Virus record (IMG/VR): IMGVR_UViG_3300028615_000137
Span: 1-64,000 of that record
DNA: 64,000 nt
Reading direction: 5' to 3' (one strand)
Source of the DNA: a virus
Position 1 is the stretch's first letter. Every line of letters starts with the position of its first letter. This document shows, piece after piece, positions 1 through 64,000 of this stretch. The translations under genes were made by a program, and so were the position numbers. The notes beneath the pieces were generated by a model. The model saw nothing but the letters and a program-made list of their open reading frames with translations. It made no database searches and had not been told where the DNA came from.

Positions 1-244
1 TCGACAAGAACTTATCGAAAAGTATGAAAAGGGGGAAAGGGATTTTGAAGGGGTAGATCTCAGCTATGCGGATCTGGGTTACCTCAATCTCAAGGATGCA
101 AACTTCGACTGGGCAAATCTTGAAGGTGCAAATCTCGAGAATGCGGAGTTCAGATACACAAAACTTGAAAATGCGAATCTCAAGAATGCAGATCTTGAAG
201 GTGCCGATCTATACTGTGCGAACCTCGAAGGTGCAAATCGTTAG
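1..244 (+). CDS. Pentapeptide-repeat protein, 5' end outside window
   Basis: Manual translation from nt 2: RQELIEKYEKGERDFEGVDLSYADL...ANLEGANR*, stop TAG 242-244; same leader as neighbours. Confidence 0.9.
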   Translation, partial: RQELIEKYEKGERDFEGVDLSYADLGYLNLKDANFDWANLEGANLENAEFRYTKLENANLKNADLEGADLYCANLEGANR

Positions 245-372
245 CTGAACAATTACACTATAGGTGTAACAAATTTTAGACATTTTTCTCAGCTTGAGCT
301 TGCACAGTGGTTCCACTCTGCTAGTCTATATGTTGAGGCAAGGGAGAAAACAAAATGGAAAAGAAAATGACT
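239..372 (+). repeat. Intergenic cassette repeat type I, copy A (palindrome + promoter + RBS + start)
   Basis: cgttagctgaacaattacactataggtgtaa...agcttgagcttgcacag...gctagtctatatgttgaggcaagggagaaaacaaaatggaaaagaaaatgac; recurs at ~757, ~1380 and inverted at ~4936-5069. Confidence 0.95.
300..327 (+). promoter_or_regulatory. Putative sigma-70 promoter with extended -10
   Basis: TTGCAC-N16-TAGTCT preceded by TGn; same at 815-842, 1443-1470 and (-) 4980-5007. Confidence 0.6.
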
Positions 373-777
373 CGACAAGAAGTTGTACAAAAGTGTGAAA
401 ATGGGGAAATAGATTTCCGAGGCGCAGATCTCAGTGGACAGGATCTAAGCGGACTGGATCTAAGCGGAGTGGATCTCGAAGGTGTAAATCTCAAGAATGC
501 AGATCTAGAAGGGGCAGATCTCAGGGACGCAAATCTCGAGAATGCGGTTCTCAGGGACGCAAATCTCAAGGGGGCAAATCTCAGTTTTGCAAATCTCAGC
601 GGTGTAAATCTAAGGGGTGCAGATCTCGAAGGGACAATCCTTCAGGATGCGGATCTCAGGGACGCAAATCTTGAAGGTGCAATCCTTCAAGATGCGGATC
701 TCATCTGTGCAAACCTTGAAGGTGCAAACCTTGAAGGTGCGGTTATCTATCTTGGTAACAGGAAAATTACACTATAG
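355..777 (+). CDS. Pentapeptide-repeat protein
   Basis: Leader MEKKMTRQEVVQKCENGEIDF followed by A[DN]Lxx repeats; RBS agggag. Confidence 0.95.
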   Translation: MEKKMTRQEVVQKCENGEIDFRGADLSGQDLSGLDLSGVDLEGVNLKNADLEGADLRDANLENAVLRDANLKGANLSFANLSGVNLRGADLEGTILQDADLRDANLEGAILQDADLICANLEGANLEGAVIYLGNRKITL

Positions 778-876
778 GTGTAAACAATTTTTAGACAATT
801 TTCTTAGCTTGAGCTTGCACAGCGGTCAAAGGCTGCTAGTCTATATGTTGAGGCAAGGGAGAAAGCAAAATGGAAA
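757..876 (+). repeat. Intergenic cassette repeat type I, copy B
   Basis: ttacactataggtgtaa 767-783, promoter motif 815-842, RBS. Confidence 0.95.
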
Positions 877-1046
877 ACAACAGCATCATCGGCACGGTAG
901 ACTTCGAAGCGCTCAATCGCGAGATCACGAACTTCGAGCTTGCAAATGCGCAGTGGGAGGGTGATGGCGAACAGAACGAAACGGAAACTGAAATTTTGTT
1001 CACCATCGAGTTCAAGAGCCGCTTACGACACTCGGATAGAGGCTAA
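870..1046 (+). CDS. Small acidic hypothetical protein (58 aa) in a cassette slot
   Basis: ATG 870 directly after the conserved RBS; MENNSIIGTVDFEALNREITNFELANAQWEGDGEQNETETEILFTIEFKSRLRHSDRG*. Confidence 0.7.
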   Translation: MENNSIIGTVDFEALNREITNFELANAQWEGDGEQNETETEILFTIEFKSRLRHSDRG

Positions 1047-1064
1047 AGCCGAGCTAGAAGGTAG

Positions 1065-1385
1065 AGCAGCGGACTAGATCTCGGTGGGGTAGATCTCAAG
1101 GGTGCAAACTTTGAAGGTTCACTTTTAGATGGCGCAAATCTCAAGTGTGCAAATCTCAACCTTGCAGATCTCAGGTATGTAAATCTCGAGAATGCAGTTC
1201 TCAGGGACGCAAATCTTAGGGGAGCAGATCTCAGCGGTGCAAATCTCAAGGGTGCAGAAATCAGGGATGCAAACCTTGAAGGTGCAAATCTTGAATATGC
1301 AGATCTCAAGAATGCAGATCTCAGGTATGTAAATCTCAGCGGTGTAAAACTCAAGGATGCAAATCTAGAGGGTGCTGTCCGTTAG
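1065..1385 (+). pseudogene. Headless pentapeptide-repeat gene (open frame, no leader or start)
   Basis: [18 protein letters not shown]...ANLEGAVR*; in-frame TAG at 1062-1064 upstream, no ATG. Confidence 0.8.
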
Positions 1386-1511
1386 CTGAACAATTACACT
1401 ATAGGTGTAACAAATTTTTTAGACAATTTTCTTAGCTTGAGCTTGCACAGCGGTCAAAGGCTGCTAGTCTATATGCTGAGACGAGGAGAAAATTTTATGA
1501 AGAAAATGACT
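1380..1511 (+). repeat. Intergenic cassette repeat type I, copy C
   Basis: cgttagctgaacaattacactataggtgtaa (palindrome 1394-1410), promoter motif 1443-1470. Confidence 0.95.
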
Positions 1512-1772
1512 AGGCAAGAAATTATCGAAAAGTATGAAAAGGGGGAACGAGATTTCCAAGAGGTAGATCTTAGTGGAGTAAATCTAAGAGGACTGGATCT
1601 AAGCGGAGTAAATCTTGAAAATGCGGATCTCAAGAATGCAGATCTAGAAGGGGCAAATCTCAAGAATGCAGATCTAGAAGGGGCAAATCTCAGGTATGCA
1701 AATCTCAGGTATGCAAATCTTGAAGGCGCAAATCTACAAGATGCAAATCTTGAAGGGGTAATCTGGCGGTAA
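1497..1772 (+). CDS. Pentapeptide-repeat protein
   Basis: MKKMTRQEIIEKYEKGERDF + repeats; start moved to ATG 1497 after RBS aggag. Confidence 0.93.
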   Translation: MKKMTRQEIIEKYEKGERDFQEVDLSGVNLRGLDLSGVNLENADLKNADLEGANLKNADLEGANLRYANLRYANLEGANLQDANLEGVIWR

Positions 1773-1810
1773 CAGGAAAATTACACTATAGGTGGAAAAT
1801 GAGTAAGTAA

Positions 1811-2032
1811 ATGACAAGACTAGAAATTATAGAAAAGTATGAAAGCGGGGAACGAGATTTTCGATGGAAAAATCTAAGCGGAGTAGATCTAAGCGGAGTA
1901 GATCTAAGCGGAGTAAATCTGGAAGGTGCAGATCTAGAAGGGGCAAATCTCGAGAATGTGGTTCTCAAGGGTGCAGATCTAAGTGGGGCAGATCTCAGGT
2001 ATGCAAATCTAGAGGGGGTAATCTGGCGCTAG
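1811..2032 (+). CDS. Pentapeptide-repeat protein (short)
   Basis: MTRLEIIEKYESGERDF + repeats; same C-terminus (ANLEGVIWR) as previous gene. Confidence 0.9.
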   Translation: MTRLEIIEKYESGERDFRWKNLSGVDLSGVDLSGVNLEGADLEGANLENVVLKGADLSGADLRYANLEGVIWR

Positions 2033-2206
2033 TGGGGTCTCGCCTGGGTGGCAACTAGGGGATACTTGTAAGGAGGCTTAGACGGGCGTATGGAAGGCTT
2101 CACGCACCTGTTAGAGCGTCTTGGCAGGGGAGAATAACGCTTGAGTATACAATCGGGAAAACAAGGGGTGTGACATTTTGACAATTTGTGTGGTAGAGTT
2201 GGTGAC

Positions 2207-3007
2207 ATGAAGGGTCAACGAATGACGCCAAAAGAGTACGAGTTGTGGCTCCAGGCGTTCCGCGAATGTGGGGAAAATTGGTCGCGTGTAGCCCGTTGGA
2301 TCCAAAAGAGAGTGCCGGGTCGTGAGGCGACAACTGCTCAAGTTGTCAAGAGGGGTTACCAAAAAGGTTGGCCAAATCACGATGGTGATTTTCCCCCTAT
2401 TTTCGAAGTGTTAGCGGCTGAGACTGCGAAAGCGGAAGCCGAGATAGCGAAAAAAACTCGGCTAGCGATCGTGGAAGATGCGATAGCGGGCGATGCCGAC
2501 GCCATTGCACTCGCGCATGACTATCAGGTCCAAGCCAAAGCAGAAGAAGGCATTTTAGTAGGAAAAGCAAGGAAAAACTTGCTTGAAGTCATGGATTCGT
2601 CAAAAAATCTGCTAACTGGAATAAACCGATTGTCTGCAAGTGTTGGAAAACATTTGGAAAGAATGGAAATCGATTCCGATGATCCCGAAGGCGCCACAAA
2701 TGCGGTTCAGCTATTGTGGAGAGCGTCGACGGCCCTTCGAGCCGCTACGGCGGCAACAAAAGACGTCCTAGAGTGCGAGCGGCTTGTGATGAATAGGCCC
2801 ACTACAGTGGTCGAGCACCGGGTTGGAGCCAGTGCAACCACTGAAGAAACGCTCAGGCATATCCAAAAGAACTACGAGAATTCGATCCGAATGCAGGAAC
2901 GGATAGCCAGACGGGAGCGCTTGGAAGCCGAACTCGAAGAAAAACATAAGAAAACCTACATTGATGTAGAAGTGCTAGACACTGGAAAGCTTGAAGAAAG
3001 CGAATAG
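2207..3007 (+). CDS. Probable terminase small subunit
   Basis: N-terminal HTH-like segment, long helical middle, C-terminal ERLVMNRPTTVVEHRV...YIDVEV resembling TerS; start uncertain (2186/2207/2222). Confidence 0.55.
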   Translation: MKGQRMTPKEYELWLQAFRECGENWSRVARWIQKRVPGREATTAQVVKRGYQKGWPNHDGDFPPIFEVLAAETAKAEAEIAKKTRLAIVEDAIAGDADAIALAHDYQVQAKAEEGILVGKARKNLLEVMDSSKNLLTGINRLSASVGKHLERMEIDSDDPEGATNAVQLLWRASTALRAATAATKDVLECERLVMNRPTTVVEHRVGASATTEETLRHIQKNYENSIRMQERIARRERLEAELEEKHKKTYIDVEVLDTGKLEESE

Positions 3008-3049
3008 TTTCCAAAAGTCGAAAAAATTTGTAAACCTTGAGTTAAATCT

Positions 3050-3085
3050 TTGGCTTAGCTTGTGCATTAGCACATCATGTGCCAA
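3050..3085. promoter_or_regulatory. Imperfect palindrome of two facing sigma-54 (-24/-12)-like motifs
   Basis: + TTGGCTTAGCTTGTGCA 3050-3066; - TTGGCACATGATGTGCT 3085-3069; both GG-N10-GC. Confidence 0.45.
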
Positions 3086-3315
3086 ATTGTCTAAACTGTG
3101 GCAAAAAAGTCACGCAATTGCGCACCATGTAAGAAAGCACTTATGTGCAAATCTGCCATAGTACTTTGCCCATTTGTAGTACCATTACCCTACAAGTATA
3201 TCGATCCTCCCTAGGCTTATATACACCCAACTATGGCAGAAATGCACATCTTACCATACATGTATGGCCATTATGGGCCCTGGTAGGTGCATGTGTGCAC
3301 ATCCGGGCTTGATAC

Positions 3316-3352
3316 TTGGCACGAGCTTGTGCATTAGCAAGTTGTGTGCCAA
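3316..3352. promoter_or_regulatory. Second palindrome; sigma-54 consensus on - strand
   Basis: - strand TTGGCACACAACTTGCT (3352-3336) fits YTGGCACRNNNNTTGCW; shares agcttgtgcattagca with the first copy. Confidence 0.55.
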
Positions 3353-3708
3353 TTAGGTAACACCTGAAAAATGATCAAAAAAACAATTGCCTCCAGAACA
3401 GCGCCTGCTAGGATATAGGTATGACTAACGCAGATATTCATGTGTATCAGACTAGGGACGGCTGCTATAGGTGTAGGGTCACATATGGTAACACCACTGT
3501 GTACACTGGTAAACACATCACCCTATATGCGGCTGTGTGGAATGCTGCTAAGCTAGCAGAGAAGGGAAAGAATGGATAATATGGAAACTATGAAAATGAC
3601 TTGGGGTGCAAGAGTAGTGCCATTCTTGTACTAATGATACCTAACCCCGTAGCTCACCCCAAGCGGCGCTTGATAGCTTGTGAGATGTGAACGCCTGGTG
3701 ATGAAGTG

Positions 3709-3724
3709 TGTTTCACGTGGAACA
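3709..3724. promoter_or_regulatory. parS: parS site (chromosomal ParB-binding palindrome)
   Basis: TGTTTCACGTGGAACA; reverse complement TGTTCCACGTGAAACA equals the canonical bacterial parS 16-mer; lies in non-coding DNA. Confidence 0.8.
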
Positions 3725-3729
3725 TTCAG

Positions 3730-3793
3730 GGTAATCACTTACACTATCGTACAGTGTAGGTAATCACCCACACTGTGGAACAAGGTGGGTAAC
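3730..3793 (+). repeat. Degenerate 29-bp tandem repeat
   Basis: ggtaatcac at 3730 and 3759, ggtaac at 3788; units contain internal dyads. Confidence 0.6.
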
Positions 3794-3880
3794 TGTAGGT
3801 TAACGTAAGGTAATAACTTTTTTCGCCTACAGTTTCCCCGAATTGGGCTCACTCGTTTGCCCAGTGCAGGACCACACAGA

Positions 3881-3956
3881 TTTTTTTACAATTTTCTGAC
3901 AAAATTTGCTAATATACCACTAAAATCAGCTACAGAGATTTGATATTTTTTTTTTT
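3881..3956 (-). repeat. Intergenic repeat type II, copy 1
   Basis: tttttttacaattttctgacaaaatttgctaatataccactaaaatcagctacagagatttgatattttt identical at 4541-4615; first ~40 bp also at ~5605-5645. Confidence 0.95.
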
Positions 3957-3964
3957 ACAATTTT

Positions 3965-4006
3965 CTGAGAAAAATGTCTAAAAATTGTTTACACCTATAG
4001 TGTAAA
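3965..4006 (-). repeat. Partial type I repeat (palindrome part)
   Basis: ttacacctatagtgtaa 3989-4005 plus ctgagaaaaatgtctaaaaattgt. Confidence 0.85.
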
Positions 4007-4011
4007 TATCC

Positions 4012-4512
4012 TTAGCTATGGATGGTACCATTGAGATTTGCACCTTCTAGATCTGCCCCACTTAGATTTGCATGCTGAAGATCTGCAAACCTGAGATCTG
4101 CCCATTTGAGATCTGCCCATTTGAGATCCGCACCCTTGAGATTTGCGCCTTTGAGTTCTGCAAAGCTGAAATTTGCACCCCGAAGATCTGCACCTTCTAG
4201 ATCTGCACAGTAGAGAACCACACCCTTGAGAACTGCAAACCTGAGATCTACCCTTTCAAGATCTGCCCCACTGAGATTTGCACCCCTGAGAACTGCACCC
4301 TTGAGATTTGCCCCTTCGAGTTCTGCATTCTTGAGAACTGCAAACCTGAGTTCTGCACAGTAGAGATTTGCATGCTGAAGATTTGCTGTTCTAAGATCCA
4401 CTCCACTTAGATCTACTCCACTTAGATCTACTCCGCTGAGATCTGCACCTCGGAAATCTCTTTCCCCATTTTCATACTTTTCTATTAATTCTTCTCTTGT
4501 CATTTTCTTCAT
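4012..4512 (-). CDS. Pentapeptide-repeat protein
   Basis: MKKMTREELIEKYENGERDF + repeats. Confidence 0.95.
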   Translation of the reverse strand: MKKMTREELIEKYENGERDFRGADLSGVDLSGVDLSGVDLRTANLQHANLYCAELRFAVLKNAELEGANLKGAVLRGANLSGADLERVDLRFAVLKGVVLYCADLEGADLRGANFSFAELKGANLKGADLKWADLKWADLRFADLQHANLSGADLEGANLNGTIHS

Positions 4513-4540
4513 AAAATTTTCTACCTATATTGTAATTTTT

Positions 4541-4615
4541 TTTTTTTACAATTTTCTGACAAAATTTGCTAATATACCACTAAAATCAGCTACAGAGATT
4601 TGATATTTTTTTTTT
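4541..4615 (-). repeat. Intergenic repeat type II, copy 2
   Basis: Identical to 3881-3955, 660 bp away. Confidence 0.95.
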
Positions 4616-4952
4616 ATTCGACCTGGATAAACTTTTTGCCATAAATTATTACACGTACCCCTTCAAGGTTTGCATTCTTGAGAACTGCCCTTTCGAGATC
4701 TGCATTTTCGAGATCTGCATACCTGAGAACTGCAAAGCTGAGATCTGCATTTTCGAGATCTGCATACCTGAGAACTGCAAAGCTGAGATCTGCCCCTTCA
4801 AGGTTTGCGTCCCTTAGTTCTGCCCCACTTAGATTTGCGTTCCTTAGTTCTGCACCCTTGAGATCTACTCCACTAAGATCTGCGCCTCGGAAATCTCTTT
4901 CCCCATTTTCATACTTTTCTATTAATTCTTCTCTTGTCATTTTCTTTTCCAT
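4614..4952 (-). CDS. Pentapeptide-repeat protein
   Basis: MEKKMTREELIEKYENGERDF + repeats; internal 45-bp duplication (ADLSFAVLRYADLEN x2). Confidence 0.95.
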   Translation of the reverse strand: MEKKMTREELIEKYENGERDFRGADLSGVDLKGAELRNANLSGAELRDANLEGADLSFAVLRYADLENADLSFAVLRYADLENADLERAVLKNANLEGVRVIIYGKKFIQVE

Positions 4953-5069
4953 TTTGTTTTCTCCCTTGCCTCAACATATAGACTAGCAGCCTTTGACCGC
5001 TGTGCAAGCTCAAGCTCAAAAAATTGTCTAAAAAATTGTTTACACCTATAGTGTAATTGTTCAGCTAAC
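4936..5069 (-). repeat. Intergenic cassette repeat type I, inverted copy D
   Basis: Reverse complement of 239-372/1380-1511, with palindrome 5040-5056 and promoter motif 4980-5007. Confidence 0.95.
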
Positions 5070-5577
5070 GGAAGGCACCTTCTAGGTTTGCACCATTGAG
5101 ATTTGCACCTTCTAGATTCGCCCTTTCGAGATCTGCACCTTCAAGGTTCGCACCCTTGAGATTTGAATAGCTGAGGTCTGCAAACCTGAGATCTGCACCC
5201 TCTAGAACTGCCCCACTGAGATCTGCTCCCGCTAGATCTGCACCCCTAAGATCTGCATACCAGAGATCTGCATATTCAAGATCTGCATTCTTGAGATTTG
5301 CAAAGCCGAGTTTTGCATTCTCGAGATTTGCATATTCAAGATTCGCATGTCTGAGTTCTGCACCCTTGAGATTTGCATTCTTGAGATTTGCATTCTTGAG
5401 ATTTGCAAAGCCGAGTTTTGCATTCTCGAGGTTTGCAAATAGGAGATTTACTCTGCTTAGATCCAGTCCGCTGAGAACCAGTTCGCTTAGATCTACTCCA
5501 CTAAGATCTGCGCCTCGGAAATCTCTTTCCCCATTTTCATACTTTTGCACAACTTCTTCTCTAGTCATTTTCTTCAT
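5065..5577 (-). CDS. Pentapeptide-repeat protein
   Basis: MKKMTREEVVQKYENGERDF + repeats. Confidence 0.95.
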   Translation of the reverse strand: MKKMTREEVVQKYENGERDFRGADLSGVDLSELVLSGLDLSRVNLLFANLENAKLGFANLKNANLKNANLKGAELRHANLEYANLENAKLGFANLKNADLEYADLWYADLRGADLAGADLSGAVLEGADLRFADLSYSNLKGANLEGADLERANLEGANLNGANLEGAFR

Positions 5578-5653
5578 AAAATTTTCTACCTATATTGTAA
5601 TTTTTTTTTTTACAATTTTCTGACAAAATTTGCTAATATACCACTTTCTTTCC

Positions 5654-6166
5654 TTAGACCAGTGGTAGCCCCATAGTTTGTTGATCGCGGAAGCCGCCAT
5701 CAAGATTTGCGAAACTGAGATCTGCTCTTTTAAAAACTGCCCCTCTGAAATCTGCACCCCTAAGATCTGCATACATAATATTTGCATCCCTGAGATTTGC
5801 ATATTCAAGATTCGCATGTCTGAGTTCTGCACAATTTAGGTTTGCATACCTGAGGTATGCACGGCTAAGTTTTGCACCTTCTAGATTTGCATATTCTAGA
5901 TCTGCACGGTAGAGATTTGCACCTTCTAGGAATGTACCTTCAAGATTTACACGGTAGAGATCTGCAAGGTTGAGATTTGCACACTTGAGAACCGCATTGC
6001 TAAGATTTGCACACTTGAGAACCGCATTGCTAAGATCTGCATAGCTGAGATTTGCTGATCTAAGATCCAGTCCTCTTAGATTTACTCCACTAAGATCTAC
6101 TTCTTGGAAATCTCTTTCCCCATTTTCGTACTTTTGTACAACTTCTTTTCTAGTCATTTTCTTCAT
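5654..6166 (-). CDS. Pentapeptide-repeat protein
   Basis: MKKMTRKEVVQKYENGERDF + repeats. Confidence 0.95.
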   Translation of the reverse strand: MKKMTRKEVVQKYENGERDFQEVDLSGVNLRGLDLRSANLSYADLSNAVLKCANLSNAVLKCANLNLADLYRVNLEGTFLEGANLYRADLEYANLEGAKLSRAYLRYANLNCAELRHANLEYANLRDANIMYADLRGADFRGAVFKRADLSFANLDGGFRDQQTMGLPLV

Positions 6167-6178
6167 AAAATTTTACTT

Positions 6179-6373
6179 TCACCCTTGCTTTTCTTCGTAA
6201 AGTGGCAGCATAGGATACGGACATAGTTCTGCTAGTGTCCTGCTGCTAAGACTCAAGCCAAATCCACAACTTTTCTTCAATGCCTCTGGATGTGCGCAAT
6301 ATGGTCCATCTGGGTCGCAACCACCAAATTGACAAGTGTAACATTTACGTTCAACTTTATTCATTTCCTTCAC
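6179..6373 (-). CDS. Small Cys-rich hypothetical protein
   Basis: CxxC...C...C; coupled to neighbour. Confidence 0.65.
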   Translation of the reverse strand: MKEMNKVERKCYTCQFGGCDPDGPYCAHPEALKKSCGFGLSLSSRTLAELCPYPMLPLYEEKQG

Positions 6374-6786
6374 CGATCGAATTTGGTCTCTATCCCTATC
6401 AACAGCTTATTTCTATAATCGTCCAAAGCTTCTTGAGGAGTATCAAAACATTCACTAACCACGTCGTCAGAGTCGAAGACTACATATTTATTAGAATAGG
6501 TAGAATTAAGAAACAAATCGAAATGTTCGATTTGCCAATGTTCATATAATTCGTCCCAAATGAAAGTAATCTCTTTTCCATACCAAGTAAGAGTAATATT
6601 TTCTTGGGATTCATCCCCCTTATTCGTAGGTTCCGAATTATTCCAAACGATATCTAGAAACTTCTCCATTTCTGCTTGACTAAAAATAAGTACATTATTG
6701 GGCAATCCGCAGACTATGTCAAAAACTTTATGCTTTGAATCTTCAAAAATATAATAGAGTTTTTCACCTATTTGTATCGGTTTCAT
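6370..6786 (-). CDS. Hypothetical protein
   Basis: ORF with ATGA-type overlaps on both sides. Confidence 0.7.
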   Translation of the reverse strand: MKPIQIGEKLYYIFEDSKHKVFDIVCGLPNNVLIFSQAEMEKFLDIVWNNSEPTNKGDESQENITLTWYGKEITFIWDELYEHWQIEHFDLFLNSTYSNKYVVFDSDDVVSECFDTPQEALDDYRNKLLIGIETKFDR

Positions 6787-7091
6787 TGCAATCCTAGATC
6801 CTCACTATCATTTATATAATGTAGCGGATTATAGCCGCTGTCCAAGCTTATATTTAAATTTTTTGCCATATTTAGAAAATCTTGATCGTCTGTCAGAATT
6901 TTGAACATATCTTCTTCTAATTCAAAATACACATCGGAATGTTTACCAAGAATTTCACCAAAATAAACTACTGTACATTTTCCAATTTCTTCTTGAAGTT
7001 TGCTCCACTCGTTTTCGTTTAGAACAAACCTTCCACTTACGACACCAAGGCGACCATAATCTACAAACATTTCAATAAAATAATTTTTCAT
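6783..7091 (-). CDS. Hypothetical phage protein (acidic)
   Basis: ORF with VYFGEILGKHS motif; coupled. Confidence 0.7.
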   Translation of the reverse strand: MKNYFIEMFVDYGRLGVVSGRFVLNENEWSKLQEEIGKCTVVYFGEILGKHSDVYFELEEDMFKILTDDQDFLNMAKNLNISLDSGYNPLHYINDSEDLGLQ

Positions 7092-7264
7092 TTTAAAAGT
7101 CTTTCTAAAGATTTGGTAATCGAATCCATTCTTTTTACATTACATTCAAAGCACCAGAATGGGGACCACCGGGTTCCGGCCGGATTATTACATTCAATAG
7201 TAATGCATGTCTTACCTGTATGATATTTCTTACTATTACCTTCATGTTTAGGATCGTTATACAT
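7088..7264 (-). CDS. Small Cys-rich hypothetical protein (58 aa)
   Basis: Manual: MYNDPKHEGNSKKYHTGKTCITIECNNPAGTRWSPFWCFECNVKRMDSITKSLERLLK*; RBS ggagg. Confidence 0.65.
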   Translation of the reverse strand: MYNDPKHEGNSKKYHTGKTCITIECNNPAGTRWSPFWCFECNVKRMDSITKSLERLLK

Positions 7265-7342
7265 TCTATTTTCTTTCCTCCTCTTTTGTACAATTGTCTA
7301 AAACTCCACTTGTCAATCTCACTTCCCTATTTATAAAATTAG

Positions 7343-7415
7343 TGGGTCGTACAAGAATCGAACTTGTAACCGCCCGGTTAAAAGCCGGATGCTCTGCCAA
7401 TTGAGCTAACGACCC
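7343..7415 (-). tRNA. tRNA-Lys(UUU), CCA not encoded
   Basis: GGGTCGTTAGCTCAATTGGCAGAGCA-TCCGG CTTTTAA CCGGG-CGGTTACAAGTTCGATTCTTGTACGACCCA; full cloverleaf. Confidence 0.93.
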
Positions 7416-7421
7416 TAAAAT

Positions 7422-7616
7422 TCATCCTTCTTCATTGTATCCTACCGTTCTAAACTTATATAGCCACAAGCACTGTTTGCATTGTAGCTCTTCTTTCATA
7501 CTGTGCAACTCTTTTAGAGTCCTAACAGCGCGTCTACCTTCCGTCGAACGGCTTCGATAACAAAATAGCGTCTTGCCGTCTTCAGTCAGATGTATCTTTT
7601 TTACAGAATTTCTCAT
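7422..7616 (-). CDS. Hypothetical protein
   Basis: ORF track; H...C...CxxC. Confidence 0.55.
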   Translation of the reverse strand: MRNSVKKIHLTEDGKTLFCYRSRSTEGRRAVRTLKELHSMKEELQCKQCLWLYKFRTVGYNEEG

Positions 7617-7741
7617 ACAAAAACTTCAAAATCTCTACTTTTCCTAGTTGTTCGTAATATCTAGGTGTGCATCTATCTGAACCGTCACTTATCTTATCCA
7701 AGTCGTCTAAATGTGCACAATACATTTCTTCTAGCTTTGTT

Positions 7742-8344
7742 TCAATGCTCATTATTTACTTTCTTTACGAAATTTTTAATGTCGTCATAACTATTGGGAT
7801 ACATAATTATTTTAGTATCATCCGGCAACAACAATTCTAATGAATAATAGTTTTTATCATTCATTCCAAAAAAATCTATTACAAATTCTGTATCTTCTTT
7901 GAAAACGTTCGAATAATAATCATTTACTATTGTTACTAAATCGCCAACGTTAAAATCTTCTTCGGATTCTTGCATCCAAGGTTTAAAAGTTTTCAAATAC
8001 TCGATTGATGGAAAAATTCCTTCGAATCTAAAAGCTTTATCGTCTATGTAAATATCAGCAAAAGGCTTACAAAATGGAAAATCTATTCTATCAATTTGAC
8101 TTGGTAATACACCTTGGCGACCTAACCATCTTTGCATTTGCAAAACGTCCCTTGATTCCACATTTCTACACGAGAAGATATTGACTTCAAAATCGTCGCT
8201 ATCAACGAGCTTAATCAAAAAATCGATGGCATCTTGTACTGGAGGATCTGTAATAGGTACCCCCGGCCCTTCATATCCAGATTTAAAGCTATTTAAAACT
8301 CCGTCGAAGTCTATACTGACTATTGTTCTTCGTTTACTATTCAT
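7742..8344 (-). CDS. HAD-superfamily phosphatase (nucleotidase-like)
   Basis: Motif I IDFDGV, IFSCR, KPFADIYIDDKA. Confidence 0.8.
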   Translation of the reverse strand: MNSKRRTIVSIDFDGVLNSFKSGYEGPGVPITDPPVQDAIDFLIKLVDSDDFEVNIFSCRNVESRDVLQMQRWLGRQGVLPSQIDRIDFPFCKPFADIYIDDKAFRFEGIFPSIEYLKTFKPWMQESEEDFNVGDLVTIVNDYYSNVFKEDTEFVIDFFGMNDKNYYSLELLLPDDTKIIMYPNSYDDIKNFVKKVNNEH

Positions 8345-8419
8345 TGTTTAACTCTTATTTAAGATTTAGTAATAGATTATTCATATCTTTTTTATTCATA
8401 TTATTTCTCCTAAAATTAG

Positions 8420-8493
8420 CAGAACGTATAGGACTCGAACCTATAACCTACAGCTTAGAAGGCTGTTGCTCTATCCCGTTGAGCTAACGTTCC
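8420..8493 (-). tRNA. tRNA-Arg(UCU), CCA not encoded
   Basis: GGAACGTTAGCTCAACGGGATAGAGCA-ACAGC CTTCTAA GCTGT-AGGTTATAGGTTCGAGTCCTATACGTTCTG. Confidence 0.93.
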
Positions 8494-8792
8494 TTATTAA
8501 AATCTTTTTCAATTTCTTTTAATATATCGTAAACTTCTTTTGAAGTGGTTTCTTTTTCCCCTATTTTCTTTATCATTTCTGGTCTTTGATTTTTATACGG
8601 CGAAAATCTGGCTGTACTAGTAAAACTAGTAGGATTTTCGCCGCCAATTTTGAGAGAACTTTGTTGATACTCATGATGATGCAATTGTAGATATTCCCGT
8701 AGTTCTTTTATTTCAGCTTTCAAGGACATAATTTCTTCACGAAGAATAGAACGCAATTCGGAAATCTCGTTAAAAGCATCAGGCATTTTCAA
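8484..8792 (-). CDS. Hypothetical protein
   Basis: ORF track; last codons overlap tRNA-Arg 5' end. Confidence 0.6.
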   Translation of the reverse strand: MKMPDAFNEISELRSILREEIMSLKAEIKELREYLQLHHHEYQQSSLKIGGENPTSFTSTARFSPYKNQRPEMIKKIGEKETTSKEVYDILKEIEKDFNKER

Positions 8793-9009
8793 TTTCCTTC
8801 AACAGTCTGGCTCGCTCTTTCTTAGCTCCAATGTTCTTTCCGAGACGCTTGTCCAGCCGCTTAATCTGTTGCTTTGGAGTAAGATTATCGCGAACCTTCA
8901 TACGTTCTTCGTGTTCAAAGCGCTTTTGCTTTCTTTTATCTTCAGCGCGAACGTTACCAAACTTTGTCTTACGTATTTCCATTGTTAAATACCCATTCCC
9001 CTTCTTCAC
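8779..9009 (-). CDS. Small basic hypothetical protein
   Basis: LTPKQQIKRLDKRLG..GAKKERARL motif; start may be the internal Met. Confidence 0.65.
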   Translation of the reverse strand: MKKGNGYLTMEIRKTKFGNVRAEDKRKQKRFEHEERMKVRDNLTPKQQIKRLDKRLGKNIGAKKERARLLKEIENA

Positions 9010-9331
9010 CTTTAACCAAGAATTTTTGGTTTATATGTTTTCTTATCACAGATTTAACTAAAAGCAAGGCATAATTCATAGCTTCTTTATCATTTTTCTG
9101 ACCCATAAGAAACTCGGAAACTGCTGTAGTAACCAATCGCTTATAAAGTTCTGGAACATCTTTTTCAAAGATTAGGTAGATACCGTTGTCGTTATCAAAC
9201 CAAGCGATTGATATTTCGGGAATTTCTCTATCTGGATTTGTTACTTCGCTATAACAAGTTCCTAATTTCGAGTCCCGAATTATTGGAGCTCCAACGTAAT
9301 ATAGTGTAGGAGTTTTTTCTTCACTCGACAT
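8969..9331 (-). CDS. Hypothetical protein
   Basis: ORF track. Confidence 0.6.
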   Translation of the reverse strand: MSSEEKTPTLYYVGAPIIRDSKLGTCYSEVTNPDREIPEISIAWFDNDNGIYLIFEKDVPELYKRLVTTAVSEFLMGQKNDKEAMNYALLLVKSVIRKHINQKFLVKGEEGEWVFNNGNT

Positions 9332-9989
9332 ATTTAATATCCGAACGAATTAGCTTTGAATCATTTGCTATCGAATACAAAAAGTAATTTAAACAACCGG
9401 AACAAATTTCATACCCTTGATTTTGATATTTAAACATACGTCGAAGAGTAGATAAACCGAAAGTAATTTCGTTAATTACCATTCGCTTTCTGCCCACGTC
9501 CCAAAGTGTATAATCGCCCGTATGTAGCCTAAAGTCCGTAGGACCTTCCTTACTCAAAGCAAACTGACACAACGTGAAATCGAAAGTGTCCAACAAATTT
9601 TCTACGCAATCATAAAACCCAATGTTTATAAGTTGAATTTTATATTCTTTATCATAAAATGTTTCCGCTTCGTTTCCAATTAAAAATGTTGGTTCCTTTG
9701 AATGGGTAAATTTATAGGTAATTGCATGAGCATTTTCTTCAATCAATTCATGGCCCATTTTTTCAATGTTTTTCTTTAATTCATCAAATTGAACAGAATT
9801 ATGGCAGAAAAAGTCGATATCGCCTTTATCTAGCGGTTGTTTCGTAAGAAGACGTCTTAACAATCCTCCCGCTATCCAAGGACCTTCGTCGATTTTTCCC
9901 ACGTGTGGAAGATTTTCCAATAAATAGTACAATTCTACAAGATCAATATCACTTCTAGCACAAATTTCACTTAGATTATATGTCTGCAT
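9321..9989 (-). CDS. Nucleotidyltransferase (CCA-adding/poly(A) polymerase head-domain-like)
   Basis: WIAGGLLRR...GDIDFF and LLDTFDFTLCQFA motifs. Confidence 0.75.
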   Translation of the reverse strand: MQTYNLSEICARSDIDLVELYYLLENLPHVGKIDEGPWIAGGLLRRLLTKQPLDKGDIDFFCHNSVQFDELKKNIEKMGHELIEENAHAITYKFTHSKEPTFLIGNEAETFYDKEYKIQLINIGFYDCVENLLDTFDFTLCQFALSKEGPTDFRLHTGDYTLWDVGRKRMVINEITFGLSTLRRMFKYQNQGYEICSGCLNYFLYSIANDSKLIRSDIKYVE

Positions 9990-10106
9990 TTTCTTTCAAA
10001 TATTCCTTTACACAGCGTTCTATTTCTTTGCGACAAATTTTAAGAATAAAAGGTATGCTAAATCCTATTATCCCGACCAATACTAATGTATAAAATGTTT
10101 CGTCCA

Positions 10107-10313
10107 TCATAGTTCTATTTTTGGCATGTATTTTCTATACAATGCTTCTCCAATCTCTGCTTCAACTTCTTTCAATTTTTCTCTTATTGCATTTCTTTCC
10201 TTTTCGCCACGATTGAATCTAATCGCATCACCTTCTCGGTAATACCAATCGTGTCTCTTCAGAAGAGTTTCCAATTCTTCTATTTTTTCTTTATTTATTG
10301 ACATCCCTTGCAC
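10107..10313 (-). CDS. Hypothetical protein
   Basis: LKRHDWYY motif; coupled. Confidence 0.6.
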   Translation of the reverse strand: MQGMSINKEKIEELETLLKRHDWYYREGDAIRFNRGEKERNAIREKLKEVEAEIGEALYRKYMPKIEL

Positions 10314-10537
10314 TTACCAGGCTTAGATTGAAAGATAGCAGAACCGTCTGGATGTACAATAGAAATCAACTGCGGTTTAACATTTTCTTTAAAGTCTTGT
10401 TGCATTCTTTCTTCAGCTAATTCTTTAACACTGGGATAAGCATGCATTGCTTCTTCTGATAACAAAATGATTCTGCGCATATTTGACCAGGCATAAATCC
10501 CGTTACGTATTTCCCATATTGCTTTGTAATATTTCAT
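10295..10537 (-). CDS. Hypothetical protein
   Basis: ORF track, ATGA overlap. Confidence 0.6.
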   Translation of the reverse strand: MKYYKAIWEIRNGIYAWSNMRRIILLSEEAMHAYPSVKELAEERMQQDFKENVKPQLISIVHPDGSAIFQSKPGKCKGCQ

Positions 10538-11556
10538 TCGATCAAATGGGGGTGAGATTCCCGCGTGCCATTAGTACTTACTTTGACAAATTTAGCATTT
10601 TCTCTAAGTTGCGCTAAATCCGAGGCTCCGCAGTAGGACATTCCAGACCTGACACCGTCCATAATCGAATAGAGTACTTTACTTACTTTACCCTTATAAG
10701 GAACCAAAGTTTCAGCCCCTTCAATATGCTCAATCTCTGAATTGGCTTGTTCTTTGGAAGCATAAGAAGCACTTCCCCTATATATTTTGTACAATTTTCC
10801 ATTATGCTTTATTACATTTCCAGGAGTTTCGTCTGTACCAGCCAGCATCGAGCCTAACATAACCGCATTGGCACCCGCTGCTAGGCATTTTACGATGTCG
10901 CCAGAACTCCTAATGCCCCCATCGGCTATTATTCCGACTTCATGAGTATCTGTATATCGCCTTTCTTGGGCAATATCCAGGACACTTTGCAATGTAGGAT
11001 ATCCACATCCTGTTTGAATGCGAGTCGTACAAAGACTACCGCCACCGATACCTACTTTTACAGCAATTCTACTAAAATCGCTTTCTTCTATAGATTTAAT
11101 CAAAAATTTATAGGCTTCTTTAGTAGCAATATTGCCTACGATTACGTTTATTTTTGGAAAATTTTGTAGGATTTCTTTCAGAACTTTCAACGTTCGATTG
11201 CTATGGGCATGCGCAACGTCGATGCAAACCAACTTCACAGTATCACAACTATGAATTCTATCTATCCAATCATAGTCAATGCCCACTGAAATTCCGCACG
11301 TGCACATTGTCACTTGTCTTGCTTGTTGATCAACACTATTAAATCGATGAATAATGCCCAATCCACCGTGTGCATGCATCGTGCTTGCCATTTTCCATTC
11401 GCAAATAGTAGCCATGTTTGCGGCAATAATTGGCATCGTTACATGTATGTTGCCAATTCTCGAACTGGTATCTATATTCTTTCGACTTTCTATATCACTA
11501 CGGTTAGGAACCAATAGAACATCGTCGAATGTTACAGCTTCTGTCACACATACCAT
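10534..11556 (-). CDS. guaB: IMP dehydrogenase/GMP reductase family (no CBS domains)
   Basis: [53 protein letters not shown]; IMPDH versus GMPR not resolved. Confidence 0.88.
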
Positions 11557-11712
11557 GAAAATAATTCTTCCTTTTTTTCTACTTCTTTAGGGATATTATC
11601 GATCAAATTATCGTTTGCTTCTTTTAACGTGTCGCCAACTCCATAATATTTTCCTACTATGACGATAAAATTATTCTTTTCTGTGCTATAAAAGCTTTTA
11701 AAAATCATTCAT

Positions 11713-11922
11713 TCATTCTCCCTTCAAATATTCTTCGGCGGATTCGTACTGTATTTCGATGATCTGTCTAAAATATAGATAATCATTTTCCGCTCTACAC
11801 GAAAAATTACAGTTATCGCCATGACAATGACGTATTTCCCTATTATGCTGAGTCATTTCTGTTCCGTAATAATGACAACCGCACTTTGGACACGTGAACT
11901 CTAGATATTTTGAAACTTTCAT
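11713..11922 (-). CDS. Small zinc-ribbon protein
   Basis: CPKC...CH..C. Confidence 0.6.
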   Translation of the reverse strand: MKVSKYLEFTCPKCGCHYYGTEMTQHNREIRHCHGDNCNFSCRAENDYLYFRQIIEIQYESAEEYLKGE

Positions 11923-11956
11923 ATTATTTTTTTAGCAAATAACGAAAGTTATGCAA

Positions 11957-12502
11957 TCAAATTAACGAAATTAAATTTTCTACATCTCCGAAAAGTGCAG
12001 GAAAGTAATCCCATGCATCTACACCCACGTGTATACAATTTCCTTGTATCTTTTTCTTGCTGTGTGTGTGGCCGTGTATAAGCACTTCACCCTTGTTCTT
12101 TTGGGGTCTGCGACCTTCGAAGCGCTTATCTTTACTGTCTGGTAAATAGGGGAAATGGTTAACTCTGCAAGTTTTTCCACCTATGTTGGTAACAAATTCT
12201 TCCAAGACCAAATCGAACCCCATTTTTGCCATTCTGCTTTGACTGCTATCGTGATTGCCCCTAACCAATATTTTATAGCCATTTAATTTGTACATTATTT
12301 TGTTTTTGGCATAGTCTGGAGCACAAAAAAAGCAATCCCCTGTCCATACAACTACATCTTCTTTGCCAATTACTTGGTTATAACGAAAGATTAATTCATC
12401 TTCCATGTGCAATATTGTTGTAAATGGTCGTTGGCAAAAGCCAATGATATTGTGATGGCCAAAATGGGGATCACTAAAAAATGCTTTTATCAGCTTATTC
12501 AT
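11957..12502 (-). CDS. Calcineurin-like metallophosphoesterase
   Basis: SDPHFGH, GD, GNHD, HGHTH, VGVD; start moved to ATG 12502. Confidence 0.88.
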   Translation of the reverse strand: MNKLIKAFFSDPHFGHHNIIGFCQRPFTTILHMEDELIFRYNQVIGKEDVVVWTGDCFFCAPDYAKNKIMYKLNGYKILVRGNHDSSQSRMAKMGFDLVLEEFVTNIGGKTCRVNHFPYLPDSKDKRFEGRRPQKNKGEVLIHGHTHSKKKIQGNCIHVGVDAWDYFPALFGDVENLISLI

Positions 12503-12504
12503 GT

Positions 12505-12705
12505 TTAAAAAATATATGCGCTCAAAACACCTATAAAAGCGCTTTGTATACCAATTACTACCCAAAGCGCCATGAACCTATCTTCATGTTTTTCAGAAGT
12601 TTTCATATGCTCTTCTTTCCAATTTCTTAAATTGTTTATGCAATCTTCCAACAAATTAATTTTGACTTCCATCTTTTGCATTAGGGCCCTGTCTTCTCTA
12701 TTCAT
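12505..12705 (-). CDS. Hypothetical membrane protein
   Basis: Coiled coil plus C-terminal hydrophobic helix. Confidence 0.6.
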   Translation of the reverse strand: MNREDRALMQKMEVKINLLEDCINNLRNWKEEHMKTSEKHEDRFMALWVVIGIQSAFIGVLSAYIF

Positions 12706-13111
12706 TGTTTTCCTCTTTCGGTGGTATGTGTGCTAAATCGTTTCTGTTCAAATACTCTACACCCAATGCTCGAAATACATAATCGATTATAGATGTAGAA
12801 AATTTTATATTTTCATGCCCTCTGACAGAGCCAGAAGGCTCAAATCTTGTAAAGGTAAAATGTTCTACGAACGTTTCCAAAGGAACACCGTGTTGTAATC
12901 CTATTGATACGGCGCGTGTGAAACAATTGATCAATGATTGATCTACGTTTCCTTCCTTATTCACATTCAAGAAGATTTCCCCTGGTTGTCCAGTATCATA
13001 TTCACCAATAGTCAAAAATATTCTCCTATCGCCAATTTCAACTTCTTGAATATGACTATTGCGCTTCTTAGGCAATTTATGTCTAGTAGTATTTGGGGGC
13101 CCAAATTTCAT
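12698..13111 (-). CDS. Stand-alone C-terminal (TSCPD-type) domain of class II ribonucleotide reductase
   Basis: GEY..GQPGEIF..KEG, AVSIGLQHGVPLETFVEHFTFTRFEPSG, TSIIDYVFR. Confidence 0.85.
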   Translation of the reverse strand: MKFGPPNTTRHKLPKKRNSHIQEVEIGDRRIFLTIGEYDTGQPGEIFLNVNKEGNVDQSLINCFTRAVSIGLQHGVPLETFVEHFTFTRFEPSGSVRGHENIKFSTSIIDYVFRALGVEYLNRNDLAHIPPKEENNE

Positions 13112-13515
13112 TAATTTTTCCTCGGAAGGATGTAAACGTGAATGATCATATTTTCTTGTCTAGCCTTCCTAATCATATCTAAAGTGCCGGTACTTTCCGC
13201 GTCCCATATTGCGACACAAGCATCACCGTATTTAGCCATCGCGGAATTTCGCTTTACACCTGCACTAAAATCTTTTTTGCCAGTTACTTCGTTGACCCAC
13301 TTCGCCTCAAATCGTTTTACATCTATACCTCTTTTTTGAGCCCATTTTTCACCCAATCTATCGGCTCCTCTAGCAGAGCCGCTAACAACTTCACATATGT
13401 CTTTATGCGAAGTTGTACAATATAGTTGTATAAATTCTGCCATGGCAGCATCCACGTCTTCTTGTTTGACGTTTTCTCTACTTCCAGCTACGACAACTTT
13501 CATATCACTAAACAT
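13111..13515 (-). CDS. SLOG-family (YspA/DUF2493-like) protein
   Basis: VVAGSR, VVSGSARGAD, AGVKRN..MA, WD..STGT..MI. Confidence 0.85.
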   Translation of the reverse strand: MFSDMKVVVAGSRENVKQEDVDAAMAEFIQLYCTTSHKDICEVVSGSARGADRLGEKWAQKRGIDVKRFEAKWVNEVTGKKDFSAGVKRNSAMAKYGDACVAIWDAESTGTLDMIRKARQENMIIHVYILPRKN

Positions 13516-13939
13516 TTCTCACCTTTTTATATGTATTAAATAGCGAAATTATTTGAAGATCCGGTTCCCCATAAAATTCACTAAAAAGTATATCTCTAAT
13601 TCCTACGCTATATATCGCCTTTAAACAGTCAAAGCAAGGTTCGGTCGTGCAATATAGCTTGGAATCTTCTAGACGTATACCATTTTTTGCAGCTTGGAAG
13701 ATAGCATTTTGTTCGGCGTGAATTGTTCTCTTACAGTGACCATCAATCATTAGATGACCAACGTCGTCGCAATGTTCTTCATTTGGTAGAGAACCATTGT
13801 ATCCAGTACTCAATATAGTTTTATCTCTAACTATTACCGCGCCGACGTGTTTCCTGGCACACGTGGCTCTTGTTGCTACCATCTTTGCTATGTCGATGAA
13901 GTAATTGTCCCAATCTTTTCTTGTTTCTTGCTTTACCAA
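13508..13939 (-). CDS. dCMP deaminase
   Basis: RATC..VGAVI, TGYNG, HAEQNA, PCxxC. Confidence 0.92.
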   Translation of the reverse strand: MVKQETRKDWDNYFIDIAKMVATRATCARKHVGAVIVRDKTILSTGYNGSLPNEEHCDDVGHLMIDGHCKRTIHAEQNAIFQAAKNGIRLEDSKLYCTTEPCFDCLKAIYSVGIRDILFSEFYGEPDLQIISLFNTYKKVRNV

Positions 13940-14072
13940 TTTCGTAAACCCCCGAGAATATTACAATAGCACCAACAAAACCTATATAAAGAGAAAATAT
14001 TATAGATATTATTGGCAAAGATATACATGCGGCCAACGCTGCAAAACAAAGCCAAAACAAGTTATGAATCAT
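13827..14072 (-). CDS. Hypothetical membrane protein
   Basis: Two hydrophobic helices; long overlap with next gene lowers certainty. Confidence 0.45.
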   Translation of the reverse strand: MIHNLFWLCFAALAACISLPIISIIFSLYIGFVGAIVIFSGVYEIGKARNKKRLGQLLHRHSKDGSNKSHVCQETRRRGNS

Positions 14073-14159
14073 GAAAAATATTATATCAAGTACTTTTTAC
14101 TATGCAATAACTTTTTTTCCGTTTATTATAGAAATTCGGAAATATAAACGAGGTTTTAC

Positions 14160-14390
14160 ATGGCAAAAGGTATTTTAGAATTTGAACTTCCAGTCGAACA
14201 AGTCGAATTTGACATGGCACAAGACGGATTGCGTGCTATAAACGTTTTGTACTCTATGGACCAACACCTAAGGGGGTTGATAAAGTACACAGAACTCCCA
14301 GATGAAGTTAACGAAATGGTTATGGAAATAAGAGAAAAGCTCTTCGAGTTAATCGAAGAAGAGAATGTTAGACATATTTTTGGAGATTAA
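14160..14390 (+). CDS. Hypothetical phage protein
   Basis: First gene after strand switch; RBS gagg. Confidence 0.75.
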   Translation: MAKGILEFELPVEQVEFDMAQDGLRAINVLYSMDQHLRGLIKYTELPDEVNEMVMEIREKLFELIEEENVRHIFGD

Positions 14391-14392
14391 AA

Positions 14393-14923
14393 ATGGACGA
14401 AAAGACAAAGAAGGCATACGAAAATGTAAAGAAATTCCGGGAGACGGCAGGATATCGTTCAATGGATGCGATATTGAAAATTGCAAATATAGAAATTGCT
14501 GCATCTATCCTACCTCGAGTCGATAGCACTCTTCCGATGACTTGGATGGTGAGAATTTGCCGCGAAGGTAAGTATTATTACGGACCCCATGCCCCCTATG
14601 AAGAAGAGTTGCAAGATTGGAGACAAGAAAATTCGCATCTACCATTGGAAAAATATTGTCCAAATTTGGCTGATTTTGTAGCTACTATTCTCACTACAAT
14701 TTCGTTGGCCGTTAATTACAGCAAAGAAGATTGGGCCAATTCTCAACTTGGACATGCTTCAGGGTACGAAGCTCTAAGAGAAGAATTTGATATTTTTAAG
14801 AGTTTCTTCGATAAAAAAGAATTTGAGTATTTGGTTTATTTCTTAGCAGCCGCACAAGTTGAATTGGTAGAACAAGATCGATTTGACGAGATGAAGAAAG
14901 AAAATAAACTTATCTTAAATTAA
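14393..14923 (+). CDS. Hypothetical protein
   Basis: ORF track. Confidence 0.7.
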   Translation: MDEKTKKAYENVKKFRETAGYRSMDAILKIANIEIAASILPRVDSTLPMTWMVRICREGKYYYGPHAPYEEELQDWRQENSHLPLEKYCPNLADFVATILTTISLAVNYSKEDWANSQLGHASGYEALREEFDIFKSFFDKKEFEYLVYFLAAAQVELVEQDRFDEMKKENKLILN

Positions 14924-14924
14924 T

Positions 14925-15107
14925 ATGCGGAAAAACAAAAAGAGATATAAATCTACCATTCGTAAATGCGTAGCTTGTGATGTTATTGCAAGTAAGCATA
15001 TAGATGGAAAATCAGTATGCACACTTTGCTATAAATTATATAAACACAATCGTAAATTGTTTCATCAATGTGTAGAAGAAATGGATCGACTAAATGGCAT
15101 GGGATAA
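14925..15107 (+). CDS. Small zinc-finger-like protein
   Basis: CxxC...CxxC. Confidence 0.55.
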   Translation: MRKNKKRYKSTIRKCVACDVIASKHIDGKSVCTLCYKLYKHNRKLFHQCVEEMDRLNGMG

Positions 15108-15360
15108 TACGACTTTAGAAATAAGTGCTGTTGACGGCAAAATAATCATTAATCAAATAAGAAGCGGCATGTTCCGAGAATCATTTTGTTGTTTGGATCA
15201 AACTATCGGCAGTTTTATTAGAGCGTGCTCTAGCGGCGTTGTAAATTTTGGCAATAGAAATTTTAAAATAAAATTTACAGATGAAGAAATACAAAATATT
15301 TATGGCGGATTTTCAATAGAGAAAATAGTAAAGGTAGAGCGAGAAAATGACTTTTTATAA
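15094..15360 (+). CDS. Hypothetical protein
   Basis: ORF track. Confidence 0.55.
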   Translation: MAWDNTTLEISAVDGKIIINQIRSGMFRESFCCLDQTIGSFIRACSSGVVNFGNRNFKIKFTDEEIQNIYGGFSIEKIVKVERENDFL

Positions 15361-16147
15361 TGAGTTGGTATATTTAAATCTTCTAGAAAAAATTCTAGTT
15401 AATGGAAGTGTAAAAAGCGATCGAACTGGTACTGGCACGAGAAGTCTCTTTGGTCAAACCATGCGCTTTGATTTGCGCGATAGTTTTCCGCTTTTGACTA
15501 CGAAAAAAATGTATTGGAAAGGTATAGTACACGAACTATTGTGGTTCCTTTCTGGCAGCACCAACATTGATTATTTAAAGCAAAATAAAGTCAATATTTG
15601 GAATGAATGGGCAGATGAAACGGGAGAATTGGGTCCTGTTTACGGCTTTCAATGGAGAAATTTCAACAATCAAAATGTTGATCAAATATCTGAATTGATA
15701 ACTTCTTTGAAAACTAACCCCGATTCCAGGCGACATATTGTTACTGCTTGGAATCCCGCACAAATACACGAAATGAATTTGCCACCATGTCACATGATGT
15801 TTCAATGTTATGTCGATAATGGCTATCTTTCTCTAATGATGTATCAAAGAAGTGCCGATATGTTCCTCGGAATGCCTTTTAACATCGCTAGTTACGCTTT
15901 GTTGACTCATATGATAGCACATGTATGTAATCTAAAGGCTGACAAATTAATTATCACAGTGGGCGATGCTCACATATATTCTAACCATATAGAACAATGT
16001 TACGAGCAGATCGGACGTGAAATGTATCTTGGTCCTACTTTGCAACTCAATTCTAATATAAAAGATATTTTTTGCTTTACTTTCGATCACATTATGCTAA
16101 AAAATTATAAGAGTCGTCCAAAACTTAAGGGAGAAATTGCAGTATGA
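15347..16147 (+). CDS. thyA: Thymidylate synthase
   Basis: DRTGTGT, FPLLTTKK, ELLWFL, DSRRHIVTAWNP, LPPCH, YQRSADMFLG.PFNIASY. Confidence 0.97.
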   Translation: MTFYNELVYLNLLEKILVNGSVKSDRTGTGTRSLFGQTMRFDLRDSFPLLTTKKMYWKGIVHELLWFLSGSTNIDYLKQNKVNIWNEWADETGELGPVYGFQWRNFNNQNVDQISELITSLKTNPDSRRHIVTAWNPAQIHEMNLPPCHMMFQCYVDNGYLSLMMYQRSADMFLGMPFNIASYALLTHMIAHVCNLKADKLIITVGDAHIYSNHIEQCYEQIGREMYLGPTLQLNSNIKDIFCFTFDHIMLKNYKSRPKLKGEIAV

Positions 16148-16368
16148 GTATTTTCGATACGAAAAAAGCGAAATTTTGTTACAAGCTGAAGCGACGAATT
16201 GACGATGTACAATTTAATAGACCATATGAAGATTATGTCTTTTCTACCAATCTTCCCAATGGTCAAAAGAAGTTTTTTTCTCTACCTTTTCCGATCGATA
16301 ATCCGCCTACGGCAGAAGACGTCAAGGTGATGGTAGAACATAAAATCAATAAGATTTTGAACACTTAA
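16144..16368 (+). CDS. Hypothetical protein
   Basis: ORF track, ATGA overlap. Confidence 0.55.
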   Translation: MSIFDTKKAKFCYKLKRRIDDVQFNRPYEDYVFSTNLPNGQKKFFSLPFPIDNPPTAEDVKVMVEHKINKILNT

Positions 16369-16390
16369 TTATTTTTGGTAATATTAAAGT

Positions 16391-16681
16391 ATGGAATTTA
16401 GTAAAGCCGAAAAGGCGGAATTAAAAAGGCAAACTTTAGAATGCCAAATTCTAATAGCTTTACTACCATTCAAAAAGGCAGAACACTTTCATAGCGACTT
16501 TGCTAAATGGGTAAGTGATAAATACAGGGAAGCATTTTTACAAGACGAAAAAATCTCTACGAAAGTGCCAAGAGTTTTGCGAAGCGTTAATACGAAGAAA
16601 TTTTATGTTCAAGTCGAATTCGTACACGAAAACGATAGAGAATGTCGAACAGATCAATTCTCTAAAGCTGCTCAATCCTGA
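16391..16681 (+). CDS. Hypothetical protein
   Basis: ORF track; overlaps next ORF. Confidence 0.5.
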   Translation: MEFSKAEKAELKRQTLECQILIALLPFKKAEHFHSDFAKWVSDKYREAFLQDEKISTKVPRVLRSVNTKKFYVQVEFVHENDRECRTDQFSKAAQS

Positions 16682-17492
16682 GAATTCCGATTTAAGAATA
16701 AAGCTAGAAAATTATACAAAAAGTATAGCCAATAATCTAGCAGTATTCTCAGTTTTTTGGAAGAAAAACGGCGGGAAAAATGTTTGGTTGCTCAACCCAG
16801 CCTGGAAAAACTTCCACAAGGATTATTGGGGGGATAATTTAGTAGTATTTGCAGTAGTTTACAGTCAACAAGAAATAAATCTAGCCTTGAAAGAAGGTTA
16901 CACTTCTGTTATAAATTATTCTTTAATTCCATCTAAGGAAAATTTATCTTTTGAAGAGGCTTTAGATTTGGCTAGAAAATGTTCCTTGTGCAAAGAAAGC
17001 GGTCACGACCGCAGACGTTGCGAGTTACGCAACAAAGTAGAAAAGAATTCTCCAGACCCATGGCACGACTTGGAATGGAACGAGCATTTGGATGCTATGA
17101 AAATAGTCGCCGAAAATCCAAATGGTATGACTCTTGAAGAAATTGGAGCTACTTTGGGCATCACCAGAGAGCGTGTAAGACAAATTGAATATCAAGCGCT
17201 AGAAAAGTTGATCGTAGACGGGTTTGGTTATGATGTATCTGTAATGAATTCTATAAAAAAGAAGTACGAAAGTGGCAAAATTCCCGATACTGTCATGAGA
17301 GATTTACTAGACTGCACACAAGAAGATATTTCAACTAGATTAGACGGTATCGTGTCCCATTCTATAGACGGATTTTTCTTCAGATTTTTAGAATGCGAAA
17401 AATGTCAAGAAACTTTTGTTCGACTTTCTGGTCGCCAGAGATATTGCGAGATTTGTCGGCCAGAAATTAGAGACCGCAGGAAAATTTCATGA
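16515..17492 (+). CDS. Sigma-70 region-4 HTH protein with zinc-binding motifs
   Basis: MTLEEIGATLGITRERVRQIEYQALEKL; CSLCKESGHDRRRC; CEKC...CEIC; start uncertain (possibly ATG ~16605). Confidence 0.75.
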   Translation: MINTGKHFYKTKKSLRKCQEFCEALIRRNFMFKSNSYTKTIENVEQINSLKLLNPENSDLRIKLENYTKSIANNLAVFSVFWKKNGGKNVWLLNPAWKNFHKDYWGDNLVVFAVVYSQQEINLALKEGYTSVINYSLIPSKENLSFEEALDLARKCSLCKESGHDRRRCELRNKVEKNSPDPWHDLEWNEHLDAMKIVAENPNGMTLEEIGATLGITRERVRQIEYQALEKLIVDGFGYDVSVMNSIKKKYESGKIPDTVMRDLLDCTQEDISTRLDGIVSHSIDGFFFRFLECEKCQETFVRLSGRQRYCEICRPEIRDRRKIS

Positions 17493-18112
17493 AAGTTATA
17501 AATCGTACTCATTACGATACGAGAAAACTTAGAAAAATATTCTGCGAAGTACATAATAGAACTGCCAAATATGAAGGCAAATTGCCTACCTGGCAGGACT
17601 TGAAGGTAGAAGTAGTTTACGGCAATTATACTGGAGACGCTTGGCTAAAAGGCGAACCAAGGCCAGAAATAGAAGTTAGAATACCCAAAAATGACGCTAG
17701 TTGTCGATGGCTGGCCATGTTATTCGATCATGAGTTGTTGCATACCTATGGGTATGATCACGACCGCATGGGTCCTATTAGGTGGCTTAACGAAGGCATC
17801 CTAACTAACTATGATTGGATTTATAAATTCTTTGATAAAGATTTGGTACCTGTAGGTAAAAGAAAGAAAGAAAAGAAGAAGGCTACTAAATTACAATTAC
17901 AATTGCAGAGACAAAAAAAGGTGCTAAAACGAGAAAAAGAATGGAAAAAGCGTTTAGAAAAAGCTGAAAAAGCTTGGTATAAAGCAGAAGAAACTTTAGA
18001 AAAAATAAAAAGACAGAAGAAATATTACGAAAAAGTTATCAAAGAGAGTAGAGAAAATGAACAAAGAAAAATTCAAGAATCTTGCAAGCAACATGACTGT
18101 CGGTCAAATTAA
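17489..18112 (+). CDS. Putative zincin metallopeptidase-like protein with basic coiled-coil tail
   Basis: HELLH...H motif. Confidence 0.55.
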   Translation: MKVINRTHYDTRKLRKIFCEVHNRTAKYEGKLPTWQDLKVEVVYGNYTGDAWLKGEPRPEIEVRIPKNDASCRWLAMLFDHELLHTYGYDHDRMGPIRWLNEGILTNYDWIYKFFDKDLVPVGKRKKEKKKATKLQLQLQRQKKVLKREKEWKKRLEKAEKAWYKAEETLEKIKRQKKYYEKVIKESRENEQRKIQESCKQHDCRSN

Positions 18113-18278
18113 ATATTATATACAGAATGAAATTGGCGTTTTTCGCATAGCAAAAGTGAGTCGAAACCTTTTTACAGTTACTTGTAAGAGAAAAGATTCC
18201 GAAAAATTGAATATTTTCTCATTGATCTCTGCCGAAAATGAATACATAATTACTAATAGAGATGATTATGTGGCCTAA
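18057..18278 (+). CDS. Hypothetical protein
   Basis: ORF track. Confidence 0.5.
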   Translation: MNKEKFKNLASNMTVGQIKYYIQNEIGVFRIAKVSRNLFTVTCKRKDSEKLNIFSLISAENEYIITNRDDYVA

Positions 18279-18483
18279 AGCAAAAGCGAAGAAATCTGAA
18301 CCAATTTACGTTAAAGTTCAGGTTATTGAACCGATTGTTGAAACGAAGCTTCTGGAAAATGCTGAAAAGGATACCAAAGTGGTAGAATATCATTATGGAT
18401 ACGAGAAATACCGACAAATGCAAGAAGAAGTTGAGTGCGGCAAAATCCGATTGGAAAGAAGCAAAAAATTGGTTTCTCTATGA
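18262..18483 (+). CDS. Hypothetical protein
   Basis: ORF track. Confidence 0.45.
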   Translation: MIMWPKAKAKKSEPIYVKVQVIEPIVETKLLENAEKDTKVVEYHYGYEKYRQMQEEVECGKIRLERSKKLVSL

Positions 18484-18554
18484 TTATTGGATTAGAAAGT
18501 ATGCTAAACATTTAGCTAAAAGGGCTAGACGTAGATTGAATAAGGCAGAAATAA

Positions 18555-18764
18555 ATGAACAAAAAGCCGACATGTTGTAGTTGCGGATATCCGTGCGATT
18601 ACGTTGGATTGTACACCGTAGAAGGATGTACTAATCCAGATTGTCAATTTTATCAGGAAGTTGATACCATCCCCTGTCCGATGCCAGATTGGTTTGGGGC
18701 ATCCCAAGAAATGCAAGACTTCATTGATTATTTAAACGGGATGGATAATGATTCGGCGGATTAG
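18555..18764 (+). CDS. Small Cys-rich protein
   Basis: CCSCGYPC...C...C. Confidence 0.55.
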   Translation: MNKKPTCCSCGYPCDYVGLYTVEGCTNPDCQFYQEVDTIPCPMPDWFGASQEMQDFIDYLNGMDNDSAD

Positions 18765-19266
18765 TATCACGTTATTGTTTATTTGTTCTTTTACCTTCGT
18801 TGGCTCTTGCAAAGGCGCGCAACTGGTGCGCAAACCCTTAGCATCCGATTATATGGTCGTTGCTAACATGACATTAAATGAATGGGTTAAAGCTGGGAAG
18901 CTATTCAACAGGACATGTTGGTCGTCTATGAAGGATTCTAGAGTTCTCGTGGCCGGTTGGGATTTGTTCGATAAATATTGTCGAATAGAAGAACCAATTT
19001 CTGGTTCAATTTCTAGAATTAAAACTCCAGTTTCTGCTGGCGGAACGCTCTATGGATGTCATACTATATATGACGGAAGTTCGCTGATACTTATCGACAA
19101 ATCATTAAACTACAACGAAAGATTGAAAACTTTAGCGCATGAATACCTTCATTTATTGGGAAAATGCTCGTTAGATCCTCTTGGAACGGATGGTAAACAT
19201 TTAGATGTAGTGAGATGGAAAATAATTCTTCCAATCTTAGAACGAGAAATTGACAGAATTTATTAA
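18748..19266 (+). CDS. Putative exported/lipoprotein metallopeptidase-like protein
   Basis: Signal-like N-terminus ending VGSC; TLAHEYLH. Confidence 0.55.
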   Translation: MIRRISITLLFICSFTFVGSCKGAQLVRKPLASDYMVVANMTLNEWVKAGKLFNRTCWSSMKDSRVLVAGWDLFDKYCRIEEPISGSISRIKTPVSAGGTLYGCHTIYDGSSLILIDKSLNYNERLKTLAHEYLHLLGKCSLDPLGTDGKHLDVVRWKIILPILEREIDRIY

Positions 19267-19274
19267 GACTAGAA

Positions 19275-19427
19275 ATGAAAAATTCTATTAAAGAAAAAAT
19301 GAAAAAAGTACGCAAACTAAATATTGAAACAAAGAATATTGCTACAAGGACTACCAGTACGATAAATGCATGGAAAGTCGTCTTTAATATCAAAGATAAA
19401 AATCTAAAGGGTGTAAGCCGCGAATAA
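19275..19427 (+). CDS. Small basic hypothetical protein (50 aa)
   Basis: Manual: MKNSIKEKMKKVRKLNIETK...KGVSRE*. Confidence 0.45.
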   Translation: MKNSIKEKMKKVRKLNIETKNIATRTTSTINAWKVVFNIKDKNLKGVSRE

Positions 19428-19488
19428 TTGACATAATCGTTATCTATTAATAACCTACGTCTTATAAAGGAAGGGACGTAGGTTTTTT
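19428..19488 (+). promoter_or_regulatory. Sigma-70 promoter overlapped by a terminator-like hairpin
   Basis: TTGACA-N17-TAACCT; aacctacgtc/gacgtaggtt inverted repeat followed by T-run directly before ATG 19489. Confidence 0.6.
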
Positions 19489-19734
19489 ATGGCCAAAAAG
19501 GAAAGGGATCGTCGTATACATCGCAATGCGATAGTGCTTAGATGTACAGACGCCCAACATGCTGCACTTAAGAGGTTTGTAGAAAAAATTAACGAAGATA
19601 GAAAATCTAAAGGTAAAAAAGAAATAGCACTTTCTACTTGGATTAGAGAATTTGTCTTGTTAGAAACTGGGAACGCTCGCCTTTCAGAAGACGAATACCT
19701 GAAGACTATCTTAGCTTTAACCAAAAAGAGCTAA
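19489..19734 (+). CDS. Small DNA-binding protein (ribbon-helix-helix-like)
   Basis: IVLRCT strand, helix, LSTWIREFVL helix; basic. Confidence 0.55.
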   Translation: MAKKERDRRIHRNAIVLRCTDAQHAALKRFVEKINEDRKSKGKKEIALSTWIREFVLLETGNARLSEDEYLKTILALTKKS

Positions 19735-19786
19735 AAATAGGAAAATATTTAGTATTTCGGTATGATGATACTAAAGGAACCGGAAA

Positions 19787-20131
19787 ATGCGGAATAGATA
19801 CAATTTTGACCTAAAAGTCTACGAATTGCCGCATAAAAATCCCTCTTCGTTAAAAGAGTCAGAAGAAAATAAAAATTTAATTCCTTTGGACTCCGAGTTC
19901 CCCAATTTTGTAGTAAGAGCCGGACAATTGGATAAAGCTCTTAAATTGGCGAAAGAACACATTATTTCTAAAGGCAAAGAAATTAGATCTTGCAGCGTTT
20001 CAAATAAGGGAACCATTGTAGCAGTAGTTTATAGCAAAAAAGATACAAATTTTCCAAAACCATTATTATTCGAAAGCAGAGTAAAAACAGTTGCAAAGCC
20101 TAGAATTAGACGCCGAAGGAAAGTCAAATGA
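19787..20131 (+). CDS. Basic hypothetical protein
   Basis: ORF coupled to portal. Confidence 0.65.
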   Translation: MRNRYNFDLKVYELPHKNPSSLKESEENKNLIPLDSEFPNFVVRAGQLDKALKLAKEHIISKGKEIRSCSVSNKGTIVAVVYSKKDTNFPKPLLFESRVKTVAKPRIRRRRKVK

Positions 20132-21906
20132 AAATTAGGAAAAAGACCAACGGCGATATTTCAACGCGTAGAAATGCCTTGGTGAAGGCACATTTTCTAC
20201 AAGGAAACCCAGCAATTTCGAATGTTAAGCCTACTGAGACGGAACTACGAAATCAAGATATTTTTCGCAATCATGGCACCCTACCTGCTCCTTATGTAGC
20301 AGAAACTCTGATAAAAATTTTCGAACACTCGAACGCTCTACGACAAAATATTGACGCTTATGCATTCAATATTGATGGACAAGGCCACACTTTTAAGCCA
20401 ATAATCGATTTAGATTCCGACGACGCAGAAGACCAAATTTCCATTTCCTTGTTTTTGGAAAAGGCTCATAAAAATGGTTCTATTAAAGGCATAGATTTAC
20501 CTTCAGATAAAGAAGTAGCAGAAAAAAAGAAAGAAATAGAAAAAGAAATTCTTGTAGAAAAATCTATACTCAAAACTTTTTTCGACTCTTGTTGCCCTGA
20601 CAGAAGCTTTCCTTCATTGCGCAAAGAAACGAGACAGGATACTGAAGTTACGGGCAATGCATATTGGGAAGTAATTAGAAACGCCAAAGGAATAATTGCA
20701 GAGATCAATTTGATTCCTTGTTGGACTGTTAGGCTATTGCCTCTACAAGAAAAGAACGAATCTGTAGAAATAAGAGAAAAGTTTAAAGATACGCAGTTTA
20801 GCTACTCACACAGAAAAGTCAACAGACGATTTCGAAAATTCGTTCAAGTATTTAACAATATAACTGTTTGGTTTAAACAACTTGGTGATCCGAGAATAAT
20901 GTCCAGCGCTACTGGCAAATATTACCAAACAGTAGAAAATTTGCAAAAAGCGGAACCGGGTGTAGCTCCCGCAACGGAAATTTGGCATCACAGAATACCT
21001 ACAAGCCGTAGTCCATATGGCATTCCTCGATGGATTGGCAGTTTGATTTCGGTCTTAGGCTCTAGGGAAGCAGAAGAGGTAAATCTTCTATATTTTCAAA
21101 ACAAATCTGTTCCGCCTATGGCAATTTTGGTATCTGGTGGGAGATTGAATGAGGAATCCATACACAGAATCGAAAACTACATCGAGAATCAAATTCGGGG
21201 TAAGAAAAATTTCCATAAAATTATGGTGTTAGAGGCCGAACCGGCCGAAATTGGCGCTGCGTTAGATTCTGGTACTGGCCGCATTAAAATGCAACTAATT
21301 CCGTTGACTTCCGCTCAACATAACGATGCTCTGTTTCAAAAATACGACGAAAGAAACATAGACAAAGTCGGCATGCAATTTAGATTGCCTCGTTTGCTTA
21401 GAGGCGATATTCGCGATTTCAACAGAGGTACCGCAGATGCTGCTATAGCCTTTGCTGAAGTTCAAGTTTTCGCACCCATCCGAGACGAATTCGATTGGTT
21501 AATAAACAAAATTCTTCTACCAGAGTTGGATATTAAATATCACGTTTTCCGTTCAAATTCTCCGATTACAAGAGATCCTGAGAAGTTGGCTCAAATGATA
21601 GCCAAACTTGCGGAACAAGTTCTTACTCCGGAAGAAGCCAGAGATTTGGCAGAAGACGTTTTCAACAAACCTTTCAATAAGTTAGATACTACTTGGACTA
21701 AGATTCCACAAAAACTCCTTATTGAAGGTATTACTCCGGAAACAACTTCTGAGGATATAGACGAGGCGCGAAGAGCACTTAAACAAGTGCGACAAGGGAA
21801 AGTACAAACTCAAACGTCCCAAGATGCTTCGGAACAGAATGCTGACAAAAAGTCTTCGAATAAAGAAGAACCTAAAAATAATAAAGAAACTAAGGAAAAG
21901 GGGTAA
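20128..21906 (+). CDS. Portal protein (PBSX-family-like)
   Basis: D.EVTGNAYWEVIRN, EIWH, YGIPRWI, NLLYFQNKSVP, FRLPRLL.G..DFNR.TA. Confidence 0.9.
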   Translation: MKIRKKTNGDISTRRNALVKAHFLQGNPAISNVKPTETELRNQDIFRNHGTLPAPYVAETLIKIFEHSNALRQNIDAYAFNIDGQGHTFKPIIDLDSDDAEDQISISLFLEKAHKNGSIKGIDLPSDKEVAEKKKEIEKEILVEKSILKTFFDSCCPDRSFPSLRKETRQDTEVTGNAYWEVIRNAKGIIAEINLIPCWTVRLLPLQEKNESVEIREKFKDTQFSYSHRKVNRRFRKFVQVFNNITVWFKQLGDPRIMSSATGKYYQTVENLQKAEPGVAPATEIWHHRIPTSRSPYGIPRWIGSLISVLGSREAEEVNLLYFQNKSVPPMAILVSGGRLNEESIHRIENYIENQIRGKKNFHKIMVLEAEPAEIGAALDSGTGRIKMQLIPLTSAQHNDALFQKYDERNIDKVGMQFRLPRLLRGDIRDFNRGTADAAIAFAEVQVFAPIRDEFDWLINKILLPELDIKYHVFRSNSPITRDPEKLAQMIAKLAEQVLTPEEARDLAEDVFNKPFNKLDTTWTKIPQKLLIEGITPETTSEDIDEARRALKQVRQGKVQTQTSQDASEQNADKKSSNKEEPKNNKETKEKG

Positions 21907-22244
21907 TGAATCAAAATTTTGAACAATTTATGAGTGGCGAATTGCCAAAAATGGTGACAGCAGAGTGGTATGGTAGGATTCAGAAAAGTTTTTCTACTAC
22001 TATTCGAAACTCGTTTATTGACGACGGTTCTACGCCTACAAGAGATGAAATAAAGCGAAGATTCGCTATTTGCATGAATTTATTCTGTATTCTCAGACGA
22101 GAGTTGAATAAGGCTGTTCCAAGGTGCTTGGACGAAATTCCAATTGGTCTTAGAGCCGCTTTAGACGGGACTAGTTGGGAACCAGACGGAGAAAAAGACA
22201 GGAAATGTTGGATTCCTGGAGATCCCTTAGATTTCATGAAATGA
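21906..22244 (+). CDS. Hypothetical protein in head module
   Basis: TAATG-coupled to portal. Confidence 0.65.
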   Translation: MNQNFEQFMSGELPKMVTAEWYGRIQKSFSTTIRNSFIDDGSTPTRDEIKRRFAICMNLFCILRRELNKAVPRCLDEIPIGLRAALDGTSWEPDGEKDRKCWIPGDPLDFMK

Positions 22245-22324
22245 ACGAAATCTTGAGACTTTATGAAATATTTGCGACTATTATAGGAGAATTTAAGTCT
22301 CCCTTGAAAGGTTAATGAGAAAAA

Positions 22325-23068
22325 ATGACTGAGACGCTTAAAAAGTTGGCTGAACTTCTGGAAACGCTTAATGCGCCGGAAGTTTCTAGTGATGAAGATT
22401 ACGTTAGTCTTGCTACTCCTAATGATGTTGAAAAGTTTTTGGTTGAGCATGTTGAAGAACTTGCTAAAGCCGAAGGCGAGGAACAAAGCGCTCGTGCGCG
22501 ACATTTACTTTACGCAATTGAAGAGATTAACAAGGCATTTGACGCGCAGAGTTGGGCTTCTGATAAATTCTCTGGTGATGTTCCAGTTCCCGCTCCTGCT
22601 AAGCTTCGCATGTTCAAAGATCCCGGGCAATGGCCGCACACCATGTCGACCAAAAATGTGACGTCGGAAACCGTTCCTGGTGCTAGTGGTGCAAACTACA
22701 CTCCCGATAGTCAGCCAATGCAGCCAGCTTTTACAGGCACTCGTTCCAATAGTGGTGATAAGCAGCCCCCCGCCAAGAGCATGGGTCCAAGTGGCAACCC
22801 GTGGGTTCCGCCGGCTTCGAATTTTGCTAAGGCTGTGAGCGAAGCTACTGAAATGCTGAAAGCTTTGTTAAACAAAGAAGACGCGACCGAAGAGACAAAG
22901 GTTGCCGATGCAGAGACAAAAACTGAAGAACCCACCGTTCAAAATGATGAAACAACTGTTGTTAAGGCGGATGAAGAGAATTGGGCGACTGATTTGAATA
23001 CTCCTGAGTTTTTAGGCGAGGAAAATTCCGAAGATAATAGCGTTTTCGTTTGGCCAGACCACGGCTAA
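22325..23068 (+). CDS. Acidic scaffold-like/internal head protein
   Basis: Acidic, low complexity, repeated xxKA motifs; position. Confidence 0.55.
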   Translation: MTETLKKLAELLETLNAPEVSSDEDYVSLATPNDVEKFLVEHVEELAKAEGEEQSARARHLLYAIEEINKAFDAQSWASDKFSGDVPVPAPAKLRMFKDPGQWPHTMSTKNVTSETVPGASGANYTPDSQPMQPAFTGTRSNSGDKQPPAKSMGPSGNPWVPPASNFAKAVSEATEMLKALLNKEDATEETKVADAETKTEEPTVQNDETTVVKADEENWATDLNTPEFLGEENSEDNSVFVWPDHG

Positions 23069-23071
23069 TTT

Positions 23072-24250
23072 ATGCGAACAAGAGTTAAAAAGACAAAAAT
23101 CGAGAAAAGTGCTGCTCCAAAAGTAGAGGAGCAGCACGATTCTATCGAAAAAAAGATAGTCCAGCAAAACGATCAATGGTGTGTTGTATCAGAATCTGGT
23201 CGTAATATGGGCTGTTATGACAGTAAGTCTGAAGCTGTCGAAAGACTTCGGCAAATTGAAGCTCATAAGTCTTCTGAAGATAAATTGCCTAAAATTCTAT
23301 CCTGGGAAGCTGTTCGCACGGGAATGATTGATTCCGAAGGGAGTGGTCTACCGGAAAGTCTCGAAAAAGATGTTCCGCCAGAATTCAGATTCTGGAATCT
23401 GGAAAAAGAGGAAGATAAGAAAGCTTGTCGAGATGCTTTGGTAGAAGCTCAACTTTTTACCGAAGAGACTATTAAAGAAGTCAACGGCGAATTGCGAAGG
23501 GTAGAATATCACGAATGTGTGAAAATGTTTCTACCACCCGAATATGACACGGAAATTGCTCCCGTTGTACCCAGTAGAAAGCGACCGATTGAAAAAGTTG
23601 CTTCGTATTTGAAAGAAAACGATGAAGATGTCGTTCTTTTTGATGAACAAGTAACTTCGGCTGTGGGCTTAGTTTCGATTTTGGAAAAAGTTCAGACTCT
23701 GAAGAGTCCGTGGATTGTAGCCACCAAAAATAATAAAGAAAATAAAGAACTTTTCAAGCCTTATGGCGGATTTGTGCTGAAATCTGACCACAATATTCTA
23801 TTTGCCACTTCGGCAGAAATAGAATTTGAAGATTTAATCGAGCGAGTCACTACCACTAAGGAAGAAGACATTCTTACCAAGGCTTTTGAGCATGTTTCAA
23901 TTCTCAAAGGCGGGGAAGAGCGCATTATCTACGGAATTGTGCTCGAACCAGACGAGGTAGATTCGCAGAATGATACGGTTTCTAAAGACGAAATTCGCCA
24001 AGCTTGCCACAAATTTATGGAAGAATTTGGCAATCTTGGCCTTCAACACCAGGAAATGATTACTGGAAAAATTAAACTTCTGGAGAATTTTATAGCTCCT
24101 GTAGATTTCGTAGTCGACGGCCAATCAGTCAAAGAAGGCACTTGGCTCATGAAAGAGCGAGTTATCGACGACGATTTATGGGAAAAAGTTAAAAAAGGCG
24201 AAATCACTGGATATTCTATTGGTGGTTCTGCGCGGAGGATACCGGTATAA
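23072..24250 (+). CDS. Prohead protease (XkdF-like domain at C-terminus)
   Basis: ERIIYGIVLEPDEVDSQND, EI..ACHKFM, QH, KEGTWLM, LWEKVKKGEITGYSIGG. Confidence 0.88.
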   Translation: MRTRVKKTKIEKSAAPKVEEQHDSIEKKIVQQNDQWCVVSESGRNMGCYDSKSEAVERLRQIEAHKSSEDKLPKILSWEAVRTGMIDSEGSGLPESLEKDVPPEFRFWNLEKEEDKKACRDALVEAQLFTEETIKEVNGELRRVEYHECVKMFLPPEYDTEIAPVVPSRKRPIEKVASYLKENDEDVVLFDEQVTSAVGLVSILEKVQTLKSPWIVATKNNKENKELFKPYGGFVLKSDHNILFATSAEIEFEDLIERVTTTKEEDILTKAFEHVSILKGGEERIIYGIVLEPDEVDSQNDTVSKDEIRQACHKFMEEFGNLGLQHQEMITGKIKLLENFIAPVDFVVDGQSVKEGTWLMKERVIDDDLWEKVKKGEITGYSIGGSARRIPV

Positions 24251-24298
24251 AACTTGCTATAATCCATATTTTCCATGTTACATTTATATTTATAAAAC

Positions 24299-25183
24299 AT
24301 GTCTTACCGCAAAGATAAAAAAATTACTAAACTTCAAGACTTAGAAGTCCATGAAGTTTCAATTGTTGATCGTCCTGCAAACCAACGCCGTTTTCTGACG
24401 GTCAAAAATGCTGCTGATCAAGCAGGCGAAGAAATTGATAGTGACGAGCAAGGCAACTTAGTCACGAAGCCAAAGGCGGTAGAAAAGAACATTCTCGCTC
24501 TTAGCGAAGAGCTTAAGATGGAAGCTTATAACACTCTTCCAAGAATTTGTAGACGGCTGGATACACTTTACACGGTTATCGAATATGCCAACTGGGCAGA
24601 AGAAGGTCCCGGCGGTCTAGCTAAGCTTGTTGGCAAAGAAATGCAAGATTTGGCTAAGGGTATGGACGAACTTGGTAAAAAATTTGGTTCGGTTGAAAAA
24701 AGCGATTCGGTTCCTGAAGATTTGGAAAAACATTTTGCTGAACTTGCATCCGAAATCAAGAAAGATAATTCAGAAATTAACGAAACTAAGCTTCAAGGGT
24801 TGGTAGAAATCCTTGAACAAAAAGTTCAAAAAGAAGGACAAGAACAGATGTCTAATAAAGAGGAAAATACTCTTGAAGCTATTCACGGTCTTTTGGCCAA
24901 TCTTACTCAGACGCTTCAGGGTGATGCTGATAAGTGCGTGATCAAGTCTGAAGAGACTGAGACTGAAGATAACTCGGAAGAGAATTTTAACGACGCTATC
25001 AAAGAGTTTAAGAACACAGTCGAGACAATGAAGAGCCAGCTTGAAGAGAAAGATGCTCGGATTGCAGAGCTTGAAAAAGCTGCTCCTCTTAGTAACGGTG
25101 TTGTAGCAGAACAAGTCGAAAAAGAAGATACCGACGATGAACTGTGGCCCTACGACATGAACGAAAGTTCGGAAAAATTTTAA
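24299..25183 (+). CDS. Scaffolding protein with N-terminal protease-fold segment
   Basis: LQDLEVHEVSIVDRPANQRRF then acidic coiled coil; directly upstream of MCP. Confidence 0.75.
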   Translation: MSYRKDKKITKLQDLEVHEVSIVDRPANQRRFLTVKNAADQAGEEIDSDEQGNLVTKPKAVEKNILALSEELKMEAYNTLPRICRRLDTLYTVIEYANWAEEGPGGLAKLVGKEMQDLAKGMDELGKKFGSVEKSDSVPEDLEKHFAELASEIKKDNSEINETKLQGLVEILEQKVQKEGQEQMSNKEENTLEAIHGLLANLTQTLQGDADKCVIKSEETETEDNSEENFNDAIKEFKNTVETMKSQLEEKDARIAELEKAAPLSNGVVAEQVEKEDTDDELWPYDMNESSEKF

Positions 25184-25231
25184 TTTGCTGGTCCCCGCGA
25201 TCGGTTTAACTAGAAAATAAGGAAATAAACA

Positions 25232-26182
25232 ATGTCTGATAATATGGATAACAGGACTCTGCTAGAAAAGGCGGATTTGGCCCTATCAGATCTGACGGGG
25301 ACAGCGGGTGCTATGGTCCCTGCACAGGCGAAAAAGTTCATTCGACTGTTGATTCGTCAGAGTGAAATCTTGGGAATGGCGCAAGTTAAGCCGATGGCTA
25401 GCTTCAAACAGCGTCTTGAGAAGGTTCGTTTCGGTAGTCGCATTCTTCGTGCTGGCACAGAAGCAACTGCTTTGTCGGCCGGCGACCGCTCGAAGGTCGA
25501 TCTTAGTCAAGTTGAGTTGGATGCCCAGCTCTTCAAGGCGCAGGTTGATCTGAACAACGAAGTCTTAGAGGATTCGATAGAACAGCGCATGTTGCTTCAG
25601 ACGACCATGGATATCATGGGTGACGCGGTTTCGCGTGATATGGACGAGGTTATTATTAACGGCGATACTAGTTCGGGTGACACATTCTTGGCCAAATTCG
25701 ACGGCATGCTCGCCGCGGCTACTTCTAACGTGGTCGCTTTGGGCCCAACTTCGCTAGATACGCCTGTTCTTAAGGCAATGCTTAAGACAATGCCAAAGGA
25801 ATTCATTCGTAATAAGAAAAAGCTTCGTTACCTCACGGCTATGGATGCTGAGACTGATTACCGCGATACGCTTAGTGAGCGAGCGACGGTGGCTGGCGAT
25901 AAGTTCCTGCTCAACGACGCCCCCGTTATGTACTCGGGCGTGCCCATTCAAGATGTTCCCATGTTTCCCGAAGATCTGAATCTTCACGGTGGGAGCAACG
26001 AAACTAACGTGATTCTTACGGACCCCAAGAACATTTGTGTTGGTGTGTGGCGCAAGATTCAGGTTGAAACTGATAAGGATGTCGAGAGTGGCGTTCTTAA
26101 GGTCGTTACGACCATGCGTTTCGATTTCAAGTATGTGCACGAGCCGGCTGTTGTCAAGGCTACGGGCATTACGCTTAGCTAA
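25232..26182 (+). CDS. Major capsid protein (HK97 fold, XkdG-like)
   Basis: G.MVPAQAKKFI, EVLEDSIE, DMDEVIINGDT, ILTDPKNI.VG, RFDF; strongly biased codons. Confidence 0.92.
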   Translation: MSDNMDNRTLLEKADLALSDLTGTAGAMVPAQAKKFIRLLIRQSEILGMAQVKPMASFKQRLEKVRFGSRILRAGTEATALSAGDRSKVDLSQVELDAQLFKAQVDLNNEVLEDSIEQRMLLQTTMDIMGDAVSRDMDEVIINGDTSSGDTFLAKFDGMLAAATSNVVALGPTSLDTPVLKAMLKTMPKEFIRNKKKLRYLTAMDAETDYRDTLSERATVAGDKFLLNDAPVMYSGVPIQDVPMFPEDLNLHGGSNETNVILTDPKNICVGVWRKIQVETDKDVESGVLKVVTTMRFDFKYVHEPAVVKATGITLS

Positions 26183-26196
26183 TTTCTCGCGTTTGC

Positions 26197-26238
26197 AAAA
26201 GTGAGGAGTCGACGAGGCTCCTCACTTTTCTTTCTTTT
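26197..26238 (+). terminator. Rho-independent terminator after MCP
   Basis: aaaagtgaggag-loop-ctcctcactttt + T-rich tail. Confidence 0.85.
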
Positions 26239-26260
26239 CATTCTAAAAAAGGAATAAAAA

Positions 26261-26479
26261 ATGGCTACTGTAAATAGCAAGTTTGGTCGTGCGGGAGCAA
26301 ATCTAGGCTCTGGTCAGCCACGACTATCGGCCGTTTTGGTCGATTTGGCCACCGATCTGGATGCCATCTTCACCAATTTTGATGCTCTGTTGGCTAAGTT
26401 GGATTCAGACGCCGGTGTTACTGATACAGATTACGCTTCCACCCTTGCCGTGGGCAATCCGAATCACCAGTCAGAGTAA
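26261..26479 (+). CDS. Small head decoration/fibre-like protein
   Basis: FDALLAKLD.DAGVTDTDYA motif after MCP; RBS aagga. Confidence 0.6.
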   Translation: MATVNSKFGRAGANLGSGQPRLSAVLVDLATDLDAIFTNFDALLAKLDSDAGVTDTDYASTLAVGNPNHQSE

Positions 26480-26495
26480 TTGACTTTTTAAATGC

Positions 26496-26544
26496 AAATA
26501 GTTATTGTTATTTCATCAAATAGCAATAACTATTTTTTTTTTTT
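26496..26544 (+). terminator. Terminator-like hairpin
   Basis: aaatagttattgttattt-catc-aaatagcaataactattt + poly-T. Confidence 0.7.
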
Positions 26545-26558
26545 CTTAAAGGGGAACA

Positions 26559-26915
26559 ATGAAGCGACAAAAAGAAGAAGCTTATAAGCTAGTTAGAATT
26601 AAGCCTTACAACAAGGCCATGAATCATTTAGTTCGGCGGTATACTACCGAAGGATTCGTGTTTCGTGAAGACGCTGGTTGGTATGCGGTACCTGCTAGTG
26701 TGGCCAATAGATTGGCGAACCATTTGCAAAATCCTAATCTTCCTTCTGGTCCAAAAGTTTTCGATATCGTGAACGATCGCGAAGAAGCCAAGGCACTCGA
26801 AAAAAAGATTGCTGAAGAGACGAAGCAAGTTGAACGAGGTACGGTCGAAGAGCCTATTCGTGTTCATATGGCTCGCCCCGGACGCAAGTCAAATAAGGGT
26901 AAGAAGGGGGAATAA
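26559..26915 (+). CDS. Hypothetical protein
   Basis: ORF, RBS agggg. Confidence 0.75.
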   Translation: MKRQKEEAYKLVRIKPYNKAMNHLVRRYTTEGFVFREDAGWYAVPASVANRLANHLQNPNLPSGPKVFDIVNDREEAKALEKKIAEETKQVERGTVEEPIRVHMARPGRKSNKGKKGE

Positions 26916-26917
26916 TT

Positions 26918-27088
26918 ATGACCAAGGAATGGTTGGAAGAGCAAATTAAAAATTGTTTAGACGCTTCCGAAGCTTACGAAAAGCAAGCTGTAAAACTTCG
27001 CGACGAAGCCAAACATCAATTTGGTATGGCCAAAGCTTACAGCGAAATGCACAAAAAGCTTACCGAAGAAGAAAGTTCCGATAGCTAA
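26918..27088 (+). CDS. Small hypothetical protein (56 aa)
   Basis: Manual: MTKEWLEEQIKNCLDASEAYEKQAVKLRDEAKHQFGMAKAYSEMHKKLTEEESSDS*. Confidence 0.6.
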   Translation: MTKEWLEEQIKNCLDASEAYEKQAVKLRDEAKHQFGMAKAYSEMHKKLTEEESSDS

Positions 27089-27165
27089 AAAATTGGCGTT
27101 TTTATAAAAAATCGACCTATAATTATTTTAGAACGTTCCTATAAAGGGGAGAAAATGAGTTAAAA

Positions 27166-28752
27166 ATGGGTCGAACTTTTATACGTCAAGTGTCTCAGAT
27201 CCAAGGCTCTGACACCTATGATGATACTTTAGCGGCTGGTTCTACACTAGAATCTAACGCCGCCGACTTGGAAGCGGATCTTAACGGTCTTCGTTCACAA
27301 GTTGAAAAAATTATTGATAATACCGGTAACTGGTATGACGCGCTCGCTACGGTCAATTCGAAGCAGCGTTCTTTGAAAGATCTTAATACGGATCTAGACG
27401 ACATCGAAGAAAAGCGACTTATCTGTCCAGTTCAGGTTCTGACTAATATTACTGTTCCCGCTTCGCAGAATTATGTCGTCCTCTCACAGGCCGGCGCAGA
27501 AACTCCTTCTGATGTGGCTGCTGTAGATGGTGGCACAGCTTTGGGTGCCATCGTTGCTACTTTGGCTGGCGATGTCGGCACAGCCGCTACTACCGAAGTT
27601 GCCGGCTCCAATGCTCTATCGCCCAAGAACTTGGTAATTATTCGCGATGCAACTACCAAGGATGCAATCACGAGTTCAAACGGTTACGAGATTTTTGGTT
27701 TAATTCAAGCCGAAAACGGTGTTATCGACGGCGATGCTTTCAACGACATAGATCACCAAGTCCAAATTTCTTTCGTAGAAAATGATGGCTCTGACGATCT
27801 AACCCTTGTTGCGGCTGGCGACATCGAGAATAAGGTAATCGAATATGTCTACGGCAAGCGTATTACTCTTGATACGTTGCCTGAGCAATGTTCGTTCCCG
27901 CCGGTTCAGTTCTCTGACCAAGTTGCTTCTGTTGACGTTACTTTGGATAACGCAATTGATAACCAGGGCGCCACTGTGGCTACACAAGATACCAATATTT
28001 CCATCAAGCTAGATACTGCTGGCGTTTACTGGGAGTGGCAAGACGATCTTTCGGCTAGCCTTTTCCGTGTGACCGAAGGCTCCGCTGGCGGAACTAGCGA
28101 CGTCACTATTGGTTCTGACGTCGACACCTACAATAACAATGCTATCGACGTCGATTTCGACAACGGAATTTCCGTTGATACTGGTGCTGCTGGTACTACA
28201 ATTAACATTGGAGTCACTGCCAATCAGATCGATGCTGGCGGTGTTCTTAGTATTCTTTCTGGTGGTGGCGCCGATCTTAGTTTGGCAGCTGCTCTAGAAT
28301 TGAATCTTACAGATAGCTATCGTGCGGGTTCTACTTGGTCTTTGGCCGATGGTATTGCTCTTGCGAATAGTTCGGCTGAATGGTCAGCTTTCGAAACGGC
28401 ATTTGGCGAGGTTTCTCTTCTCAATGCTATCGAACAAGCTAAGACTAGTTCATCTGCTGCCAAGTACGTTGCTGTATTGACTGCCGCTGTTCCTGCTGAC
28501 ACTAACGTTACAGGTGCAGGCGGTTCACCAAACTTAGACGCACAGCTTGGCGACTATAGCGGTGTTACCTTTGTCGATGATGTCGACGTTTTCCTGAACG
28601 GCGTATTGCTTCGCAATGGTGCAAATGCCGCGGCAAATAACGATGTCTACCCTGGCGATACCCCGGCCGACGGCGATCTTAAATTCGAGTTTGCTGTTAC
28701 CAACGCCGGTGATACTCCTGATGTCATTACCATGATGATTCGCGGTGGCTAA
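27166..28752 (+). CDS. Virion structural protein (acidic, beta-rich)
   Basis: D/T/G/A-rich, capsid-like codon bias, C-terminal DVFLNGVLL module. Confidence 0.75.
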   Translation: MGRTFIRQVSQIQGSDTYDDTLAAGSTLESNAADLEADLNGLRSQVEKIIDNTGNWYDALATVNSKQRSLKDLNTDLDDIEEKRLICPVQVLTNITVPASQNYVVLSQAGAETPSDVAAVDGGTALGAIVATLAGDVGTAATTEVAGSNALSPKNLVIIRDATTKDAITSSNGYEIFGLIQAENGVIDGDAFNDIDHQVQISFVENDGSDDLTLVAAGDIENKVIEYVYGKRITLDTLPEQCSFPPVQFSDQVASVDVTLDNAIDNQGATVATQDTNISIKLDTAGVYWEWQDDLSASLFRVTEGSAGGTSDVTIGSDVDTYNNNAIDVDFDNGISVDTGAAGTTINIGVTANQIDAGGVLSILSGGGADLSLAAALELNLTDSYRAGSTWSLADGIALANSSAEWSAFETAFGEVSLLNAIEQAKTSSSAAKYVAVLTAAVPADTNVTGAGGSPNLDAQLGDYSGVTFVDDVDVFLNGVLLRNGANAAANNDVYPGDTPADGDLKFEFAVTNAGDTPDVITMMIRGG

Positions 28753-28787
28753 TTTTTAGCCTAAAAAGCTAAAAAATATATAAGAAA

Positions 28788-28823
28788 AGGCCTAGAAGGT
28801 AAACTTATCTTCTAGGCTTTTTT
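28788..28823 (+). terminator. Rho-independent terminator
   Basis: gcctagaag-loop-cttctaggc + TTTTTT. Confidence 0.8.
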
Positions 28824-28858
28824 GCGTTATTATTACATTAAAGAAAGGGGTATATTCG

Positions 28859-29419
28859 ATGAATATCGATAAAGCTGAGTTGCAAAAAATGCTGCTCAAT
28901 AATATGGGCGCAGATGTCGAAGACAGAAAAGATGCAGCCCAAAAGGAATTAAATCAATATGAAGGCGGTATAAGCGCTCTTAGAACCGCCAAAACAAATA
29001 TTGAACAGCTTCATGAACATTTGAAGTTAGACGTCAGAGAAGGCCGTATAAGCGGACTAATTGACCCTGTAGATGTTGAAAAAGAAGTTCATAAATGGAT
29101 TAACAGGGCAGCTGATATTGTCGAAAATTTGGCACTTGGCTCCGAAACTAGGAAGTTGCAAACTATGGGTCGAGTAATGGCACTCGACGATATGGTTTTG
29201 ATTCATTCGAAGAAAATTGAAGAAATTGACCGTAAGTTAGCGAATTACAAGAAATATTTAGAAAGTGCTTCAGAAAATAGTGAAGTTTCTGAAAATTCTG
29301 GAATTCCTAGAAAAAGACCAGATGGTGTTCATCCAGGAAATCCCATAGCAGAACGCAAAAAGAAAAGTACAAAGAGAAAATCTTCTAGGAAAAAGACAGA
29401 AAAAACGACTGAAAGTTAA
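28859..29419 (+). CDS. Coiled-coil hypothetical protein
   Basis: ORF, RBS agggg; basic tail. Confidence 0.7.
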   Translation: MNIDKAELQKMLLNNMGADVEDRKDAAQKELNQYEGGISALRTAKTNIEQLHEHLKLDVREGRISGLIDPVDVEKEVHKWINRAADIVENLALGSETRKLQTMGRVMALDDMVLIHSKKIEEIDRKLANYKKYLESASENSEVSENSGIPRKRPDGVHPGNPIAERKKKSTKRKSSRKKTEKTTES

Positions 29420-29898
29420 TGCCTCGTACACCAGACAGATTTGGTGGACGGAGAGAAGAAGTCGAAATAACTAATATCACTTCTTTTAATACTGAAGGTC
29501 TCTACTTCACCGGTAACCTAACCAATGGTAATGCTTCGCCCATTACTCAAGGTATGGTTGTCTATATAAGTAATAGTTTGACTGTAGACAAAGCTTTAGC
29601 AAACTCACTAAATTCATCGAATTGGTATGGAATCGTCACAAGTTCTTCCATAGCCCCTTCTTCTAGCGGTTCCATAGCATTCGATGGTGTAGTGGTAATA
29701 CCAAATTCCCGTCAGAGTGGCGAAACTTGGTCATATAACGATAGAATATATGTAAGCCCTAGTACTGCTGGTGATTTGACAAAAATCGTGCCAAATTCAA
29801 GTGGTACTTTCGTGGCGGAAATTGGCATTTGTATAAATACTCCGGGTGGTGGGGATGCAATAGTCGCACTACACCGGAAAGCAATCACAGCAAATTAG
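29419..29898 (+). CDS. Capsid-cement/fibre-anchor-like protein
   Basis: LTN.N....QGMVVYIS...GIV...IYV...AGDLT...IGICINTPGGGDA, paralogous to C-terminus of next gene. Confidence 0.6.
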   Translation: MPRTPDRFGGRREEVEITNITSFNTEGLYFTGNLTNGNASPITQGMVVYISNSLTVDKALANSLNSSNWYGIVTSSSIAPSSSGSIAFDGVVVIPNSRQSGETWSYNDRIYVSPSTAGDLTKIVPNSSGTFVAEIGICINTPGGGDAIVALHRKAITAN

Positions 29899-29905
29899 GT
29901 AAAAA

Positions 29906-32641
29906 ATGACTAAGCTTTTAGAGTTTGATTCTTCATTAGGCATTAACACTATTGTAGATCATGTAACTTTGGCCGAGGTATCGGATCCAGGTACTGTAGC
30001 AGATACCGGATTTATCTACGCCAAAGACGTTTCCGGCGCTACGGAATTGTTTTATTATGACGATAGTGGTCAAAGTGTCCAAATTACTGACAACGGTTCG
30101 GTTATTGTCGGTTCGCATGCTGCTAGCCATATACAAGGTGGTAGCGATGAAGTCGACGGAGATCAACTGGATATTGATTTTACTCCTAGCAATTACTCTC
30201 CTGATACTACTCCAGGCGAAGTAAGTGATGTCGATCATTTATCGGCTCATTTAGCGGGCATTGATAATGCCTTGCCGAAAGCTGCCGGTAACGGTAGTTA
30301 CATTTTTGGTACGCTTTCTGGCGACCAATCTACTGGTTTGACAAATGGCGATCCCATTCAGTGGGATACCGACAGTTCGTCTGCTGGTAATGATATTACC
30401 CTGGATGGAGTAACTAATGTTGGTCGTTTTACGCTGGCAGCCGGTAAAACATATAAGCTGTCTGCTATGTTACAGGCAGTTTTCAGCGGTTCAAGTGGAA
30501 CTGCAACTTTTCAATGGTATAACGTAACTGGCGCTGCTTATATTGGTAAGCAGCATACCGCTGTACCAATGAATTCGACAAATTTGTCGAATATTGCTTC
30601 TCCGGCAGTTGCTTACGTTACTCCTTCCGTTAGTACGGATGTAGAACTTCGTCTTAACGGCATTCCTACATCGCTAAGTTCTATTGAATCTGACACGTCT
30701 TGGGCTACGATTGAAGCCGTCCATGGCAATGGGCTATTCGCGGGCAGTTACCTATATGCTAGTATGACCGTCAACAGCCAATCGATTTCTAACGGTGGTA
30801 CTATTGAATACGATGAAGTACTCAATAGCAACGGCGATAGTATTTCGTTGGATACATCGACCAATGTCGGTCGATTTACCTTGTCTGGCGGTCGTAATTA
30901 TAGAATTACTACTCAAATTGCTGCTACACATACTGGTGATAACACCGTAGTTCACTGGAATTTGTATAGTGTAACCGGCGCAGCTGTTATAGGTAATTGC
31001 GTCGGTATGACTGCTAAGGGCAATGTTGGTGGTCCAGACGACCCCAGATCGAATGCTCCCATATTGAGTTATGTCGTTTCGCCTACGACAGATACCGAAT
31101 ACGAAATCCGTATGAACGGTACGGGAGCCGATGCTGTTTATGGTCTGCCCACTTGGTTGATGGTAGAAGAAATTGCCCAACCAATGGAAGAGAAGAGCTA
31201 CACATTTGCTGTTCTTTCCGGCGATCAAAGTTCTTTTCTTGGCGCTAACGATCCCGTTCAATTTGATACAGATTCGTATGCACAGGGTAATGCTATCGGC
31301 GCAGTCAGCTCAAATAGTTGGACCCTTGAAGCTGATAGAAGTTATGTGTTGAAGGCGCATCTTTCTGCTGTATTTAGTGGTGCTACTGGCGTTCTTGAAT
31401 ATCAATGGTACGACACTACGAATACAACATTTATTGGTAAGAAAGCCGTTCTTCGAGCACAAACCAATACAACAGATGCCAACTCCAATGAAGAGGCTAT
31501 GGCGGTATTCCAGCCTGGAAGTGCCGTGACCGTAGAATTGAGAGTTGTCGCTAGCACTGCTATTACTTTGGTAGAATCGGACGAGTCTTGGGCTACTATC
31601 GAGACGATTGACGGCGTTGCTGGTGGTGGGATTAATCACGCTACTACACATCTACTTGGCGGAAACGACGAGATTGATGCTGACCAACTCGGAATTGATT
31701 TTACTCCCAGTAACTATACTCCTTCTGTTACACCCGCCGAAGTCGACGATCTAGATCATCTTACAGCCCACCTTGCGGGTATTGACGATGCTCTTGCTGC
31801 TGGTTCGGGCGATGTCAACGGCCCCGGTTCTTCGACTGACAATTCTATTGTCCGTTGGGACGGAACCTCTGGCGATACTATCCAGAATTCTGGCGTTTCG
31901 ATCGATGATTCGAATAACCTTGTGCTCCCTGGTTCGATGCGACTGGGAGAGGTTTCGGATCCGACAAACGTTGCCGATACCGGCTTTGTTTACGTAAAAG
32001 ATGATGGTGGTGACACCGAACTTTACTTCATGGACGATGGTGGCGCTGTTGTTCAACTTACCAACGACGGTACTCTTGTTGACCACGCTTCTGCCCATAT
32101 TCAGGGTGGAACCGATGAAATTGATGGCGACCAGTTAGATATCGACTTTACTCCCACTAACTACTCTCCTGATACTACTCCAGGCGAAGTAAGTGATGTT
32201 GACCATCTTAGCGCACATCTTGCCGGTATCGATAACGCTTTGGCTGGCGTCGATAATACCATTACTCTTACTAACGATAATGCTAGTGCTGCTACACAAG
32301 GCATGGTCGTGTATATCAGCGGGGACGGTTCTTTCGACTTGGCGGATGCCGATGCCGCGTCAACAGCAAGAGCTTTTGGTATTGTTGCAGATGCTAGTAT
32401 CGCTTCGGCTGGTTCTGGTGAAGTCGCTTACACTGGCACGGCGACTGTTCCTTCTGCAAGACAAAACGGCGTTTGGACCGCGGGCGATCGAATTTATGTC
32501 GATACGACGGCTGGTGATATGACCAACAGCGCGCCTACCGCAGGCGGAACTTATGTGGCCATGATTGGTATTTGTATCAATACTCCTGGTGGTGGCGATG
32601 CTACCGTAGCAATTGTGAGAGAGCCGCTTATCGCCAACTAA
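29906..32641 (+). CDS. Large modular virion fibre protein
   Basis: Three His/Asp-rich repeats, three beta-sandwich (C1q/BclA-like) repeats, C-terminal cement-like domain. Confidence 0.75.
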   Translation: MTKLLEFDSSLGINTIVDHVTLAEVSDPGTVADTGFIYAKDVSGATELFYYDDSGQSVQITDNGSVIVGSHAASHIQGGSDEVDGDQLDIDFTPSNYSPDTTPGEVSDVDHLSAHLAGIDNALPKAAGNGSYIFGTLSGDQSTGLTNGDPIQWDTDSSSAGNDITLDGVTNVGRFTLAAGKTYKLSAMLQAVFSGSSGTATFQWYNVTGAAYIGKQHTAVPMNSTNLSNIASPAVAYVTPSVSTDVELRLNGIPTSLSSIESDTSWATIEAVHGNGLFAGSYLYASMTVNSQSISNGGTIEYDEVLNSNGDSISLDTSTNVGRFTLSGGRNYRITTQIAATHTGDNTVVHWNLYSVTGAAVIGNCVGMTAKGNVGGPDDPRSNAPILSYVVSPTTDTEYEIRMNGTGADAVYGLPTWLMVEEIAQPMEEKSYTFAVLSGDQSSFLGANDPVQFDTDSYAQGNAIGAVSSNSWTLEADRSYVLKAHLSAVFSGATGVLEYQWYDTTNTTFIGKKAVLRAQTNTTDANSNEEAMAVFQPGSAVTVELRVVASTAITLVESDESWATIETIDGVAGGGINHATTHLLGGNDEIDADQLGIDFTPSNYTPSVTPAEVDDLDHLTAHLAGIDDALAAGSGDVNGPGSSTDNSIVRWDGTSGDTIQNSGVSIDDSNNLVLPGSMRLGEVSDPTNVADTGFVYVKDDGGDTELYFMDDGGAVVQLTNDGTLVDHASAHIQGGTDEIDGDQLDIDFTPTNYSPDTTPGEVSDVDHLSAHLAGIDNALAGVDNTITLTNDNASAATQGMVVYISGDGSFDLADADAASTARAFGIVADASIASAGSGEVAYTGTATVPSARQNGVWTAGDRIYVDTTAGDMTNSAPTAGGTYVAMIGICINTPGGGDATVAIVREPLIAN

Positions 32642-32669
32642 TTTTTGTAAAAACTATTACGTAAAATTA

Positions 32670-32703
32670 GACAGCGGTAGTTCTTTATAGGGTTACCGCT
32701 GTC
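32670..32703 (+). terminator. Hairpin (terminator or processing signal)
   Basis: gacagcggtagttct-ttat-agggttaccgctgtc; weak T-tail. Confidence 0.55.
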
Positions 32704-32715
32704 GTTCTATAAACT

Positions 32716-33720
32716 ATGACCAAACAATTAGAATATGATGCTACTTTGGGTGTGTATAGGGCACGCGAAGAATCTTCTCTACAAGAAACTTCCGACCCAA
32801 CCAACGCAAGCGATACAGGGTTTATTTACACAAAAGACGTAAGTGGCAGCACAGAATTATTCTACATTGACGATTCGGGTAATGTTACGCAATTAACCGA
32901 CAGTGGTAAACTGTACGGACCAATTGATATACCATCTGGAACTTCTAATTTATTTTCTGGAGCAGAAATTGATTTTAATAGCGGCTCTACAGTACATTTT
33001 AATGCCGCTGGTGCAAATGTATGTTTCCATAATGGTTTTGATGTCGACGGTGGTTTAGCTAGAGTATTTAATGGAGCTGAATTGCAAATAAATTCTGACG
33101 GCATATTTGATTGCAATGCTTTGGGCTCTAACGTGACTTTTGCCAACGGTTTAACCATTGAAAATGCCGATTTAGATTTGGAAAGTACAGCTAGGATCGA
33201 CGCCAAGAGCGGTTCGATAATTCAAATCGATTCTGGAGCCTTTTTAGACTGTAATGGAAATATTGAAGATATAAGCTTTGCAAATGGATTTATTTTCGAA
33301 AATAGAATCAACGATCCTTCAGCACCGGAATCTAATATAGGGCTGTTATATTCAAGAACCAAAAACACTATAATGGAATTATTTTTCATGGATAGCGAAG
33401 GTCAGATTTCGCAATTAACAGCGAATGGAGCCTTGGTAAAATGGAATGTAACAGATACAAAGACTACAAATTATACCGCTGACTTTGACGATTTTGTAAA
33501 AACGGACAGTACGAGCGGTGGATTTACTATAACTTTACCAGAACAAACAAATGATAGTTCTACAGGAACGGAAATTTGCGTCTGGAACATAGCAGGAACC
33601 AATACGGTTACAGTTGCTGCTAGTGGTAGTGACACCATAAACGGACCAACAACTTTGAATGCCGTAGACGACAGCATCAAATACGTTTCCGATGGCAATG
33701 GTAACTGGTACGGGAGGTAA
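32716..33720 (+). CDS. Virion fibre protein
   Basis: Shares E.SDP...DTGFIY.KDVSG.TELFY.DDSG module; C-terminal TKTTNYTA...FTITLP...SDGNGNW fibre motif. Confidence 0.7.
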   Translation: MTKQLEYDATLGVYRAREESSLQETSDPTNASDTGFIYTKDVSGSTELFYIDDSGNVTQLTDSGKLYGPIDIPSGTSNLFSGAEIDFNSGSTVHFNAAGANVCFHNGFDVDGGLARVFNGAELQINSDGIFDCNALGSNVTFANGLTIENADLDLESTARIDAKSGSIIQIDSGAFLDCNGNIEDISFANGFIFENRINDPSAPESNIGLLYSRTKNTIMELFFMDSEGQISQLTANGALVKWNVTDTKTTNYTADFDDFVKTDSTSGGFTITLPEQTNDSSTGTEICVWNIAGTNTVTVAASGSDTINGPTTLNAVDDSIKYVSDGNGNWYGR

Positions 33721-33723
33721 CAA

Positions 33724-34134
33724 ATGAGCTTTGGTAGTGGTTATTTTGGAAGTGGTGCTATGGGCAGCACTGGAGTTAGTAGCGGCTCCCCTTGCTCGGG
33801 TTCCAGCGACTGTAATGATCCGTTACCTCCTGTAGTAAACAATTTTGTTCCGCCAAATTTTTCGGAAATAACTCCAGAACAATTGATTCAATTTGACGTA
33901 ACAGACAACAAAATTTTTAGAGCAATTTTTGTAGTTGCGGGTTATGCAAGCACTGGCTTATACGAAATTGTTCACGATGGAACGAATTTTTCCCCATTTT
34001 ATCAGGCTGGTTCTACTAGAAGTATTATTCCCAATGGATTTCGATACTTTGTAAAAAGATTTAATGGTTGGCCTAGTAGCCCGATTATTAGGGTATATGC
34101 TATCGACGGTGGCGGAAATCAAGCAATTCCGTAA
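33724..34134 (+). CDS. Hypothetical virion protein
   Basis: ORF in structural block. Confidence 0.65.
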   Translation: MSFGSGYFGSGAMGSTGVSSGSPCSGSSDCNDPLPPVVNNFVPPNFSEITPEQLIQFDVTDNKIFRAIFVVAGYASTGLYEIVHDGTNFSPFYQAGSTRSIIPNGFRYFVKRFNGWPSSPIIRVYAIDGGGNQAIP

Positions 34135-34153
34135 TTTATGATAGGATTATAGT

Positions 34154-36808
34154 ATGGGTTTAATGAAAATCGATCAAACGGGATTACCAGCCGGTACTCC
34201 TGGCGAATCTCGTTCTGATGGTCTGGATACCGGAGCGCAAGTTACTCTAACTAGCACTACACCCGGCACTACTCATGAATTCAGATTTTTGTGGCATCCT
34301 ACTGCTGATACAGACGCAGTTTCTAGTTTAGTGCAAACTGGCAGCCCTGAAGTGTGGACATTTAGCCCTACTGCGGGCGTGTACGGAAGCTACCTAATTG
34401 AACTAATCGTAGACGAAGGCTTGGCAACAGAAAGTCGCGAACGAAGAATTTTTGGCATAAGAACGCCAAATCGCGGTCTGTTAATTCCTGCCTGGAACGA
34501 AGGGGCAGACCCCAACGGGTCTTTAGTAAATTTGGGTCCGCTAGTCGTCAAAGCTTCTACCATGAACGAAAACGGTAATGCAACCGGATGGTGGTTAGCT
34601 TTTGAAGAGGCTTTATTAGATTTAGATGATGCTGGCGCGGGTGGCGGTGGAACCGACATCGAAGTTTTGGATGAAGGTGGAAGTCTGACTTCTGCTCTTG
34701 AATCTATAGATTTTGTTGGTACTGGTGTCGAAGCGACGAACGTAGGTGGGGCAGTTACGGTAACTGTAAATCTGCCAGCGGGTTCTCCAATAGAAGCGTT
34801 GGACGAAGATGTTAGTTTGAACGCCGATATCACTTCGCTAAATTTTAAAGGTGAAGGTGTAACGGCAACTAACATAGGTCAAGATATAACAGTAACCGTT
34901 CCTGGCGTTGAAGTCACTCAAAGAAATTTACACGATCTTACTCACGATCCAGAAGGTCTATGGCAATTTAGCCCAAATCCAGATTTAGTAGCTGATTTAC
35001 CTTGGCGTTCTGATGTCAGTCCGAATGATCACGGCGGATTTGGAAACGTGGCAGGAGCGTTAAGAGTAACAAAAGGTCCTGCTCCAAATACTTCCGCATT
35101 GTTTCTAGACGGCGGAACTAGATTAGTAAATTCTGCTGGTGGTACTGAAATTGACCCTCCTTCTGTGGGTGTTGCAATTTCGGTAGAAGCTCTAATCTTT
35201 TTGAACACCTTTGTAGGAACCGGCGAATTTGCTCATATTTTTGAATTTGGTTCTTCTGGCGAGACTTTAAATGACAATGTTCTGTATGGATTACAACTTT
35301 GGCAGAATAACAGATTGATAGCATACTGGGAAACGGGTAATGGTACTCAAAATCAGTTAGTTCCGGCCGATTTGTATGCCCTACCGATTGGAGAATGGAT
35401 ACACGTAGCATTCACAATGAGTGCTGGTGGCGTTGGCAATACTACAGTTAGATTGTATGTCAACGGCGAAATGATAGCCGAAGATACTTCCGCCAACCAT
35501 TCGGACGGTGGGGTAAACGGCAAACTATATATCGGCGGAAGTGTAGAGTCTGGAGCGGATTTCTTTAGCGGCTGCTTGTCGTCTCTCAAAGTAATTTATG
35601 GCACAGAATTAACTCCGCAACAGGTAGCTGACGAAGCTAGATTTACCTTACCCGAACAAATAGGTTTGGCGGATGGATTTGCTCCGCGTCTTCATGATAC
35701 TACTCACAATCCTGTCGGTTTATGGCAATTGGATGGTAATCTTCTGGATAGCTCGGGCAATGGCTTAACATTAGATTCTGTCTCAGGCTCCGAACAATAT
35801 GGTTCTGCCGTTTCGAGTAAAAATAGCGCTGCTTATTTTGACGGTTCGACTATTATTTCTCGTTCAATTCACGATTCTATTTTAGCTTTAGATGAAGATG
35901 TTACATTAGAATTATTGTGCTTTCCGGTAGAATTTCAATCGGGCGGTTCTAATCCCGTTGTAGCAAATTTTGGTGCAGTGGGCGAAACTGCCGCTGATAA
36001 CATCCTATACCAAATCTATTTTCAAGCTGCTGCTCCTGGAAATAGACTTAGAGGATTCTGGGAAGCCGGAGCGGGAGGAAACGTTGCCGTATCGCCAGAT
36101 ATGCCAAGAATATTAGCTCCTGGTCGGTGGCATCATATAGCTTTTACCAGAGAAAATGGCCTAGGTAAAATTTATCACAATGGTAAAAAGCTCAAAGAAA
36201 CTGCTGGTACAGAGCCAATAGGCGAAGGTACCAATAGTGTGATGACTTTGGGAGGTTCTGGCGAGACTGGATATGGAAACTTTAAAGGCTTCCTAAGTTC
36301 TGTAAAAGTTATTCCCTTTGCTCTAAACCAAGAACAAATTCTCAAAGAAGTAGAAAGAACTCTGCCAGAAGTTGTATCAAGAACTCCCGTATTACAATTC
36401 GGCGACGACCATAGTATTCAAACGGATATTAGACTTAGACAGACTAGCTTAACTTCTCCGCAAACTGCTCAGACGATGAATTTCAATGTTTCTGAAGATG
36501 GTTGGTATAGAATCGGTTGGTTAATACAACGAAGAATGGATACCACTACAGGACAACTAGAATATTCCATAGACGTAGACGATACGACCAATATTTTCAA
36601 AGCTCCCGGCGGAGAAGATAGAGCTTTGATCGAAGTATCGGACGTCGATAATAGATTATTCGATAGTGGGTTTTCTACAGTATTTTTGACTGCTGGCGCG
36701 CATGTTCTTAAAATTAAGTGGCAAGTCACTTCTGGAGCTACAGCAACTATTTACGAATCTAGGTTGGAAGTATTCAGAACTACTGCCGTTGAACAGGTTA
36801 TTTCCTAA
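34154..36808 (+). CDS. Virion protein with two LamG/concanavalin-A-like lectin domains
   Basis: Two copies of P.GLWQ...ALFLDG/AYFDG...W.H.AFT...LY.NG...IGG...F.G.LSS.KV. Confidence 0.8.
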   Translation: MGLMKIDQTGLPAGTPGESRSDGLDTGAQVTLTSTTPGTTHEFRFLWHPTADTDAVSSLVQTGSPEVWTFSPTAGVYGSYLIELIVDEGLATESRERRIFGIRTPNRGLLIPAWNEGADPNGSLVNLGPLVVKASTMNENGNATGWWLAFEEALLDLDDAGAGGGGTDIEVLDEGGSLTSALESIDFVGTGVEATNVGGAVTVTVNLPAGSPIEALDEDVSLNADITSLNFKGEGVTATNIGQDITVTVPGVEVTQRNLHDLTHDPEGLWQFSPNPDLVADLPWRSDVSPNDHGGFGNVAGALRVTKGPAPNTSALFLDGGTRLVNSAGGTEIDPPSVGVAISVEALIFLNTFVGTGEFAHIFEFGSSGETLNDNVLYGLQLWQNNRLIAYWETGNGTQNQLVPADLYALPIGEWIHVAFTMSAGGVGNTTVRLYVNGEMIAEDTSANHSDGGVNGKLYIGGSVESGADFFSGCLSSLKVIYGTELTPQQVADEARFTLPEQIGLADGFAPRLHDTTHNPVGLWQLDGNLLDSSGNGLTLDSVSGSEQYGSAVSSKNSAAYFDGSTIISRSIHDSILALDEDVTLELLCFPVEFQSGGSNPVVANFGAVGETAADNILYQIYFQAAAPGNRLRGFWEAGAGGNVAVSPDMPRILAPGRWHHIAFTRENGLGKIYHNGKKLKETAGTEPIGEGTNSVMTLGGSGETGYGNFKGFLSSVKVIPFALNQEQILKEVERTLPEVVSRTPVLQFGDDHSIQTDIRLRQTSLTSPQTAQTMNFNVSEDGWYRIGWLIQRRMDTTTGQLEYSIDVDDTTNIFKAPGGEDRALIEVSDVDNRLFDSGFSTVFLTAGAHVLKIKWQVTSGATATIYESRLEVFRTTAVEQVIS

Positions 36809-38667
36809 TGACGACTAAATATACATATTCCAAAACAAGCGATACTGCTAATGGCTATGTAGATATCCTAGCATTGGGACAGCAAATACAATCATTAGAA
36901 TTGTCGGGTGTCTATCTCGGTATAAATATCATAAACGATGATATTGAGATACTTTTCAATCAAGCATTAACTGCTGGAGAACAAACGCAATTAGATTCGG
37001 TGGTTAGTACCCACGACGGTCAAGCAATACAAGGCTTGGGAACAAATAAAAATACCAGAAATCCTAATGTCAATGACGATACTACTAAGGGATTTAGAGT
37101 AGGTTCCCATTGGTATAATACTCAAGCGTTATCTGCATGGATTTGTTTAGACGCTTCCCAAGGTGCTGCAATCTGGAAAGAAATTAGCACATCTTATATT
37201 GGCGATTTGGGCGATCAACTTACGTCCCATTTAGAAGATGAAAATAATCCACATTCTGTAAATTTGAATGATATTGGACCATTTAATTTAGCCAATTTAA
37301 ATGCTAATATCAACGATGCTAATTTAGATGATAGCGACAGCCCAAGAACTCCTACTTCACATTCTACTTCGCATGAAGCGGATGGAAGTGACGAAATAGA
37401 CGGCGATAAATTAGATATTGATTTTGTACCCCAAAATTATGTTCCTAATACCGAACCAAGCGAAGTTGATAGTTCAAATCATCTTACTGCTCATTTAAAG
37501 GGTATCGATGAACTCATTAATCAAAGCGATGTTACTGGCCCTGAAAATTCTACCGATAATGCGGTTGTTAGATTTGATGGAACAGGTGGTAAGCAAATAC
37601 AGGATTCCACAGTTACTATCGACGACGCTGGAAATTTGTCGGTTCCAGGAACTGTCAATGGTCGCGATATTTCTGCTGACGGCACAAATCTTGATACTCA
37701 TATCGCTGACAATAGCAATCCTCACGGGATTACTCTCGCTACCTTGGAACATTGTACTCTTAGTGAGCTTAACGCCCTAATAGACAATGCAAATTTGGAC
37801 GATTTAAGCGAATCTAGAACCCCTACTTCACATTCTACTTCACATGAAGCCGATGGAAGCGACGAATTAGTTTTACAAAATTTAAGCAGTGGTGGCGCTT
37901 CAAGTGGTGAACATCCTGTTGCAGATGGAGCTGGCGGTTGGAATTTGGTTCCAGTTAGTCAGTACCAATTAAACTCTGAGAAAGGTCAAGCGAACGGGTA
38001 TGCAAGTCTAGATGGTAGTGCCGAAATCGCTGACGTTACACATGGCGCCCGCGGCGGAGGTTCCTTGCATACAACTGCTACCGATTCTGCAAATGGCTTT
38101 ATGTCGGCTGCCGACAAAGCCAAGCTTGATGGTATTGCAGACAATGCCGAGGTAGACAACAAAGATGCAAAAGTAAGTTCTAATGACACAAGCCCGGGAT
38201 TTTTGTCAACTAAGCTTGTCGCGGGTGCAAATATAACTCTGACGGAACAAAACGACGGAGGTAACGAAACATTAGAAATTTCCGCCGCTTCTGGCGGAGG
38301 CGGTAGTGTAATAACACAATCTGCTGCAACAAATGAGATTTCCACAGGTTCGGAAAGTTTCGTTTCGATGCCAGACATGAGCCAAACGCCAGGAGCCGGC
38401 AATTTTAAAATTGAATTCTCTTCAACTATTTGGAATACGAGCAATGACGGTAGTATTTATATAGCAATTTTTGTAGACGGTTCAAAAATTGCACATTCGG
38501 AAAGAATGCAACGATTAGATGCTGCTTATTACCAAGGCGTTGGAAATATACAAACACAAGCTTATGTCACAGTTAGTGCCGATCAAGTCGTAGAAATACG
38601 CTGGAAGAAGGGTCCTTTTGGCACTGCTTATGCGAATAATAGATCTATGATTCTTACTAAGGTTTAA
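36808..38667 (+). CDS. Modular virion fibre protein
   Basis: Internal duplication (H..D..NPH...RTPTSHSTSHEADGSDE), KGQANGYASLD, GFMSAADKAKLDGI fibre motifs. Confidence 0.75.
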   Translation: MTTKYTYSKTSDTANGYVDILALGQQIQSLELSGVYLGINIINDDIEILFNQALTAGEQTQLDSVVSTHDGQAIQGLGTNKNTRNPNVNDDTTKGFRVGSHWYNTQALSAWICLDASQGAAIWKEISTSYIGDLGDQLTSHLEDENNPHSVNLNDIGPFNLANLNANINDANLDDSDSPRTPTSHSTSHEADGSDEIDGDKLDIDFVPQNYVPNTEPSEVDSSNHLTAHLKGIDELINQSDVTGPENSTDNAVVRFDGTGGKQIQDSTVTIDDAGNLSVPGTVNGRDISADGTNLDTHIADNSNPHGITLATLEHCTLSELNALIDNANLDDLSESRTPTSHSTSHEADGSDELVLQNLSSGGASSGEHPVADGAGGWNLVPVSQYQLNSEKGQANGYASLDGSAEIADVTHGARGGGSLHTTATDSANGFMSAADKAKLDGIADNAEVDNKDAKVSSNDTSPGFLSTKLVAGANITLTEQNDGGNETLEISAASGGGGSVITQSAATNEISTGSESFVSMPDMSQTPGAGNFKIEFSSTIWNTSNDGSIYIAIFVDGSKIAHSERMQRLDAAYYQGVGNIQTQAYVTVSADQVVEIRWKKGPFGTAYANNRSMILTKV

Positions 38668-38669
38668 AG

Positions 38670-39536
38670 ATGGCTGCTACAAAATATTCCTATTCTATTT
38701 CGAACGATTTTCCAGATTCGCTGGTCAATCCAGACAAACTAAAGTCTGAGATTGTTGCAAGTTCAATAAGCATCGCCTTAGATTATATAGAAACAAACGG
38801 AGATGTTTGCGACATTTGGTTTAAGGATTCTCTTCCGCCTGCCGATAAGTCCACTCTAGACAATAATACCACTTCGCCAGCGGGTGGTTTAATAGCAGCG
38901 CATGATAACACGCCTAACGAAAAAGAAACTTCTCCAGTTTTAATTGAAGAAGAGCACGTAAAAACGGGGGGTCACTATCAAGCTAAAGGTTGGAAAGATA
39001 ATATTCCTGCTAGCGTCGGTTGGCATGAGTTTCCCGACATTTCGTTTCCATATGGAGTAAACATACTCTCAGCCGAGGCTTATTGTTCTCCTGAAAACGA
39101 TGGAGATCATTTTGAATTTCAAATTGCTCCTGACACAATAGTTGGAAACATCACGGTGGATGTTTCTGCTTCTGACACAATATTTATAGTTTCGGATTCT
39201 GTAATAGAAAATGTCTATGTAGGAGTTCATGTAAAATTAGATGATGGCACCAATATCGACGATTGCGGCGAAATTATTGCAATAGATAAGAATAATAATC
39301 AAATTACTGTCGAAACTGCTGCCGTCAATTCATTTACCGCCGCTACTCCTACAAATGTAAAAATGACCATTTTTCAAGCGAAAAATATTCACTTGAAAAA
39401 TGGTCACAGAATTATTCTAGGCGAATCGAAAATAGGTGCAAGCTACGTCCCTGCAAATACTGTTATGAGATTTCGATATTATAACAGTGAAGCCGCGGCC
39501 AAATCTTTCGATTTCTTCTTCGAACTTCTTTACTAA
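38670..39536 (+). CDS. Hypothetical virion-associated protein
   Basis: N-terminus similar to that of 36808 (TKY.YS...D...L...I). Confidence 0.65.
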   Translation: MAATKYSYSISNDFPDSLVNPDKLKSEIVASSISIALDYIETNGDVCDIWFKDSLPPADKSTLDNNTTSPAGGLIAAHDNTPNEKETSPVLIEEEHVKTGGHYQAKGWKDNIPASVGWHEFPDISFPYGVNILSAEAYCSPENDGDHFEFQIAPDTIVGNITVDVSASDTIFIVSDSVIENVYVGVHVKLDDGTNIDDCGEIIAIDKNNNQITVETAAVNSFTAATPTNVKMTIFQAKNIHLKNGHRIILGESKIGASYVPANTVMRFRYYNSEAAAKSFDFFFELLY

Positions 39537-40405
39537 TGCGTGCTTTAGTACTAAGCGGCGGGGGCTCGAAAGGTCAATTCCAAGTAGGTGCGTTGAAGCA
39601 TTTACTTTATGATCTTGGCGAACAATACGACCTACTCTGCGGCGTTAGTGTTGGAGCTTTAGTCGCTTCTTTCTTGGCGCAATATCCTTTGGGTCAAGAA
39701 AAGCAAGCATATAAAGATCTAGAAGAATTATTTTCTGGCGTTGAAAATAAAGACATTTGGAAACGCTGGTTTCCCTTCGGAAAATTACACGGTCTGCCTT
39801 TAGATTTTTGGCCATTTTCTAAAATGAAAAAGTCTAGTTTTGTTAACAGCAAACCGCTACAAGAATTAGTCGGCAGCAAGTTAAACATAAAACGCATAAA
39901 AAAATCCGGTAGGCAATTGATTGTCGGTGCCGTCAACCTGAAAACTGGCGAATACAATACATTTGACCAAGAACATAGACCGTTATCTAAAGCTGTATTA
40001 GCTTCGTCTTCTTTCCCGGCGTTTTTCCTACCAGTCCTTATACAAAATGATTTGTGGACCGACGGCGGAATTAGAACTGTAACTCCGATTAAAGCAGCTA
40101 TCGATAACGGTGCGACAGAAATTGATATAATTATGTGTTCCCCGGAAAATGTTCAACAAAATTTTAAAAGAAGTCCGTCTGCTTTCGACGTAGCAATTCG
40201 CTCTATTGATATTATGATGGATCAAGTCATTGACGATGACCTAGATAAAGCTCTGTTGAACAATCAAATCGAAGGCAAGAAAAAAATAAAATTTAAAGTG
40301 ATTAGGCCAGATTTTCAGTTGAACGAAGATTCTCTAAATTTCAATCCTAAGGAAGCCAAAAAGCTACAACATTTAGGATACATGAAAGCCGTAGAAGTTA
40401 TCTAA
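39536..40405 (+). CDS. Patatin-like phospholipase
   Basis: ALVLSGGGSKG, GVSVG nucleophile elbow, ASSSFP, DGG. Confidence 0.92.
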   Translation: MRALVLSGGGSKGQFQVGALKHLLYDLGEQYDLLCGVSVGALVASFLAQYPLGQEKQAYKDLEELFSGVENKDIWKRWFPFGKLHGLPLDFWPFSKMKKSSFVNSKPLQELVGSKLNIKRIKKSGRQLIVGAVNLKTGEYNTFDQEHRPLSKAVLASSSFPAFFLPVLIQNDLWTDGGIRTVTPIKAAIDNGATEIDIIMCSPENVQQNFKRSPSAFDVAIRSIDIMMDQVIDDDLDKALLNNQIEGKKKIKFKVIRPDFQLNEDSLNFNPKEAKKLQHLGYMKAVEVI

Positions 40406-40413
40406 GGTGAAAA

Positions 40414-42393
40414 ATGAGCAATACCGTCACAGAAGATCTTACTTCGCAAGTAGATGGTGTAACTACAACATTCACCACTTCACAGACTTTCATAGCCGAT
40501 AGTCTAGAAGTACATCTAAACGGCAATAGATTAAGAGCTGGTGTAGATTTCGAAGAAGATCCCGGTCTATCTTCTTTTACTTTTATTGCTACTCCGCTCA
40601 CGGCTCCATTTGCTACAGATTTTCTAGCGGTTCAATATGAGATTGTTTCAGTCGGAGGCGGGGGCAGCGTAGGAGTCTTAGACGAAGGTGTCCCCATAGG
40701 AAACTTCGACTCTTTAGATTTTAAGGGAGTAGGCGTTACAGCTTTGCCCGATGGGACTACAGCTTGTATTTTCATTCCACCGCCAGAATTCCTCTCTCAT
40801 TGGAATACGTCGGATGGCTCAAACGGAGATCAATTCGTAACTAACGATATTACTAGCAAATTGGTCCACGTTAGCACCCCTTCTGGCGGCGAAGGTAGTC
40901 CATTTAAAACTAATGGTTGGGAAAATACGAACAGACAAGGTCACCTACCCCAAATTGTAACCATCGAAACACCTGGTGATACAACCGGGTTTGGTGGCGA
41001 TAGTACGATGACTGTCGATGTATACGAAGCCGACGGTTCAACATTAATAGAAAGTTTTACTACTCCTGCTATAACTGAGAACGGCACATTTTCTTCTGGA
41101 AATATCACCGTTACCATTTCAAACTATGGGCCAGATTCATCTAGATTCAAAGCCAAGGCTGTAGTAGAAGTAGACATAGATTTAGCCTTTACTGGAATAG
41201 GTCAAGACGGTGGAAGATATCATATCGAAGTTACACACACTACAGACTCGACTACAGACGGAAACGGACCGTTTGTATACATCCAACCTGACATTTTCCT
41301 TGACACTAACCAAACTACGCCTAGCATTAACGGAACTACAAGCATTGCAGAAAGAGCAGGTTTCGTTGTTACAAAACATTTGTCGGGGCTCGAATACTAT
41401 ACAATCGGAAGTCAATTCACTGTCGACGTCACTGATATCGACGACTTCAACGAAAATTCTCACAGAATAGATGAAAGTTTAGTTATAGACGGCAGCGAAT
41501 ATGGTTTGCCTAGTTTAAGTCATTCGCCATTTGGAGTAGGTTCAGCTAATTTCATAGGTTGGAGCAATAATCATGACCAAAACGATGTTGACTATAGCAA
41601 AGAAGATTGGACGATCAACGCCGCTAATTTCCGCTATATTGGTCCTAGTGGAAATATATCTGCCCTACCTCGCGATCCTTGGGCTAATGGTAGCTCTTCA
41701 AATAGTCCAAACAATAATATCCTGGTAGATACATATGGCATACAAAGTACAGACACTTACGAACCATTTGTTGACGAAGCAAGAAGAGAATTGGACGATT
41801 TTTCTGGTGCCGGGTCGTTTGATAGCGTGGGTTCGCTTTTGGCAGGCGAGGCTATGGTTTTCAATGATCAACTCATTTCGCCGCAATCGTCGACTTACGT
41901 TAGAAGCGATGGACCCAATTCACCAAATACCGATTGGTCTACTTTTGATCCTGGCATCAATCCCAACTATACTGGCTTGGTTGTTCCGGTAAAATATAAT
42001 AGAAGATTTACACAAGCCAGCGGAATAAATATTCCAAGTTTCACCATGGTTTTTAGTGGTACTTTCGTCGGAGGCAACGCACTTGCTGATTTGATCTCTA
42101 ACGACTTGGAAATTCTAATCTATAGAATTGCTATACCAAGTGGAACACCTGGCGTGTTTGGTCCGCCGCCCGGCAATACTAGACCGCTTAGGCTCCACGA
42201 ACCATTTAACTTTGCCCTGTATGACGACGGTCTTACAATTCCAGGATCTGGCATACGTCTAGGAGCTTCTTCGGGTAACACCATTGAAGCTACTTTTGGC
42301 ACCGGAACTCCAGCCGATACAGGGTTCTATATGTGCCTCTTTATAAACAACTCAACTATCAAAATTGGTAGTATTTCTGTAACATTAAACTAA
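40414..42393 (+). CDS. Virion structural protein
   Basis: QVDGVTTTFT...LEVHLNG.RL..G.DF module; VLDEG repeat shared with 34154. Confidence 0.7.
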   Translation: MSNTVTEDLTSQVDGVTTTFTTSQTFIADSLEVHLNGNRLRAGVDFEEDPGLSSFTFIATPLTAPFATDFLAVQYEIVSVGGGGSVGVLDEGVPIGNFDSLDFKGVGVTALPDGTTACIFIPPPEFLSHWNTSDGSNGDQFVTNDITSKLVHVSTPSGGEGSPFKTNGWENTNRQGHLPQIVTIETPGDTTGFGGDSTMTVDVYEADGSTLIESFTTPAITENGTFSSGNITVTISNYGPDSSRFKAKAVVEVDIDLAFTGIGQDGGRYHIEVTHTTDSTTDGNGPFVYIQPDIFLDTNQTTPSINGTTSIAERAGFVVTKHLSGLEYYTIGSQFTVDVTDIDDFNENSHRIDESLVIDGSEYGLPSLSHSPFGVGSANFIGWSNNHDQNDVDYSKEDWTINAANFRYIGPSGNISALPRDPWANGSSSNSPNNNILVDTYGIQSTDTYEPFVDEARRELDDFSGAGSFDSVGSLLAGEAMVFNDQLISPQSSTYVRSDGPNSPNTDWSTFDPGINPNYTGLVVPVKYNRRFTQASGINIPSFTMVFSGTFVGGNALADLISNDLEILIYRIAIPSGTPGVFGPPPGNTRPLRLHEPFNFALYDDGLTIPGSGIRLGASSGNTIEATFGTGTPADTGFYMCLFINNSTIKIGSISVTLN

Positions 42394-42395
42394 TA

Positions 42396-42548
42396 ATGTA
42401 TTCTAAGCCTATAAAAATAAAAAGCAAAGACAACAACAAGGTAACTGTAAGTTTAAGAACTTCGGAAAATTCCGTTATAGTTGTAGAAGTTAATCGTAAG
42501 GATTTAGAAAAGGCGATTAGCGAATATAGAGCTGAATTGGATAGCTAA
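42396..42548 (+). CDS. Small hypothetical protein (50 aa)
   Basis: Manual: MYSKPIKIKSKDNNKVTVSLRTSENSVIVVEVNRKDLEKAISEYRAELDS*; fills gap, TAATG-coupled. Confidence 0.55.
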   Translation: MYSKPIKIKSKDNNKVTVSLRTSENSVIVVEVNRKDLEKAISEYRAELDS

Positions 42549-43237
42549 TGGGTTATTCTGCTTTAGAAAGAACAAAGATTGCAGAAAAGTTTCTACAAAC
42601 AGGAACTTTTGATAGCGATCCTCGAACTCAAGGCTATGAGTCAACTAACTTAGCTGAATTATCATTATACGGTTCGAAAATTTGGCTCCAAGAAGAACTG
42701 CTTAGAAATAATCCAGCTCCCAACATTGCTACTGCCAACTCTCTTACCGCGTCTGGTGGAAACTTAGACGGGGTGGTAGCAAATTACACCGGGGCTGAAG
42801 CGAGAAAATTGACCGCTCTTCCCGGTATCGATTTCACGTGGGTTGTTCTAGACGACCCCGACAATCCAAATTTCCAAAATAGATTGAAAAATTGGATCCA
42901 ACCTACAATGATTCCACAATCGAATGGTCTGCCGTCGTTTGGATTTGCCACAAGATTGTACGACGGGGATCCAAATTCTGGTGGTACTGAAATTCTGACC
43001 AGTGATGGTCAAACTGGCATCGGGCTAAATGCTGCAAGCGCTTGGTTCTTTCAACCGGCTGGTGGTGTTCTTGGAATTTCAGACGATTTTTACAGTGAAA
43101 CTGGAATAGACTCAAATACTTTTGAGCCTTGGATTGAAGGATTTCAATACATTGGAAGAACTGCCCTAGATTCAATAACAACAGAAGATACCGCTATTGT
43201 GGTAGCATCGGGTATAGACCCAGATTTGGTGTGTTAA
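42548..43237 (+). CDS. Hypothetical virion protein
   Basis: ORF in structural block. Confidence 0.65.
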   Translation: MGYSALERTKIAEKFLQTGTFDSDPRTQGYESTNLAELSLYGSKIWLQEELLRNNPAPNIATANSLTASGGNLDGVVANYTGAEARKLTALPGIDFTWVVLDDPDNPNFQNRLKNWIQPTMIPQSNGLPSFGFATRLYDGDPNSGGTEILTSDGQTGIGLNAASAWFFQPAGGVLGISDDFYSETGIDSNTFEPWIEGFQYIGRTALDSITTEDTAIVVASGIDPDLVC

Positions 43238-43238
43238 A

Positions 43239-44366
43239 ATGGCCAGTATTAGCAGATTGCAGACGTCTGATTGCGATAATCCAATTTTAGATGTTTTTAT
43301 TACGCAAAATGGGCAAAAAATAGACGTTTCTAGTCTCGAATTTCAGATTTTCGAGAATGTCTCAAATCCAGGTTCGCCAGTGCAGGTTTTCCCGGCTACT
43401 GCTGGCGCTCGAGAAGCTGTTGATTTAAACCTATGCCCCGTGGGGCAGAAGCTGTCTACCGGCCGTTACGTGGCCAACTGGACGGTTCCAGTGACCGAAT
43501 TAATAGGACCACACATAATTAAGTGGTTTTTCAAAGTCACCCCTGCGTCAAACGAGAATGTTTTTAGCGAAGAATTTGAAGTTCTTGCCGAAGGCGTGGG
43601 CGCAGGAGACATTGGTTATACCACGATTCAATGTCTCCGTGATGAAGGGGTATCTGAAAGTTTGTACAGTGATGATTTCCTTACTAGGCGAATAGCGCTG
43701 GTGACAGAACAGATCGAAATGTACACGGGTAGATTTTTTACCCCACGAACATTGACGTTTCGCGTCGATGGCAAAGACCATCCAGAAATCTTGCTATATC
43801 ATCCAATTATCGAAATTTCTGATGTAAAAATTATCCACGAAAATCCGTTCAATCCGAATTCCTCTTTGGTTAACTTGGATAATCTGGTTATTTACAACCG
43901 CCATTTGACCCAAGGATTGAGGCAACCAGACGACCGCAACAACCCAAGAATTTCATTTGAAACGAGTTTTCATTATCACCATTTTGTTAATGAACTCTAC
44001 GAACACGATTTTTACATTTCTCATTTTCCCAGAGGAAAACAAAACATCGAAATTACTGGAGTTTTTGGATATACAGACCCAGACGGCACCGCTTACGGCA
44101 AGACTCCAGAGCTAATAAAACACGTGGCAAATTTGATGGTCATACGGGAGCTAAATTCATTAGCTGATACAGGGGCTCGTGACGATGCAATTTGGTATCG
44201 ACGTCGTACCACAGAATTCCGCACGCGAGACCAGTCTGTAAAATATAGTCCGCTGAACGCCGGTGAGCTTGCAAGAAATATGCCATACACAGCTTTTACA
44301 GGCGATCCTGAGATAGACCGAATTTTGTTAAGATTTTCCAGACTACCAGCTTTCGGGGCTGCGTAA
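43239..44366 (+). CDS. Head-tail adaptor/connector with N-terminal Ig-like domain
   Basis: YTTI..LR, IE.YTGRFF, FPRGKQNIEITGVFGY, TPELIK.V, TGDPEIDRIL. Confidence 0.75.
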   Translation: MASISRLQTSDCDNPILDVFITQNGQKIDVSSLEFQIFENVSNPGSPVQVFPATAGAREAVDLNLCPVGQKLSTGRYVANWTVPVTELIGPHIIKWFFKVTPASNENVFSEEFEVLAEGVGAGDIGYTTIQCLRDEGVSESLYSDDFLTRRIALVTEQIEMYTGRFFTPRTLTFRVDGKDHPEILLYHPIIEISDVKIIHENPFNPNSSLVNLDNLVIYNRHLTQGLRQPDDRNNPRISFETSFHYHHFVNELYEHDFYISHFPRGKQNIEITGVFGYTDPDGTAYGKTPELIKHVANLMVIRELNSLADTGARDDAIWYRRRTTEFRTRDQSVKYSPLNAGELARNMPYTAFTGDPEIDRILLRFSRLPAFGAA

Positions 44367-44887
44367 TGAGCAGAGGAAAAATAATATTTCCTTTTGTCTT
44401 AACAATAGGACAATTAGATACCGAAGCTACAGCGGCAGACCCAGACGGAGCGGGTCCATTAACGTCTGGTTATGATGATATTTTCAGAGAGCCAGTGGCA
44501 GTTCCAACTCCTGGCGATCAAGATGGTGTAGTAGCAAGGGAAGAAAATGTTATAACCGTTCGGGGACAATTTGAGCCGGGTGATGTAGAAATTCAAAACA
44601 ATATGCTGTCCGGCAATTCGCCAGAAGGGCAATTAATAGCGTGGGTCCATTTTAGCGAATTGCAATTAAATGGATTATTGGATGATAACGGCCAAGCCAT
44701 GATTCGCAACAACGACCGTCTTATCCAAATTGATACCGTAGATGGTCTCTTCGTTCAAAGCTTTCCAGATCCTCCCGGTATGTATGCAATAACAGTTTCG
44801 CCGCGTGGTTGGGGTTTGGGTAATCCAGCCAGGAGAAACTTACTTAAAATAATCTTCGAACCACGTCTTCAATCTGTAAGAGGATAA
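44366..44887 (+). CDS. Putative head-closure protein
   Basis: Position after adaptor; GYDDIFRE motif. Confidence 0.55.
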   Translation: MSRGKIIFPFVLTIGQLDTEATAADPDGAGPLTSGYDDIFREPVAVPTPGDQDGVVAREENVITVRGQFEPGDVEIQNNMLSGNSPEGQLIAWVHFSELQLNGLLDDNGQAMIRNNDRLIQIDTVDGLFVQSFPDPPGMYAITVSPRGWGLGNPARRNLLKIIFEPRLQSVRG

Positions 44888-45484
44888 ATGAAAATCAAAC
44901 TTACAGGTCAATGGAAGAAAGCTCAAAAGATTCTCGATAAAGGAGCACAACGAGTCGAGTTGTCTAAACGAAAGATAATGGCTTCTGAAGCAAAATTTTA
45001 TGCGCAGAAAATTAAAGAAGGTTTAGAATCTCAAGCTCCTGGAAAAAAACCTATAAAACCTCCCGCGGAAAGTACTTTAATAAGCCGCGAATTTAAGGGC
45101 TTTAATTCGACCAAGTCTCTTATTGTAAGGCGCGATTTAGTAAATTCTATAACAGATATTGTTAAAGGCGATAAAGCCTTTGCAGGAATTCCCAAATCTG
45201 CCAGAGGTACTGACGGTCAGAACCTAGCTAAAATTGGAGAAATAAACGAAAAAGGTAAAAACGGAATTGTTATAGAAATAACTCCAAAAATGCGAAAACT
45301 ATTTGGTGCGATGTTTGCCGGTTCCGATAACGAAAGTCCTGGGAAGAAGAAGGTTATAATTGTAAATATTCCAGCTAGGCCGTTTATAACTCCGGTTCTA
45401 GAAACGTACGGCAAAGCTTCTGTTGCAATACCCAGAATAGCGAAGAAATTTTCATTCTTTACAGCTTTTATGTTTGGGAAATAA
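44888..45484 (+). CDS. Neck/virion morphogenesis protein (HK97 gp10/Mu gpG-like)
   Basis: Basic; LI...DL.NSI, NE.G, IPARPFI.P. Confidence 0.7.
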   Translation: MKIKLTGQWKKAQKILDKGAQRVELSKRKIMASEAKFYAQKIKEGLESQAPGKKPIKPPAESTLISREFKGFNSTKSLIVRRDLVNSITDIVKGDKAFAGIPKSARGTDGQNLAKIGEINEKGKNGIVIEITPKMRKLFGAMFAGSDNESPGKKKVIIVNIPARPFITPVLETYGKASVAIPRIAKKFSFFTAFMFGK

Positions 45485-45485
45485 T

Positions 45486-46469
45486 ATGGCAATACCTACT
45501 ATTATAAATATTGTTCCGCCGGAAGCACCTACTTCTGGTAGAAAAATTATAGAAATTTACGGTTCTAATTTCAGACAGCTTAGTCCGTTAAATTCAAATT
45601 TCCCTCCATTTGAACCGGCCCCGCCTTCGGTAGAAGTATTGTTCGGCGACGAACCGGCAACGGAAGTACAAATAATTCGGTCTAATTTACTTCGGGTATT
45701 GCCTCCAATATCTCCTATACCTGCTACTGAGTCTTCTAATTATGGTTCGGGGACCGTTGATGTAACCGTAAGAAATATAGACGATTCAGGAATAGCGATA
45801 CCGGGCGAAGAAGTAATTTTGGCAGATGGATTCGAATACAAGCATCCTGGGTTGGATTCTGTTACCAGTAGTGAATTAGCAATGTTGGTTACGGCTCTGA
45901 TTAAAGACATGCGGAAGCAAATTATTCCGAATGTATTATTGGGCCAGCACACGGAATATGATTCAGATTCTACAGATTCATACAACATTACTGATGTGGG
46001 TAAACTCCCCGCAATTGTTCTGACCGGTCCAGAAATTCCAGAAAATCGGTTTTATTCATATAATTACAGCGAATCGGTGCCGGCAAGCGACAATAATACT
46101 TATGAAGTGCGCCATCCTTATACAGTTGATGTTAAATTTGGTGTAGTCGGAATTACGGACCTAAAACATGTCCTACTAAATCTCATGTCCCATTTCACCA
46201 CTTACATGCGCAGAAACAAATTTTTCAGGATGTTGCGCTGTCCCGACGATCCAAGTCAAGGGATTATTGAATATGAGCTAGATTTTGACGTAGACGGTGA
46301 CCTAAGAGCACGAACCCGAGCAAACAACAGTAATATCCAAAGTTTCGTGGGCTCAATAATTCTCAGAGGATTCAACGTAGAAGGCTTTGCCGGCTTTGAT
46401 CTAGACGAAGTTATCCAAATTAATAACGATATTGACATAATCGACATAACAATTAGTCAAACTTCCTAG
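45486..46469 (+). CDS. Putative tail terminator with N-terminal IPT/TIG domain
   Basis: PTI..I.P..APTSG...IEIYGSNF...V.FG; LPAIVL.GP; position before sheath. Confidence 0.6.
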   Translation: MAIPTIINIVPPEAPTSGRKIIEIYGSNFRQLSPLNSNFPPFEPAPPSVEVLFGDEPATEVQIIRSNLLRVLPPISPIPATESSNYGSGTVDVTVRNIDDSGIAIPGEEVILADGFEYKHPGLDSVTSSELAMLVTALIKDMRKQIIPNVLLGQHTEYDSDSTDSYNITDVGKLPAIVLTGPEIPENRFYSYNYSESVPASDNNTYEVRHPYTVDVKFGVVGITDLKHVLLNLMSHFTTYMRRNKFFRMLRCPDDPSQGIIEYELDFDVDGDLRARTRANNSNIQSFVGSIILRGFNVEGFAGFDLDEVIQINNDIDIIDITISQTS

Positions 46470-46521
46470 TTTTTTCAATTATATATATAATGAAATGTAA
46501 GTATAAAGGGGAAAATTCCTA

Positions 46522-46830
46522 ATGGCCGAAATGGTAGAATTAAAAAATATTGCAAAACCCCGGCGGATGTTAGTGCTAAATTTGGACAAAAATATAGCAA
46601 ATATTCCCGTAAAAACTACGGTAGTTGTAGAAAATAAACAAGGAGAACGTAGACAAAAGCGGGTGAGTGCATTGGTTCCGGATTCGTTACGCATTCCGTC
46701 TGGCCATACCATAAAAGTTTCTAAAAAAATTAGCGAGTGTACTGCGATACAGAAAGCACTAACTCGCAGAGAATTAACCCTTAAGTCCGTTAAAAGTGAA
46801 ACAACAAAGCGGACTCGTAATAAAAGGTAA
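46522..46830 (+). CDS. Small basic hypothetical protein
   Basis: ORF before sheath, RBS agggg. Confidence 0.65.
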   Translation: MAEMVELKNIAKPRRMLVLNLDKNIANIPVKTTVVVENKQGERRQKRVSALVPDSLRIPSGHTIKVSKKISECTAIQKALTRRELTLKSVKSETTKRTRNKR

Positions 46831-46836
46831 TCAGAA

Positions 46837-49059
46837 ATGAGTCAAGAATTACTCAGTAGTAAAGTTGTCGTGGTTGAAGAACAGCCGCGAGTGCGCTCGA
46901 TTCAGGGCGTGCAAACATCTATCGCCGCATTCGTTGGCGTGACCGAAAGGGGTCCGCTTGGTGAAGCCACGCTACTCACTTCGTTTGACGAATATCGCGC
47001 TGTCTTCGGCGGTTATACCACTGATAGCGACGTTGCAACGGCAGTAAGCAGTTTTTTCGAAGAAGGCGGAAATTTCTGTTACGTAATCCGTACAGTGCAC
47101 TACACCGATCCTTCGAATCCGAATTCCAAAACTTCTGTCAAAGCAGGTACTACACTCCAAACGGCTGCCGCTGGTGCCACAGCCGGTGTTGTTCTTGGCA
47201 CGAACACAGAGCCTTTCAACTTCGAAGGCAACAATCAACTAGATATTGATGTCGACGGCGCTGGTACTGAAAACGTCGTTTTCACCGCCACCAGTGCAAG
47301 TCGTACGAGTGGAAACGCAGAAACTTTTGCTCTATCTAACGGCGAAACTCTTACTGTTGATATCGACGGTACAGGTGTTCAGACAGTCGAATTCCTCACA
47401 GGCGAATTCGTTGATATAAGCAACGCCACTGCACAAGAAGTTGCCAACGTAATCAATGCCAAGCTCACGGGAGCATATTCGCTAGATTCGGGCGGTAACG
47501 TGGTTATCGCTTCTGATACTTTGGGCACAGACTCCAGTGTCGATGTTACTGGCGGTTCGGCAAACGCAGCGCTCGGGTTTACTACCGGTATAATCAGCGG
47601 TACGGGCGATGTTGGTGATATCACGGCAGTTACGGTCGCCGAAATCAAGGCGCACGTTGAAGCGGGGGTTAGTGGTTCCAGTGGCGTAACAGTTACAGAC
47701 GTTGGCGGAGCAGTTCAAATTGCTTCGAATACGACGGGTCCTAGTAGCACGATTCAAGTACTGGCTTCTTCGAGCGCTGACACCATTCTGGGTATAGACA
47801 ACGCTGTGCATTCCGGCACTTCTGGCACTCCCGTCGATACACTCGATGTAGACGGCAAAACTGACGGTGCTTATGCTAACAGCTTGAGCGTTGAGGTTAC
47901 GGCAGCCACTTCGGGCGTCTCAACCGAGTTCAATCTTTATGTCCTTGAAGACGGCGTGATTGTCGAAAATTTCCCCAATCTTACCATGGTGGATGGAGAA
48001 GCTCGTTATGTCGAGAGCATCGTCAATGCAGACAGCAATCTTATAGAAGTTACCGACTTGGATGCAGGAGTCGCTAATCAGCGCCCCGCCAATGCCACTA
48101 CGCCGCTTACTGGTGGTGATGATGGTCTTGTTGGTCTTACCGATGCCGATTTCATTGGAGATTCTACGGGCGAGACTGGTATCAAGGCACTGGATAACGT
48201 TCAGAACGTTAACATTCTCTGTGTTCCTGGGCAGTCAACGGCTGCTATTTACACTGCGATGATCAACTATTGCGAAACTACTCGTGATATGAGCATGTTT
48301 CCAATCCTCGATCCTCCTGCTGACCAAAGCTATAGCGAGATTGTTACATTCTTCAATAGTGCAGGTTTGGCAGGTCTTAGTGAATTTGGCGCATTTTACT
48401 GGCCGCGAGTTAAGGTTGTAAATCCTGCTCCTGCTGTTTTTGGCGATGTTGCTAACATTAATGTCAATCCCTCAGGTCTGTTGGCTGGTCTTTACGCAAG
48501 AGTTGATGGTTCGCGCCCTGGTGGCGTTTACATTCCTCCCGCTGGAATCGAAAATGGGCAACTTCGTAGTGCGGTTGGTCTAGAGACTGATGATGTTTTG
48601 GACGAAGCCAAGCGCGATTTTGTTGCTCCGAATCGAATCAACATCATTACAACTTATCCTGGTGCTCCAATTTTCGTTGATGGCAGCTATGTGCTAAAGG
48701 GAAATGGTAATTTCCCGTTCATTTCACAGCGCAGAGGTGCAATCTTCATTGAGCAGTCGATTAAGCAGGGCATCGAATTTGCTCGTCACCAAAACAATAA
48801 TGCCAAACTTCGCCGAGAAGTTGAGCGGACTGTTCGCGGATTCTTGCTTGTTCAAATGAACAACGGAGCCTTTTCGACGACAGATCCGAGCACAGCATTC
48901 TTCGTCGCATTCAACGATGCGCTTAATCCACCTTCGGAAGTTTCTGCTGGTCGACTCAACGGTCGGGTTGGCTTGGCTTTCAACACACCGGCTGTTTGGA
49001 TTATTGTCCGGTTTAGCAAAGATACTAGGGCTCTTGAAGCGGAACTTCAACAGAGCTAA
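46837..49059 (+). CDS. Tail sheath protein
   Basis: I.GV.TSIAAFVG.TERGP, L.GG.DG, ILCVPG, ILDPP, YWP, PSG..AG.YAR.D, PAG, GLAFNTPA.WI. Confidence 0.95.
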   Translation: MSQELLSSKVVVVEEQPRVRSIQGVQTSIAAFVGVTERGPLGEATLLTSFDEYRAVFGGYTTDSDVATAVSSFFEEGGNFCYVIRTVHYTDPSNPNSKTSVKAGTTLQTAAAGATAGVVLGTNTEPFNFEGNNQLDIDVDGAGTENVVFTATSASRTSGNAETFALSNGETLTVDIDGTGVQTVEFLTGEFVDISNATAQEVANVINAKLTGAYSLDSGGNVVIASDTLGTDSSVDVTGGSANAALGFTTGIISGTGDVGDITAVTVAEIKAHVEAGVSGSSGVTVTDVGGAVQIASNTTGPSSTIQVLASSSADTILGIDNAVHSGTSGTPVDTLDVDGKTDGAYANSLSVEVTAATSGVSTEFNLYVLEDGVIVENFPNLTMVDGEARYVESIVNADSNLIEVTDLDAGVANQRPANATTPLTGGDDGLVGLTDADFIGDSTGETGIKALDNVQNVNILCVPGQSTAAIYTAMINYCETTRDMSMFPILDPPADQSYSEIVTFFNSAGLAGLSEFGAFYWPRVKVVNPAPAVFGDVANINVNPSGLLAGLYARVDGSRPGGVYIPPAGIENGQLRSAVGLETDDVLDEAKRDFVAPNRINIITTYPGAPIFVDGSYVLKGNGNFPFISQRRGAIFIEQSIKQGIEFARHQNNNAKLRREVERTVRGFLLVQMNNGAFSTTDPSTAFFVAFNDALNPPSEVSAGRLNGRVGLAFNTPAVWIIVRFSKDTRALEAELQQS

Positions 49060-49082
49060 ATTTTTAGGAGAATTAATATAAA

Positions 49083-49550
49083 ATGGCTGTTGTTGGTACT
49101 CCCAGAGTTTTTCACAAGAAATTTTCCTTCGTCGTAGAGATTGAAGGGGTGGCTGTTGCTGCATTCAACAAATGTTCATCGCTCGAAGCGGAAATTGCTA
49201 AGGTGGAATATTATGAAGGTGGCGCGGTTATTCCCGATAAGTCGCCTGGACGAATTACTATCAGCGATATTACGCTAGAGCGCGGTACTGCCAAAGGCGA
49301 TTCCGATCTTTATAATTGGTGGCTCGATGTTATCAACATGAGCGCCAACCAAGGCTTGATTGATAACTTCTACAAGCGTGAAGTTGAAATTTTGCAGCTG
49401 GATCGAGATGGCGATGTTCTTCATCGTTGGCTTTTGCACAACTGTTGGCCTACCAAGTTTGTTGGCGGCGAATGGGACAACGATGCCGACGAGAACGTTA
49501 TCGAAATGCTGACTCTTACTATGGATACATTTGATAAGGCTAACGCTTAA
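49083..49550 (+). CDS. Tail tube protein (T4 gp19-like)
   Basis: F.VEIEG...F..CS.L, Y.EGG, ITLERG, W.L.NCWPTK, IE.LTL. Confidence 0.92.
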   Translation: MAVVGTPRVFHKKFSFVVEIEGVAVAAFNKCSSLEAEIAKVEYYEGGAVIPDKSPGRITISDITLERGTAKGDSDLYNWWLDVINMSANQGLIDNFYKREVEILQLDRDGDVLHRWLLHNCWPTKFVGGEWDNDADENVIEMLTLTMDTFDKANA

Positions 49551-49573
49551 TTTTTTTAGACAAATAAAGGGGA

Positions 49574-50341
49574 TTGTCAATGTTAGTTCATTGTCCTAGT
49601 GGTCTGAAAGGCCATATTAGAAAACTGAAGGGTTCAGAAGCCAATATTCTAGCAGACCGAAAGGCTGCTAGAAAAGGCGATACATACAATCAGATTCTTT
49701 CCGCCTGTTGGGAATCTATAGAAGATCCGGGTCCCTACGATTTTACTGACAAAGTAAACTGGGATAAGGTGCTGGTTTGCGATCGTTTTTATATTCTTAC
49801 ACGAATTAGGATTCATACCTTTGGTTCCGAATACGATTTCAAACTAAAGTGTCCGGCATGCGACAAAAAGTTTGATTACGAAATTGATTTAGAAAATGAT
49901 CTGGATGTATATGCATTGCCAGACGAATCTAAAAATAAGATCAAAGAAGGCGAAAACTGCTTCGAAACAGAACTTGGCGATAAAAAACTCTGCTTTTCTC
50001 TAGCTACAGGAGCTACTGAAAAGAAAGCTTCAAAAATTCTAGAAAAAAAGACAGACGAAATTATCACGCAAAGCTTGGCAACTCGGATTCTATCGATTGA
50101 AGACGTCGAAAAGCGAGATATTCCAAACTTCCTAAAAAGCGTTGATCTTGATGAACAACTTGGCTTGATCGAGGAAATGGATAACTTCGACGGCGGTATC
50201 GAGACTACCATTGAAGTAGCTTGTGCACATTGCGACGAAGAATTCGAACTACAACTCCCTTTCGAGGGGGAGGGTTTTTGGCTTCCACGCAAATCCAGCA
50301 AGAAGAAGTCCAGGAACTCTCGGAAACTCCATCGCGGGTAA
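49574..50341 (+). CDS. Tail assembly chaperone (T4 gp26-like)
   Basis: DR.YIL..IRI.TFG.EY...CP.C; C..C.E.FE..LPF..GFW; between tube and TMP. Confidence 0.75.
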   Translation: MSMLVHCPSGLKGHIRKLKGSEANILADRKAARKGDTYNQILSACWESIEDPGPYDFTDKVNWDKVLVCDRFYILTRIRIHTFGSEYDFKLKCPACDKKFDYEIDLENDLDVYALPDESKNKIKEGENCFETELGDKKLCFSLATGATEKKASKILEKKTDEIITQSLATRILSIEDVEKRDIPNFLKSVDLDEQLGLIEEMDNFDGGIETTIEVACAHCDEEFELQLPFEGEGFWLPRKSSKKKSRNSRKLHRG

Positions 50342-50553
50342 ACTCGCTTGGTAACATATTCCCAATTTTTGATAAAAATTGGATTTTAAATGCCACCGCA
50401 GAATTATGTTATAATTTAAATGGTGGTAGTGGTTTCTCATTTAGTCGCCTTGACGTCTTAGATATGTCCATAGGGGAAATTGAATTTTTCCTCGAATGGT
50501 TAGACGAAAGGCGCAGAGCAGAAGCCGCGGCCATAAAATCATCCAATAAATGA
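50272..50553 (+). CDS. Extension of tail chaperone, probably via -1 frameshift
   Basis: Slippery G GGT TTT at 50272-50278; -1 frame open to TGA 50551-50553; no convincing independent start. Confidence 0.65.
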   Translation, partial: GFLASTQIQQEEVQELSETPSRVNSLGNIFPIFDKNWILNATAELCYNLNGGSGFSFSRLDVLDMSIGEIEFFLEWLDERRRAEAAAIKSSNK

Positions 50554-50562
50554 GGCGATATA

Positions 50563-53208
50563 ATGGCATTAAATAACTTAGGTTTAGGTCTAGTATTTAC
50601 TGCTAAAAATTTCGCTTCTCCTGTTATTTTAAAAATTAACAGAGATTTAAGCTTTCTTGAGAAACGAGCCAATAAAAGTGGTTCAAAAATAAGCAAAGCA
50701 TTTCAAGGCATCGGAACTGCTGCACTCGGTGCTTCTGCCGCTTTAGGAGTAGGCGGATTGTTGGGAACCTTTGGTTCTCTCGAAGCTGCTAAAGTTGGTG
50801 GCCGCTTTGCTCAAGGCTTGGCAAAATTGGGCAATATTTCCATGGCAACAGCGGGGCAGTTAGATGCCATGGGCGAAAAGGCGTTTGAAACTGCTATTAA
50901 AACTCAATTCTCTCCCGATCAAGCCATTGAAGGCATGACCGAACTAGCACAACAAGGGTTTGCTGCTAGAGAGGCGATGGAAGCTTTAAATCCGGTAATG
51001 GATTTGGCAGCCGGTGGCCAATTGAGCGTAGCGCAATCTTCGGCCACCGTTGGTGCTGCCCTAAACGCCTTCAGCCTATCCGCCGAACATTCTACAGAAG
51101 TAACAGATAAAATGTTCCGCATTACCCAGCTAACGGCTTTAAAAGCCGATGAATTAGAAGGTGTAATGGGTAAATTGGGCAGAACTGTAGGTATTACTGG
51201 GCAGTCTATAGACAATGCGCTGATTTCCGTAGGGTTTATACGTTCTACTGGTGTTCAGGCAACTGAAGCTGCAAACGCCGTGAGCAGAGCTTTGATCGAA
51301 GTCTCTAAAAAGGCTGATGATTTTCGAGCATTGGGCATTGAAGTAACTGATGTTAATGGAAAGTTTAGGGCCTTACCAGCTATTTTGCTAGACATGAAAA
51401 AGGGCTTAGCCGGAAGCAGAGACGAAGCCGAGCGAGCTAAGAAAGCATATGCTCTGTTGGGCAGATTTGGCGTTTCTGCCTTTGCAGCGCTAGAATCGAG
51501 ACTTAAAAAAGGCATAGTCGATCGTAAAACTGGCAAGACCTTATACGGCATTGATGCACTAGAATTGATGCAAAGGCAAATGGCCGATGCTTCCGGCACA
51601 GCTAAAAAGTTCAGAGACGATTTTCTAAATACATTCACCGGGCAAGGTGTATTACTTAGAGGCGCCGCGCAAGGTATAGCAGTGGCAGTAGGCGAACCTT
51701 TCGCCAAAATTTTAAAACCTTTGGTCGGCGGTTTGGTAGACGTATTTTCATTCTTGGCTAAAAATATTAGAGCGCTGCCTTCACCTCTAAAGAAAATTAT
51801 TGCTGCGTTCATTGCATTTACTTCTGTAACAATGTTACTAGTAGCAGCTTTAGGAATTTTGACAGTGGCCATTGGCGCCTTGATGGCTTTTGCAGCGCCA
51901 ATCCTTCTTTTCTTTGCCAAGGCTGCGATACTACTTGCTCCACTTACTCTTTTAGTAACTGGTCTAGGATTAGGAATATTCACTTTAGCTTCTGCTTTGA
52001 ATAGAGGAGCAGCCAGCAATAAATTATTAGAAAAACTAAGAATGGTTAGACTTGTATTTTCAGGTTTAATTGATCTATTTTCTGGTAAACGTTTTAGCGA
52101 AGAAGTTTCGGCCGAGTTCAAAAAAGCAGATAGTCCAGTTGCCAAATGGATAACAATATTGGGGCGTGCTGGATTTAAAATAGCTTCTTTCGTTATAGGA
52201 GTTAAAGAAGGGTTTGAAGCTGTATTAGACACGATGGGGCCAACAATAGATGCATTGGTCGAGTCTCTGAGTGGTCTTTTCAAAGAAATTTTCGCTATAG
52301 ATATTTCTAATATATTCGATGAAGAGGGAAGTGCTAGAGAAACTGGTCGTTCTATAGGTTTATTTATCGGCGACTTGGGTAAAAAGATTGTTCAAACTTT
52401 CACAGATGCGACCAATTGGTTCAAAAATTTCGTAAAATCTTTTAAGAAGTTTTATAAGTCTGACTTAGAGCCGATCATAGAAATATTTAAAGAATCTATG
52501 TCTTCCTTAGCTGACCATTTCGGCTCTGCAAATAAGAAGCAGAAAGGTTTTGTAATAGCTGCAAAAGCTATCATATCCGTCGTAAAAGCTGTGATGATTG
52601 TTTTCATCGCCTTTATCAAAATCCTAGACACTGCTCTAACACTCATTAAAGAAATTGCAGGGTTCATTAAATCTGTTACTCCAGGTCAAGGTTTAAGAAA
52701 CCAACGAAAATTGGATAGCTCTTTCGCCCCGTATGGGCGTAAGCGCACAAGAGGATTAGATGCTTTAGATAGGTCTTTACGAGAAAGCGATCCAGACTTT
52801 AAAAATAAAGCTGCTGCGTTGGCGACTAAAGCAGAAGAAAGATTTTCTTTTTCTGACCCAACGTTGCTGAAAGAAATACTACGTAGACAAGAATTTAACA
52901 GCGGAACAGACGGCGTTGGAGAACAAGCTAAAATTGGACTACAAGTTTTAGAATTTGGAAGGTTAGATTTAGCGAGTCAGATAGCAAAAGCCAATCAAGA
53001 TAAATCTTCCGTAGACTTATCTTCTATTAAAGAAAACTTGGTAGATAGCATAGTTTCTGCTGTTAGAAGTGGTATGTCTGGTGTCCAGCTAAAATCTTCC
53101 ATAAACGTCGATGGTCAATCTATCGCCAATGTCACATCTAGTGTCAACCAAAGTAATGCAGAATACTCTCACAATAACAGCAATATTGTGCACACGGAAT
53201 TAGAATAA
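50563..53208 (+). CDS. Tape measure protein (TP901-family core)
   Basis: TQFSP.QA.EGM.ELAQ.G, P.MDLAA, LNAF.L, LGI.V.D.NGKFR, hydrophobic mid-segment. Confidence 0.92.
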   Translation: MALNNLGLGLVFTAKNFASPVILKINRDLSFLEKRANKSGSKISKAFQGIGTAALGASAALGVGGLLGTFGSLEAAKVGGRFAQGLAKLGNISMATAGQLDAMGEKAFETAIKTQFSPDQAIEGMTELAQQGFAAREAMEALNPVMDLAAGGQLSVAQSSATVGAALNAFSLSAEHSTEVTDKMFRITQLTALKADELEGVMGKLGRTVGITGQSIDNALISVGFIRSTGVQATEAANAVSRALIEVSKKADDFRALGIEVTDVNGKFRALPAILLDMKKGLAGSRDEAERAKKAYALLGRFGVSAFAALESRLKKGIVDRKTGKTLYGIDALELMQRQMADASGTAKKFRDDFLNTFTGQGVLLRGAAQGIAVAVGEPFAKILKPLVGGLVDVFSFLAKNIRALPSPLKKIIAAFIAFTSVTMLLVAALGILTVAIGALMAFAAPILLFFAKAAILLAPLTLLVTGLGLGIFTLASALNRGAASNKLLEKLRMVRLVFSGLIDLFSGKRFSEEVSAEFKKADSPVAKWITILGRAGFKIASFVIGVKEGFEAVLDTMGPTIDALVESLSGLFKEIFAIDISNIFDEEGSARETGRSIGLFIGDLGKKIVQTFTDATNWFKNFVKSFKKFYKSDLEPIIEIFKESMSSLADHFGSANKKQKGFVIAAKAIISVVKAVMIVFIAFIKILDTALTLIKEIAGFIKSVTPGQGLRNQRKLDSSFAPYGRKRTRGLDALDRSLRESDPDFKNKAAALATKAEERFSFSDPTLLKEILRRQEFNSGTDGVGEQAKIGLQVLEFGRLDLASQIAKANQDKSSVDLSSIKENLVDSIVSAVRSGMSGVQLKSSINVDGQSIANVTSSVNQSNAEYSHNNSNIVHTELE

Positions 53209-53209
53209 T

Positions 53210-53839
53210 ATGGCAATCCAATTTATAGATCCTTCCAACGACGCAGAAGAAAGAGCCAAGAGAAACGATTTGAGTAATCGTTTTAGCAGCGCTGGTTCTA
53301 AGCGTATACAAAGAGTCTATTTTAGAGATTTGCGGCGAAAAGTAGATATAGTGTTGCCATATGTGCCTAATAAAGTATCAGAAACAATTCTAGTAGATTG
53401 GGTCCGACACAATGTAGTTGGTATGTCACATCAACCGTTGCATTATGTGGGAACGCAAAATCATAGTTTTGATTCCTTGGAACTATTCTTCAAAGCTGAA
53501 AGTACAGAAGATGTTACTAACATTGCCGAAGGGCGACGAAACTTAATGGCAGCTTGTTACCCTCTTAATGTCAACACAGACGTTGAAAGGGGTTCAGCTT
53601 CTAGATTGCTATTTATTTGGCCAAATTTATTCTCTATGACTTGTGTAATAAAAAGTCTCAGAATTACACATGAAAAATTCAATCATGAAGGTCAGCCGGT
53701 CCAATTTAGAGCCGTACTTTCCTTGGAAGAAATAAGAGATGTAAGATTAGGTTCCGAAGAAGTTGCAAACTTTGGAACGAACAGAAGTGAAACTACCAGT
53801 TCGACAGACCCATTCGACCCTAACTTAAATTTCGAATAA
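53210..53839 (+). CDS. Baseplate tube-initiator-like protein
   Basis: After TMP; LFIWP...CVI.SL.I...F...G.P..A.L.LEE. Confidence 0.65.
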   Translation: MAIQFIDPSNDAEERAKRNDLSNRFSSAGSKRIQRVYFRDLRRKVDIVLPYVPNKVSETILVDWVRHNVVGMSHQPLHYVGTQNHSFDSLELFFKAESTEDVTNIAEGRRNLMAACYPLNVNTDVERGSASRLLFIWPNLFSMTCVIKSLRITHEKFNHEGQPVQFRAVLSLEEIRDVRLGSEEVANFGTNRSETTSSTDPFDPNLNFE

Positions 53840-54180
53840 TGCCTCCCAGAAAATATTCAAAATTTACATTCAGCGATGGATATAATTTCGACGAAGAAAA
53901 GGTGATTCTTACTACACCCTTTCCTTTTCGTTATAAAAATTTCAAAGACAATCGCATTTATACTACAAGCGAAGGCGATACTCTATTCCATATTGCAGGA
54001 ATTATGTTCCGAGGCTTACCTAGACCAGTCGGCCTATGGTGGATCATAATGCATTTTCAACCAGAACCTATTCACGACCCTACTATCAAATTTCCCGCTG
54101 GAACCAGATTAGTTATTCCTAGTATAAGAACGGTAGAAGAAGAAATTTTTAACGAAACTAGACGTGATAGAGAAGAATAA
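53839..54180 (+). CDS. LysM/tail-X-like baseplate protein
   Basis: EGDTLF.IA...LWWII...DP...G..L.IP. Confidence 0.75.
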   Translation: MPPRKYSKFTFSDGYNFDEEKVILTTPFPFRYKNFKDNRIYTTSEGDTLFHIAGIMFRGLPRPVGLWWIIMHFQPEPIHDPTIKFPAGTRLVIPSIRTVEEEIFNETRRDREE

Positions 54181-55502
54181 TGACTTATGATGCACCATAT
54201 TACACCATTAAAGTGGTGCCAAAAAATGGCGATCCTGTAAGGGTTGTTACAGACAAAATTAAATCTTTTAGATTTTTGGATGCTGAAAGAAAGACTGATA
54301 CATGTACCTTTACAGTAGATAATTTCAACTTAGAAAATTTTGACGATCCTTTGTTTCGCAAAGGACAACATTTAGAAATAAGTTGGGGTTACAAAGGCCG
54401 TTCTGCCCTGACAAGAAAAGCTTGTATAGTAAAAGTTAGCGGCTTTCACATACTCACTGTAGAAGCACGTTCTATTTCTATCATCATGAATACGGAACAA
54501 AAAACTCGTTGCTTCGAGAATATGACAGATTCTCAAGTTGTTAGAAAAATTCTAAACGACGATTATCCAGGAATTTTTGCACAGAGAGAACTTTTCATCC
54601 AAGAAACCAATGAAGTCGAAGAAGTGATTACGCAAGCTGGTAAAACAGACGCGCAAATGTTTCGCCGCTTAGCTGCGAGAAATGGTTACGAATTCTACGT
54701 CGACCACGAAGGGTTTCACTGGAAGCCTAGAAACCTAAACCAACGACCTATCAGAACTTATACTTGGTACGGTCCAAACAATAATCTTGGTGCCATCTTA
54801 GATTATCCTACAATAGAAAATGATATTACTGGAAAATTAGTACATGTAGTAACAAAAAGTAGAAATCCGGAAACCAAAAAAGATGTCACTGTAGAAACTG
54901 GTCAAGACGACGAAGATATCCTTTCCTTGTCCGAAGGCGCAGATATTTGCGATAATTACACAAAAGAAGATTGCAAGAGATTAATAGAATCTAGAGTTGC
55001 TAAAAAGCAAATAAGAAACACTCAATCTACGTCAGAATCTAGAGCAAAAAAAGAAAATGTTGCTAGAATAAAGCGTTCTACACATTTGACAATAAAGATG
55101 ACCTTAACTGTTCTCGGCGATCCTTTCGTCTACGCCAAGAGTGTGGTTCAAATTTTCGGAATGGGGAAGCGCTTATCAAATCTATATTATGTCACCGATG
55201 TTGAACACGTTATAGACCAAAGTGGTTACAAGACAATTTTGAAATTAAAAGGTGATGGCCACGGTGGCTGGGCCAAGCGGAGTAAATTGGCAGTTGGCCT
55301 TAGCCATATTGATAACGGCGATAAAAAGAGAAACCCAAAAAATAACAAAAGAAAACAAGAAGATCCGGGGCAAAGTACAGAAGATACAAGACTCAACCCT
55401 GTTACATTGTCGAGCGACAATTACGAAAATAGTAAAAAGGTCACACAATATATACAATCTAATGCTGTTCAACAATCTGTTCCGGAAAGCGATGTATGCT
55501 AA
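54180..55502 (+). CDS. Baseplate hub (late control D/Mu gp44-like)
   Basis: Q...TD..F.RLA.RNGYEFYV, GDP, G.G..LS..YYV..V.H...GY.T. Confidence 0.82.
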   Translation: MTYDAPYYTIKVVPKNGDPVRVVTDKIKSFRFLDAERKTDTCTFTVDNFNLENFDDPLFRKGQHLEISWGYKGRSALTRKACIVKVSGFHILTVEARSISIIMNTEQKTRCFENMTDSQVVRKILNDDYPGIFAQRELFIQETNEVEEVITQAGKTDAQMFRRLAARNGYEFYVDHEGFHWKPRNLNQRPIRTYTWYGPNNNLGAILDYPTIENDITGKLVHVVTKSRNPETKKDVTVETGQDDEDILSLSEGADICDNYTKEDCKRLIESRVAKKQIRNTQSTSESRAKKENVARIKRSTHLTIKMTLTVLGDPFVYAKSVVQIFGMGKRLSNLYYVTDVEHVIDQSGYKTILKLKGDGHGGWAKRSKLAVGLSHIDNGDKKRNPKNNKRKQEDPGQSTEDTRLNPVTLSSDNYENSKKVTQYIQSNAVQQSVPESDVC

Positions 55503-56086
55503 TTACTAGAGACCCAGTATTAGAACCAGGTGAACCGTTATATGGTTTGTATGTCGGTTCGATTGTAAATCGCAACGATCCTAAAGGTTTGGGTCGTGTC
55601 AGAGTACATATACCAGGAATTACAGCACCGGAAGGAAGTGCTTGGGCTTGGCCTTTGGGCCAATCTGGCTCAGGTGGCGGTTCTATAAACGGTCAAAAAT
55701 CTAGGCAAGGATTCTTCAACATCCCAGAATTGGGCGCCGAAGTTGCGGTATTATTCAACCAAGGCGACGAAGATTACCCATATTATTTGACAGGAAACTG
55801 GGGAAGAGACGAAGTACCGGAAGCCACGGAAGGCGGAAATCCGGACATCCGAGTCATGGAATTTGGTCAATATGCCATTGTAATCGATGACAGGCCAGAG
55901 ACTAGGAGTTTTGCCATTTTAGACAAAGACGGAGATGCGAGGGTAGAATTTAATGGTGTAACCAAACAAATGCTAATAGAAACGCCCACTTCTATAACTC
56001 TTCGAGCAACTGGAGAGATAGAACTGGACGCTTTGAATATTGTACTTAATGGAAGGCCAGTTTTGGTCTCGGATGATCCAATATAA
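55496..56086 (+). CDS. Baseplate spike (gpV/gp5 OB-fold)
   Basis: DP.GLGRVRV.IP, WA.P, G.F.IP..G.EV.V.F..GD...P. Confidence 0.88.
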   Translation: MLITRDPVLEPGEPLYGLYVGSIVNRNDPKGLGRVRVHIPGITAPEGSAWAWPLGQSGSGGGSINGQKSRQGFFNIPELGAEVAVLFNQGDEDYPYYLTGNWGRDEVPEATEGGNPDIRVMEFGQYAIVIDDRPETRSFAILDKDGDARVEFNGVTKQMLIETPTSITLRATGEIELDALNIVLNGRPVLVSDDPI

Positions 56087-56799
56087 TGGCGGCGAATCAA
56101 GTCATAGTAAATTGTCCGGATTTACCAGTAGTAGCTAGGGATAAATGTCTAAGATTTCCCGGTGGCGTAGAAATTTGTCCAAACTTACCAGATTTAGTAC
56201 CCAATGGCACGCAAATTGCAAGTAGCATTCTTTCACAAGCCAATGCTGCGTTAGCCCCTTTGTCTCCAATCTTCACTATCATAGAAGTGGTCATAGCCAT
56301 TATGGAAGTGCTCAAAGCCATTCCTAAGGCCATTTCTCAACTTTCCCCTAGTCCGATACTAAGTGCTCTGAGTGATGCTATCAAAGCGGCTGCTAAGTTG
56401 CTTAAATTGCTACCCGTATTGTCTATTCCGTCCACAGTATACGATTTAATTAGTTGTGTAATCGATCAACTAAAAGCATTACAAATTGAGTTGGGTAGAT
56501 TACTATCACAAAGTTTAAAAATTACTGCCGCTAGAGCTGATGCCGTAGGTAATGTTCCTCTAATTGCCCTTATCGATTGCGCTGAAGGAAACTTAAATGT
56601 TCAATTTTTGAACATGAAAGAAAGATACGAGCCACTACTTAGATTAGTAAGTATCATTAACGATTTACTAGATCTAATCGGTCTACCCCCATTACCACTG
56701 GTTCAATTGGGAGACAGTATCGAAGAAGCCTTAGAAATTATCGACCCTCTTGTGAGCACATTAGAATCTGCTCGGGATGCTATTCCTCTTGCCTGTTGA
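56086..56799 (+). CDS. Hypothetical helical baseplate-region protein
   Basis: TAATG-coupled; Leu/Ile/Pro-rich. Confidence 0.65.
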   Translation: MAANQVIVNCPDLPVVARDKCLRFPGGVEICPNLPDLVPNGTQIASSILSQANAALAPLSPIFTIIEVVIAIMEVLKAIPKAISQLSPSPILSALSDAIKAAAKLLKLLPVLSIPSTVYDLISCVIDQLKALQIELGRLLSQSLKITAARADAVGNVPLIALIDCAEGNLNVQFLNMKERYEPLLRLVSIINDLLDLIGLPPLPLVQLGDSIEEALEIIDPLVSTLESARDAIPLAC

Positions 56800-57301
56800 A
56801 TCTAAATATACTCTCGTTACTCCTTCTGGTAGCAGTCCTGGATCAGGCTCTACTAGTATTCCATCATTACCATCTTTTCCAGAATTTATTGGTAAAGGAT
56901 TAATTACACCATTTCTACGTGCATCGAACGACATTCAAAATAGCGATTCTATCGACGTCATTCAATCGAATATTTCTCAAATTTTAGGCACTAGGAAAAA
57001 CGACGAGGTAAAAGCTGGAGAATTGCCCTGGAGAGATGACTTCGGTTCCCTATTGTATGAATTACGTCATGTACAAAACGACGTAATTGCTCAAGAATTG
57101 GCAAAAGTACATGTAATAGATGCTATATCCAGATGGGAACCGAGGGTAAGAATCAAAAGAGTCTTTCTCGATCGTGTCAAGGATAAAGAAAATAACGAGA
57201 CAATTTTGGAAATAAAAATTTTGTACGATATAGTGTCGACAAATCCGAATCGAAACAATGTAATCGTACCAGATGTGAATCAAACTATTTTTACATCTTA
57301 G
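56777..57301 (+). CDS. Baseplate wedge protein (gp25/gpW-like)
   Basis: I.QIL.T...GE.P...FGS, AI.RWEPRV.I. Confidence 0.88.
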   Translation: MLFLLPVESKYTLVTPSGSSPGSGSTSIPSLPSFPEFIGKGLITPFLRASNDIQNSDSIDVIQSNISQILGTRKNDEVKAGELPWRDDFGSLLYELRHVQNDVIAQELAKVHVIDAISRWEPRVRIKRVFLDRVKDKENNETILEIKILYDIVSTNPNRNNVIVPDVNQTIFTS

Positions 57302-57329
57302 TGTTACAATAATAAGAATAGTTGTACTT

Positions 57330-58835
57330 ATGGCAATTTTAGGACAAAACACAGATTATACGGATGCCGATTTCGATTCGTTACGAATTCGTCTATTCAA
57401 TTTGATTCAGTCCGTGTTTCCGGATTGGACAGAACAAAATGTTGCAAATTTCGGCAATATTTTGATCGAATTATATGCTTTCGTGGGCGACGTTTTGTGT
57501 ACTTATCAAAACAACCAAGCACTAGAATCTAGATGGACCTTAACCACACAGCGCAAGAATCTGGTCGCTTTAGCTAAGCTAATTGGTTATACCCCCTCTG
57601 GAGCTACTGCGTCTCAAGTAGATTTAAATATTTCTATCAATTCTGTAGCTCCTGCCGATGTTGACTATCCGGCGGGTAGCATTTTCAGAACTTCTGATAT
57701 AGTCAATCCAGTTACGTTTCGATTGTTAAACGACGAGACTATTACAGCTGGGCAACTTTCTATAACTGCAACCGCGGAAAATTCCGAACCACACGAAGAA
57801 ATTTTTGACTCGACAGAAAAACCAGATCAAAAAATAACATTAACAGCTACACCGTTCTTAGACGATTCGGAAGAAATCGTAGCCGACAACGGGACTTACG
57901 AAAAAGTAGATAGCTTTTTAGATAGTGCATCTACCGATTTGCATTATACCGTTTCCGTGAATCAAAACGATAAAGCTACCATCACTTTCGGCAATGGAAT
58001 ATCTGGCGCTATTCCCGTCGGTGCAATAGCTATAAATTATAAAACTGGTGGTGGTACGGCAGGTCAAGTAGATGCTAATACGGTTACTATTGTTCAAGGC
58101 TCGTATTCGGACAATTTGGGCAACCCCGTTATTACTTCTGTAAACAACCCCAGTCCATCTACGCCCGCTGTAGACAGAGAAAATATTGCACAAATAAAAG
58201 TTGCTGCGCCCAATTCGATCAAAGTGGTAAATCGAACAGTGGCCAGAGAAGATTTCGAAATCAATGCCAATAAGCTATCTTCCGTGGCTCGCTCTTTGAT
58301 GTTGACTTCGGACCAAGATCCTTCCATCGACGAGAACACCGGTTTCTTGTTTGTCATTCCTGAAGGCGGAGGCTTGCCAACTCAACAAATTAAAGACGAT
58401 GTATTGGCTCAAGTTACTGAAACTTTTCCAAGTACTTTAACCTTTCAAGTTAATGTCGTCGATCCGTTATATTTTCCAGTCGACGTAGCTGCTACAATTT
58501 ATTTTACCCCTGGCAGTAATCCAGAAACTGTGAAAAATTCGATCATTACTAATCTGACTAATTACTTTGCAATAAAAAATTCCGATGGCACTATAAACGA
58601 AAACGTTGGGTTTGGATATGACTTCGTAGAAGAAGTAGGAGCTTCTACAGGCGCATTACCCCTGTCAGATATTTACAACGTTGTCAGAGATACAATAGGC
58701 GTTAGAAAAATTTCTTCCATACCGAACGATTTCACATTGAACGAAGTGCATGCTGATGTCGAATTCTTGCTAAAAGAATTCGTTACTCTCGGCGAAGTTA
58801 CGATCATTAACGGAGATACTGGTAGCCAAGTTTAA
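57330..58835 (+). CDS. Baseplate J/gp6-like wedge protein
   Basis: DYT..DF.S, PDWT, LA..IGY.P, I.FG.G..G.IP, Y..GGG..G, R.V..EDF. Confidence 0.9.
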   Translation: MAILGQNTDYTDADFDSLRIRLFNLIQSVFPDWTEQNVANFGNILIELYAFVGDVLCTYQNNQALESRWTLTTQRKNLVALAKLIGYTPSGATASQVDLNISINSVAPADVDYPAGSIFRTSDIVNPVTFRLLNDETITAGQLSITATAENSEPHEEIFDSTEKPDQKITLTATPFLDDSEEIVADNGTYEKVDSFLDSASTDLHYTVSVNQNDKATITFGNGISGAIPVGAIAINYKTGGGTAGQVDANTVTIVQGSYSDNLGNPVITSVNNPSPSTPAVDRENIAQIKVAAPNSIKVVNRTVAREDFEINANKLSSVARSLMLTSDQDPSIDENTGFLFVIPEGGGLPTQQIKDDVLAQVTETFPSTLTFQVNVVDPLYFPVDVAATIYFTPGSNPETVKNSIITNLTNYFAIKNSDGTINENVGFGYDFVEEVGASTGALPLSDIYNVVRDTIGVRKISSIPNDFTLNEVHADVEFLLKEFVTLGEVTIINGDTGSQV

Positions 58836-60382
58836 TGCCAAACACTTTCCAAAACAAAAGCTTCGAAGCTGAAAATCCATCTTTGCTCGGCACGCCTGAA
58901 GATTGGAACGAGAGTGTTGTTTCTAACGGCATGCGACAAGCTTTGTACGGAATTGGCGAAGGACCGGATTATAAACCGCCTTATGAACAATTTGAGAACG
59001 ATTGGAACAATCTATCTTACTTGTTTTTGTTCGACGATTTAGACTTAGACGTAGCTACATACGATTCTTCGATAGTTTTGGAAGATTTTGAAGACTATGA
59101 AGAAGGTTGGTTTAACAATCAAGATTATCTATTTGAGCTGGTTTCGATCCAAGCTTTCGTAAATGACGGTCAAGCTTTCATAGATAGTAGTATTTCAGAT
59201 ACTTATAATCTTCCCGATGGAACGAATCATTCTATCACTACTGATTTAGGTACAGCCAACACGGGGACGATTGTTGGCGATATTGCGAAATATACCACTT
59301 CTGGATTTACGGATCCTACTCTATTTTCTGGCCAAGAATCGATAGATATAACAATTGGCACAATTTTCGAAGCAGAAACTAGAACAGTAATCTTCTTTAT
59401 TGCAGATCAAACCATTAACGATGTGGTCACCAGGATAAACAACGTTATCAACCCTCTTGTTGGAACTTCAATTGGGGAAGCGTTTATAGACGGCTCCGAA
59501 ATTCGTTTCGAGGCAATAGAAAAGGGGACCGATAGCTTTCTTTTGATTGAGGGAGACCCGGCTGTAATGACCATTTTAGGTCTAGCTTCCTTTCCGCCGC
59601 AGGGAGTTAATGGTACTGGTAACGTAGGTAATTTATCTGAAATAACTACTGAAGATTTAATCAACGCTCTGAATACTCCCGCGCTTGAAACTATCGGTGT
59701 AGGAATAACATACGGAGAAAGCACCGATGTTCTTAGATTTTCCAGAACACAACATGGTACAGGGACTATAGAATTTGATTCTCCTGGTAGCGACCTTACT
59801 ACTGCTTTAGGCATAACAACGGGTGTTACTGTCGGACCTACAGGAATTTCTCCTGTCGACGAAACAACTTTTGAACAAGAGTGGAACAATACCGATTACG
59901 ATTTTGCTATTGGTTCGCTGGACGCCGCAGGAACGCAAACTTTCGAGCCCGGCAACGGTTGGTCTAATGATACATATCAATATGTACTTGGTAGCACAGA
60001 TAGAGCCGAATATTACAACGATACGAGAGACCAGGAAGATTTCGAAGATTTGGCTTCTCCATTCGACTTTATTAGCACCCTACCCAACTTTGCTATAGGT
60101 GAAATTACTATCCCAAGCCATGGCCTTAACGTGGGTGAAAGAGTAGCATTCCTAAATGAAGGTGGAAGATTACCGAGTGGTATGTCAGATAGTCCGGTAG
60201 AATCTGGTGAAGGTGGGAAAACAGAATATCCTTATGTAGTAGAATCTGTTGTTACACCAAATATAATCACTTTGAACAGTTTTGTAGGTGGGCCATTAGT
60301 CACATTTGACGATGCTGGCACCGGTGTACACTATCTTCTGAAAGATACTAACCTTTACTGGACGAAAAAACTAAACATTTAA
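58835..60382 (+). CDS. Acidic virion/baseplate-associated protein
   Basis: Repeated E.FE..W.N..Y.F motif; position. Confidence 0.65.
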   Translation: MPNTFQNKSFEAENPSLLGTPEDWNESVVSNGMRQALYGIGEGPDYKPPYEQFENDWNNLSYLFLFDDLDLDVATYDSSIVLEDFEDYEEGWFNNQDYLFELVSIQAFVNDGQAFIDSSISDTYNLPDGTNHSITTDLGTANTGTIVGDIAKYTTSGFTDPTLFSGQESIDITIGTIFEAETRTVIFFIADQTINDVVTRINNVINPLVGTSIGEAFIDGSEIRFEAIEKGTDSFLLIEGDPAVMTILGLASFPPQGVNGTGNVGNLSEITTEDLINALNTPALETIGVGITYGESTDVLRFSRTQHGTGTIEFDSPGSDLTTALGITTGVTVGPTGISPVDETTFEQEWNNTDYDFAIGSLDAAGTQTFEPGNGWSNDTYQYVLGSTDRAEYYNDTRDQEDFEDLASPFDFISTLPNFAIGEITIPSHGLNVGERVAFLNEGGRLPSGMSDSPVESGEGGKTEYPYVVESVVTPNIITLNSFVGGPLVTFDDAGTGVHYLLKDTNLYWTKKLNI

Positions 60383-60394
60383 GGTAAATATAAA

Positions 60395-61111
60395 ATGGCC
60401 GAGAGCGATTACACATTATTGGATGATTCATTGGACATTAGCAGCATCGATAGAGGAGTTACAGCCGGCGTCGCTCCCCCCAATTCTGCTGGCTCCAATA
60501 ACTTTGTCTTTGGTTTCAATTCGAAAGTCACGGCAGACGGCGCGGCAGGTTTGTTTACAAATCAAGTAAATTTTGCGCCGATGACCAAAGGTGGCAGTAT
60601 CCGCGGAGCTATTAAACGGGGTCTCAGTGGAGGAAATACGGGATTTGCTCCGATGCTATTTCTGGGGCTTCAAGGCACATCCGTTTTAGACAACGGTTAT
60701 ATTCTCGGTATAGCAGACGGGGACCCATCACATATAACCCTCAAAAAGGGTTCATTGGCTACCGGATTACCTGATCTGAATCCGGATCCAGATGGAGCTA
60801 ACGGAATTCTACTTCAAAGTGTTAAGACAGTCGATATCGACGAATGGGTGCACGTTCGTTTAGATATGATTGTTAACACAAACGGCGACGTAATTCTTCA
60901 ATGCTTTGAAAATGATCTAAATGTCAATCCAATCGGCGATCCACCTTCTTGGACTCCCATAGTTGGCATGGAGCAAATAATCGACGACGCTTTGGAAGTT
61001 ACAACGGGTTCTGCCGCTTTCACAAGTGGTAGGGCAGGCTTCGCTTTCCATAGTACAGATATTACCAGACGTGGTTATTTCGATCATATTGAAATTTTTA
61101 GACAACTGTAA
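60395..61111 (+). CDS. Virion protein (beta-sandwich/lectin-like)
   Basis: WVHVRLD, GRAGF, YFDHIE. Confidence 0.6.
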   Translation: MAESDYTLLDDSLDISSIDRGVTAGVAPPNSAGSNNFVFGFNSKVTADGAAGLFTNQVNFAPMTKGGSIRGAIKRGLSGGNTGFAPMLFLGLQGTSVLDNGYILGIADGDPSHITLKKGSLATGLPDLNPDPDGANGILLQSVKTVDIDEWVHVRLDMIVNTNGDVILQCFENDLNVNPIGDPPSWTPIVGMEQIIDDALEVTTGSAAFTSGRAGFAFHSTDITRRGYFDHIEIFRQL

Positions 61112-62115
61112 TGGCTACTGAACGCACAGCATTTTATACCGACTTACCAGGAGTCGAACAATCTCGAGTAGAAAATTTAAAAAATTATTCTGCTCCTGAT
61201 GGCGATGCTGTATTATGTCTAGGCAGCGATCAAAAGGGACACCAAAGGCTGTTTAAAGTTGGTGATAGCATAAGCTATTCCCAAACTGCTGATAGAGATG
61301 CTTTAGAAAATATTGTAAAGATACAATCTCGAATCAGAGGTTCTTCAAAGCTACCGATTGTTTCTACAATCACAGAGCCGTTTAACTTAGTAAATGGTGA
61401 CAATATAAACATATTACTCAATGATTCATTGATACCACAAAATGTAATTTTTTCTGACGGAAATTATGGTAGCCCCGCAGTTATATTATCAGCAAATTCC
61501 GAACCATTTACTACTGTACCGGGAGATAACCTAGTAATAGAAGTTAACGGAACTCCTAACGATATCATTTTTGGAGAAGCTGACGTTACTACTGCTGAAA
61601 ATGTTGCAGATGTTATAAACGAACAAATTAGTGGAGCTTATGCGACGGTATATGGTTCAAGTGGGAAAATTCGGCTCGTTACCAGTGCAAAAGGATCTAG
61701 TGAAACTTTAGAAATAACTGGCGGTACCGCTGCTGCAATTTTCAATTTCCCTGGTGGTGTAAACTCTGGTTCTGGTGATATTTCTTCGGCTTTGGCATAC
61801 GAAGTTGTTCAACAGATAAACGAACAGACGACTGGCTTATTAGCCGAAAGTACAGACGAAGGTGAAATTGTAATAAATTCAAACAGGGTTGGTAGAAAGA
61901 ACAAAGTAACGATTATAAGTGGAACAGCACAAAGCAAATTTAACTTTGTACAACTAGCATGGAAGTTTACTCTATTTGCCGATTCGGTAGAACAATTTTC
62001 TATAACATTTGGCCCCGGTAGAGAAAAAGATTTGTTAGATCTTGGTTCACATTTATCTAACATAGGGCCAAATTCTATTGAATTATCCTTTGAACTGAAG
62101 TTGGTGACGATATGA
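61111..62115 (+). CDS. Virion protein with sheath-insertion-like domains
   Basis: EPF.L..GD.L.I.VNG...TA..VA.VIN..I.GA.A, as in the sheath insert. Confidence 0.65.
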   Translation: MATERTAFYTDLPGVEQSRVENLKNYSAPDGDAVLCLGSDQKGHQRLFKVGDSISYSQTADRDALENIVKIQSRIRGSSKLPIVSTITEPFNLVNGDNINILLNDSLIPQNVIFSDGNYGSPAVILSANSEPFTTVPGDNLVIEVNGTPNDIIFGEADVTTAENVADVINEQISGAYATVYGSSGKIRLVTSAKGSSETLEITGGTAAAIFNFPGGVNSGSGDISSALAYEVVQQINEQTTGLLAESTDEGEIVINSNRVGRKNKVTIISGTAQSKFNFVQLAWKFTLFADSVEQFSITFGPGREKDLLDLGSHLSNIGPNSIELSFELKLVTI

Positions 62116-63407
62116 GTTTCTATCTAGAGTTACCATCCGTGTATGTCGACGACTTGCAGTTTATGCAAGAAGCTACAGCCTTTTTACTACTCAATAGAAT
62201 TCCGGAACCGACAGAGACGGACGTTGCTAGCGATTCTAGCATCAAATTTACTATAGTAAATACAGATGCGACTGGAATAAGCAATCTCGATGTAGATACT
62301 TTCATAAATTCTGTTCAAGCTATAGATGATGGAAGCTTCATCAACGGCTATTCTGGTTCATTTATTCAAATAGACCCAGATACACTTTCCGTGGAAATTT
62401 TCCCTCCGTCTAACTTCAATTCGTTAGAAGAAGTCGAAGTACAAGTTGTGCACGCAGGCAATCCCGTGCTTTTAGACGAAACTTATTCGTTTTTTGCAGA
62501 GGATTTATCTTCTCCAATAATAGACGAAGTAATTACTCGAGATCAAAAAATAATAAGAGTATCGTTTAGCGAGACTCTGTCGATCGACAACATTTTTGAC
62601 ACATCCAATTATTCTATATTGAGAAGAGATGCAGATTTAAACAACTGCCCCGCTGTCAATCTATCTGTCGTCAACGTAGAACTGATAGAAGATAACGTAA
62701 TCGAAATTGAAACTGATATCGTGATGACCCCTGACGGTCCCTATACTTTAGTCATTTCGAATATTACAGATATTTTCGATAATCCTATTATAGCTCCATT
62801 CAACAATTTCGATTTTCTTGGCTTTGTACCAGAAATTCCCGATGGAAGATTCTTCGATTTATACAGGATGTTGCCTCAAAAGAATCGTGATGAAGATGCA
62901 TCTTTAGATCTTTACCGATTCATAAAATGTCTACAAGAAATTACAAACTTAAATCTGACTTCTGTGGATAGATGGACAAACATTCTAGACCCAGATTTGG
63001 CCCCAGAAAATTATTTAGACGCAATGTTGGCGGATTTGGGTAACCCATTTGATTTTGAACTCGATGTTACTCAAAAGAGAAAATTGATCAAAATTCTGCT
63101 AGCCATCTATAAACAAAAAGGCACTGCTGTAGGCATAATAAACGTAATACGTTTTTTCTTGGGCATCGAAGTAGAAATTGAGACCGCCACTGGAGAAGCC
63201 GTCTTGCTAGGCGAGGGAGTGTTAGGGGGTTCTGGAGTTGGGGAAGAAGGCGATTTCGTCTTAGGTGCGAGTATAGATTTTTTGAAATATTCTTTCATTG
63301 TGATTTCGCCTGTAACACTGGATGCTGGACAAGAAGAAATTTTGGACAAAATTGTAGACTACATGAAACCAGCTCATACACACCATATTGAGACACAACA
63401 ACCATAA
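62112..63407 (+). CDS. Baseplate wedge/tail protein I-like with N-terminal Ig-like domains
   Basis: DPD.AP..YL..ML.DLG, IYK.KGT..GI, IVDYMKPAHTH. Confidence 0.82.
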   Translation: MSFYLELPSVYVDDLQFMQEATAFLLLNRIPEPTETDVASDSSIKFTIVNTDATGISNLDVDTFINSVQAIDDGSFINGYSGSFIQIDPDTLSVEIFPPSNFNSLEEVEVQVVHAGNPVLLDETYSFFAEDLSSPIIDEVITRDQKIIRVSFSETLSIDNIFDTSNYSILRRDADLNNCPAVNLSVVNVELIEDNVIEIETDIVMTPDGPYTLVISNITDIFDNPIIAPFNNFDFLGFVPEIPDGRFFDLYRMLPQKNRDEDASLDLYRFIKCLQEITNLNLTSVDRWTNILDPDLAPENYLDAMLADLGNPFDFELDVTQKRKLIKILLAIYKQKGTAVGIINVIRFFLGIEVEIETATGEAVLLGEGVLGGSGVGEEGDFVLGASIDFLKYSFIVISPVTLDAGQEEILDKIVDYMKPAHTHHIETQQP

Positions 63408-63450
63408 AATGCGAAAATGTTGTAAAATATATAATATCTGGAGATATTAA

Positions 63451-64000
63451 ATGGCTGATAGGCGAGACTATTTTTACCTTCAAAAACTGACAGAAGCCGA
63501 ATTAGATGCTGGTTTTGAAGGCGTTGAACAATCGATTTTCAATATTGCCAAGGATTATAGCCTGTATGGCATAACTTCCGGCTTAGAAGTATCTGAATCC
63601 GCCGTTCCCGCAATTACCGTAGATATTAATAATGGAGTTGCATATTCAAATCTAGGAGAAAGAATTGAAATAGAAAGTCCATTGGCCGATGTTGATGTAT
63701 CTCAAGACGATGGTGCTATTTCTACGGCCGTTTCTAGCCCTGGCAACGAAAAGTACATTTCCGTATTCCTAGAGTTTGATCGATTGCTGTCAGACCCCAG
63801 AACGGATGGTAACGGCTTTGTTGTATACCACATTAGAGAAGAATCTTATCAAATTTCTATTGTACAAGGCTCTGAAGCCCCCCTTGGCACAGCGGGCAAA
63901 CCTCCACTTGATAGTGATAAAGTATTATTAGCGGACGTCAGACTTATTTTCGGTCAAACAGAAATATTAGATGCCAATATCGACACGGACCGTCGACAAT
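63451..64000 (+). CDS. Tail-fibre-proximal protein, 3' end outside window
   Basis: Manual: MADRRDYFYLQKLTEAELDAGF...GITSGLEV...GVAY..LGERI; open to window end; RBS ggag. Confidence 0.7.
   Translation, partial: MADRRDYFYLQKLTEAELDAGFEGVEQSIFNIAKDYSLYGITSGLEVSESAVPAITVDINNGVAYSNLGERIEIESPLADVDVSQDDGAISTAVSSPGNEKYISVFLEFDRLLSDPRTDGNGFVVYHIREESYQISIVQGSEAPLGTAGKPPLDSDKVLLADVRLIFGQTEILDANIDTDRRQ

What the first reader, a model, noticed from the sequence alone, without database searches (positions are those of the whole stretch)
1..6166. Inverted two-armed array of at least nine pentapeptide-repeat cassettes around a terS/parS core: candidate phage diversification system
Seen: five PRP frames on + (1-2032) and four on - (4012-6166) converge on a 2-kb core. 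Intact copies share the leader MKKMTR.E...KYE.GERDF but differ in repeat number (73-170 aa) and in the variable residues of the A[DN]Lxx units. They are separated by near-identical intergenic units, and the ~130-bp type I unit occurs in both orientations (239, 757, 1380 on +; 4936-5069 on -). Established: PRPs form right-handed beta-helices, and MfpA/Qnr act as DNA mimics that bind gyrase. Inference: a separately promoted, recombination-shuffled arsenal of DNA-mimic-like proteins (gyrase modulators or inhibitors of host DNA-sensing defence). Crossover between the inverted arms would flip the core, and crossovers inside coding repeats would create chimeric PRPs without gene loss. No recombinase is visible in the window.
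Basis: partly seen in the sequence, partly recalled or inferred. Interest (0 to 1): 0.9.

Follow-up and report, generated by a model that had tools for sequence, protein, structure and literature searches.

The report
Shuffled pentapeptide-repeat gene family in phage
A 106-kb uncultivated contractile-tailed phage, probably of a filamentous cyanobacterium, carries about 15 copies of a small rod-shaped repeat protein, each behind a reusable promoter-like cassette; the copies have swapped pieces by ordinary homologous recombination, there is no sign of a dedicated inversion or diversification machine, and the proteins' function is unknown.

Summary
The window holds nine pentapeptide-repeat (PRP) frames: seven intact, one cut by the window edge, one leaderless remnant. 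The whole 106-kb record holds 15, in clusters at 92, 97, 104 and 106 kb and at 0-2 and 4-6 kb. Each follows a TTACA[AC]TATAGG motif. The ~125-nt type I unit also fronts two unrelated genes.

The family is mosaic: perfect tracts of 145, 75, 74 and 70 nt sit in divergent surroundings, multi-unit shared tracts far exceed a unit-shuffle null, and five unit copies give 8 splits where a tree allows 2.

The proteins are confident beta-helices, closest to cyanobacterial Np275/Np276. They are not close to MfpA or Qnr, and lack a dimerisation helix and Qnr loops.

The genome has no serine or tyrosine recombinase and no reverse transcriptase. It does encode UvsX-like and SbcCD-like recombination proteins. 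The best reading is a birth-and-death accessory gene family shuffled by general recombination through portable regulatory cassettes, like PeSLs of T4-type phages.

A programmed invertible system is unsupported. parS is confirmed; terS is only a lead. Both contig ends lie inside the 145-nt repeat, so closure and local copy order are uncertain. This scan has noted multi-copy phage PRP families before on other DNA.

The parts
1..244 (+). 3' part of a PRP gene that spans the record junction (genome 106242 -> 244; 86 aa, pI 4.5 if the circle closure is right)
   Evidence: Window bases 1-92 belong to a 145-nt tract identical to genome 104034-104178.
253..354 (+). Type I intergenic unit: TTACACTATAGGTGTAA palindrome, TTGCAC-16-TAGTCT promoter-like stretch, GGGAG ribosome-binding site
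355..777 (+). PRP gene, 140 aa, pI 4.2, C-cap IYLGNRKITL
767..869 (+). Type I unit. It is 99% identical in its first half to the copy at genome 106139, and here it fronts a non-PRP ORF.
870..1046 (+). Unrelated 58-aa ORF placed directly behind a type I unit
   Evidence: homology to the PRP copies ends at the start codon
1065..1385 (+). Leaderless PRP body (106 codons) in the same frame as the 870 ORF but separated from it by two stops, with no usable start: a decayed copy
1394..1496 (+). Type I unit
1497..1772 (+). PRP gene, 91 aa, pI 4.7
1781..1810 (+). Short unit (TTACACTATAGGTGG...). The usual MSKK start is interrupted by a stop (MSK*), so translation must begin at the MTR methionine.
1811..2032 (+). 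PRP gene, 73 aa, pI 4.4
2207..3007 (+). 266-aa all-helical protein (small N-terminal three-helix bundle plus long helices). It belongs to an unnamed family of about 97 distant homologues. TerS-like only by language-model look-alikes.
3709..3724 (.). Perfect chromosomal-type parS (TGTTCCACGTGAAACA on the - strand), unique in the genome. GGTAATCAC-like repeats and a second GTGGAACA half-site follow at 3729-3817.
3871..4011 (-). Orphan cassette heads downstream of the last right-arm PRP: a truncated type I unit (motif at 4004) and a 75-nt spacer identical to 4541-4615
4012..4512 (-). PRP gene, 166 aa, pI 5.1. AF2 model: N-cap helix plus an uninterrupted beta-helix (pLDDT 97).
4513..4613 (-). Short unit (A-tract + TTACAATATAGGTAGAAA) upstream of the 4512 copy
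4614..4952 (-). PRP gene, 112 aa, pI 4.7, with an internal 45-nt in-register duplication
4953..5072 (-). Type I unit in inverted orientation. It holds the longest perfect inverted matches to the left arm: 59 nt with 806-864 and 54 nt with 318-371.
5065..5577 (-). PRP gene, 170 aa, pI 4.8, with an internal 105-nt-offset duplication
5578..5653 (-). Short unit upstream of the 5577 copy
5654..6166 (-). PRP gene, 170 aa, pI 6.6. It is the most clearly mosaic copy: successive segments are 93-96% identical to four different paralogues, in the left arm, the right arm and at 92.6 kb.

Best explanation
This is a lineage-specific, birth-and-death multigene family of small cytoplasmic pentapeptide-repeat beta-helix proteins. 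It sits in the accessory part of an uncultivated 106-kb myovirus whose host is probably a filamentous cyanobacterium.

There are 12 intact and at least 2 decayed copies. Each has an N-cap helix and 2 to 7.5 coils, and none has a C-terminal domain. Each copy sits behind a portable regulatory cassette: a TTACA[AC]TATAGG motif, with or without a ~100-nt promoter-like and ribosome-binding-site stretch. The same cassette also fronts unrelated small genes.

The cassettes and the conserved N-cap coding sequence supply stretches of perfect identity. The phage's own general homologous-recombination proteins (UvsX-like, SbcCD-like) can use these to duplicate, delete, convert and occasionally invert segments. 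In-register slippage or unequal exchange between 15-nt units changes coil number. The outcome over evolutionary time is a mosaic repertoire that differs in length and in outward-facing residues.

Shown: family membership, fold, mosaicism, cassette structure, absence of dedicated recombinases, presence of general recombination genes.

Inferred: the cassettes are promoters; recombination is still going on; the proteins act early on host targets, either as host take-over or anti-defence factors or as binders or mimics of nucleic-acid-handling proteins.
For: Family and fold:
- PF00805 hits.
- 15 frames mapped.
- AF2 pLDDT 97.4 with an N-cap helix at residues 6-14 and a continuous beta-helix.
- Foldseek top hits are Np275/Np276 (46% identity) and designed solenoids derived from it, with TM up to 0.86.

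Cassettes:
- 12 of 13 genome-wide TTACA[AC]TATAGG hits lie at PRP cassette boundaries and point toward the PRP.
- Type I units are 85-99% identical to each other.
- The same unit precedes the non-PRP ORFs at 870 and at genome 101357.

Recombination:
- Perfect tracts of 145 nt (104034-104178 = 106206->92), 75, 74 and 70 nt sit in otherwise divergent contexts.
- Intragenic duplications occur at offsets of 15, 30, 45 and 105 nt.
- The nearest paralogue switches along each gene.
- 45-nt body windows at >=93% identity number 8, against 0.33 in unit-shuffled controls (maximum 1); at >=89% they number 30 against 5.2.
- 13 informative sites in five homologous unit-plus-leader copies give 8 distinct splits, and 48 of 78 site pairs are incompatible.

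Engine:
- UvsX-like recombinase, SbcD-like and SbcC-like proteins, an exonuclease and helicases are encoded at 74-88 kb.
- No resolvase, tyrosine recombinase or reverse transcriptase is present.

Decay: a frameshifted copy lies at 104 kb, a leaderless copy at 1065, and a nonsense-shortened start at 1811.

Host hint: the nearest solved structure is from Nostoc, and N-cap matches occur in Microcoleus genomes.

Analogy: PeSL cassettes of T4-type phages mediate modular shuffling and mini-circle formation by recombination (PMC2839356).
Against: - No relatives of this phage carrying the array could be found, so turnover between genomes is not observed directly.
- No reads were available, so present-day heterogeneity is unknown.
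- The sigma-70 scan found no enrichment of promoter-like or terminator-like sites in the array, so separate promoters are unproven.
- Both contig ends fall inside the 145-nt perfect repeat. Some apparent 'recent conversion' could therefore be an assembly effect, and copy order near the junction is uncertain.
- The function is entirely inferred. Two copies are not acidic, and there is no PADLOC or other functional match.
Confidence: 0.6

Rival explanations
1. Programmed diversification system. The two inverted arms are substrates of a dedicated shufflon- or invertase-like mechanism that flips the core and makes chimeric PRPs at high frequency within a population.
For: Cassette units occur in both orientations with up to 59 nt of perfect inverted identity and 155 nt at 88%. 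A conserved 17-bp palindromic motif marks every cassette boundary. The paralogues are mosaic.
Against: No serine or tyrosine recombinase and no reverse transcriptase is found anywhere in the 106-kb record, with positive controls ringing. The family is scattered over five clusters across 20 kb and is not bounded by one pair of sites. The short units keep only the left half of the palindrome. Inverting the core would change no promoter-gene relationship that can be recognised. Pseudogenised copies fit slow birth-and-death evolution.
Confidence: 0.07
2. Qnr/MfpA-type topoisomerase modulators. The PRPs bind host DNA gyrase as DNA mimics, either to protect it from host-encoded gyrase poisons or to inhibit it during take-over.
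For: The fold is a right-handed quadrilateral beta-helix. Ten of 12 copies are acidic, with net charge -5 to -13. The phage has no GyrA/ParC-type topoisomerase of its own, so it depends on the host enzyme. From established knowledge, MfpA, Qnr, AlbG and McbG act on gyrase.
Against: Identity to MfpA, Qnr, AlbG and EfsQnr is only 15-29%, and the best matches are Np275/Np276 of unknown function. There is no C-terminal dimerisation helix and no Qnr-type loops in the model. The sizes, down to 2-4 coils (65-100 aa), are far shorter than the 8-10-coil gyrase binders. Two copies are neutral. Fifteen paralogues are hard to explain with one conserved target.
Confidence: 0.12
3. Largely an assembly artefact. 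Short-read assembly through 15-nt-periodic repeats produced spurious copies, chimeric junctions and a false circular closure.
For: Both record ends, and the 91-bp 'direct terminal repeat' used to call the record complete, lie inside a 145-nt tract that is repeated exactly at 104034-104178. The 104-kb copy is frameshifted exactly at the end of that tract. Published long-read work reports that pentapeptide repeats were 26-fold enriched in long-read viral data compared with assembled data sets and attributes this to repeats fragmenting assemblies (PMC9238414).
Against: Copies differ by 12-30% at the DNA level and have distinct lengths and C-caps. All other perfect repeats are 75 nt or shorter, well below usual read lengths. 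12 copies keep open frames and canonical caps. The arms are embedded in unique flanking genes. Only the 104-106 kb junction stretch is really ambiguous.
Confidence: 0.1
4. Terminal first-entry genes. The 266-aa helical protein is the small terminase and the parS/iteron region at 3.0-4.0 kb is the packaging start. The two PRP arms would then be the physical ends of virion DNA and the first genes to enter the cell, as with T7 gene 0.3 or the T5 pre-early genes. This is compatible with the best explanation and would sharpen it.
For: ESM-Atlas look-alikes of the 266-aa protein include several 'terminase small subunit' clusters at 0.91-0.95. The low-confidence model shows an N-terminal three-helix bundle and long helices. 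The only long non-coding stretch, with direct repeats and a unique palindrome, lies next to it. Both arms are transcribed toward it.
Against: There is no Pfam, PHROG or PDB support. TerL lies about 14 kb away. The physical ends are unknown, and the AF2 model has pLDDT 59.
Confidence: 0.15

Closest known systems
Np275/Np276 of Nostoc punctiforme (PDB 2J8K) and other small cyanobacterial PRPs (Rfr23, alr5209)
   Same: It is the best structural and sequence match (46% identity). Both are small cytosolic PRPs with an N-terminal cap helix, canonical A(D/N)LXX units, and no loops or extra domains. Np275 and Np276 are themselves two adjacent small genes.
   Different: Those are cellular genes occurring as a pair. 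Here 15 copies sit in a phage with repeated regulatory cassettes. The function of Np275/276 is also unknown, so the match does not explain mechanism.
PeSL (promoter-early stem-loop) mobile regulatory cassettes of T4-type phages (Arbiol et al. 2010, PMC2839356; Comeau et al. 2014, PMC4122927)
   Same: Short repeated intergenic units combine a promoter-like element and a palindrome. They lie in accessory regions rich in small genes, in front of unrelated ORFs, and recombination between copies explains insertions, deletions and replacements. The phage has T4-like general recombination genes.
   Different: The sequence is unrelated. The promoter and terminator activity of the unit was not tested here. 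Here the cassettes are tied mainly to one expanding gene family instead of to diverse ORFans. Mini-circles and differences between phages could not be examined.
Single or paired PRP genes of sequenced phages (Rheinheimera Barba phages gp045, Caulobacter phage RW gp016, Microcystis phage MaMV-DC ORF31, PhiMa05 ORF104/224)
   Same: These are phage-encoded PF00805 proteins in regions of small unknown genes. In the Barba isolates the matched PRP segment differs in length between near-identical genomes.
   Different: Those genomes carry one or two PRP genes, often longer and with a C-terminal non-repeat domain and a different N-cap. None of the inspected records has an array.
MfpA / Qnr / AlbG / McbG topoisomerase-interacting PRPs
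   Same: Same fold class, and mostly acidic surfaces.
   Different: Identity is 15-29%. There is no dimerisation helix and no loops, the proteins are much shorter, and there are many paralogues. Working like them is possible but untested; membership is not supported.
Site-specific inversion systems (Gin/Cin/Hin invertible segments, R64 shufflon)
   Same: Inverted repeated segments flank a central region, with variant C-terminal or whole-gene alternatives.
   Different: There is no recombinase gene, no single bounded invertible segment, and no promoter-less alternative gene ends.

Membership tests
Pentapeptide-repeat proteins (Pfam PF00805) | Tandem A(D/N)LXX units recognised by the family model | tested here: met
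   E 1e-21 to 1e-60 for all eight tested copies. 210 units give A 78%, N/D 78%, L 94%.
Pentapeptide-repeat proteins (Pfam PF00805) | Right-handed quadrilateral beta-helix, four units per coil | tested here: met
   AF2 pLDDT 97.4 with a strand every five residues. Foldseek probability 1.00 to many solved PRPs.
MfpA/Qnr/AlbG-type gyrase-interacting PRPs | Dimer through a C-terminal helix or tail giving a long DNA-like rod | tested here: not met
   The model ends directly after the last coil with no C-terminal helix. Oligomeric state itself was not modelled.
MfpA/Qnr/AlbG-type gyrase-interacting PRPs | Qnr loops A and B interrupting the helix | tested here: not met
   The strand pattern is uninterrupted from residue 19 to 164.
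MfpA/Qnr/AlbG-type gyrase-interacting PRPs | Strongly electronegative surface | tested here: inconclusive
   10 of 12 copies have pI 4.2-5.1 and net charge -5 to -13; two have net charge 0. The surface potential was not computed.
MfpA/Qnr/AlbG-type gyrase-interacting PRPs | Binding to or protection of DNA gyrase or topoisomerase IV | not testable with these tools
   Needs biochemical assays.
Site-specific DNA inversion systems (invertases, shufflons) | A serine or tyrosine recombinase encoded with the segment | tested here: not met
   PF00239 and PF00589 are absent from the 106-kb record, while the controls ring in 12 and 14 of 14 genomes.
Site-specific DNA inversion systems (invertases, shufflons) | Short specific crossover sites in inverted orientation that bound the invertible DNA | tested here: inconclusive
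   The 17-bp motif occurs in both orientations. It marks every cassette in five clusters and does not form one bounding pair, and the short units keep only half of it.
Diversity-generating retroelements | Reverse transcriptase with template and variable repeats | tested here: not met
   PF00078 is absent.
PeSL-type mobile regulatory cassettes | Repeated intergenic unit with a promoter-like element plus a palindrome, upstream of accessory genes including unrelated ones | tested here: met
   Units are 85-99% identical at nine or more sites, each with a palindrome and TTGCAC-16-TAGTCT, in front of PRPs and two unrelated ORFs. This is met at the sequence level only.
PeSL-type mobile regulatory cassettes | Demonstrated promoter and terminator activity, and recombination between copies seen as differences between related phages or as mini-circles | not testable with these tools
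   No relatives and no reads were available. The consensus scan shows no enrichment. Chimeric junctions and perfect tracts are indirect evidence.
Small terminase (TerS) | Match to a TerS family model, or adjacency to TerL | tested here: not met
   No Pfam, PHROG or PDB match for the protein or for 27 family members. TerL is about 14 kb away. The only support is ESM-Atlas look-alikes at 0.91-0.95.
ParABS partition or condensin-loading site (parS) | 16-bp consensus TGTTNCACGTGAAACA | tested here: met
   A perfect match lies at 3709-3724 and is the only one in the genome at up to 2 mismatches.
ParABS partition or condensin-loading site (parS) | A cognate ParB | tested here: not met
   No ParB_N is present in the phage record. 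A host ParB could not be examined.

The most novel reading that the evidence does not exclude
The 15 PRP genes are a phage 'contingency repertoire'. On this reading they are a recombination-diversified arsenal of small beta-helix decoys or mimics, expressed from portable cassettes at the leading ends of the injected genome. Different copies would neutralise different host nucleic-acid-sensing defences or topoisomerase-targeting toxins, and UvsX-driven cassette exchange would keep generating new alleles within populations.
Probability: 0.15. Interest if true: 0.8.

Novelty: new variant of a known kind. Interest (0 to 1): 0.5.

Why it matters
Pentapeptide-repeat proteins are common in phage genomes, but none has an established function there. 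In the searched literature I found only one or two genes per phage and no description of a multigene family.

A phage that devotes about 5% of its genome to 15 mosaic copies, each behind a reusable expression cassette, is a natural experiment. It shows which residues are free to vary (positions 4 and 5 of each unit, and coil number) and which are not (the N-cap and the inward-facing A/L ladder). That pattern suggests selection for many binding surfaces on one scaffold.

The locus also extends the PeSL idea, that repeated regulatory cassettes act as recombination handles, to a phage outside the T4 group.

It is a caution for virome work too. The record's 'direct terminal repeat' lies inside an internal perfect repeat, so completeness calls based on end overlaps can be created by such gene families.

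Tried and rejected
Searches for relatives:
- Megablast of 1-8000 against named phages found nothing.
- Neither the 266-aa protein nor a distant homologue gave related viral loci.
- The family alignment was too divergent to use as a query.
- The PRP alignment query returned only two unrelated PRPs.
- Capsid relatives share 59% identity, are fragments, and show no PRPs.

Motif scans:
- The 17-bp palindrome gave 17 single hits in viral contigs, which is about chance level for a 17-mer by my own estimate.
- The type I core and the leader pattern gave 0 hits.
- Leader-pattern scans of metagenomes and genomes mostly hit unrelated HTH proteins; only Microcoleus PRPs were relevant.

Protein searches:
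- The whole-PRP search was swamped by generic repeat matches.
- The leader-restricted search showed that the 'leader' is the generic N-cap of a large PRP subfamily (MTxEELLxRYxxGERDF...), not a system-specific signal.

Rejected ideas:
- T7-like promoter. CACTATAGG resembles T7/SP6 promoter cores, but no single-subunit RNA polymerase was found. That search had silent controls, so it is not conclusive. The motif is restricted to the PRP cassettes, so it is not a general phage promoter.
- Fold-back artefact. The arms are only 70-88% identical.
- DGR.
- Defence-system membership (PADLOC).

Inconclusive or not run:
- AF2 of the 266-aa protein without an alignment gave pLDDT 59, so no fold search was run on it.

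Full report
**What the window is.** The window is the first 64 kb of a 106,349-bp IMG/VR viral record that was classed as complete because its ends overlap by 91 bp. The phage has a tail sheath, a portal, a capsid protein and a prohead protease, so it is a myovirus. It has a large terminase at 94.5-96.8 kb. The terminase's PHROG matches are split at residues 56-199 and 341-742, and its best tblastn hits are inteins in other phages' terminases and helicases. It also has a DNA polymerase, a primase, helicases, an exonuclease, a UvsX-like recombinase and SbcCD-like nuclease subunits at 74-88 kb. No named phage is similar at the DNA level. The closest capsid relatives share 59% identity and are fragments.

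**The observation.** On the + strand, 355-777, 1497-1772 and 1811-2032 are intact. The frame at 2-244 is the 3' part of a gene that starts at 106242 of the record. The frame at 1065-1385 is a leaderless body with no usable start and in-frame stops upstream. On the - strand, all four genes (4012-4512, 4614-4952, 5065-5577, 5654-6166) are intact.

The family is larger than reported. Scanning the whole record finds further copies at 92314-92622, 92652-93164, 97288-97485 and 97577-97870, plus a copy at 104070-104539 whose leader and repeats are in different frames. That makes 15 frames: 12 intact and at least 2 decayed. They are spread over about 20 kb and wrap around the terminase gene, many small unknown genes and the record junction.

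The shared leader is invariant or nearly so at M, T, R, E, K, Y, E, G, E, R, D and F. Across 210 in-register units, positions 1-3 are A (78%), N/D (78%) and L (94%), while positions 4 and 5 carry the variation at 3.0 and 2.9 bits.

**The intergenic units.** Every leader-bearing copy is preceded by the motif TTACA[AC]TATAGG. Twelve of its 13 occurrences in the genome lie at PRP cassette boundaries, always pointing toward the PRP. Two forms exist.
- The long type I unit holds the full palindrome TTACACTATAGGTGTAA, then about 100 nt that include TTGCAC-16-TAGTCT and a GGGAG ribosome-binding site. It lies at 253, 767 and 1394 (+), at 5056 (-), and at genome 97475 and 106139. Partial copies lie at 104034 and 101295, and a truncated one at 4004 (-).
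- The short form has only the left half of the palindrome, directly before the start codon.

The type I unit also precedes two non-PRP ORFs, at 870 and at genome 101357, and homology stops at the start codon. The unit therefore behaves as a portable expression cassette. Whether it is a promoter is untested, and a generic sigma-70 and terminator scan shows no enrichment in the array. The resemblance of CACTATAGG to T7/SP6 promoter cores led nowhere. No single-subunit RNA polymerase was detected, although the controls for that search were silent, and the motif does not occur in front of other phage genes.

**Mosaic history.**
- Exact repeats are far longer than the roughly 75% background identity predicts. 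They are 145 nt (104034-104178 = 106206->92), 75 nt (3881-3955 = 4541-4615), 74 nt, 70 nt and many of 40-64 nt. The longest inverted exact matches between the arms are 59 and 54 nt, both inside the type I unit.
- Within genes there are in-register duplications at offsets of 15, 30, 45 and 105 nt. This is direct evidence for how coil number changes.
- Painting each gene by its best-matching paralogue shows the partner switching along the gene. For example, successive segments of 5654-6166 are 93-96% identical to four different copies, in the same arm, the opposite arm and at 92.6 kb.
- Against a null in which the 15-nt units of the target genes are shuffled, body windows of 45 nt at >=93% identity number 8 versus 0.33 expected (maximum 1). 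At >=89% they number 30 versus 5.2.
- In the alignable unit-plus-leader region of five homologous copies, 13 informative sites define 8 different splits, where a tree of five allows 2, and 48 of 78 site pairs fail the four-gamete test.

The family has been shuffled.

**The proteins.** The 166-aa copy folds with very high confidence (pLDDT 97.4) into an N-terminal cap helix (residues 6-14) and an uninterrupted beta-helix. It has no loops and no C-terminal helix.
- Foldseek ranks Np275/Np276 of Nostoc punctiforme first (46% identity), followed by designed solenoids based on it (TM up to 0.86). MfpA, QnrB1, AlbG, AhQnr and EfsQnr follow at 15-29% identity.
- Ten of the 12 intact copies are acidic (pI 4.2-5.1, net -5 to -13) and two are neutral. 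Lengths correspond to about 2 to 7.5 coils.
- A search restricted to the leader shows that the 'leader' is the common N-cap of a large PRP subfamily found in many metagenomes (MTxEELLxRYxxGERDFxGxDLSG). Those proteins often also carry a C-terminal non-repeat domain, which the phage copies lack.
- Exact leader patterns occur in Microcoleus PRPs. Together with the Nostoc match, this points to a filamentous cyanobacterial host, but that is a hint only.

**The core.**
- parS is confirmed. TGTTCCACGTGAAACA at 3709-3724 is a perfect match to the chromosomal consensus and is unique in the genome. No ParB is encoded by the phage. Short GGTAATCAC-like repeats and a second half-site follow it.
- The 'terS' gene (2207-3007, 266 aa) has no Pfam, PHROG or PDB match. 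It found only itself in the word-indexed search, but about 97 distant full-length homologues in the exhaustive HMMER search. None of the ten looked up carries an informative name, and 27 members give nothing in Pfam or PHROGs.
- ESM-Atlas look-alikes of the 266-aa protein include several 'terminase small subunit' clusters at 0.91-0.95. A low-confidence single-sequence model shows a small N-terminal helical bundle and long helices. TerS is therefore a lead, not a finding. The gene lies about 14 kb from TerL.

**Mechanism.** The whole record has no serine recombinase, no tyrosine recombinase and no reverse transcriptase, and the controls for those three searches rang. It does encode a UvsX-like strand-exchange protein and SbcCD-like nuclease subunits.

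The simplest account is that general homologous recombination acts on the repeated cassettes and conserved N-cap coding sequence, with slippage between 15-nt units. This duplicates, deletes, converts and sometimes inverts segments. It is the same logic as the PeSL cassettes of T4-type phages, where recombination between repeated promoter/stem-loop units explains differences between close relatives and produces mini-circles (PMC2839356).

Inversion between the arms is physically possible, given 59 nt of perfect and 155 nt of 88% inverted identity. Nothing suggests that it is programmed or that it switches anything.

**Function.** Function is inferred only. The proteins are small and cytoplasmic, with no extra domain. 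They are mostly acidic, they vary on their outward faces, and they sit among small unknown genes, tRNA genes and auxiliary metabolic genes. This fits accessory host-interaction proteins, either take-over or anti-defence. A specific Qnr/MfpA-like action on gyrase is possible, because the phage has no GyrA/ParC-type enzyme, but two structural hallmarks tested here were not met.

**Caveats.**
- Both record ends, and the 91-bp overlap used to call the record circular and complete, lie inside the 145-nt perfect repeat. The contig break was almost certainly caused by the repeat. Closure, and the order and number of cassettes between 104 kb and 0.3 kb, are inferred.
- Published long-read work reports that pentapeptide repeats were 26-fold enriched in long-read viral data compared with assembled data sets (PMC9238414).
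- No relative with a comparable array could be found, and no reads were available.

**Comparison and novelty.** Among 470 named phage records with PRP hits, those inspected carry one or two PRP genes: Barba phages, Caulobacter phage RW and MaMV-DC, and PhiMa05 from the literature. Multiple hits within a record were pieces of a single gene in the record checked, RW. I found no paper describing a phage PRP multigene family.

Earlier unchecked notes of this scan describe a nine-copy PRP family in another phage and several length-variable PRP pairs. The phenomenon may therefore be recurrent but undescribed.

I class this as a new variant of a known kind. The protein family and the recombination logic are both known. 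The scale (15 copies, about 5% of the genome), the dedicated cassette and the documented mosaicism are unusual.

Noticed in passing
window 3709-3724 (context 3700-3820): A perfect chromosomal-type parS (TGTTCCACGTGAAACA), unique in the 106-kb genome, lies in the only long non-coding stretch. It is followed by three GGTAATCAC-like repeats and a second GTGGAACA half-site. The phage encodes no ParB. It could recruit a host ParB or be part of a packaging or replication site.
   Followed up: partly
L009:6473-8764 (genome 94472-96763): The large terminase has an insert of roughly 140-190 residues. Its PHROG terminase matches are split at residues 56-199 and 341-742, and its best tblastn hits are intein-bearing terminases and helicases of other phages. 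This is consistent with an intein in the ATPase domain.
   Followed up: partly
genome 104034-104178 and 106206-106349 plus window 1-92: A 145-nt perfect repeat contains the record's 91-bp 'direct terminal repeat'. The contig ends are repeat-induced, so the 'complete, circular' call rests on an internal repeat.
   Followed up: yes
window 870-1046; L009:13358-13597 (genome 101357-101596): Two unrelated small ORFs (58 and 79 aa) sit directly behind copies of the type I unit, with homology ending at the start codon. The unit is a portable expression cassette and is not PRP-specific.
   Followed up: partly
L066:298-4399 (genome 84298-88399): A UvsX-like recombinase and SbcD-like and SbcC-like nuclease subunits are encoded in a row, immediately upstream of the PRP-rich accessory region.
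   Followed up: partly
window 16515-17492: A 325-aa protein has a Sigma70 region 4 domain (E 3.7e-11). It may be a phage sigma factor that could direct phage-specific promoters.
   Followed up: no
window 7342-7415, 8419-8493, 10534-11556: tRNA-Lys(UUU), tRNA-Arg(UCU) and an IMPDH/GMP-reductase-family gene (E 1e-96) lie in the leftward accessory block next to the right PRP arm.
   Followed up: no
window 355-777, 4614-4952; L009:4653-5165, 9289-9486, 9578-9871: Five copies end in a Y-[IL]-[GA]-N / IYGKK-type C-cap that resembles the first strand of the C-terminal domain seen in other phage PRPs (for example Barba gp045 '...TIGNQGQIITIQ'). The family may descend from a PRP-plus-domain protein that lost its domain.
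   Followed up: no

Follow-up and report, generated by a model that had tools for sequence, protein, structure and literature searches.

Nine pentapeptide-repeat protein (PRP) genes of a single phage lie in two convergent arms, 1-2032 (+) and 4012-6166 (-), and share stretches of identical DNA even between opposite arms. Do these stretches record recombination among the paralogues, or are they what plain duplication leaves behind in genes written with few repeat codons? The DNA analyzed here (the window) comprises positions 1 to 64,000 of IMG/VR record IMGVR_UViG_3300028615_000137, part of a circular myovirus contig of 106,349 bp obtained by metagenome assembly, with a terminal overlap of 91 nt. 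The genome contains 14 PRP genes, here called g1 to g14. We find that these genes are genuine mosaics produced by recombination, whether by gene conversion, repeated crossover, or template switching, and we consider it likely that the paralogues keep exchanging DNA via intergenic cassettes, leaders, and repeat cores. The features are listed in Table 1.

Table 1. Features of the two arms, the centre, and related genes (positions in the window unless marked as genome)
Feature	Position	Strand	Description
g1, 3′ part of PRP gene wrapping the contig end	1-244 (start at genome 106242)	+	PF00805, 86.3 bits
Type-I unit	245-354	+	Palindrome TTACACTATAGGTGTAA at 253-269; A/T-rich; GGGAGA, then ATG; private spacer variant
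Promoter-like site of unit 245-354	300-327	+	TTGCAC-N13-TGC-TAGTCT
g2, PRP gene	355-777	+	140 aa; 128.3 bits; stop codon within next palindrome
Type-I unit	778-869	+	Palindrome 767-783; promoter-like site 815-842
g3, chimeric gene	870-1385	+	58-aa ORF, in-frame stops, PRP body without leader
34-nt tract, g3 body and g9	1139-1172; 5957-5990	+; -	34/34 identical; flanks 31/75 and 44/75
Hybrid unit	1386-1496	+	Type-I palindrome and promoter; type-II RBS/start GAAAATTTT-ATGAAG
g4, PRP gene	1497-1772	+	91 aa; PF00805 match
52-nt tract, g4 and g9	1549-1600; 6063-6114	+; -	51/52 identical; equal offset in both genes
g5, short PRP gene	1811-2032	+	PF00805 match
Single-copy centre separating the arms	2033-4011		ORFan, noncoding DNA, chimeric unit
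ORFan in centre	2186-3007	+	Single-copy
Iteron-like repeats in noncoding centre	3729-3817
Chimeric type-I/type-II unit at edge of centre	about 3880-4011
g6, PRP gene	4012-4512	-	166 aa; 62 nt of leader identical to g7
Type-II unit	4513-4613	-	T-rich, then TTACAATATAGGTAGAAAATTTT-ATG; about 85 nt in common with unit 5578-5653
g7, PRP gene	4614-4952	-	112 aa; internal 54-nt duplication, offset 45 nt
Type-I unit, opposite arm	4953-5064	-	Palindrome 5040-5056; promoter-like site 4980-5007
g8, PRP gene	5065-5577	-	170 aa; PF00805 match
41-nt tract, g8 and g9	5323-5363; 5792-5832	-	One strand; 41/41 identical; flanks 49/75 and 43/75
Type-II unit	5578-5653	-
g9, PRP gene, mosaic hub	5654-6166	-	170 aa; PF00805, 201 bits
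g11, PRP gene beyond the window	genome 92652-93164
g12, PRP gene beyond the window	genome 97288-97485

All 14 genes keep an unbroken period of 5, with 8 to 29 A(D/N)LXX units in one register after the leader, and their bodies score 42.2 to 201 bits against PF00805 (Pfam gathering cutoff, 20.2). The proteins are 65 to 170 aa long, with pI values of ≤5.1 in 11 of the 14. Their N-terminal cap, M(E/S)KKMTRxE..KYE.GERDF, is specified by a conserved 5′ leader of about 60 nt and also occurs in other PRPs as ..ELLxxYxxGERDFxGxDL. The core GCA-RAT-CTN then returns at 15-nt intervals, keeping frame and register. Within the repeats, codon usage is homogenized against the genome bias: GCA makes up 87% of Ala codons (genome, 23%), CTC 52% of Leu codons (genome, 7%), and GAT 98% of Asp codons (genome, 68%). 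Compared by sequence alone, g9 matches the solved PRP chains 4yfo_A (E, 5e-43), 3du1_X (1e-28), and 2j8k_A (1e-26). QnrB1 is a weak match (E, 2e-7), and the PADLOC library of defence systems gave no matches. PF00805 includes the Rfr/Np275-type β-helices and the DNA-mimic proteins Qnr, MfpA, and McbG; PMC8145042 is a review of PRPs. The phage proteins resemble known PRPs in their uninterrupted register, shared cap, and mostly acidic copies but differ in their very small size and in numbering fourteen in one phage. They would be acidic β-helix proteins that act on a host target early in infection and may mimic DNA.

Exact matches of at least 24 nt between the PRP genes number 52. Direct comparison returned all three of the interparalogue stretches reported by the first-pass annotation, at the lengths and identities given there (34 bp identical, 52 bp with one mismatch, and about 41 bp identical). 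That annotation had also described g9 as holding pieces of three paralogues; we found five. Its exact tracts are shared with g4 (38 nt, or 52 nt with one mismatch), the g3 body (34 nt), g8 (41 and 25 nt), and, outside the window, g11 (42 and 36 nt) and g12 (26 nt). Since these partners lie on different diagonals, descent from a single duplicate cannot account for g9. Other genes are patched as well: the first 39 nt of g4 are identical to g11 and its nt 66-103 to g9, while g2 has one 31-nt stretch in common with g12, at the C-terminal module, and another of equal length with g4. Along the same diagonals, identity in the tract flanks is 41 to 65%, compared with the 57.7% that unrelated in-register units show as background, so the tracts are discrete islands. 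Tracts of 34 to 42 nt have 0 differences, versus 12 to 20% in the leaders of the same gene pairs; the exchange may be called recent, as had been proposed, only in this relative sense.

The leaders are mosaic too. By 30-nt segment, the nearest relative of the g9 leader passes from g12/g13 (1 difference) to g10 (1) to g4 (0), the third segment having 11 to 15 differences from g12/g13. The PHI test for recombination gave P values of 0.0002 to 0.0003 (105 nt, 51 informative sites). A maximum chi-square test of g9 with g13-like and g4-like parents gave a P value of 0.0001, uncorrected and with triplets chosen post hoc, which would not survive correction across all triplets.

Simple duplication and divergence would make the tracts remnants of ancestral unit order, lengthened by a small codon vocabulary, with no exchange between paralogues. 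The repeat vocabulary is indeed very restricted, plain, recent tandem duplications of units are evident within genes, and PHI is weak on the 57-nt nonrepeat part of the leader (P = 0.03 to 0.07; not significant once near-identical duplicates are dropped). In the unit-shuffle or Markov replicates, the longest tract anywhere in the family reaches at least 34 nt about 12% of the time, making a 34-nt tract alone weak evidence (P of about 0.12); it reaches at least 41 nt in 0.7 to 1.7% of them. The tracts taken jointly are another matter. With conserved leaders removed before counting and 300 replicates per null, 16, 7, 5, and 2 gene pairs share exact 25-, 30-, 34-, and 40-mers, respectively. Shuffling units within genes gave means of 4.9, 0.48, 0.13, and 0.01 (maxima, 12, 5, 2, and 1), and pooled unit shuffling gave 5.4, 0.62, 0.13, and 0.03. 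Phase-specific codon shuffles gave at most 0.5, 0.02, 0.01, and 0, and a phase-specific first-order codon Markov chain gave 4.63, 0.53, 0.14, and 0.01 (maxima, 14, 3, 3, and 1). No shuffle under any of the five repeat-vocabulary nulls reached the observed 7, 5, and 2 pairs. Likewise, none of 1,000 shuffles reached the two cross-arm pairs sharing at least 34 nt or the four g9 partners sharing at least 34 nt on different diagonals. The first-pass annotation had preferred recombination to simple tandem duplication unless tracts were no longer than the repeat codon vocabulary gives; their numbers and lengths exceed every null. Together with the islands free of differences between flanks at background, in pairs whose leaders have diverged, and with the switch of nearest paralogue along the leader, this leaves duplication without exchange improbable, even though units do duplicate inside genes. 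The tracts show one of the patterns by which gene conversion is recognized, namely, discrete identity in diverged flanks and lengths greater than permutation allows. Selection on the nucleotides themselves, for example for RNA structure or a binding site, might also hold stretches identical across genes and would suit the strong departure of repeat codons from genome usage. We regard it as very improbable, however: tract positions and partners differ from pair to pair, Rfam gave no family match in the arms, and no common motif was seen beyond the repeat core.

A metagenome assembly could also create chimeric genes, by misjoined paths through the repeat graph or by merging alleles of coexisting strains. 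The contig is metagenomic, and run X1 holds 85% of its sampled words. The first 109 nt of g1, together with the preceding 35 nt, recur unchanged at g14 (genome 104035-104178), and the end of this 144-nt repeat coincides both with the contig end and, exactly, with a frameshift in g14. In X1 Logan contigs, depth is 263 at 1887-3615, 658 at 3586-3955, and 37.5 over the following 24 kb, which puts the centre 7- to 17-fold off the rest. Yet a tract with two left and two right flanks exists however those flanks are linked; sharing is independent of linkage, so wrong joins could not have created it. The tracts (34 to 52 nt) are also shorter than the usual read length. Five arm segments (840-1168, 1143-1407, 1663-1900, 4099-4477, and 5043-5313) are reproduced with 0 differences in X1 Logan contigs at depths of 26 to 41, near that of the phage, an agreement that holds between breaks and not across tracts of more than 31 nt, where these contigs (k = 31) break. 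In run X2, a relative of about 96% is present as a few short contigs. An artefact seems to us somewhat less probable still than duplication without exchange, though more probable than selection on the nucleotides, and recombination between paralogues is the reading followed below.

The genes are separated by nearly identical cassettes of about 110 nt. In these, a stop codon lies within or beside a 17-bp palindrome, followed by A/T-rich DNA, a sigma-70-like site whose spacer is predicted to form a hairpin, and the Shine-Dalgarno sequence and start codon of the next gene. Of the 13 genomic copies of the palindrome, 12 adjoin PRP genes; g12, like g2, has its stop codon within it, and its predicted fold has a 7-bp stem (-5.2 kcal/mol; z, -2.3). 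The motif TTGCAC-N13-TGC-TAGTCT occurs nine times in the genome, seven of them before PRP genes, and the same promoter/RBS module precedes a non-PRP gene at genome 101305. The -10 element TAGTCT matches the consensus at 3 of 6 positions, and a sigma-70 consensus scan, which returned 6 promoter-like sites (9.3 expected from shuffles), did not list the cassette site; the sigma-70 reading is weak. Both spacer variants are predicted to form a hairpin in the same place, between -35 and -10, and the cassettes may act as promoter/attenuator units.

The cassettes are themselves recombined. The first-pass annotation had seen in one unit, which we read as 4953-5064 (upstream of g7), the promoter spacer of two copies joined to the RBS/start of a third. 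The unit does combine spacer AGCGGTCAAAGGC, as in units 778-869 and 1386-1496, with RBS/start GGGAGAAAACAAA-ATGGAAAAG, as in unit 245-354, but the spacer is the majority form, found in 6 of 7 type-I promoters with unit 245-354 the sole outlier. Among the intergenic units, two pairs of variable sites each show all four combinations, and there are hybrid type-I/type-II units besides. Of the four-gamete sites, one is a run-length indel and another a single substitution, and each of these changes could have arisen more than once.

In g3, an unrelated 58-aa ORF (870-1046; no Pfam or PHROG match) stands behind the type-I unit, followed by same-frame stops TAA at 1044 and TAG at 1062 and a leaderless PRP body at 1065-1385 (PF00805, 110.9 bits); this chimeric gene is probably dead. 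The 12 nt ahead of g5 (1799-1810) are ATGAGTAAGTAA, which is the MSKK-type start seen in g12/g13, interrupted by a stop at its fourth codon.

Three kinds of homology would serve the exchange: the intergenic cassettes, the leader, and the GCA-RAT-CTN core. The first two would allow whole 5′ ends and promoter modules to be swapped, as in g1/g14, g12/g13, g6/g7, and the hybrid unit before g4, while the core would yield short internal patches of 34 to 42 nt such as those collected in g9. Exchange at the core would preserve both reading frame and β-helix register. The arms are mutually inverted, so exchange between them can occur without deletion. The phage encodes a UvsX-like protein (E, 1e-39) and SbcC/SbcD-like proteins (genome 84.3-88.4 kb), and this recombinase and an SbcCD-like nuclease may carry out the exchange.

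The units resemble the promoter-early stem-loop (PeSL) cassettes of T4-type phages (Arbiol et al. 2010, PMC2839356; Comeau et al. 2014, PMC4122927); these cassettes and exchange at conserved motifs in such phages are documented in PMC2839356 and PMC3157838. Both run from an upstream stop codon through A/T-rich DNA and on to a Shine-Dalgarno sequence and start. PeSL cassettes contain sigma-70-like -35/-10 elements and a stem-loop, often between the two elements, to which the putative promoter and the predicted hairpin of the units here would correspond. Both cluster among small genes of unknown function, and modules are swapped by recombination between units. Unlike the strong sigma-70-like PeSL promoter, the -10 here is weak; the units here also have the extra palindrome upstream and flank one gene family rather than assorted ORFans. 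The host phage probably lies outside the T4 superfamily: among 13 tblastn records for its sheath protein there was no T4-like match, and the best matches were to Bacillus phage BCD7 (30.6% identity) and Streptomyces phages (24 to 26%). Shuffling of this kind is commonplace in evolution; in this gene family it is not known to have been described before.

Adhesin shuffling in T-even phages was reportedly described by Tetart et al. in 1996 and 1998, works that Trojet et al. cite. Trojet et al. 2011 (PMC3157838) describe recombinational shuffling of tail-fibre adhesins at the glycine-rich motifs of gp38. In gp38 as in the PRPs, variable segments are interspersed with short conserved motifs, and exchange in or near the motifs gives chimeric proteins with new combinations. 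The adhesins so described are alleles of a structural gene in different phages, whereas the PRPs are 14 paralogues in one genome, with the repeat core itself, every 15 nt, as the conserved motif.

Concerted evolution and gene conversion are general concepts for multigene families. The PRP genes share with them the identity stretches in diverged paralogues and the homogenized synonymous codon choice. Their homogenization differs in being partial and patchy: cores and cassettes are homogenized, and the variable codons are scrambled.

The window covers the first 64 kb of a single 106,349-bp contig. The contig termini share a 91-nt overlap, and the assembly is accordingly either circular or circularly permuted. 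PHROG scans of 81 + 55 ORFs identified a contractile-tailed phage with portal, capsid protease, sheath, tube, baseplate, and tape-measure proteins, together with a replication and recombination set (DNA polymerase, primase, DnaB-like helicase, UvsX-like recombinase, SbcC/SbcD-like nuclease subunits, and terminase). The genome contains 14 genes for pentapeptide-repeat proteins (PRPs; g1 to g14), with products of 65 to 170 amino acids (aa). All 14 pass the Pfam PF00805 cut-off and keep the five-residue register unbroken, and 13 begin with the cap M(E/S)KKMTRxE..KYE.GERDF; a similar cap is found in unrelated PRPs at no more than 59% identity. The proteins are mostly acidic and match solved PRP β-helices by sequence. 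The PHROGs that they match are of unknown function, and PADLOC returned no match for six proteins.

Coordinates of the PRP genes and other features (window positions unless marked as genome)
Feature	Position	Strand	Remark
g1	to 244	+	wraps round the contig end
g2	355-777	+	
g3	870-1385	+	
g4	1497-1772	+	
g5	1811-2032	+	
g6	4012-4512	-	
g7	4614-4952	-	
g8	5065-5577	-	
g9	5654-6166	-	
g10 to g14	genome 92.3-93.2 kb, 97.3-97.9 kb, 104.1-104.5 kb		five further PRP genes
Palindrome TTACACTATAGGTGTAA or variant TTACAATATAGGTAGAA	253-269, 767-783, 1394-1410, 1781-1797, 3989-4005, 4519-4535, 5040-5056, 5584-5600		
tRNA Lys (TTT)	7342-7415	-	just past the minus-strand arm
tRNA Arg (TCT)	8419-8493	-	just past the minus-strand arm
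Short contigs of a relative, run X2	801-999, 2813-3010, 3121-3397, 5560-5792, 6198-6369		differences include indels at 5600 and 5654 (3′ end of g9)

The first-pass annotation had reported three tracts of near identity between PRP genes and attributed them to gene conversion or crossover. Direct comparison of the coordinates found all three exactly as reported: 34 bp between 1139-1172 (+) and 5957-5990 (-), 52 bp with one mismatch between 1549-1600 (+) and 6063-6114 (-), and about 41 bp between 5323-5363 and 5792-5832. An all-against-all comparison yielded 52 exact matches of at least 24 nt among the PRP genes, and a repeat finder listed 91 inverted pairs between the arms. The hub is g9, which matches g4 over 38 nt (52 nt with one mismatch), g11 over 42 and 36 nt, g3 over 34 nt, g12 over 26 nt, and g8 over 41 and 25 nt, each match lying on a different diagonal. 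On the same diagonal, the 75-nt flanks of tracts internal to the repeat domain are 41 to 65% identical, and unrelated in-register units average 57.7%, which is the repeat core and nothing beyond. Flanks fall outside this range only at the conserved leader (g4-g9), a 14-nt C-terminal tail (g2-g12), and the out-of-frame g14 body (g1-g14). The tracts are islands, not gradients. The conserved leaders of the same gene pairs differ by 12 to 20%, and therefore uniform divergence cannot leave 38 to 42 nt unchanged.

The repeat's own limited codon vocabulary could also produce shared tracts, and the first-pass annotation had named this as the explanation that would undo its claim. Leaders were cut off, 269 in-register 15-nt units (4,035 nt) were kept, and five null models were run with 300 replicates each. 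The longest between-gene tract observed was 42 nt, and exact 25-, 30-, 34-, and 40-mers were common to 16, 7, 5, and 2 gene pairs, respectively. Shuffling unit order within genes gave means of 4.9, 0.48, 0.13, and 0.01 pairs (maxima 12, 5, 2, and 1), and pooling units across genes gave 5.4, 0.62, 0.13, and 0.03. Codon shuffling within repeat phase, either within genes or pooled, gave at most 0.5, 0.02, 0.01, and 0, and a phase-specific first-order codon Markov chain gave 4.63, 0.53, 0.14, and 0.01 (maxima 14, 3, 3, and 1). The observed pair counts thus exceed all five nulls. Two cross-arm pairs share at least 34 nt, as do g9 and four partners; neither count was reached in 1,000 unit shuffles. 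A single tract of at least 34 nt anywhere in the family nevertheless appeared in about 12% of the replicates from unit shuffling or the Markov chain, so the 34-nt tract by itself proves little; tracts of at least 41 nt appeared in 0.7 to 1.7%.

The leaders are also mosaic. Over 105 nt from the leader's ATGAC, the nearest paralogue shifts from segment to segment: for g9 from g12/g13 (1 difference) to g10 (1) to g4 (0), for g4 from g11 (0) to g9 (0), and for g8 from g12/g13 (2) to g7 (0). The PHI test gave P = 0.0002 to 0.0003 (51 informative sites over 105 nt). On the 57-nt non-repeat part alone, PHI gave only P = 0.03 to 0.07 and was not significant once the near-duplicates g14, g13, and g7 were dropped. 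Max-chi2 on four other triplets gave P = 0.03 to 0.52.

The intergenic units are built from two modules. Type I comprises the 17-bp palindrome TTACACTATAGGTGTAA, an A/T-rich stretch, TTGCAC-N13-TGC-TAGTCT, and then GGGAGA and ATG; type II comprises a T-rich stretch followed by TTACAATATAGGTAGAAAATTTT-ATG. Hybrids occur before g4, where a type-II start is joined to a type-I promoter-like part, and after g6, where a type-II back is joined to a type-I front. All four combinations are present at two pairs of type-I variable sites, where one site per pair could mutate recurrently. The unit at 4953-5064 (-), taken to be copy D of the first-pass annotation, had been described as combining the promoter spacer of some copies with the ribosome-binding site and start of another; this is correct, and a private spacer of unit 245-354 alone is a simpler description of the pattern. 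Folding predicted a hairpin at the same spot in both spacer forms. The palindrome, as TTACACTATAGGTGTAA or TTACAATATAGGTAGAA, stands at the close of nearly every PRP gene; its core has 13 copies in the genome, 12 of which adjoin PRP genes. Its opposite strand reads TTGTCT-N16/17-TATAGT, a 9/12 sigma-70 match directed back into the preceding gene. At genome 101305-101360, the type-I promoter-like and ribosome-binding-site module, here lacking the palindrome, is also found ahead of one non-PRP gene. The 3′ module GGTAACAGGAAAATTACACTATAG (760-783, 1770-1797) encodes a GNRKITL-stop C-terminus in g2 and g12; after g4 it is in another frame, and what remains of it beyond the stop is non-coding because the stop TAA lies within GGTAAC. 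A scan for consensus promoters and terminators showed no enrichment. The idea that the palindrome acts like an integron attC site was dropped, there being no integrase among the 136 ORFs scanned, as was a T7-type phage RNA polymerase promoter (hinted at by the core ACTATAGG), there being no such polymerase in the same scans.

At conserved repeat positions, PRP codon usage is very unlike that of the remainder of the genome: Ala GCA accounts for 87% in PRP repeats and 23% in other long ORFs, Leu CTC for 52% and 7%, Asp GAT for 98% and 68%, and Ser AGY for 100% and 33%, respectively. The bias stands apart from the genome's; conservation of the repeat therefore extends to the DNA and is not confined to the protein. 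Such homogeneity is expected if units and genes are repeatedly copied into one another; it could also arise in a family that is young or imported.

Three genes (g3, g5, and g14) look like damaged copies. g3 is a chimera in which a type-I unit is followed by a 58-aa ORF (870-1046) with no family match in place of the leader; in-frame stops TAA at 1044 and TAG at 1062 precede a leaderless PRP body. Within g3, the relative in X2 (about 96% identity) lacks 6 nt at 963, in frame. Just before g5 lies ATGAGTAAGTAA (1799-1811), the MSKK start of g12 and g13 with its fourth codon now a stop; as listed, g5 begins at the next ATG. g14 (genome 104035-104539) is identical to g1 over 144 nt (35 nt upstream and 109 nt coding). 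A one-base frameshift lies precisely at the end of this identity, where the 91-nt overlap of the contig also stops. The frameshift marks either a recombination joint that was imprecise or an error, of assembly or of sequencing, at the edge of a repeat.

The mosaic most likely arose by homologous and microhomology-guided exchange between PRP paralogues, presumably performed by recombination proteins that the phage itself encodes. Exchange through cassettes and leaders would swap whole 5′ ends, and exchange through repeat cores would create internal patches, in frame and in register. The proposal fits modular shuffling mediated by promoter-early stem-loops (PeSLs) in T4-type phages (PMC2839356; PMC4122927) and the exchange that T-even adhesins undergo at their conserved motifs (PMC3157838). 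Similar plasticity appears in Caulobacter phage GB2A, where a PRP gene has an in-register 375-bp deletion (PMC11053796). The genome holds a family of 14 PRPs evolving via modular exchange, with frame-preserving crossover points provided by a repeat conserved at the nucleotide level and PeSL-like cassettes found outside the T4 group. If shuffling is ongoing and selected, the locus would be a tractable example of a phage diversifying small host-directed proteins; if not, it is still a clean, quantified case of mosaic paralogues.

A bolder and rather unlikely reading is that the arms are a built-in diversity generator, in which UvsX-type machinery reshuffles an acidic β-helix repertoire at identical cores and portable cassettes. 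Repeat cores whose nucleotide sequence is held constant despite the genome codon bias would then be the in-frame, in-register crossover points, and the small acidic proteins would target variable host proteins, e.g., those of defense or DNA handling. The 7- to 17-fold excess depth seen in the single-copy centre (2033-4011), which separates the arms, would then reflect either many co-existing variants with the centre in common and different arms or an over-replicated excised circle carrying an origin, as has been proposed for PeSL mini-circles.

Phage PRPs are widespread, and 473 phage records match g9; the literature searched contained no phage PRP with an assigned role. Searches on phage pentapeptide repeats with gene conversion found nothing relevant, and among the papers listed for concerted evolution, paralogs, and cyanophage none contained the term pentapeptide repeat; neither result proves that none is in print. 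Among deposited phages, megablast with 1-8000 found no match, and tblastn with the sheath found nothing above 31% identity and no close relative. The central ORF 2186-3007 had no relative among viral and metagenome contigs and only a self-match in a set of 5.8 billion proteins. g8 matched 75 viral-contig loci, all generic PRPs (26 to 75% identity), and the leader motif was absent from all 75. The 33-nt promoter-like pattern had no match among viral contigs, nor had the back-translated leader pattern among viral, metagenome, and genome contigs. The leader region gave 22 matches in the protein set at no more than 59% identity; all that these matches show is that many PRPs have this cap motif. 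Short contigs in run X2 (2025, depth about 2) represent a relative, with 4 to 8 differences per 170 to 280 nt.

The record is a metagenome assembly, and Logan contigs of X2 and of the probable source run, X1, were compared with 1-6400 only. X1 contigs reproduced several arm segments with no differences at depths of 26 to 41. They end inside tracts longer than 31 nt, and linkage across tracts therefore rests on the original assembly; a tract common to two different contexts is independent of flank linkage. Six apparent joints (depths 20.7 to 30.6) were rejected as rearrangements and read as cross-mapping of g10 to g14, because the reference was 1-6400 only; of the six, the contig 1615>6055 alone could be assigned to a particular paralogue (g11). 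The case also warns that arrays of repeat proteins in phages assembled from metagenomes need checking at read level.

X1 depth in the centre was 263 for 1887-3615 and 658 for 3586-3955, compared with 26 to 41 for arm contigs and 37.5 for a 24-kb contig from 6071. The centre upstream of 3881 has no second copy in the genome. The deep segment (1887-3955) may be common to other abundant genomes or variants, amplified, or a library artefact. By eye, the non-coding 3729-3817 contains iteron-like direct repeats, two of GGTAATCAC plus GGTGGGTAAC, GGTTAAC, and GGTAATAAC, separated by small palindromes; the stretch may serve as an origin or packaging site. Rfam matched only tRNA over 1-8000. Minus-strand transcription is confined to a 10-kb block (4012-13939), the remainder of the window being plus, and the PRP arms are located where the two directions converge. 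GC skew tracks the coding strand, with sign flips at about 4 kb and 14 kb.

Follow-up and report, generated by a model that had tools for sequence, protein, structure and literature searches.

A perfect chromosomal-type parS sequence in a myovirus genome without ParA or ParB: a possible docking site for host ParB

Does a phage that encodes no partition proteins use a chromosomal-type parS sequence to recruit the ParB of its host, or does this sequence owe its presence to something else? The question is raised by a 16-bp site at positions 3709-3724 of the window, by which we mean the whole stretch of DNA that was analysed (64,000 nt at the start of an IMG/VR virus record of 106,349 bp). The reading that we prefer, tentatively and on the strength of sequence comparisons, is that the 16-mer may be a genuine ParB-type parS, serving as a docking site for ParB supplied by the host chromosome or by a co-resident replicon. 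If the site is functional, a large myovirus without sequenced relatives joins those lytic-looking phages that carry a host centromere without its reader.

The parS sequence and its setting

The 16-mer TGTTTCACGTGGAACA (3709-3724) has the reverse complement TGTTCCACGTGAAACA, which agrees with the chromosomal parS consensus tGTTNCACGTGAAACa at 16 of 16 positions on the - strand. With no mismatch to this 16-bp inverted repeat, it has the sequence of a chromosomal-type parS, as the preliminary description of the window had stated. Markov models of orders 0-3 trained on the genome gave an expectation of 2.3-5.2e-5 perfect copies of this variant per genome, and of 0.8-2.2e-4 when all four consensus variants are counted. 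No second parS-like 16-mer with up to three mismatches was found across the whole 106,349-bp genome, which holds a single parS, and the next-best matches were half-sites. A half-site, GTGGAACA, occupies 3775-3782 on the + strand, 58 bp from parS and within the second unit of a 29-bp repeat, where a half-site-like repeat had been noticed before. Genome-wide (G000), GTGGAACA was counted nine times on the + strand, against ~1.9 expected copies, and never on the - strand. The + strand copies start at 3717, 3775, 42140, 59881, 61919, 65018, 78454, 102497 and 105843; in those at 105843 (CACGTGGAACA) and 78454 (ACGTGGAACA) the match continues into the parS core. This excess may be a codon effect or a weak enrichment of half-sites. 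Since the word is already present nine times on the + strand, its local repetition beside parS is only mildly informative.

The ends of the record share an exact terminal overlap of 91 bp and its start falls inside a gene, which indicates that the assembly is circular and its start point arbitrary. Tail sheath, portal and tape measure proteins mark the phage as a myovirus, whose replication genes encode SF2 and DnaB helicases, a primase, PolB, and RecA-like and SbcC-like proteins. The lack of parA and parB that had been reported for the window was extended to the whole phage, in which ParB_N (PF02195), HTH_ParB (PF17762), AAA_31 (PF13614) and CbiA (PF01656) had no matches at E<=1. A scan of the whole genome, as the preliminary description had proposed, thus returned one parS and no parAB. 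A tyrosine integrase is absent from the genome as well. The phage looks lytic, because it lacks an integrase and ParA and has a full replication set of its own.

The site is located where two transcription arms converge. The + arm, with almost all genes, extends from ~14.2 kb round the circle to 3007, and the short - arm runs from 13.9 kb down to 4012. parS lies in the 1-kb gap between them, in the ~16% of the genome that is outside long ORFs. This gap (3008-4011) had been described as the only long gene-free stretch. That is roughly correct for the window, where a crude ORF call shows no longer gap and puts one unsupported ORF of 52 aa in this one, but genome-wide it is second to the gap at 98214-99468. 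The 52-aa ORF (3421-3579, + strand) is preceded by an AGGA-type RBS and may be coding. Its resemblance to AP2-like binders was a visual impression and was rejected, as it had no family matches even at E<=5. The GC content is 0.46 in the core at 2-4 kb against 0.35-0.41 in the neighbouring - arm.

The right border of the gap is formed by the last pentapeptide-repeat (PRP) gene of the - arm (4012-4512, - strand; Pfam PF00805, 1e-52). PRP genes were arranged in inverted two-armed arrays at 1-2058 (+) and 4012-6166 (-) of the window, flanking the core, and the proteins of both arrays have the common leader MKKMTRxExIEKYENGERDF. Near-identical intergenic cassettes lie between the genes, and further copies were found at 97-106 kb of the genome. 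One such unit, an A/T-rich intergenic cassette of 75 nt at 3881-3955, is 100% identical to 4541-4615. The copy at 4541-4615 fronts the next PRP gene, and that at 3881-3955, turned towards the parS region, has no gene behind it. A sigma-70 promoter scan showed no enrichment.

Several other elements surround the palindrome. An iteron-like tandem array with a 29-bp period and 2.2 copies (GGGTAATCAC..., 3729-3792, + strand, TRF score 72) begins 5 bp past parS, and additional GGTAAY words continue to ~3812. In sequence these GGTAAY iterons are unrelated to the parS palindrome. The array is followed by an inverted repeat, GGGTAACTGTAGG / CCTACAGTTTCCC (3787-3838), with 13-bp arms at 3787-3799 and 3826-3838 that are complementary at 12 of 13 positions and enclose an A/T-rich loop of 26 nt. 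The arms were paired in both the MFE and the centroid folds, and the folding energy was unremarkable (z = -1.1). The parS palindrome is thus not an isolated word; with the 29-bp iterons and the inverted repeat it makes up a composite cis-acting region. Further upstream, a 29-nt direct repeat (AGCTTGTGCATTAGCA...TGTGCCAA, 86% identical) was observed at 3057-3085 and 3324-3352 of the window, in a non-coding stretch of 400 nt directly 3' of the terS-like gene and without an Rfam match. Rfam gave no matches over the whole of 1800-4200.

The neighbouring HTH/coiled-coil gene

The last gene of the + arm (2207-3007, + strand), which ends ~700 bp upstream of parS, encodes a 266-aa protein in which an N-terminal Myb/homeodomain-like HTH of three helices precedes a long coiled coil. 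It could not be assigned to a Pfam or PHROG family, and its own family has ~100 representatives at E<=1e-3. The AF2 model had a pLDDT of 88 and its matches to Myb/SANT folds were weak. In the one IMG/VR relative (L136) the homologous gene lies upstream of terL, at a distance of 1.9 kb, and a gap of 420 nt comes after it here too. The HTH and coiled-coil architecture and the place of the homologue upstream of terL agree with what is expected of a small-terminase gene beside a pac or cos site. Searches for a family or fold resembling known terS proteins gave nothing significant. The protein is a candidate small terminase or another site-specific DNA binder.

This gene gives rise to the alternative that a phage-encoded protein, either the 266-aa protein or another small binder, recognises the palindrome within a pac/cos or origin region, and that the identity with parS is a coincidence for a palindrome centred on CACGTG. 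We consider this possible but rather unlikely. A packaging or origin function stays in play because the surroundings are rich in iterons and adjoin a terS-like gene: 29-bp repeats and an inverted repeat placed after the site are typical of regions where terminases or initiators bind, and the probable host phylum seems to be without a canonical ParB reader (see below). However, a coincidental match to a foreign consensus at 16 of 16 positions is as improbable as pure chance. The iterons, moreover, do not resemble the palindrome, and terL is ~14 kb away in this genome.

The relatives of the gene do not share the site. A parS-like sequence (up to two mismatches) within 5 kb was found in none of 18 distant relatives, one from IMG/VR and 17 from metagenomes, which at 24-36% identity are too distant to refute the site. 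Neither was a parS within two mismatches found across the whole 89-kb record of L136. These absences count against recruitment of host ParB, and the lack of a similar palindrome near the gene in the 18 relatives also counts against a phage-encoded reader.

Orphan parS sites across viral contigs

An exact scan recovered the parS 16-mer TGTTTCACGTGGAACA in at least 119 IMG/VR contigs, as opposed to two for the same letters reversed. ParB_N was absent from 48 of the 50 carriers tested, which were the longer contigs among the matches listed, and from 18 of the 19 carriers that were at least 90% complete. At 103 non-redundant loci, from which look-alike flanks had been removed, 38% of the parS sites fell outside any open frame of at least 100 aa, compared with 13% of positions drawn at random from these loci (~3-fold). 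The flanks of the parS loci were diverse and their GC content ranged between 0.26 and 0.73. Because the contigs with parS outnumber those of the control to this extent and most carriers are without ParB, orphan parS is recurrent in phages, and host-type parS without ParB is a selected feature of viral genomes. To our knowledge, recruitment of host ParB by a phage has been documented so far only for phi29. Given the size of this set of phages, recruitment of host ParB onto viral DNA looks like a general and little-studied phage strategy. A dense orphan array (L066, IMGVR_UViG_3300037518_000322, 116,662 bp, GC 0.65) had 11 perfect parS in locus 8906-12906, with eight listed sites within ~4 kb, in a 92% complete record with no ParB_N matches.

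These counts also bear on the explanation that the site is a functionless accident, one of the few perfect 16-mers that ~16 Gb of scanned sequence is expected to yield by chance, in a phage whose host has no reader. Accidental perfect 16-mers do exist, as the two contigs with the reversed control demonstrate, and the present phage carries only one site. Nevertheless, viral sites exceed the control level by at least ~60:1, to which the non-coding position adds ~3-fold, so that an accident is unlikely unless the host lacks a reader. The expectation of 2-5e-5 per genome, the position outside long ORFs and the proximity of cis elements and of a second half-site argue in the same direction. The indications of a cyanobacterial host argue against a reader and in favour of chance.

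The preferred reading, that host ParB docks at the site, draws on the perfect match and its low expectation, on the non-coding position in a phage without any of the four partition domains searched, and on the excess of the 16-mer in viral contigs, most of them without ParB and with a bias towards non-coding positions. It is also favoured by the precedent of phi29 and by the half-site 58 bp away. The parS search itself was validated on two Streptomyces genomes, in which 33 and 14 clustered sites were found, and on a Saprospiraceae genome with two perfect parS of the same C-variant as in the phage. On the docking reading, ParB-CTP dimers would load at 3709-3724 after injection or replication and would slide onto the flanking DNA. 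A partition-type complex might then form on the phage genome and couple the phage to the ParA/SMC machinery of the cell. The phage DNA could thereby be positioned or compacted, or handed on to daughter or dormant cells, in a manner like that of phi29 and Spo0J. The earlier proposal that the phage borrows host ParB is sustained as a general idea, by phi29 and by the IMG/VR excess, and is unproven for this particular phage, for which the particular purposes then suggested, namely SMC recruitment, a plasmid-prophage state and titration of ParB, are speculative.

Host, relatives and known systems

The host is probably a cyanobacterium, with moderate support from the PRP leader and from low Shine-Dalgarno use. 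The N-terminal leader of the phage PRPs had matches mostly in filamentous cyanobacteria and also in Streptomyces, the latter being ruled out as a host by the phage GC of 35-46%. An SD-like 4-mer was present at -20 to -4 in 28% of the genes (ORFs of at least 80 aa), compared with 9% in the background, and such weak use suggests a cyanobacterial or a Bacteroidota host. Other approaches contributed nothing to the assignment. A GMP-reductase scan of genome contigs found nothing and a protein atlas search returned viral clusters only. The DNA of window 1-16.2 kb, compared with 401 cyanobacterial genomes, gave similarities at the level of tRNA, thyA and PRP and no spacer-like matches. HLR1 (RpaB) boxes, a cyanobacterial signature, were not enriched (52 vs 43 +/- 7.6).

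Canonical parS is nearly missing from this phylum. A perfect site was detected in two of 201 sampled genomes, and in one of these (G134) it lies on a binned 11-kb contig of a phi29-like phage and was discarded as evidence on the host. None of the ten cyanobacterial genomes most similar to the phage genes had a perfect canonical parS. Allowing one mismatch, the same ten yielded two matches, both TGTTCCATGTGAAACA. We rejected TGTTCCATGTGAAACA as a cyanobacterial parS variant, because it is situated inside a conserved ORF of ~619 aa and is a coding coincidence. This word, one mismatch from parS, has a single copy in each of at least 12 large cyanobacterial genomes, and in six of them (L201-L206) it occupied position 1501-1516 of each locus.

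Candidate readers were similarly scarce. TIGR00180-class ParB did not exceed the cut-off in any of the five closest cyanobacterial genomes, and it was found in 19 of 81 genomes of the phylum, mostly as the N-domain only, often several per genome and on small contigs. The ParB-like genes in these 19 genomes were not accompanied by a perfect canonical parS. The comparison with the predicted host parS, which had been put forward as a check, thus leans against recruitment of host ParB, the best-guess phylum being almost without canonical parS.

A cyanobacterial host and a functional site could both be true if the reader were a ParB-like protein encoded on a host plasmid, or if the Myb-HTH/coiled-coil protein of the phage served, independently of ParB, to bind a centromere or packaging site. 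We regard this combination as distinctly improbable. It would imply a convergent use of parS or a hidden ParB-type reader in cyanobacteria. Orphan host-type parS is in itself already known, and the possible cyanobacterial host is the one unusual angle of this phage. If the site is functional, either the host assignment is wrong, and parS is then a clue to host range, or parS has a non-canonical reader.

The phage lineage is a singleton, without close relatives in the phage, IMG/VR, metagenome and 15-billion-protein collections. Megablast of 2-6 kb against GenBank phages gave no DNA match. In the IMG/VR protein scans, a neighbouring 200-aa gene had a best identity of no more than 37%, the portal had no relatives, and the tail sheath matched four short contigs, the best relatives being 51-53% identical. 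Against cultured phages, PolB and the tail sheath reached at most 31% identity, with unrelated phages. The parS-adjacent protein was a singleton cluster among 15 billion proteins, in a word-based search that returned only itself. Highly improbable is a relic, now unused, that was left over from an ancestral host or recombined in from a phage or plasmid whose host had ParB: the region is a recombination hotspot, flanked by mosaic PRP cassettes and 100%-identical 75-nt units, and the GC of the core is above that of the - arm, but an unused 16-mer should decay and this one is perfect, and neither the phage collection nor the adjacent protein pointed to a donor.

Docking of host ParB, the preferred reading, can be compared with several known systems. 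In chromosomes of bacteria, parS sites cluster near oriC, beside parAB. The phage site is identical in its 16-bp sequence to those of this ParB(Spo0J)-CTP system, in the C-variant of the Saprospiraceae control, but it occurs once, on a viral genome that has no parAB. The plasmid-prophages P1, P7 and N15 have genes of their own for ParA and ParB, and their parS sequences are not of the chromosomal type. They resemble the present phage in having a centromere-like site on a phage genome, and differ from it in their partition genes, since it encodes neither ParA nor ParB and has no parAB adjacent to the site. SGI1 is reported to hijack the ParABS of IncC plasmids (PMC10954446). It is a conceptual analogue only, a mobile element exploiting the partition system of another replicon in the same cell, and it differs in element type, partner and site sequence.

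The virulent Bacillus phage phi29 has five parS sites that are read by host Spo0J, helping the phage genome into the prespore (PMC2731898). The phage described here is similar to phi29 (and Nf) in that it looks lytic, lacks a ParB of its own and carries the chromosomal parS consensus. As in phi29, a host-type parS is found without ParA or ParB of the phage, but several sites distributed over the genome were not found. phi29 is distinguished by its five sites, its known ParB-bearing and sporulating Firmicute host and its experimental support, whereas the present phage has one site and a half-site, probably a cyanobacterial host, and is known from sequence alone. The single site, against five in phi29, counts against docking.

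Small phi29-like phages were also observed among the carriers of parS. Four contigs from IMG/VR sample 3300045988 (L048, L069, L080 and L093) and a fifth locus (L235, G134:C88:1-11300) are linear mini-phages of ~11 kb with a protein-primed-type DNA polymerase, a phi29-type packaging ATPase, an upper collar connector and a major head protein. ParB_N was absent from L048, the one member searched. L235 was assigned by binning to a cyanobacterial-phylum genome of 2.1 Mb. The mini-phages have inverted terminal repeats, with one or two perfect host-type parS near both termini.
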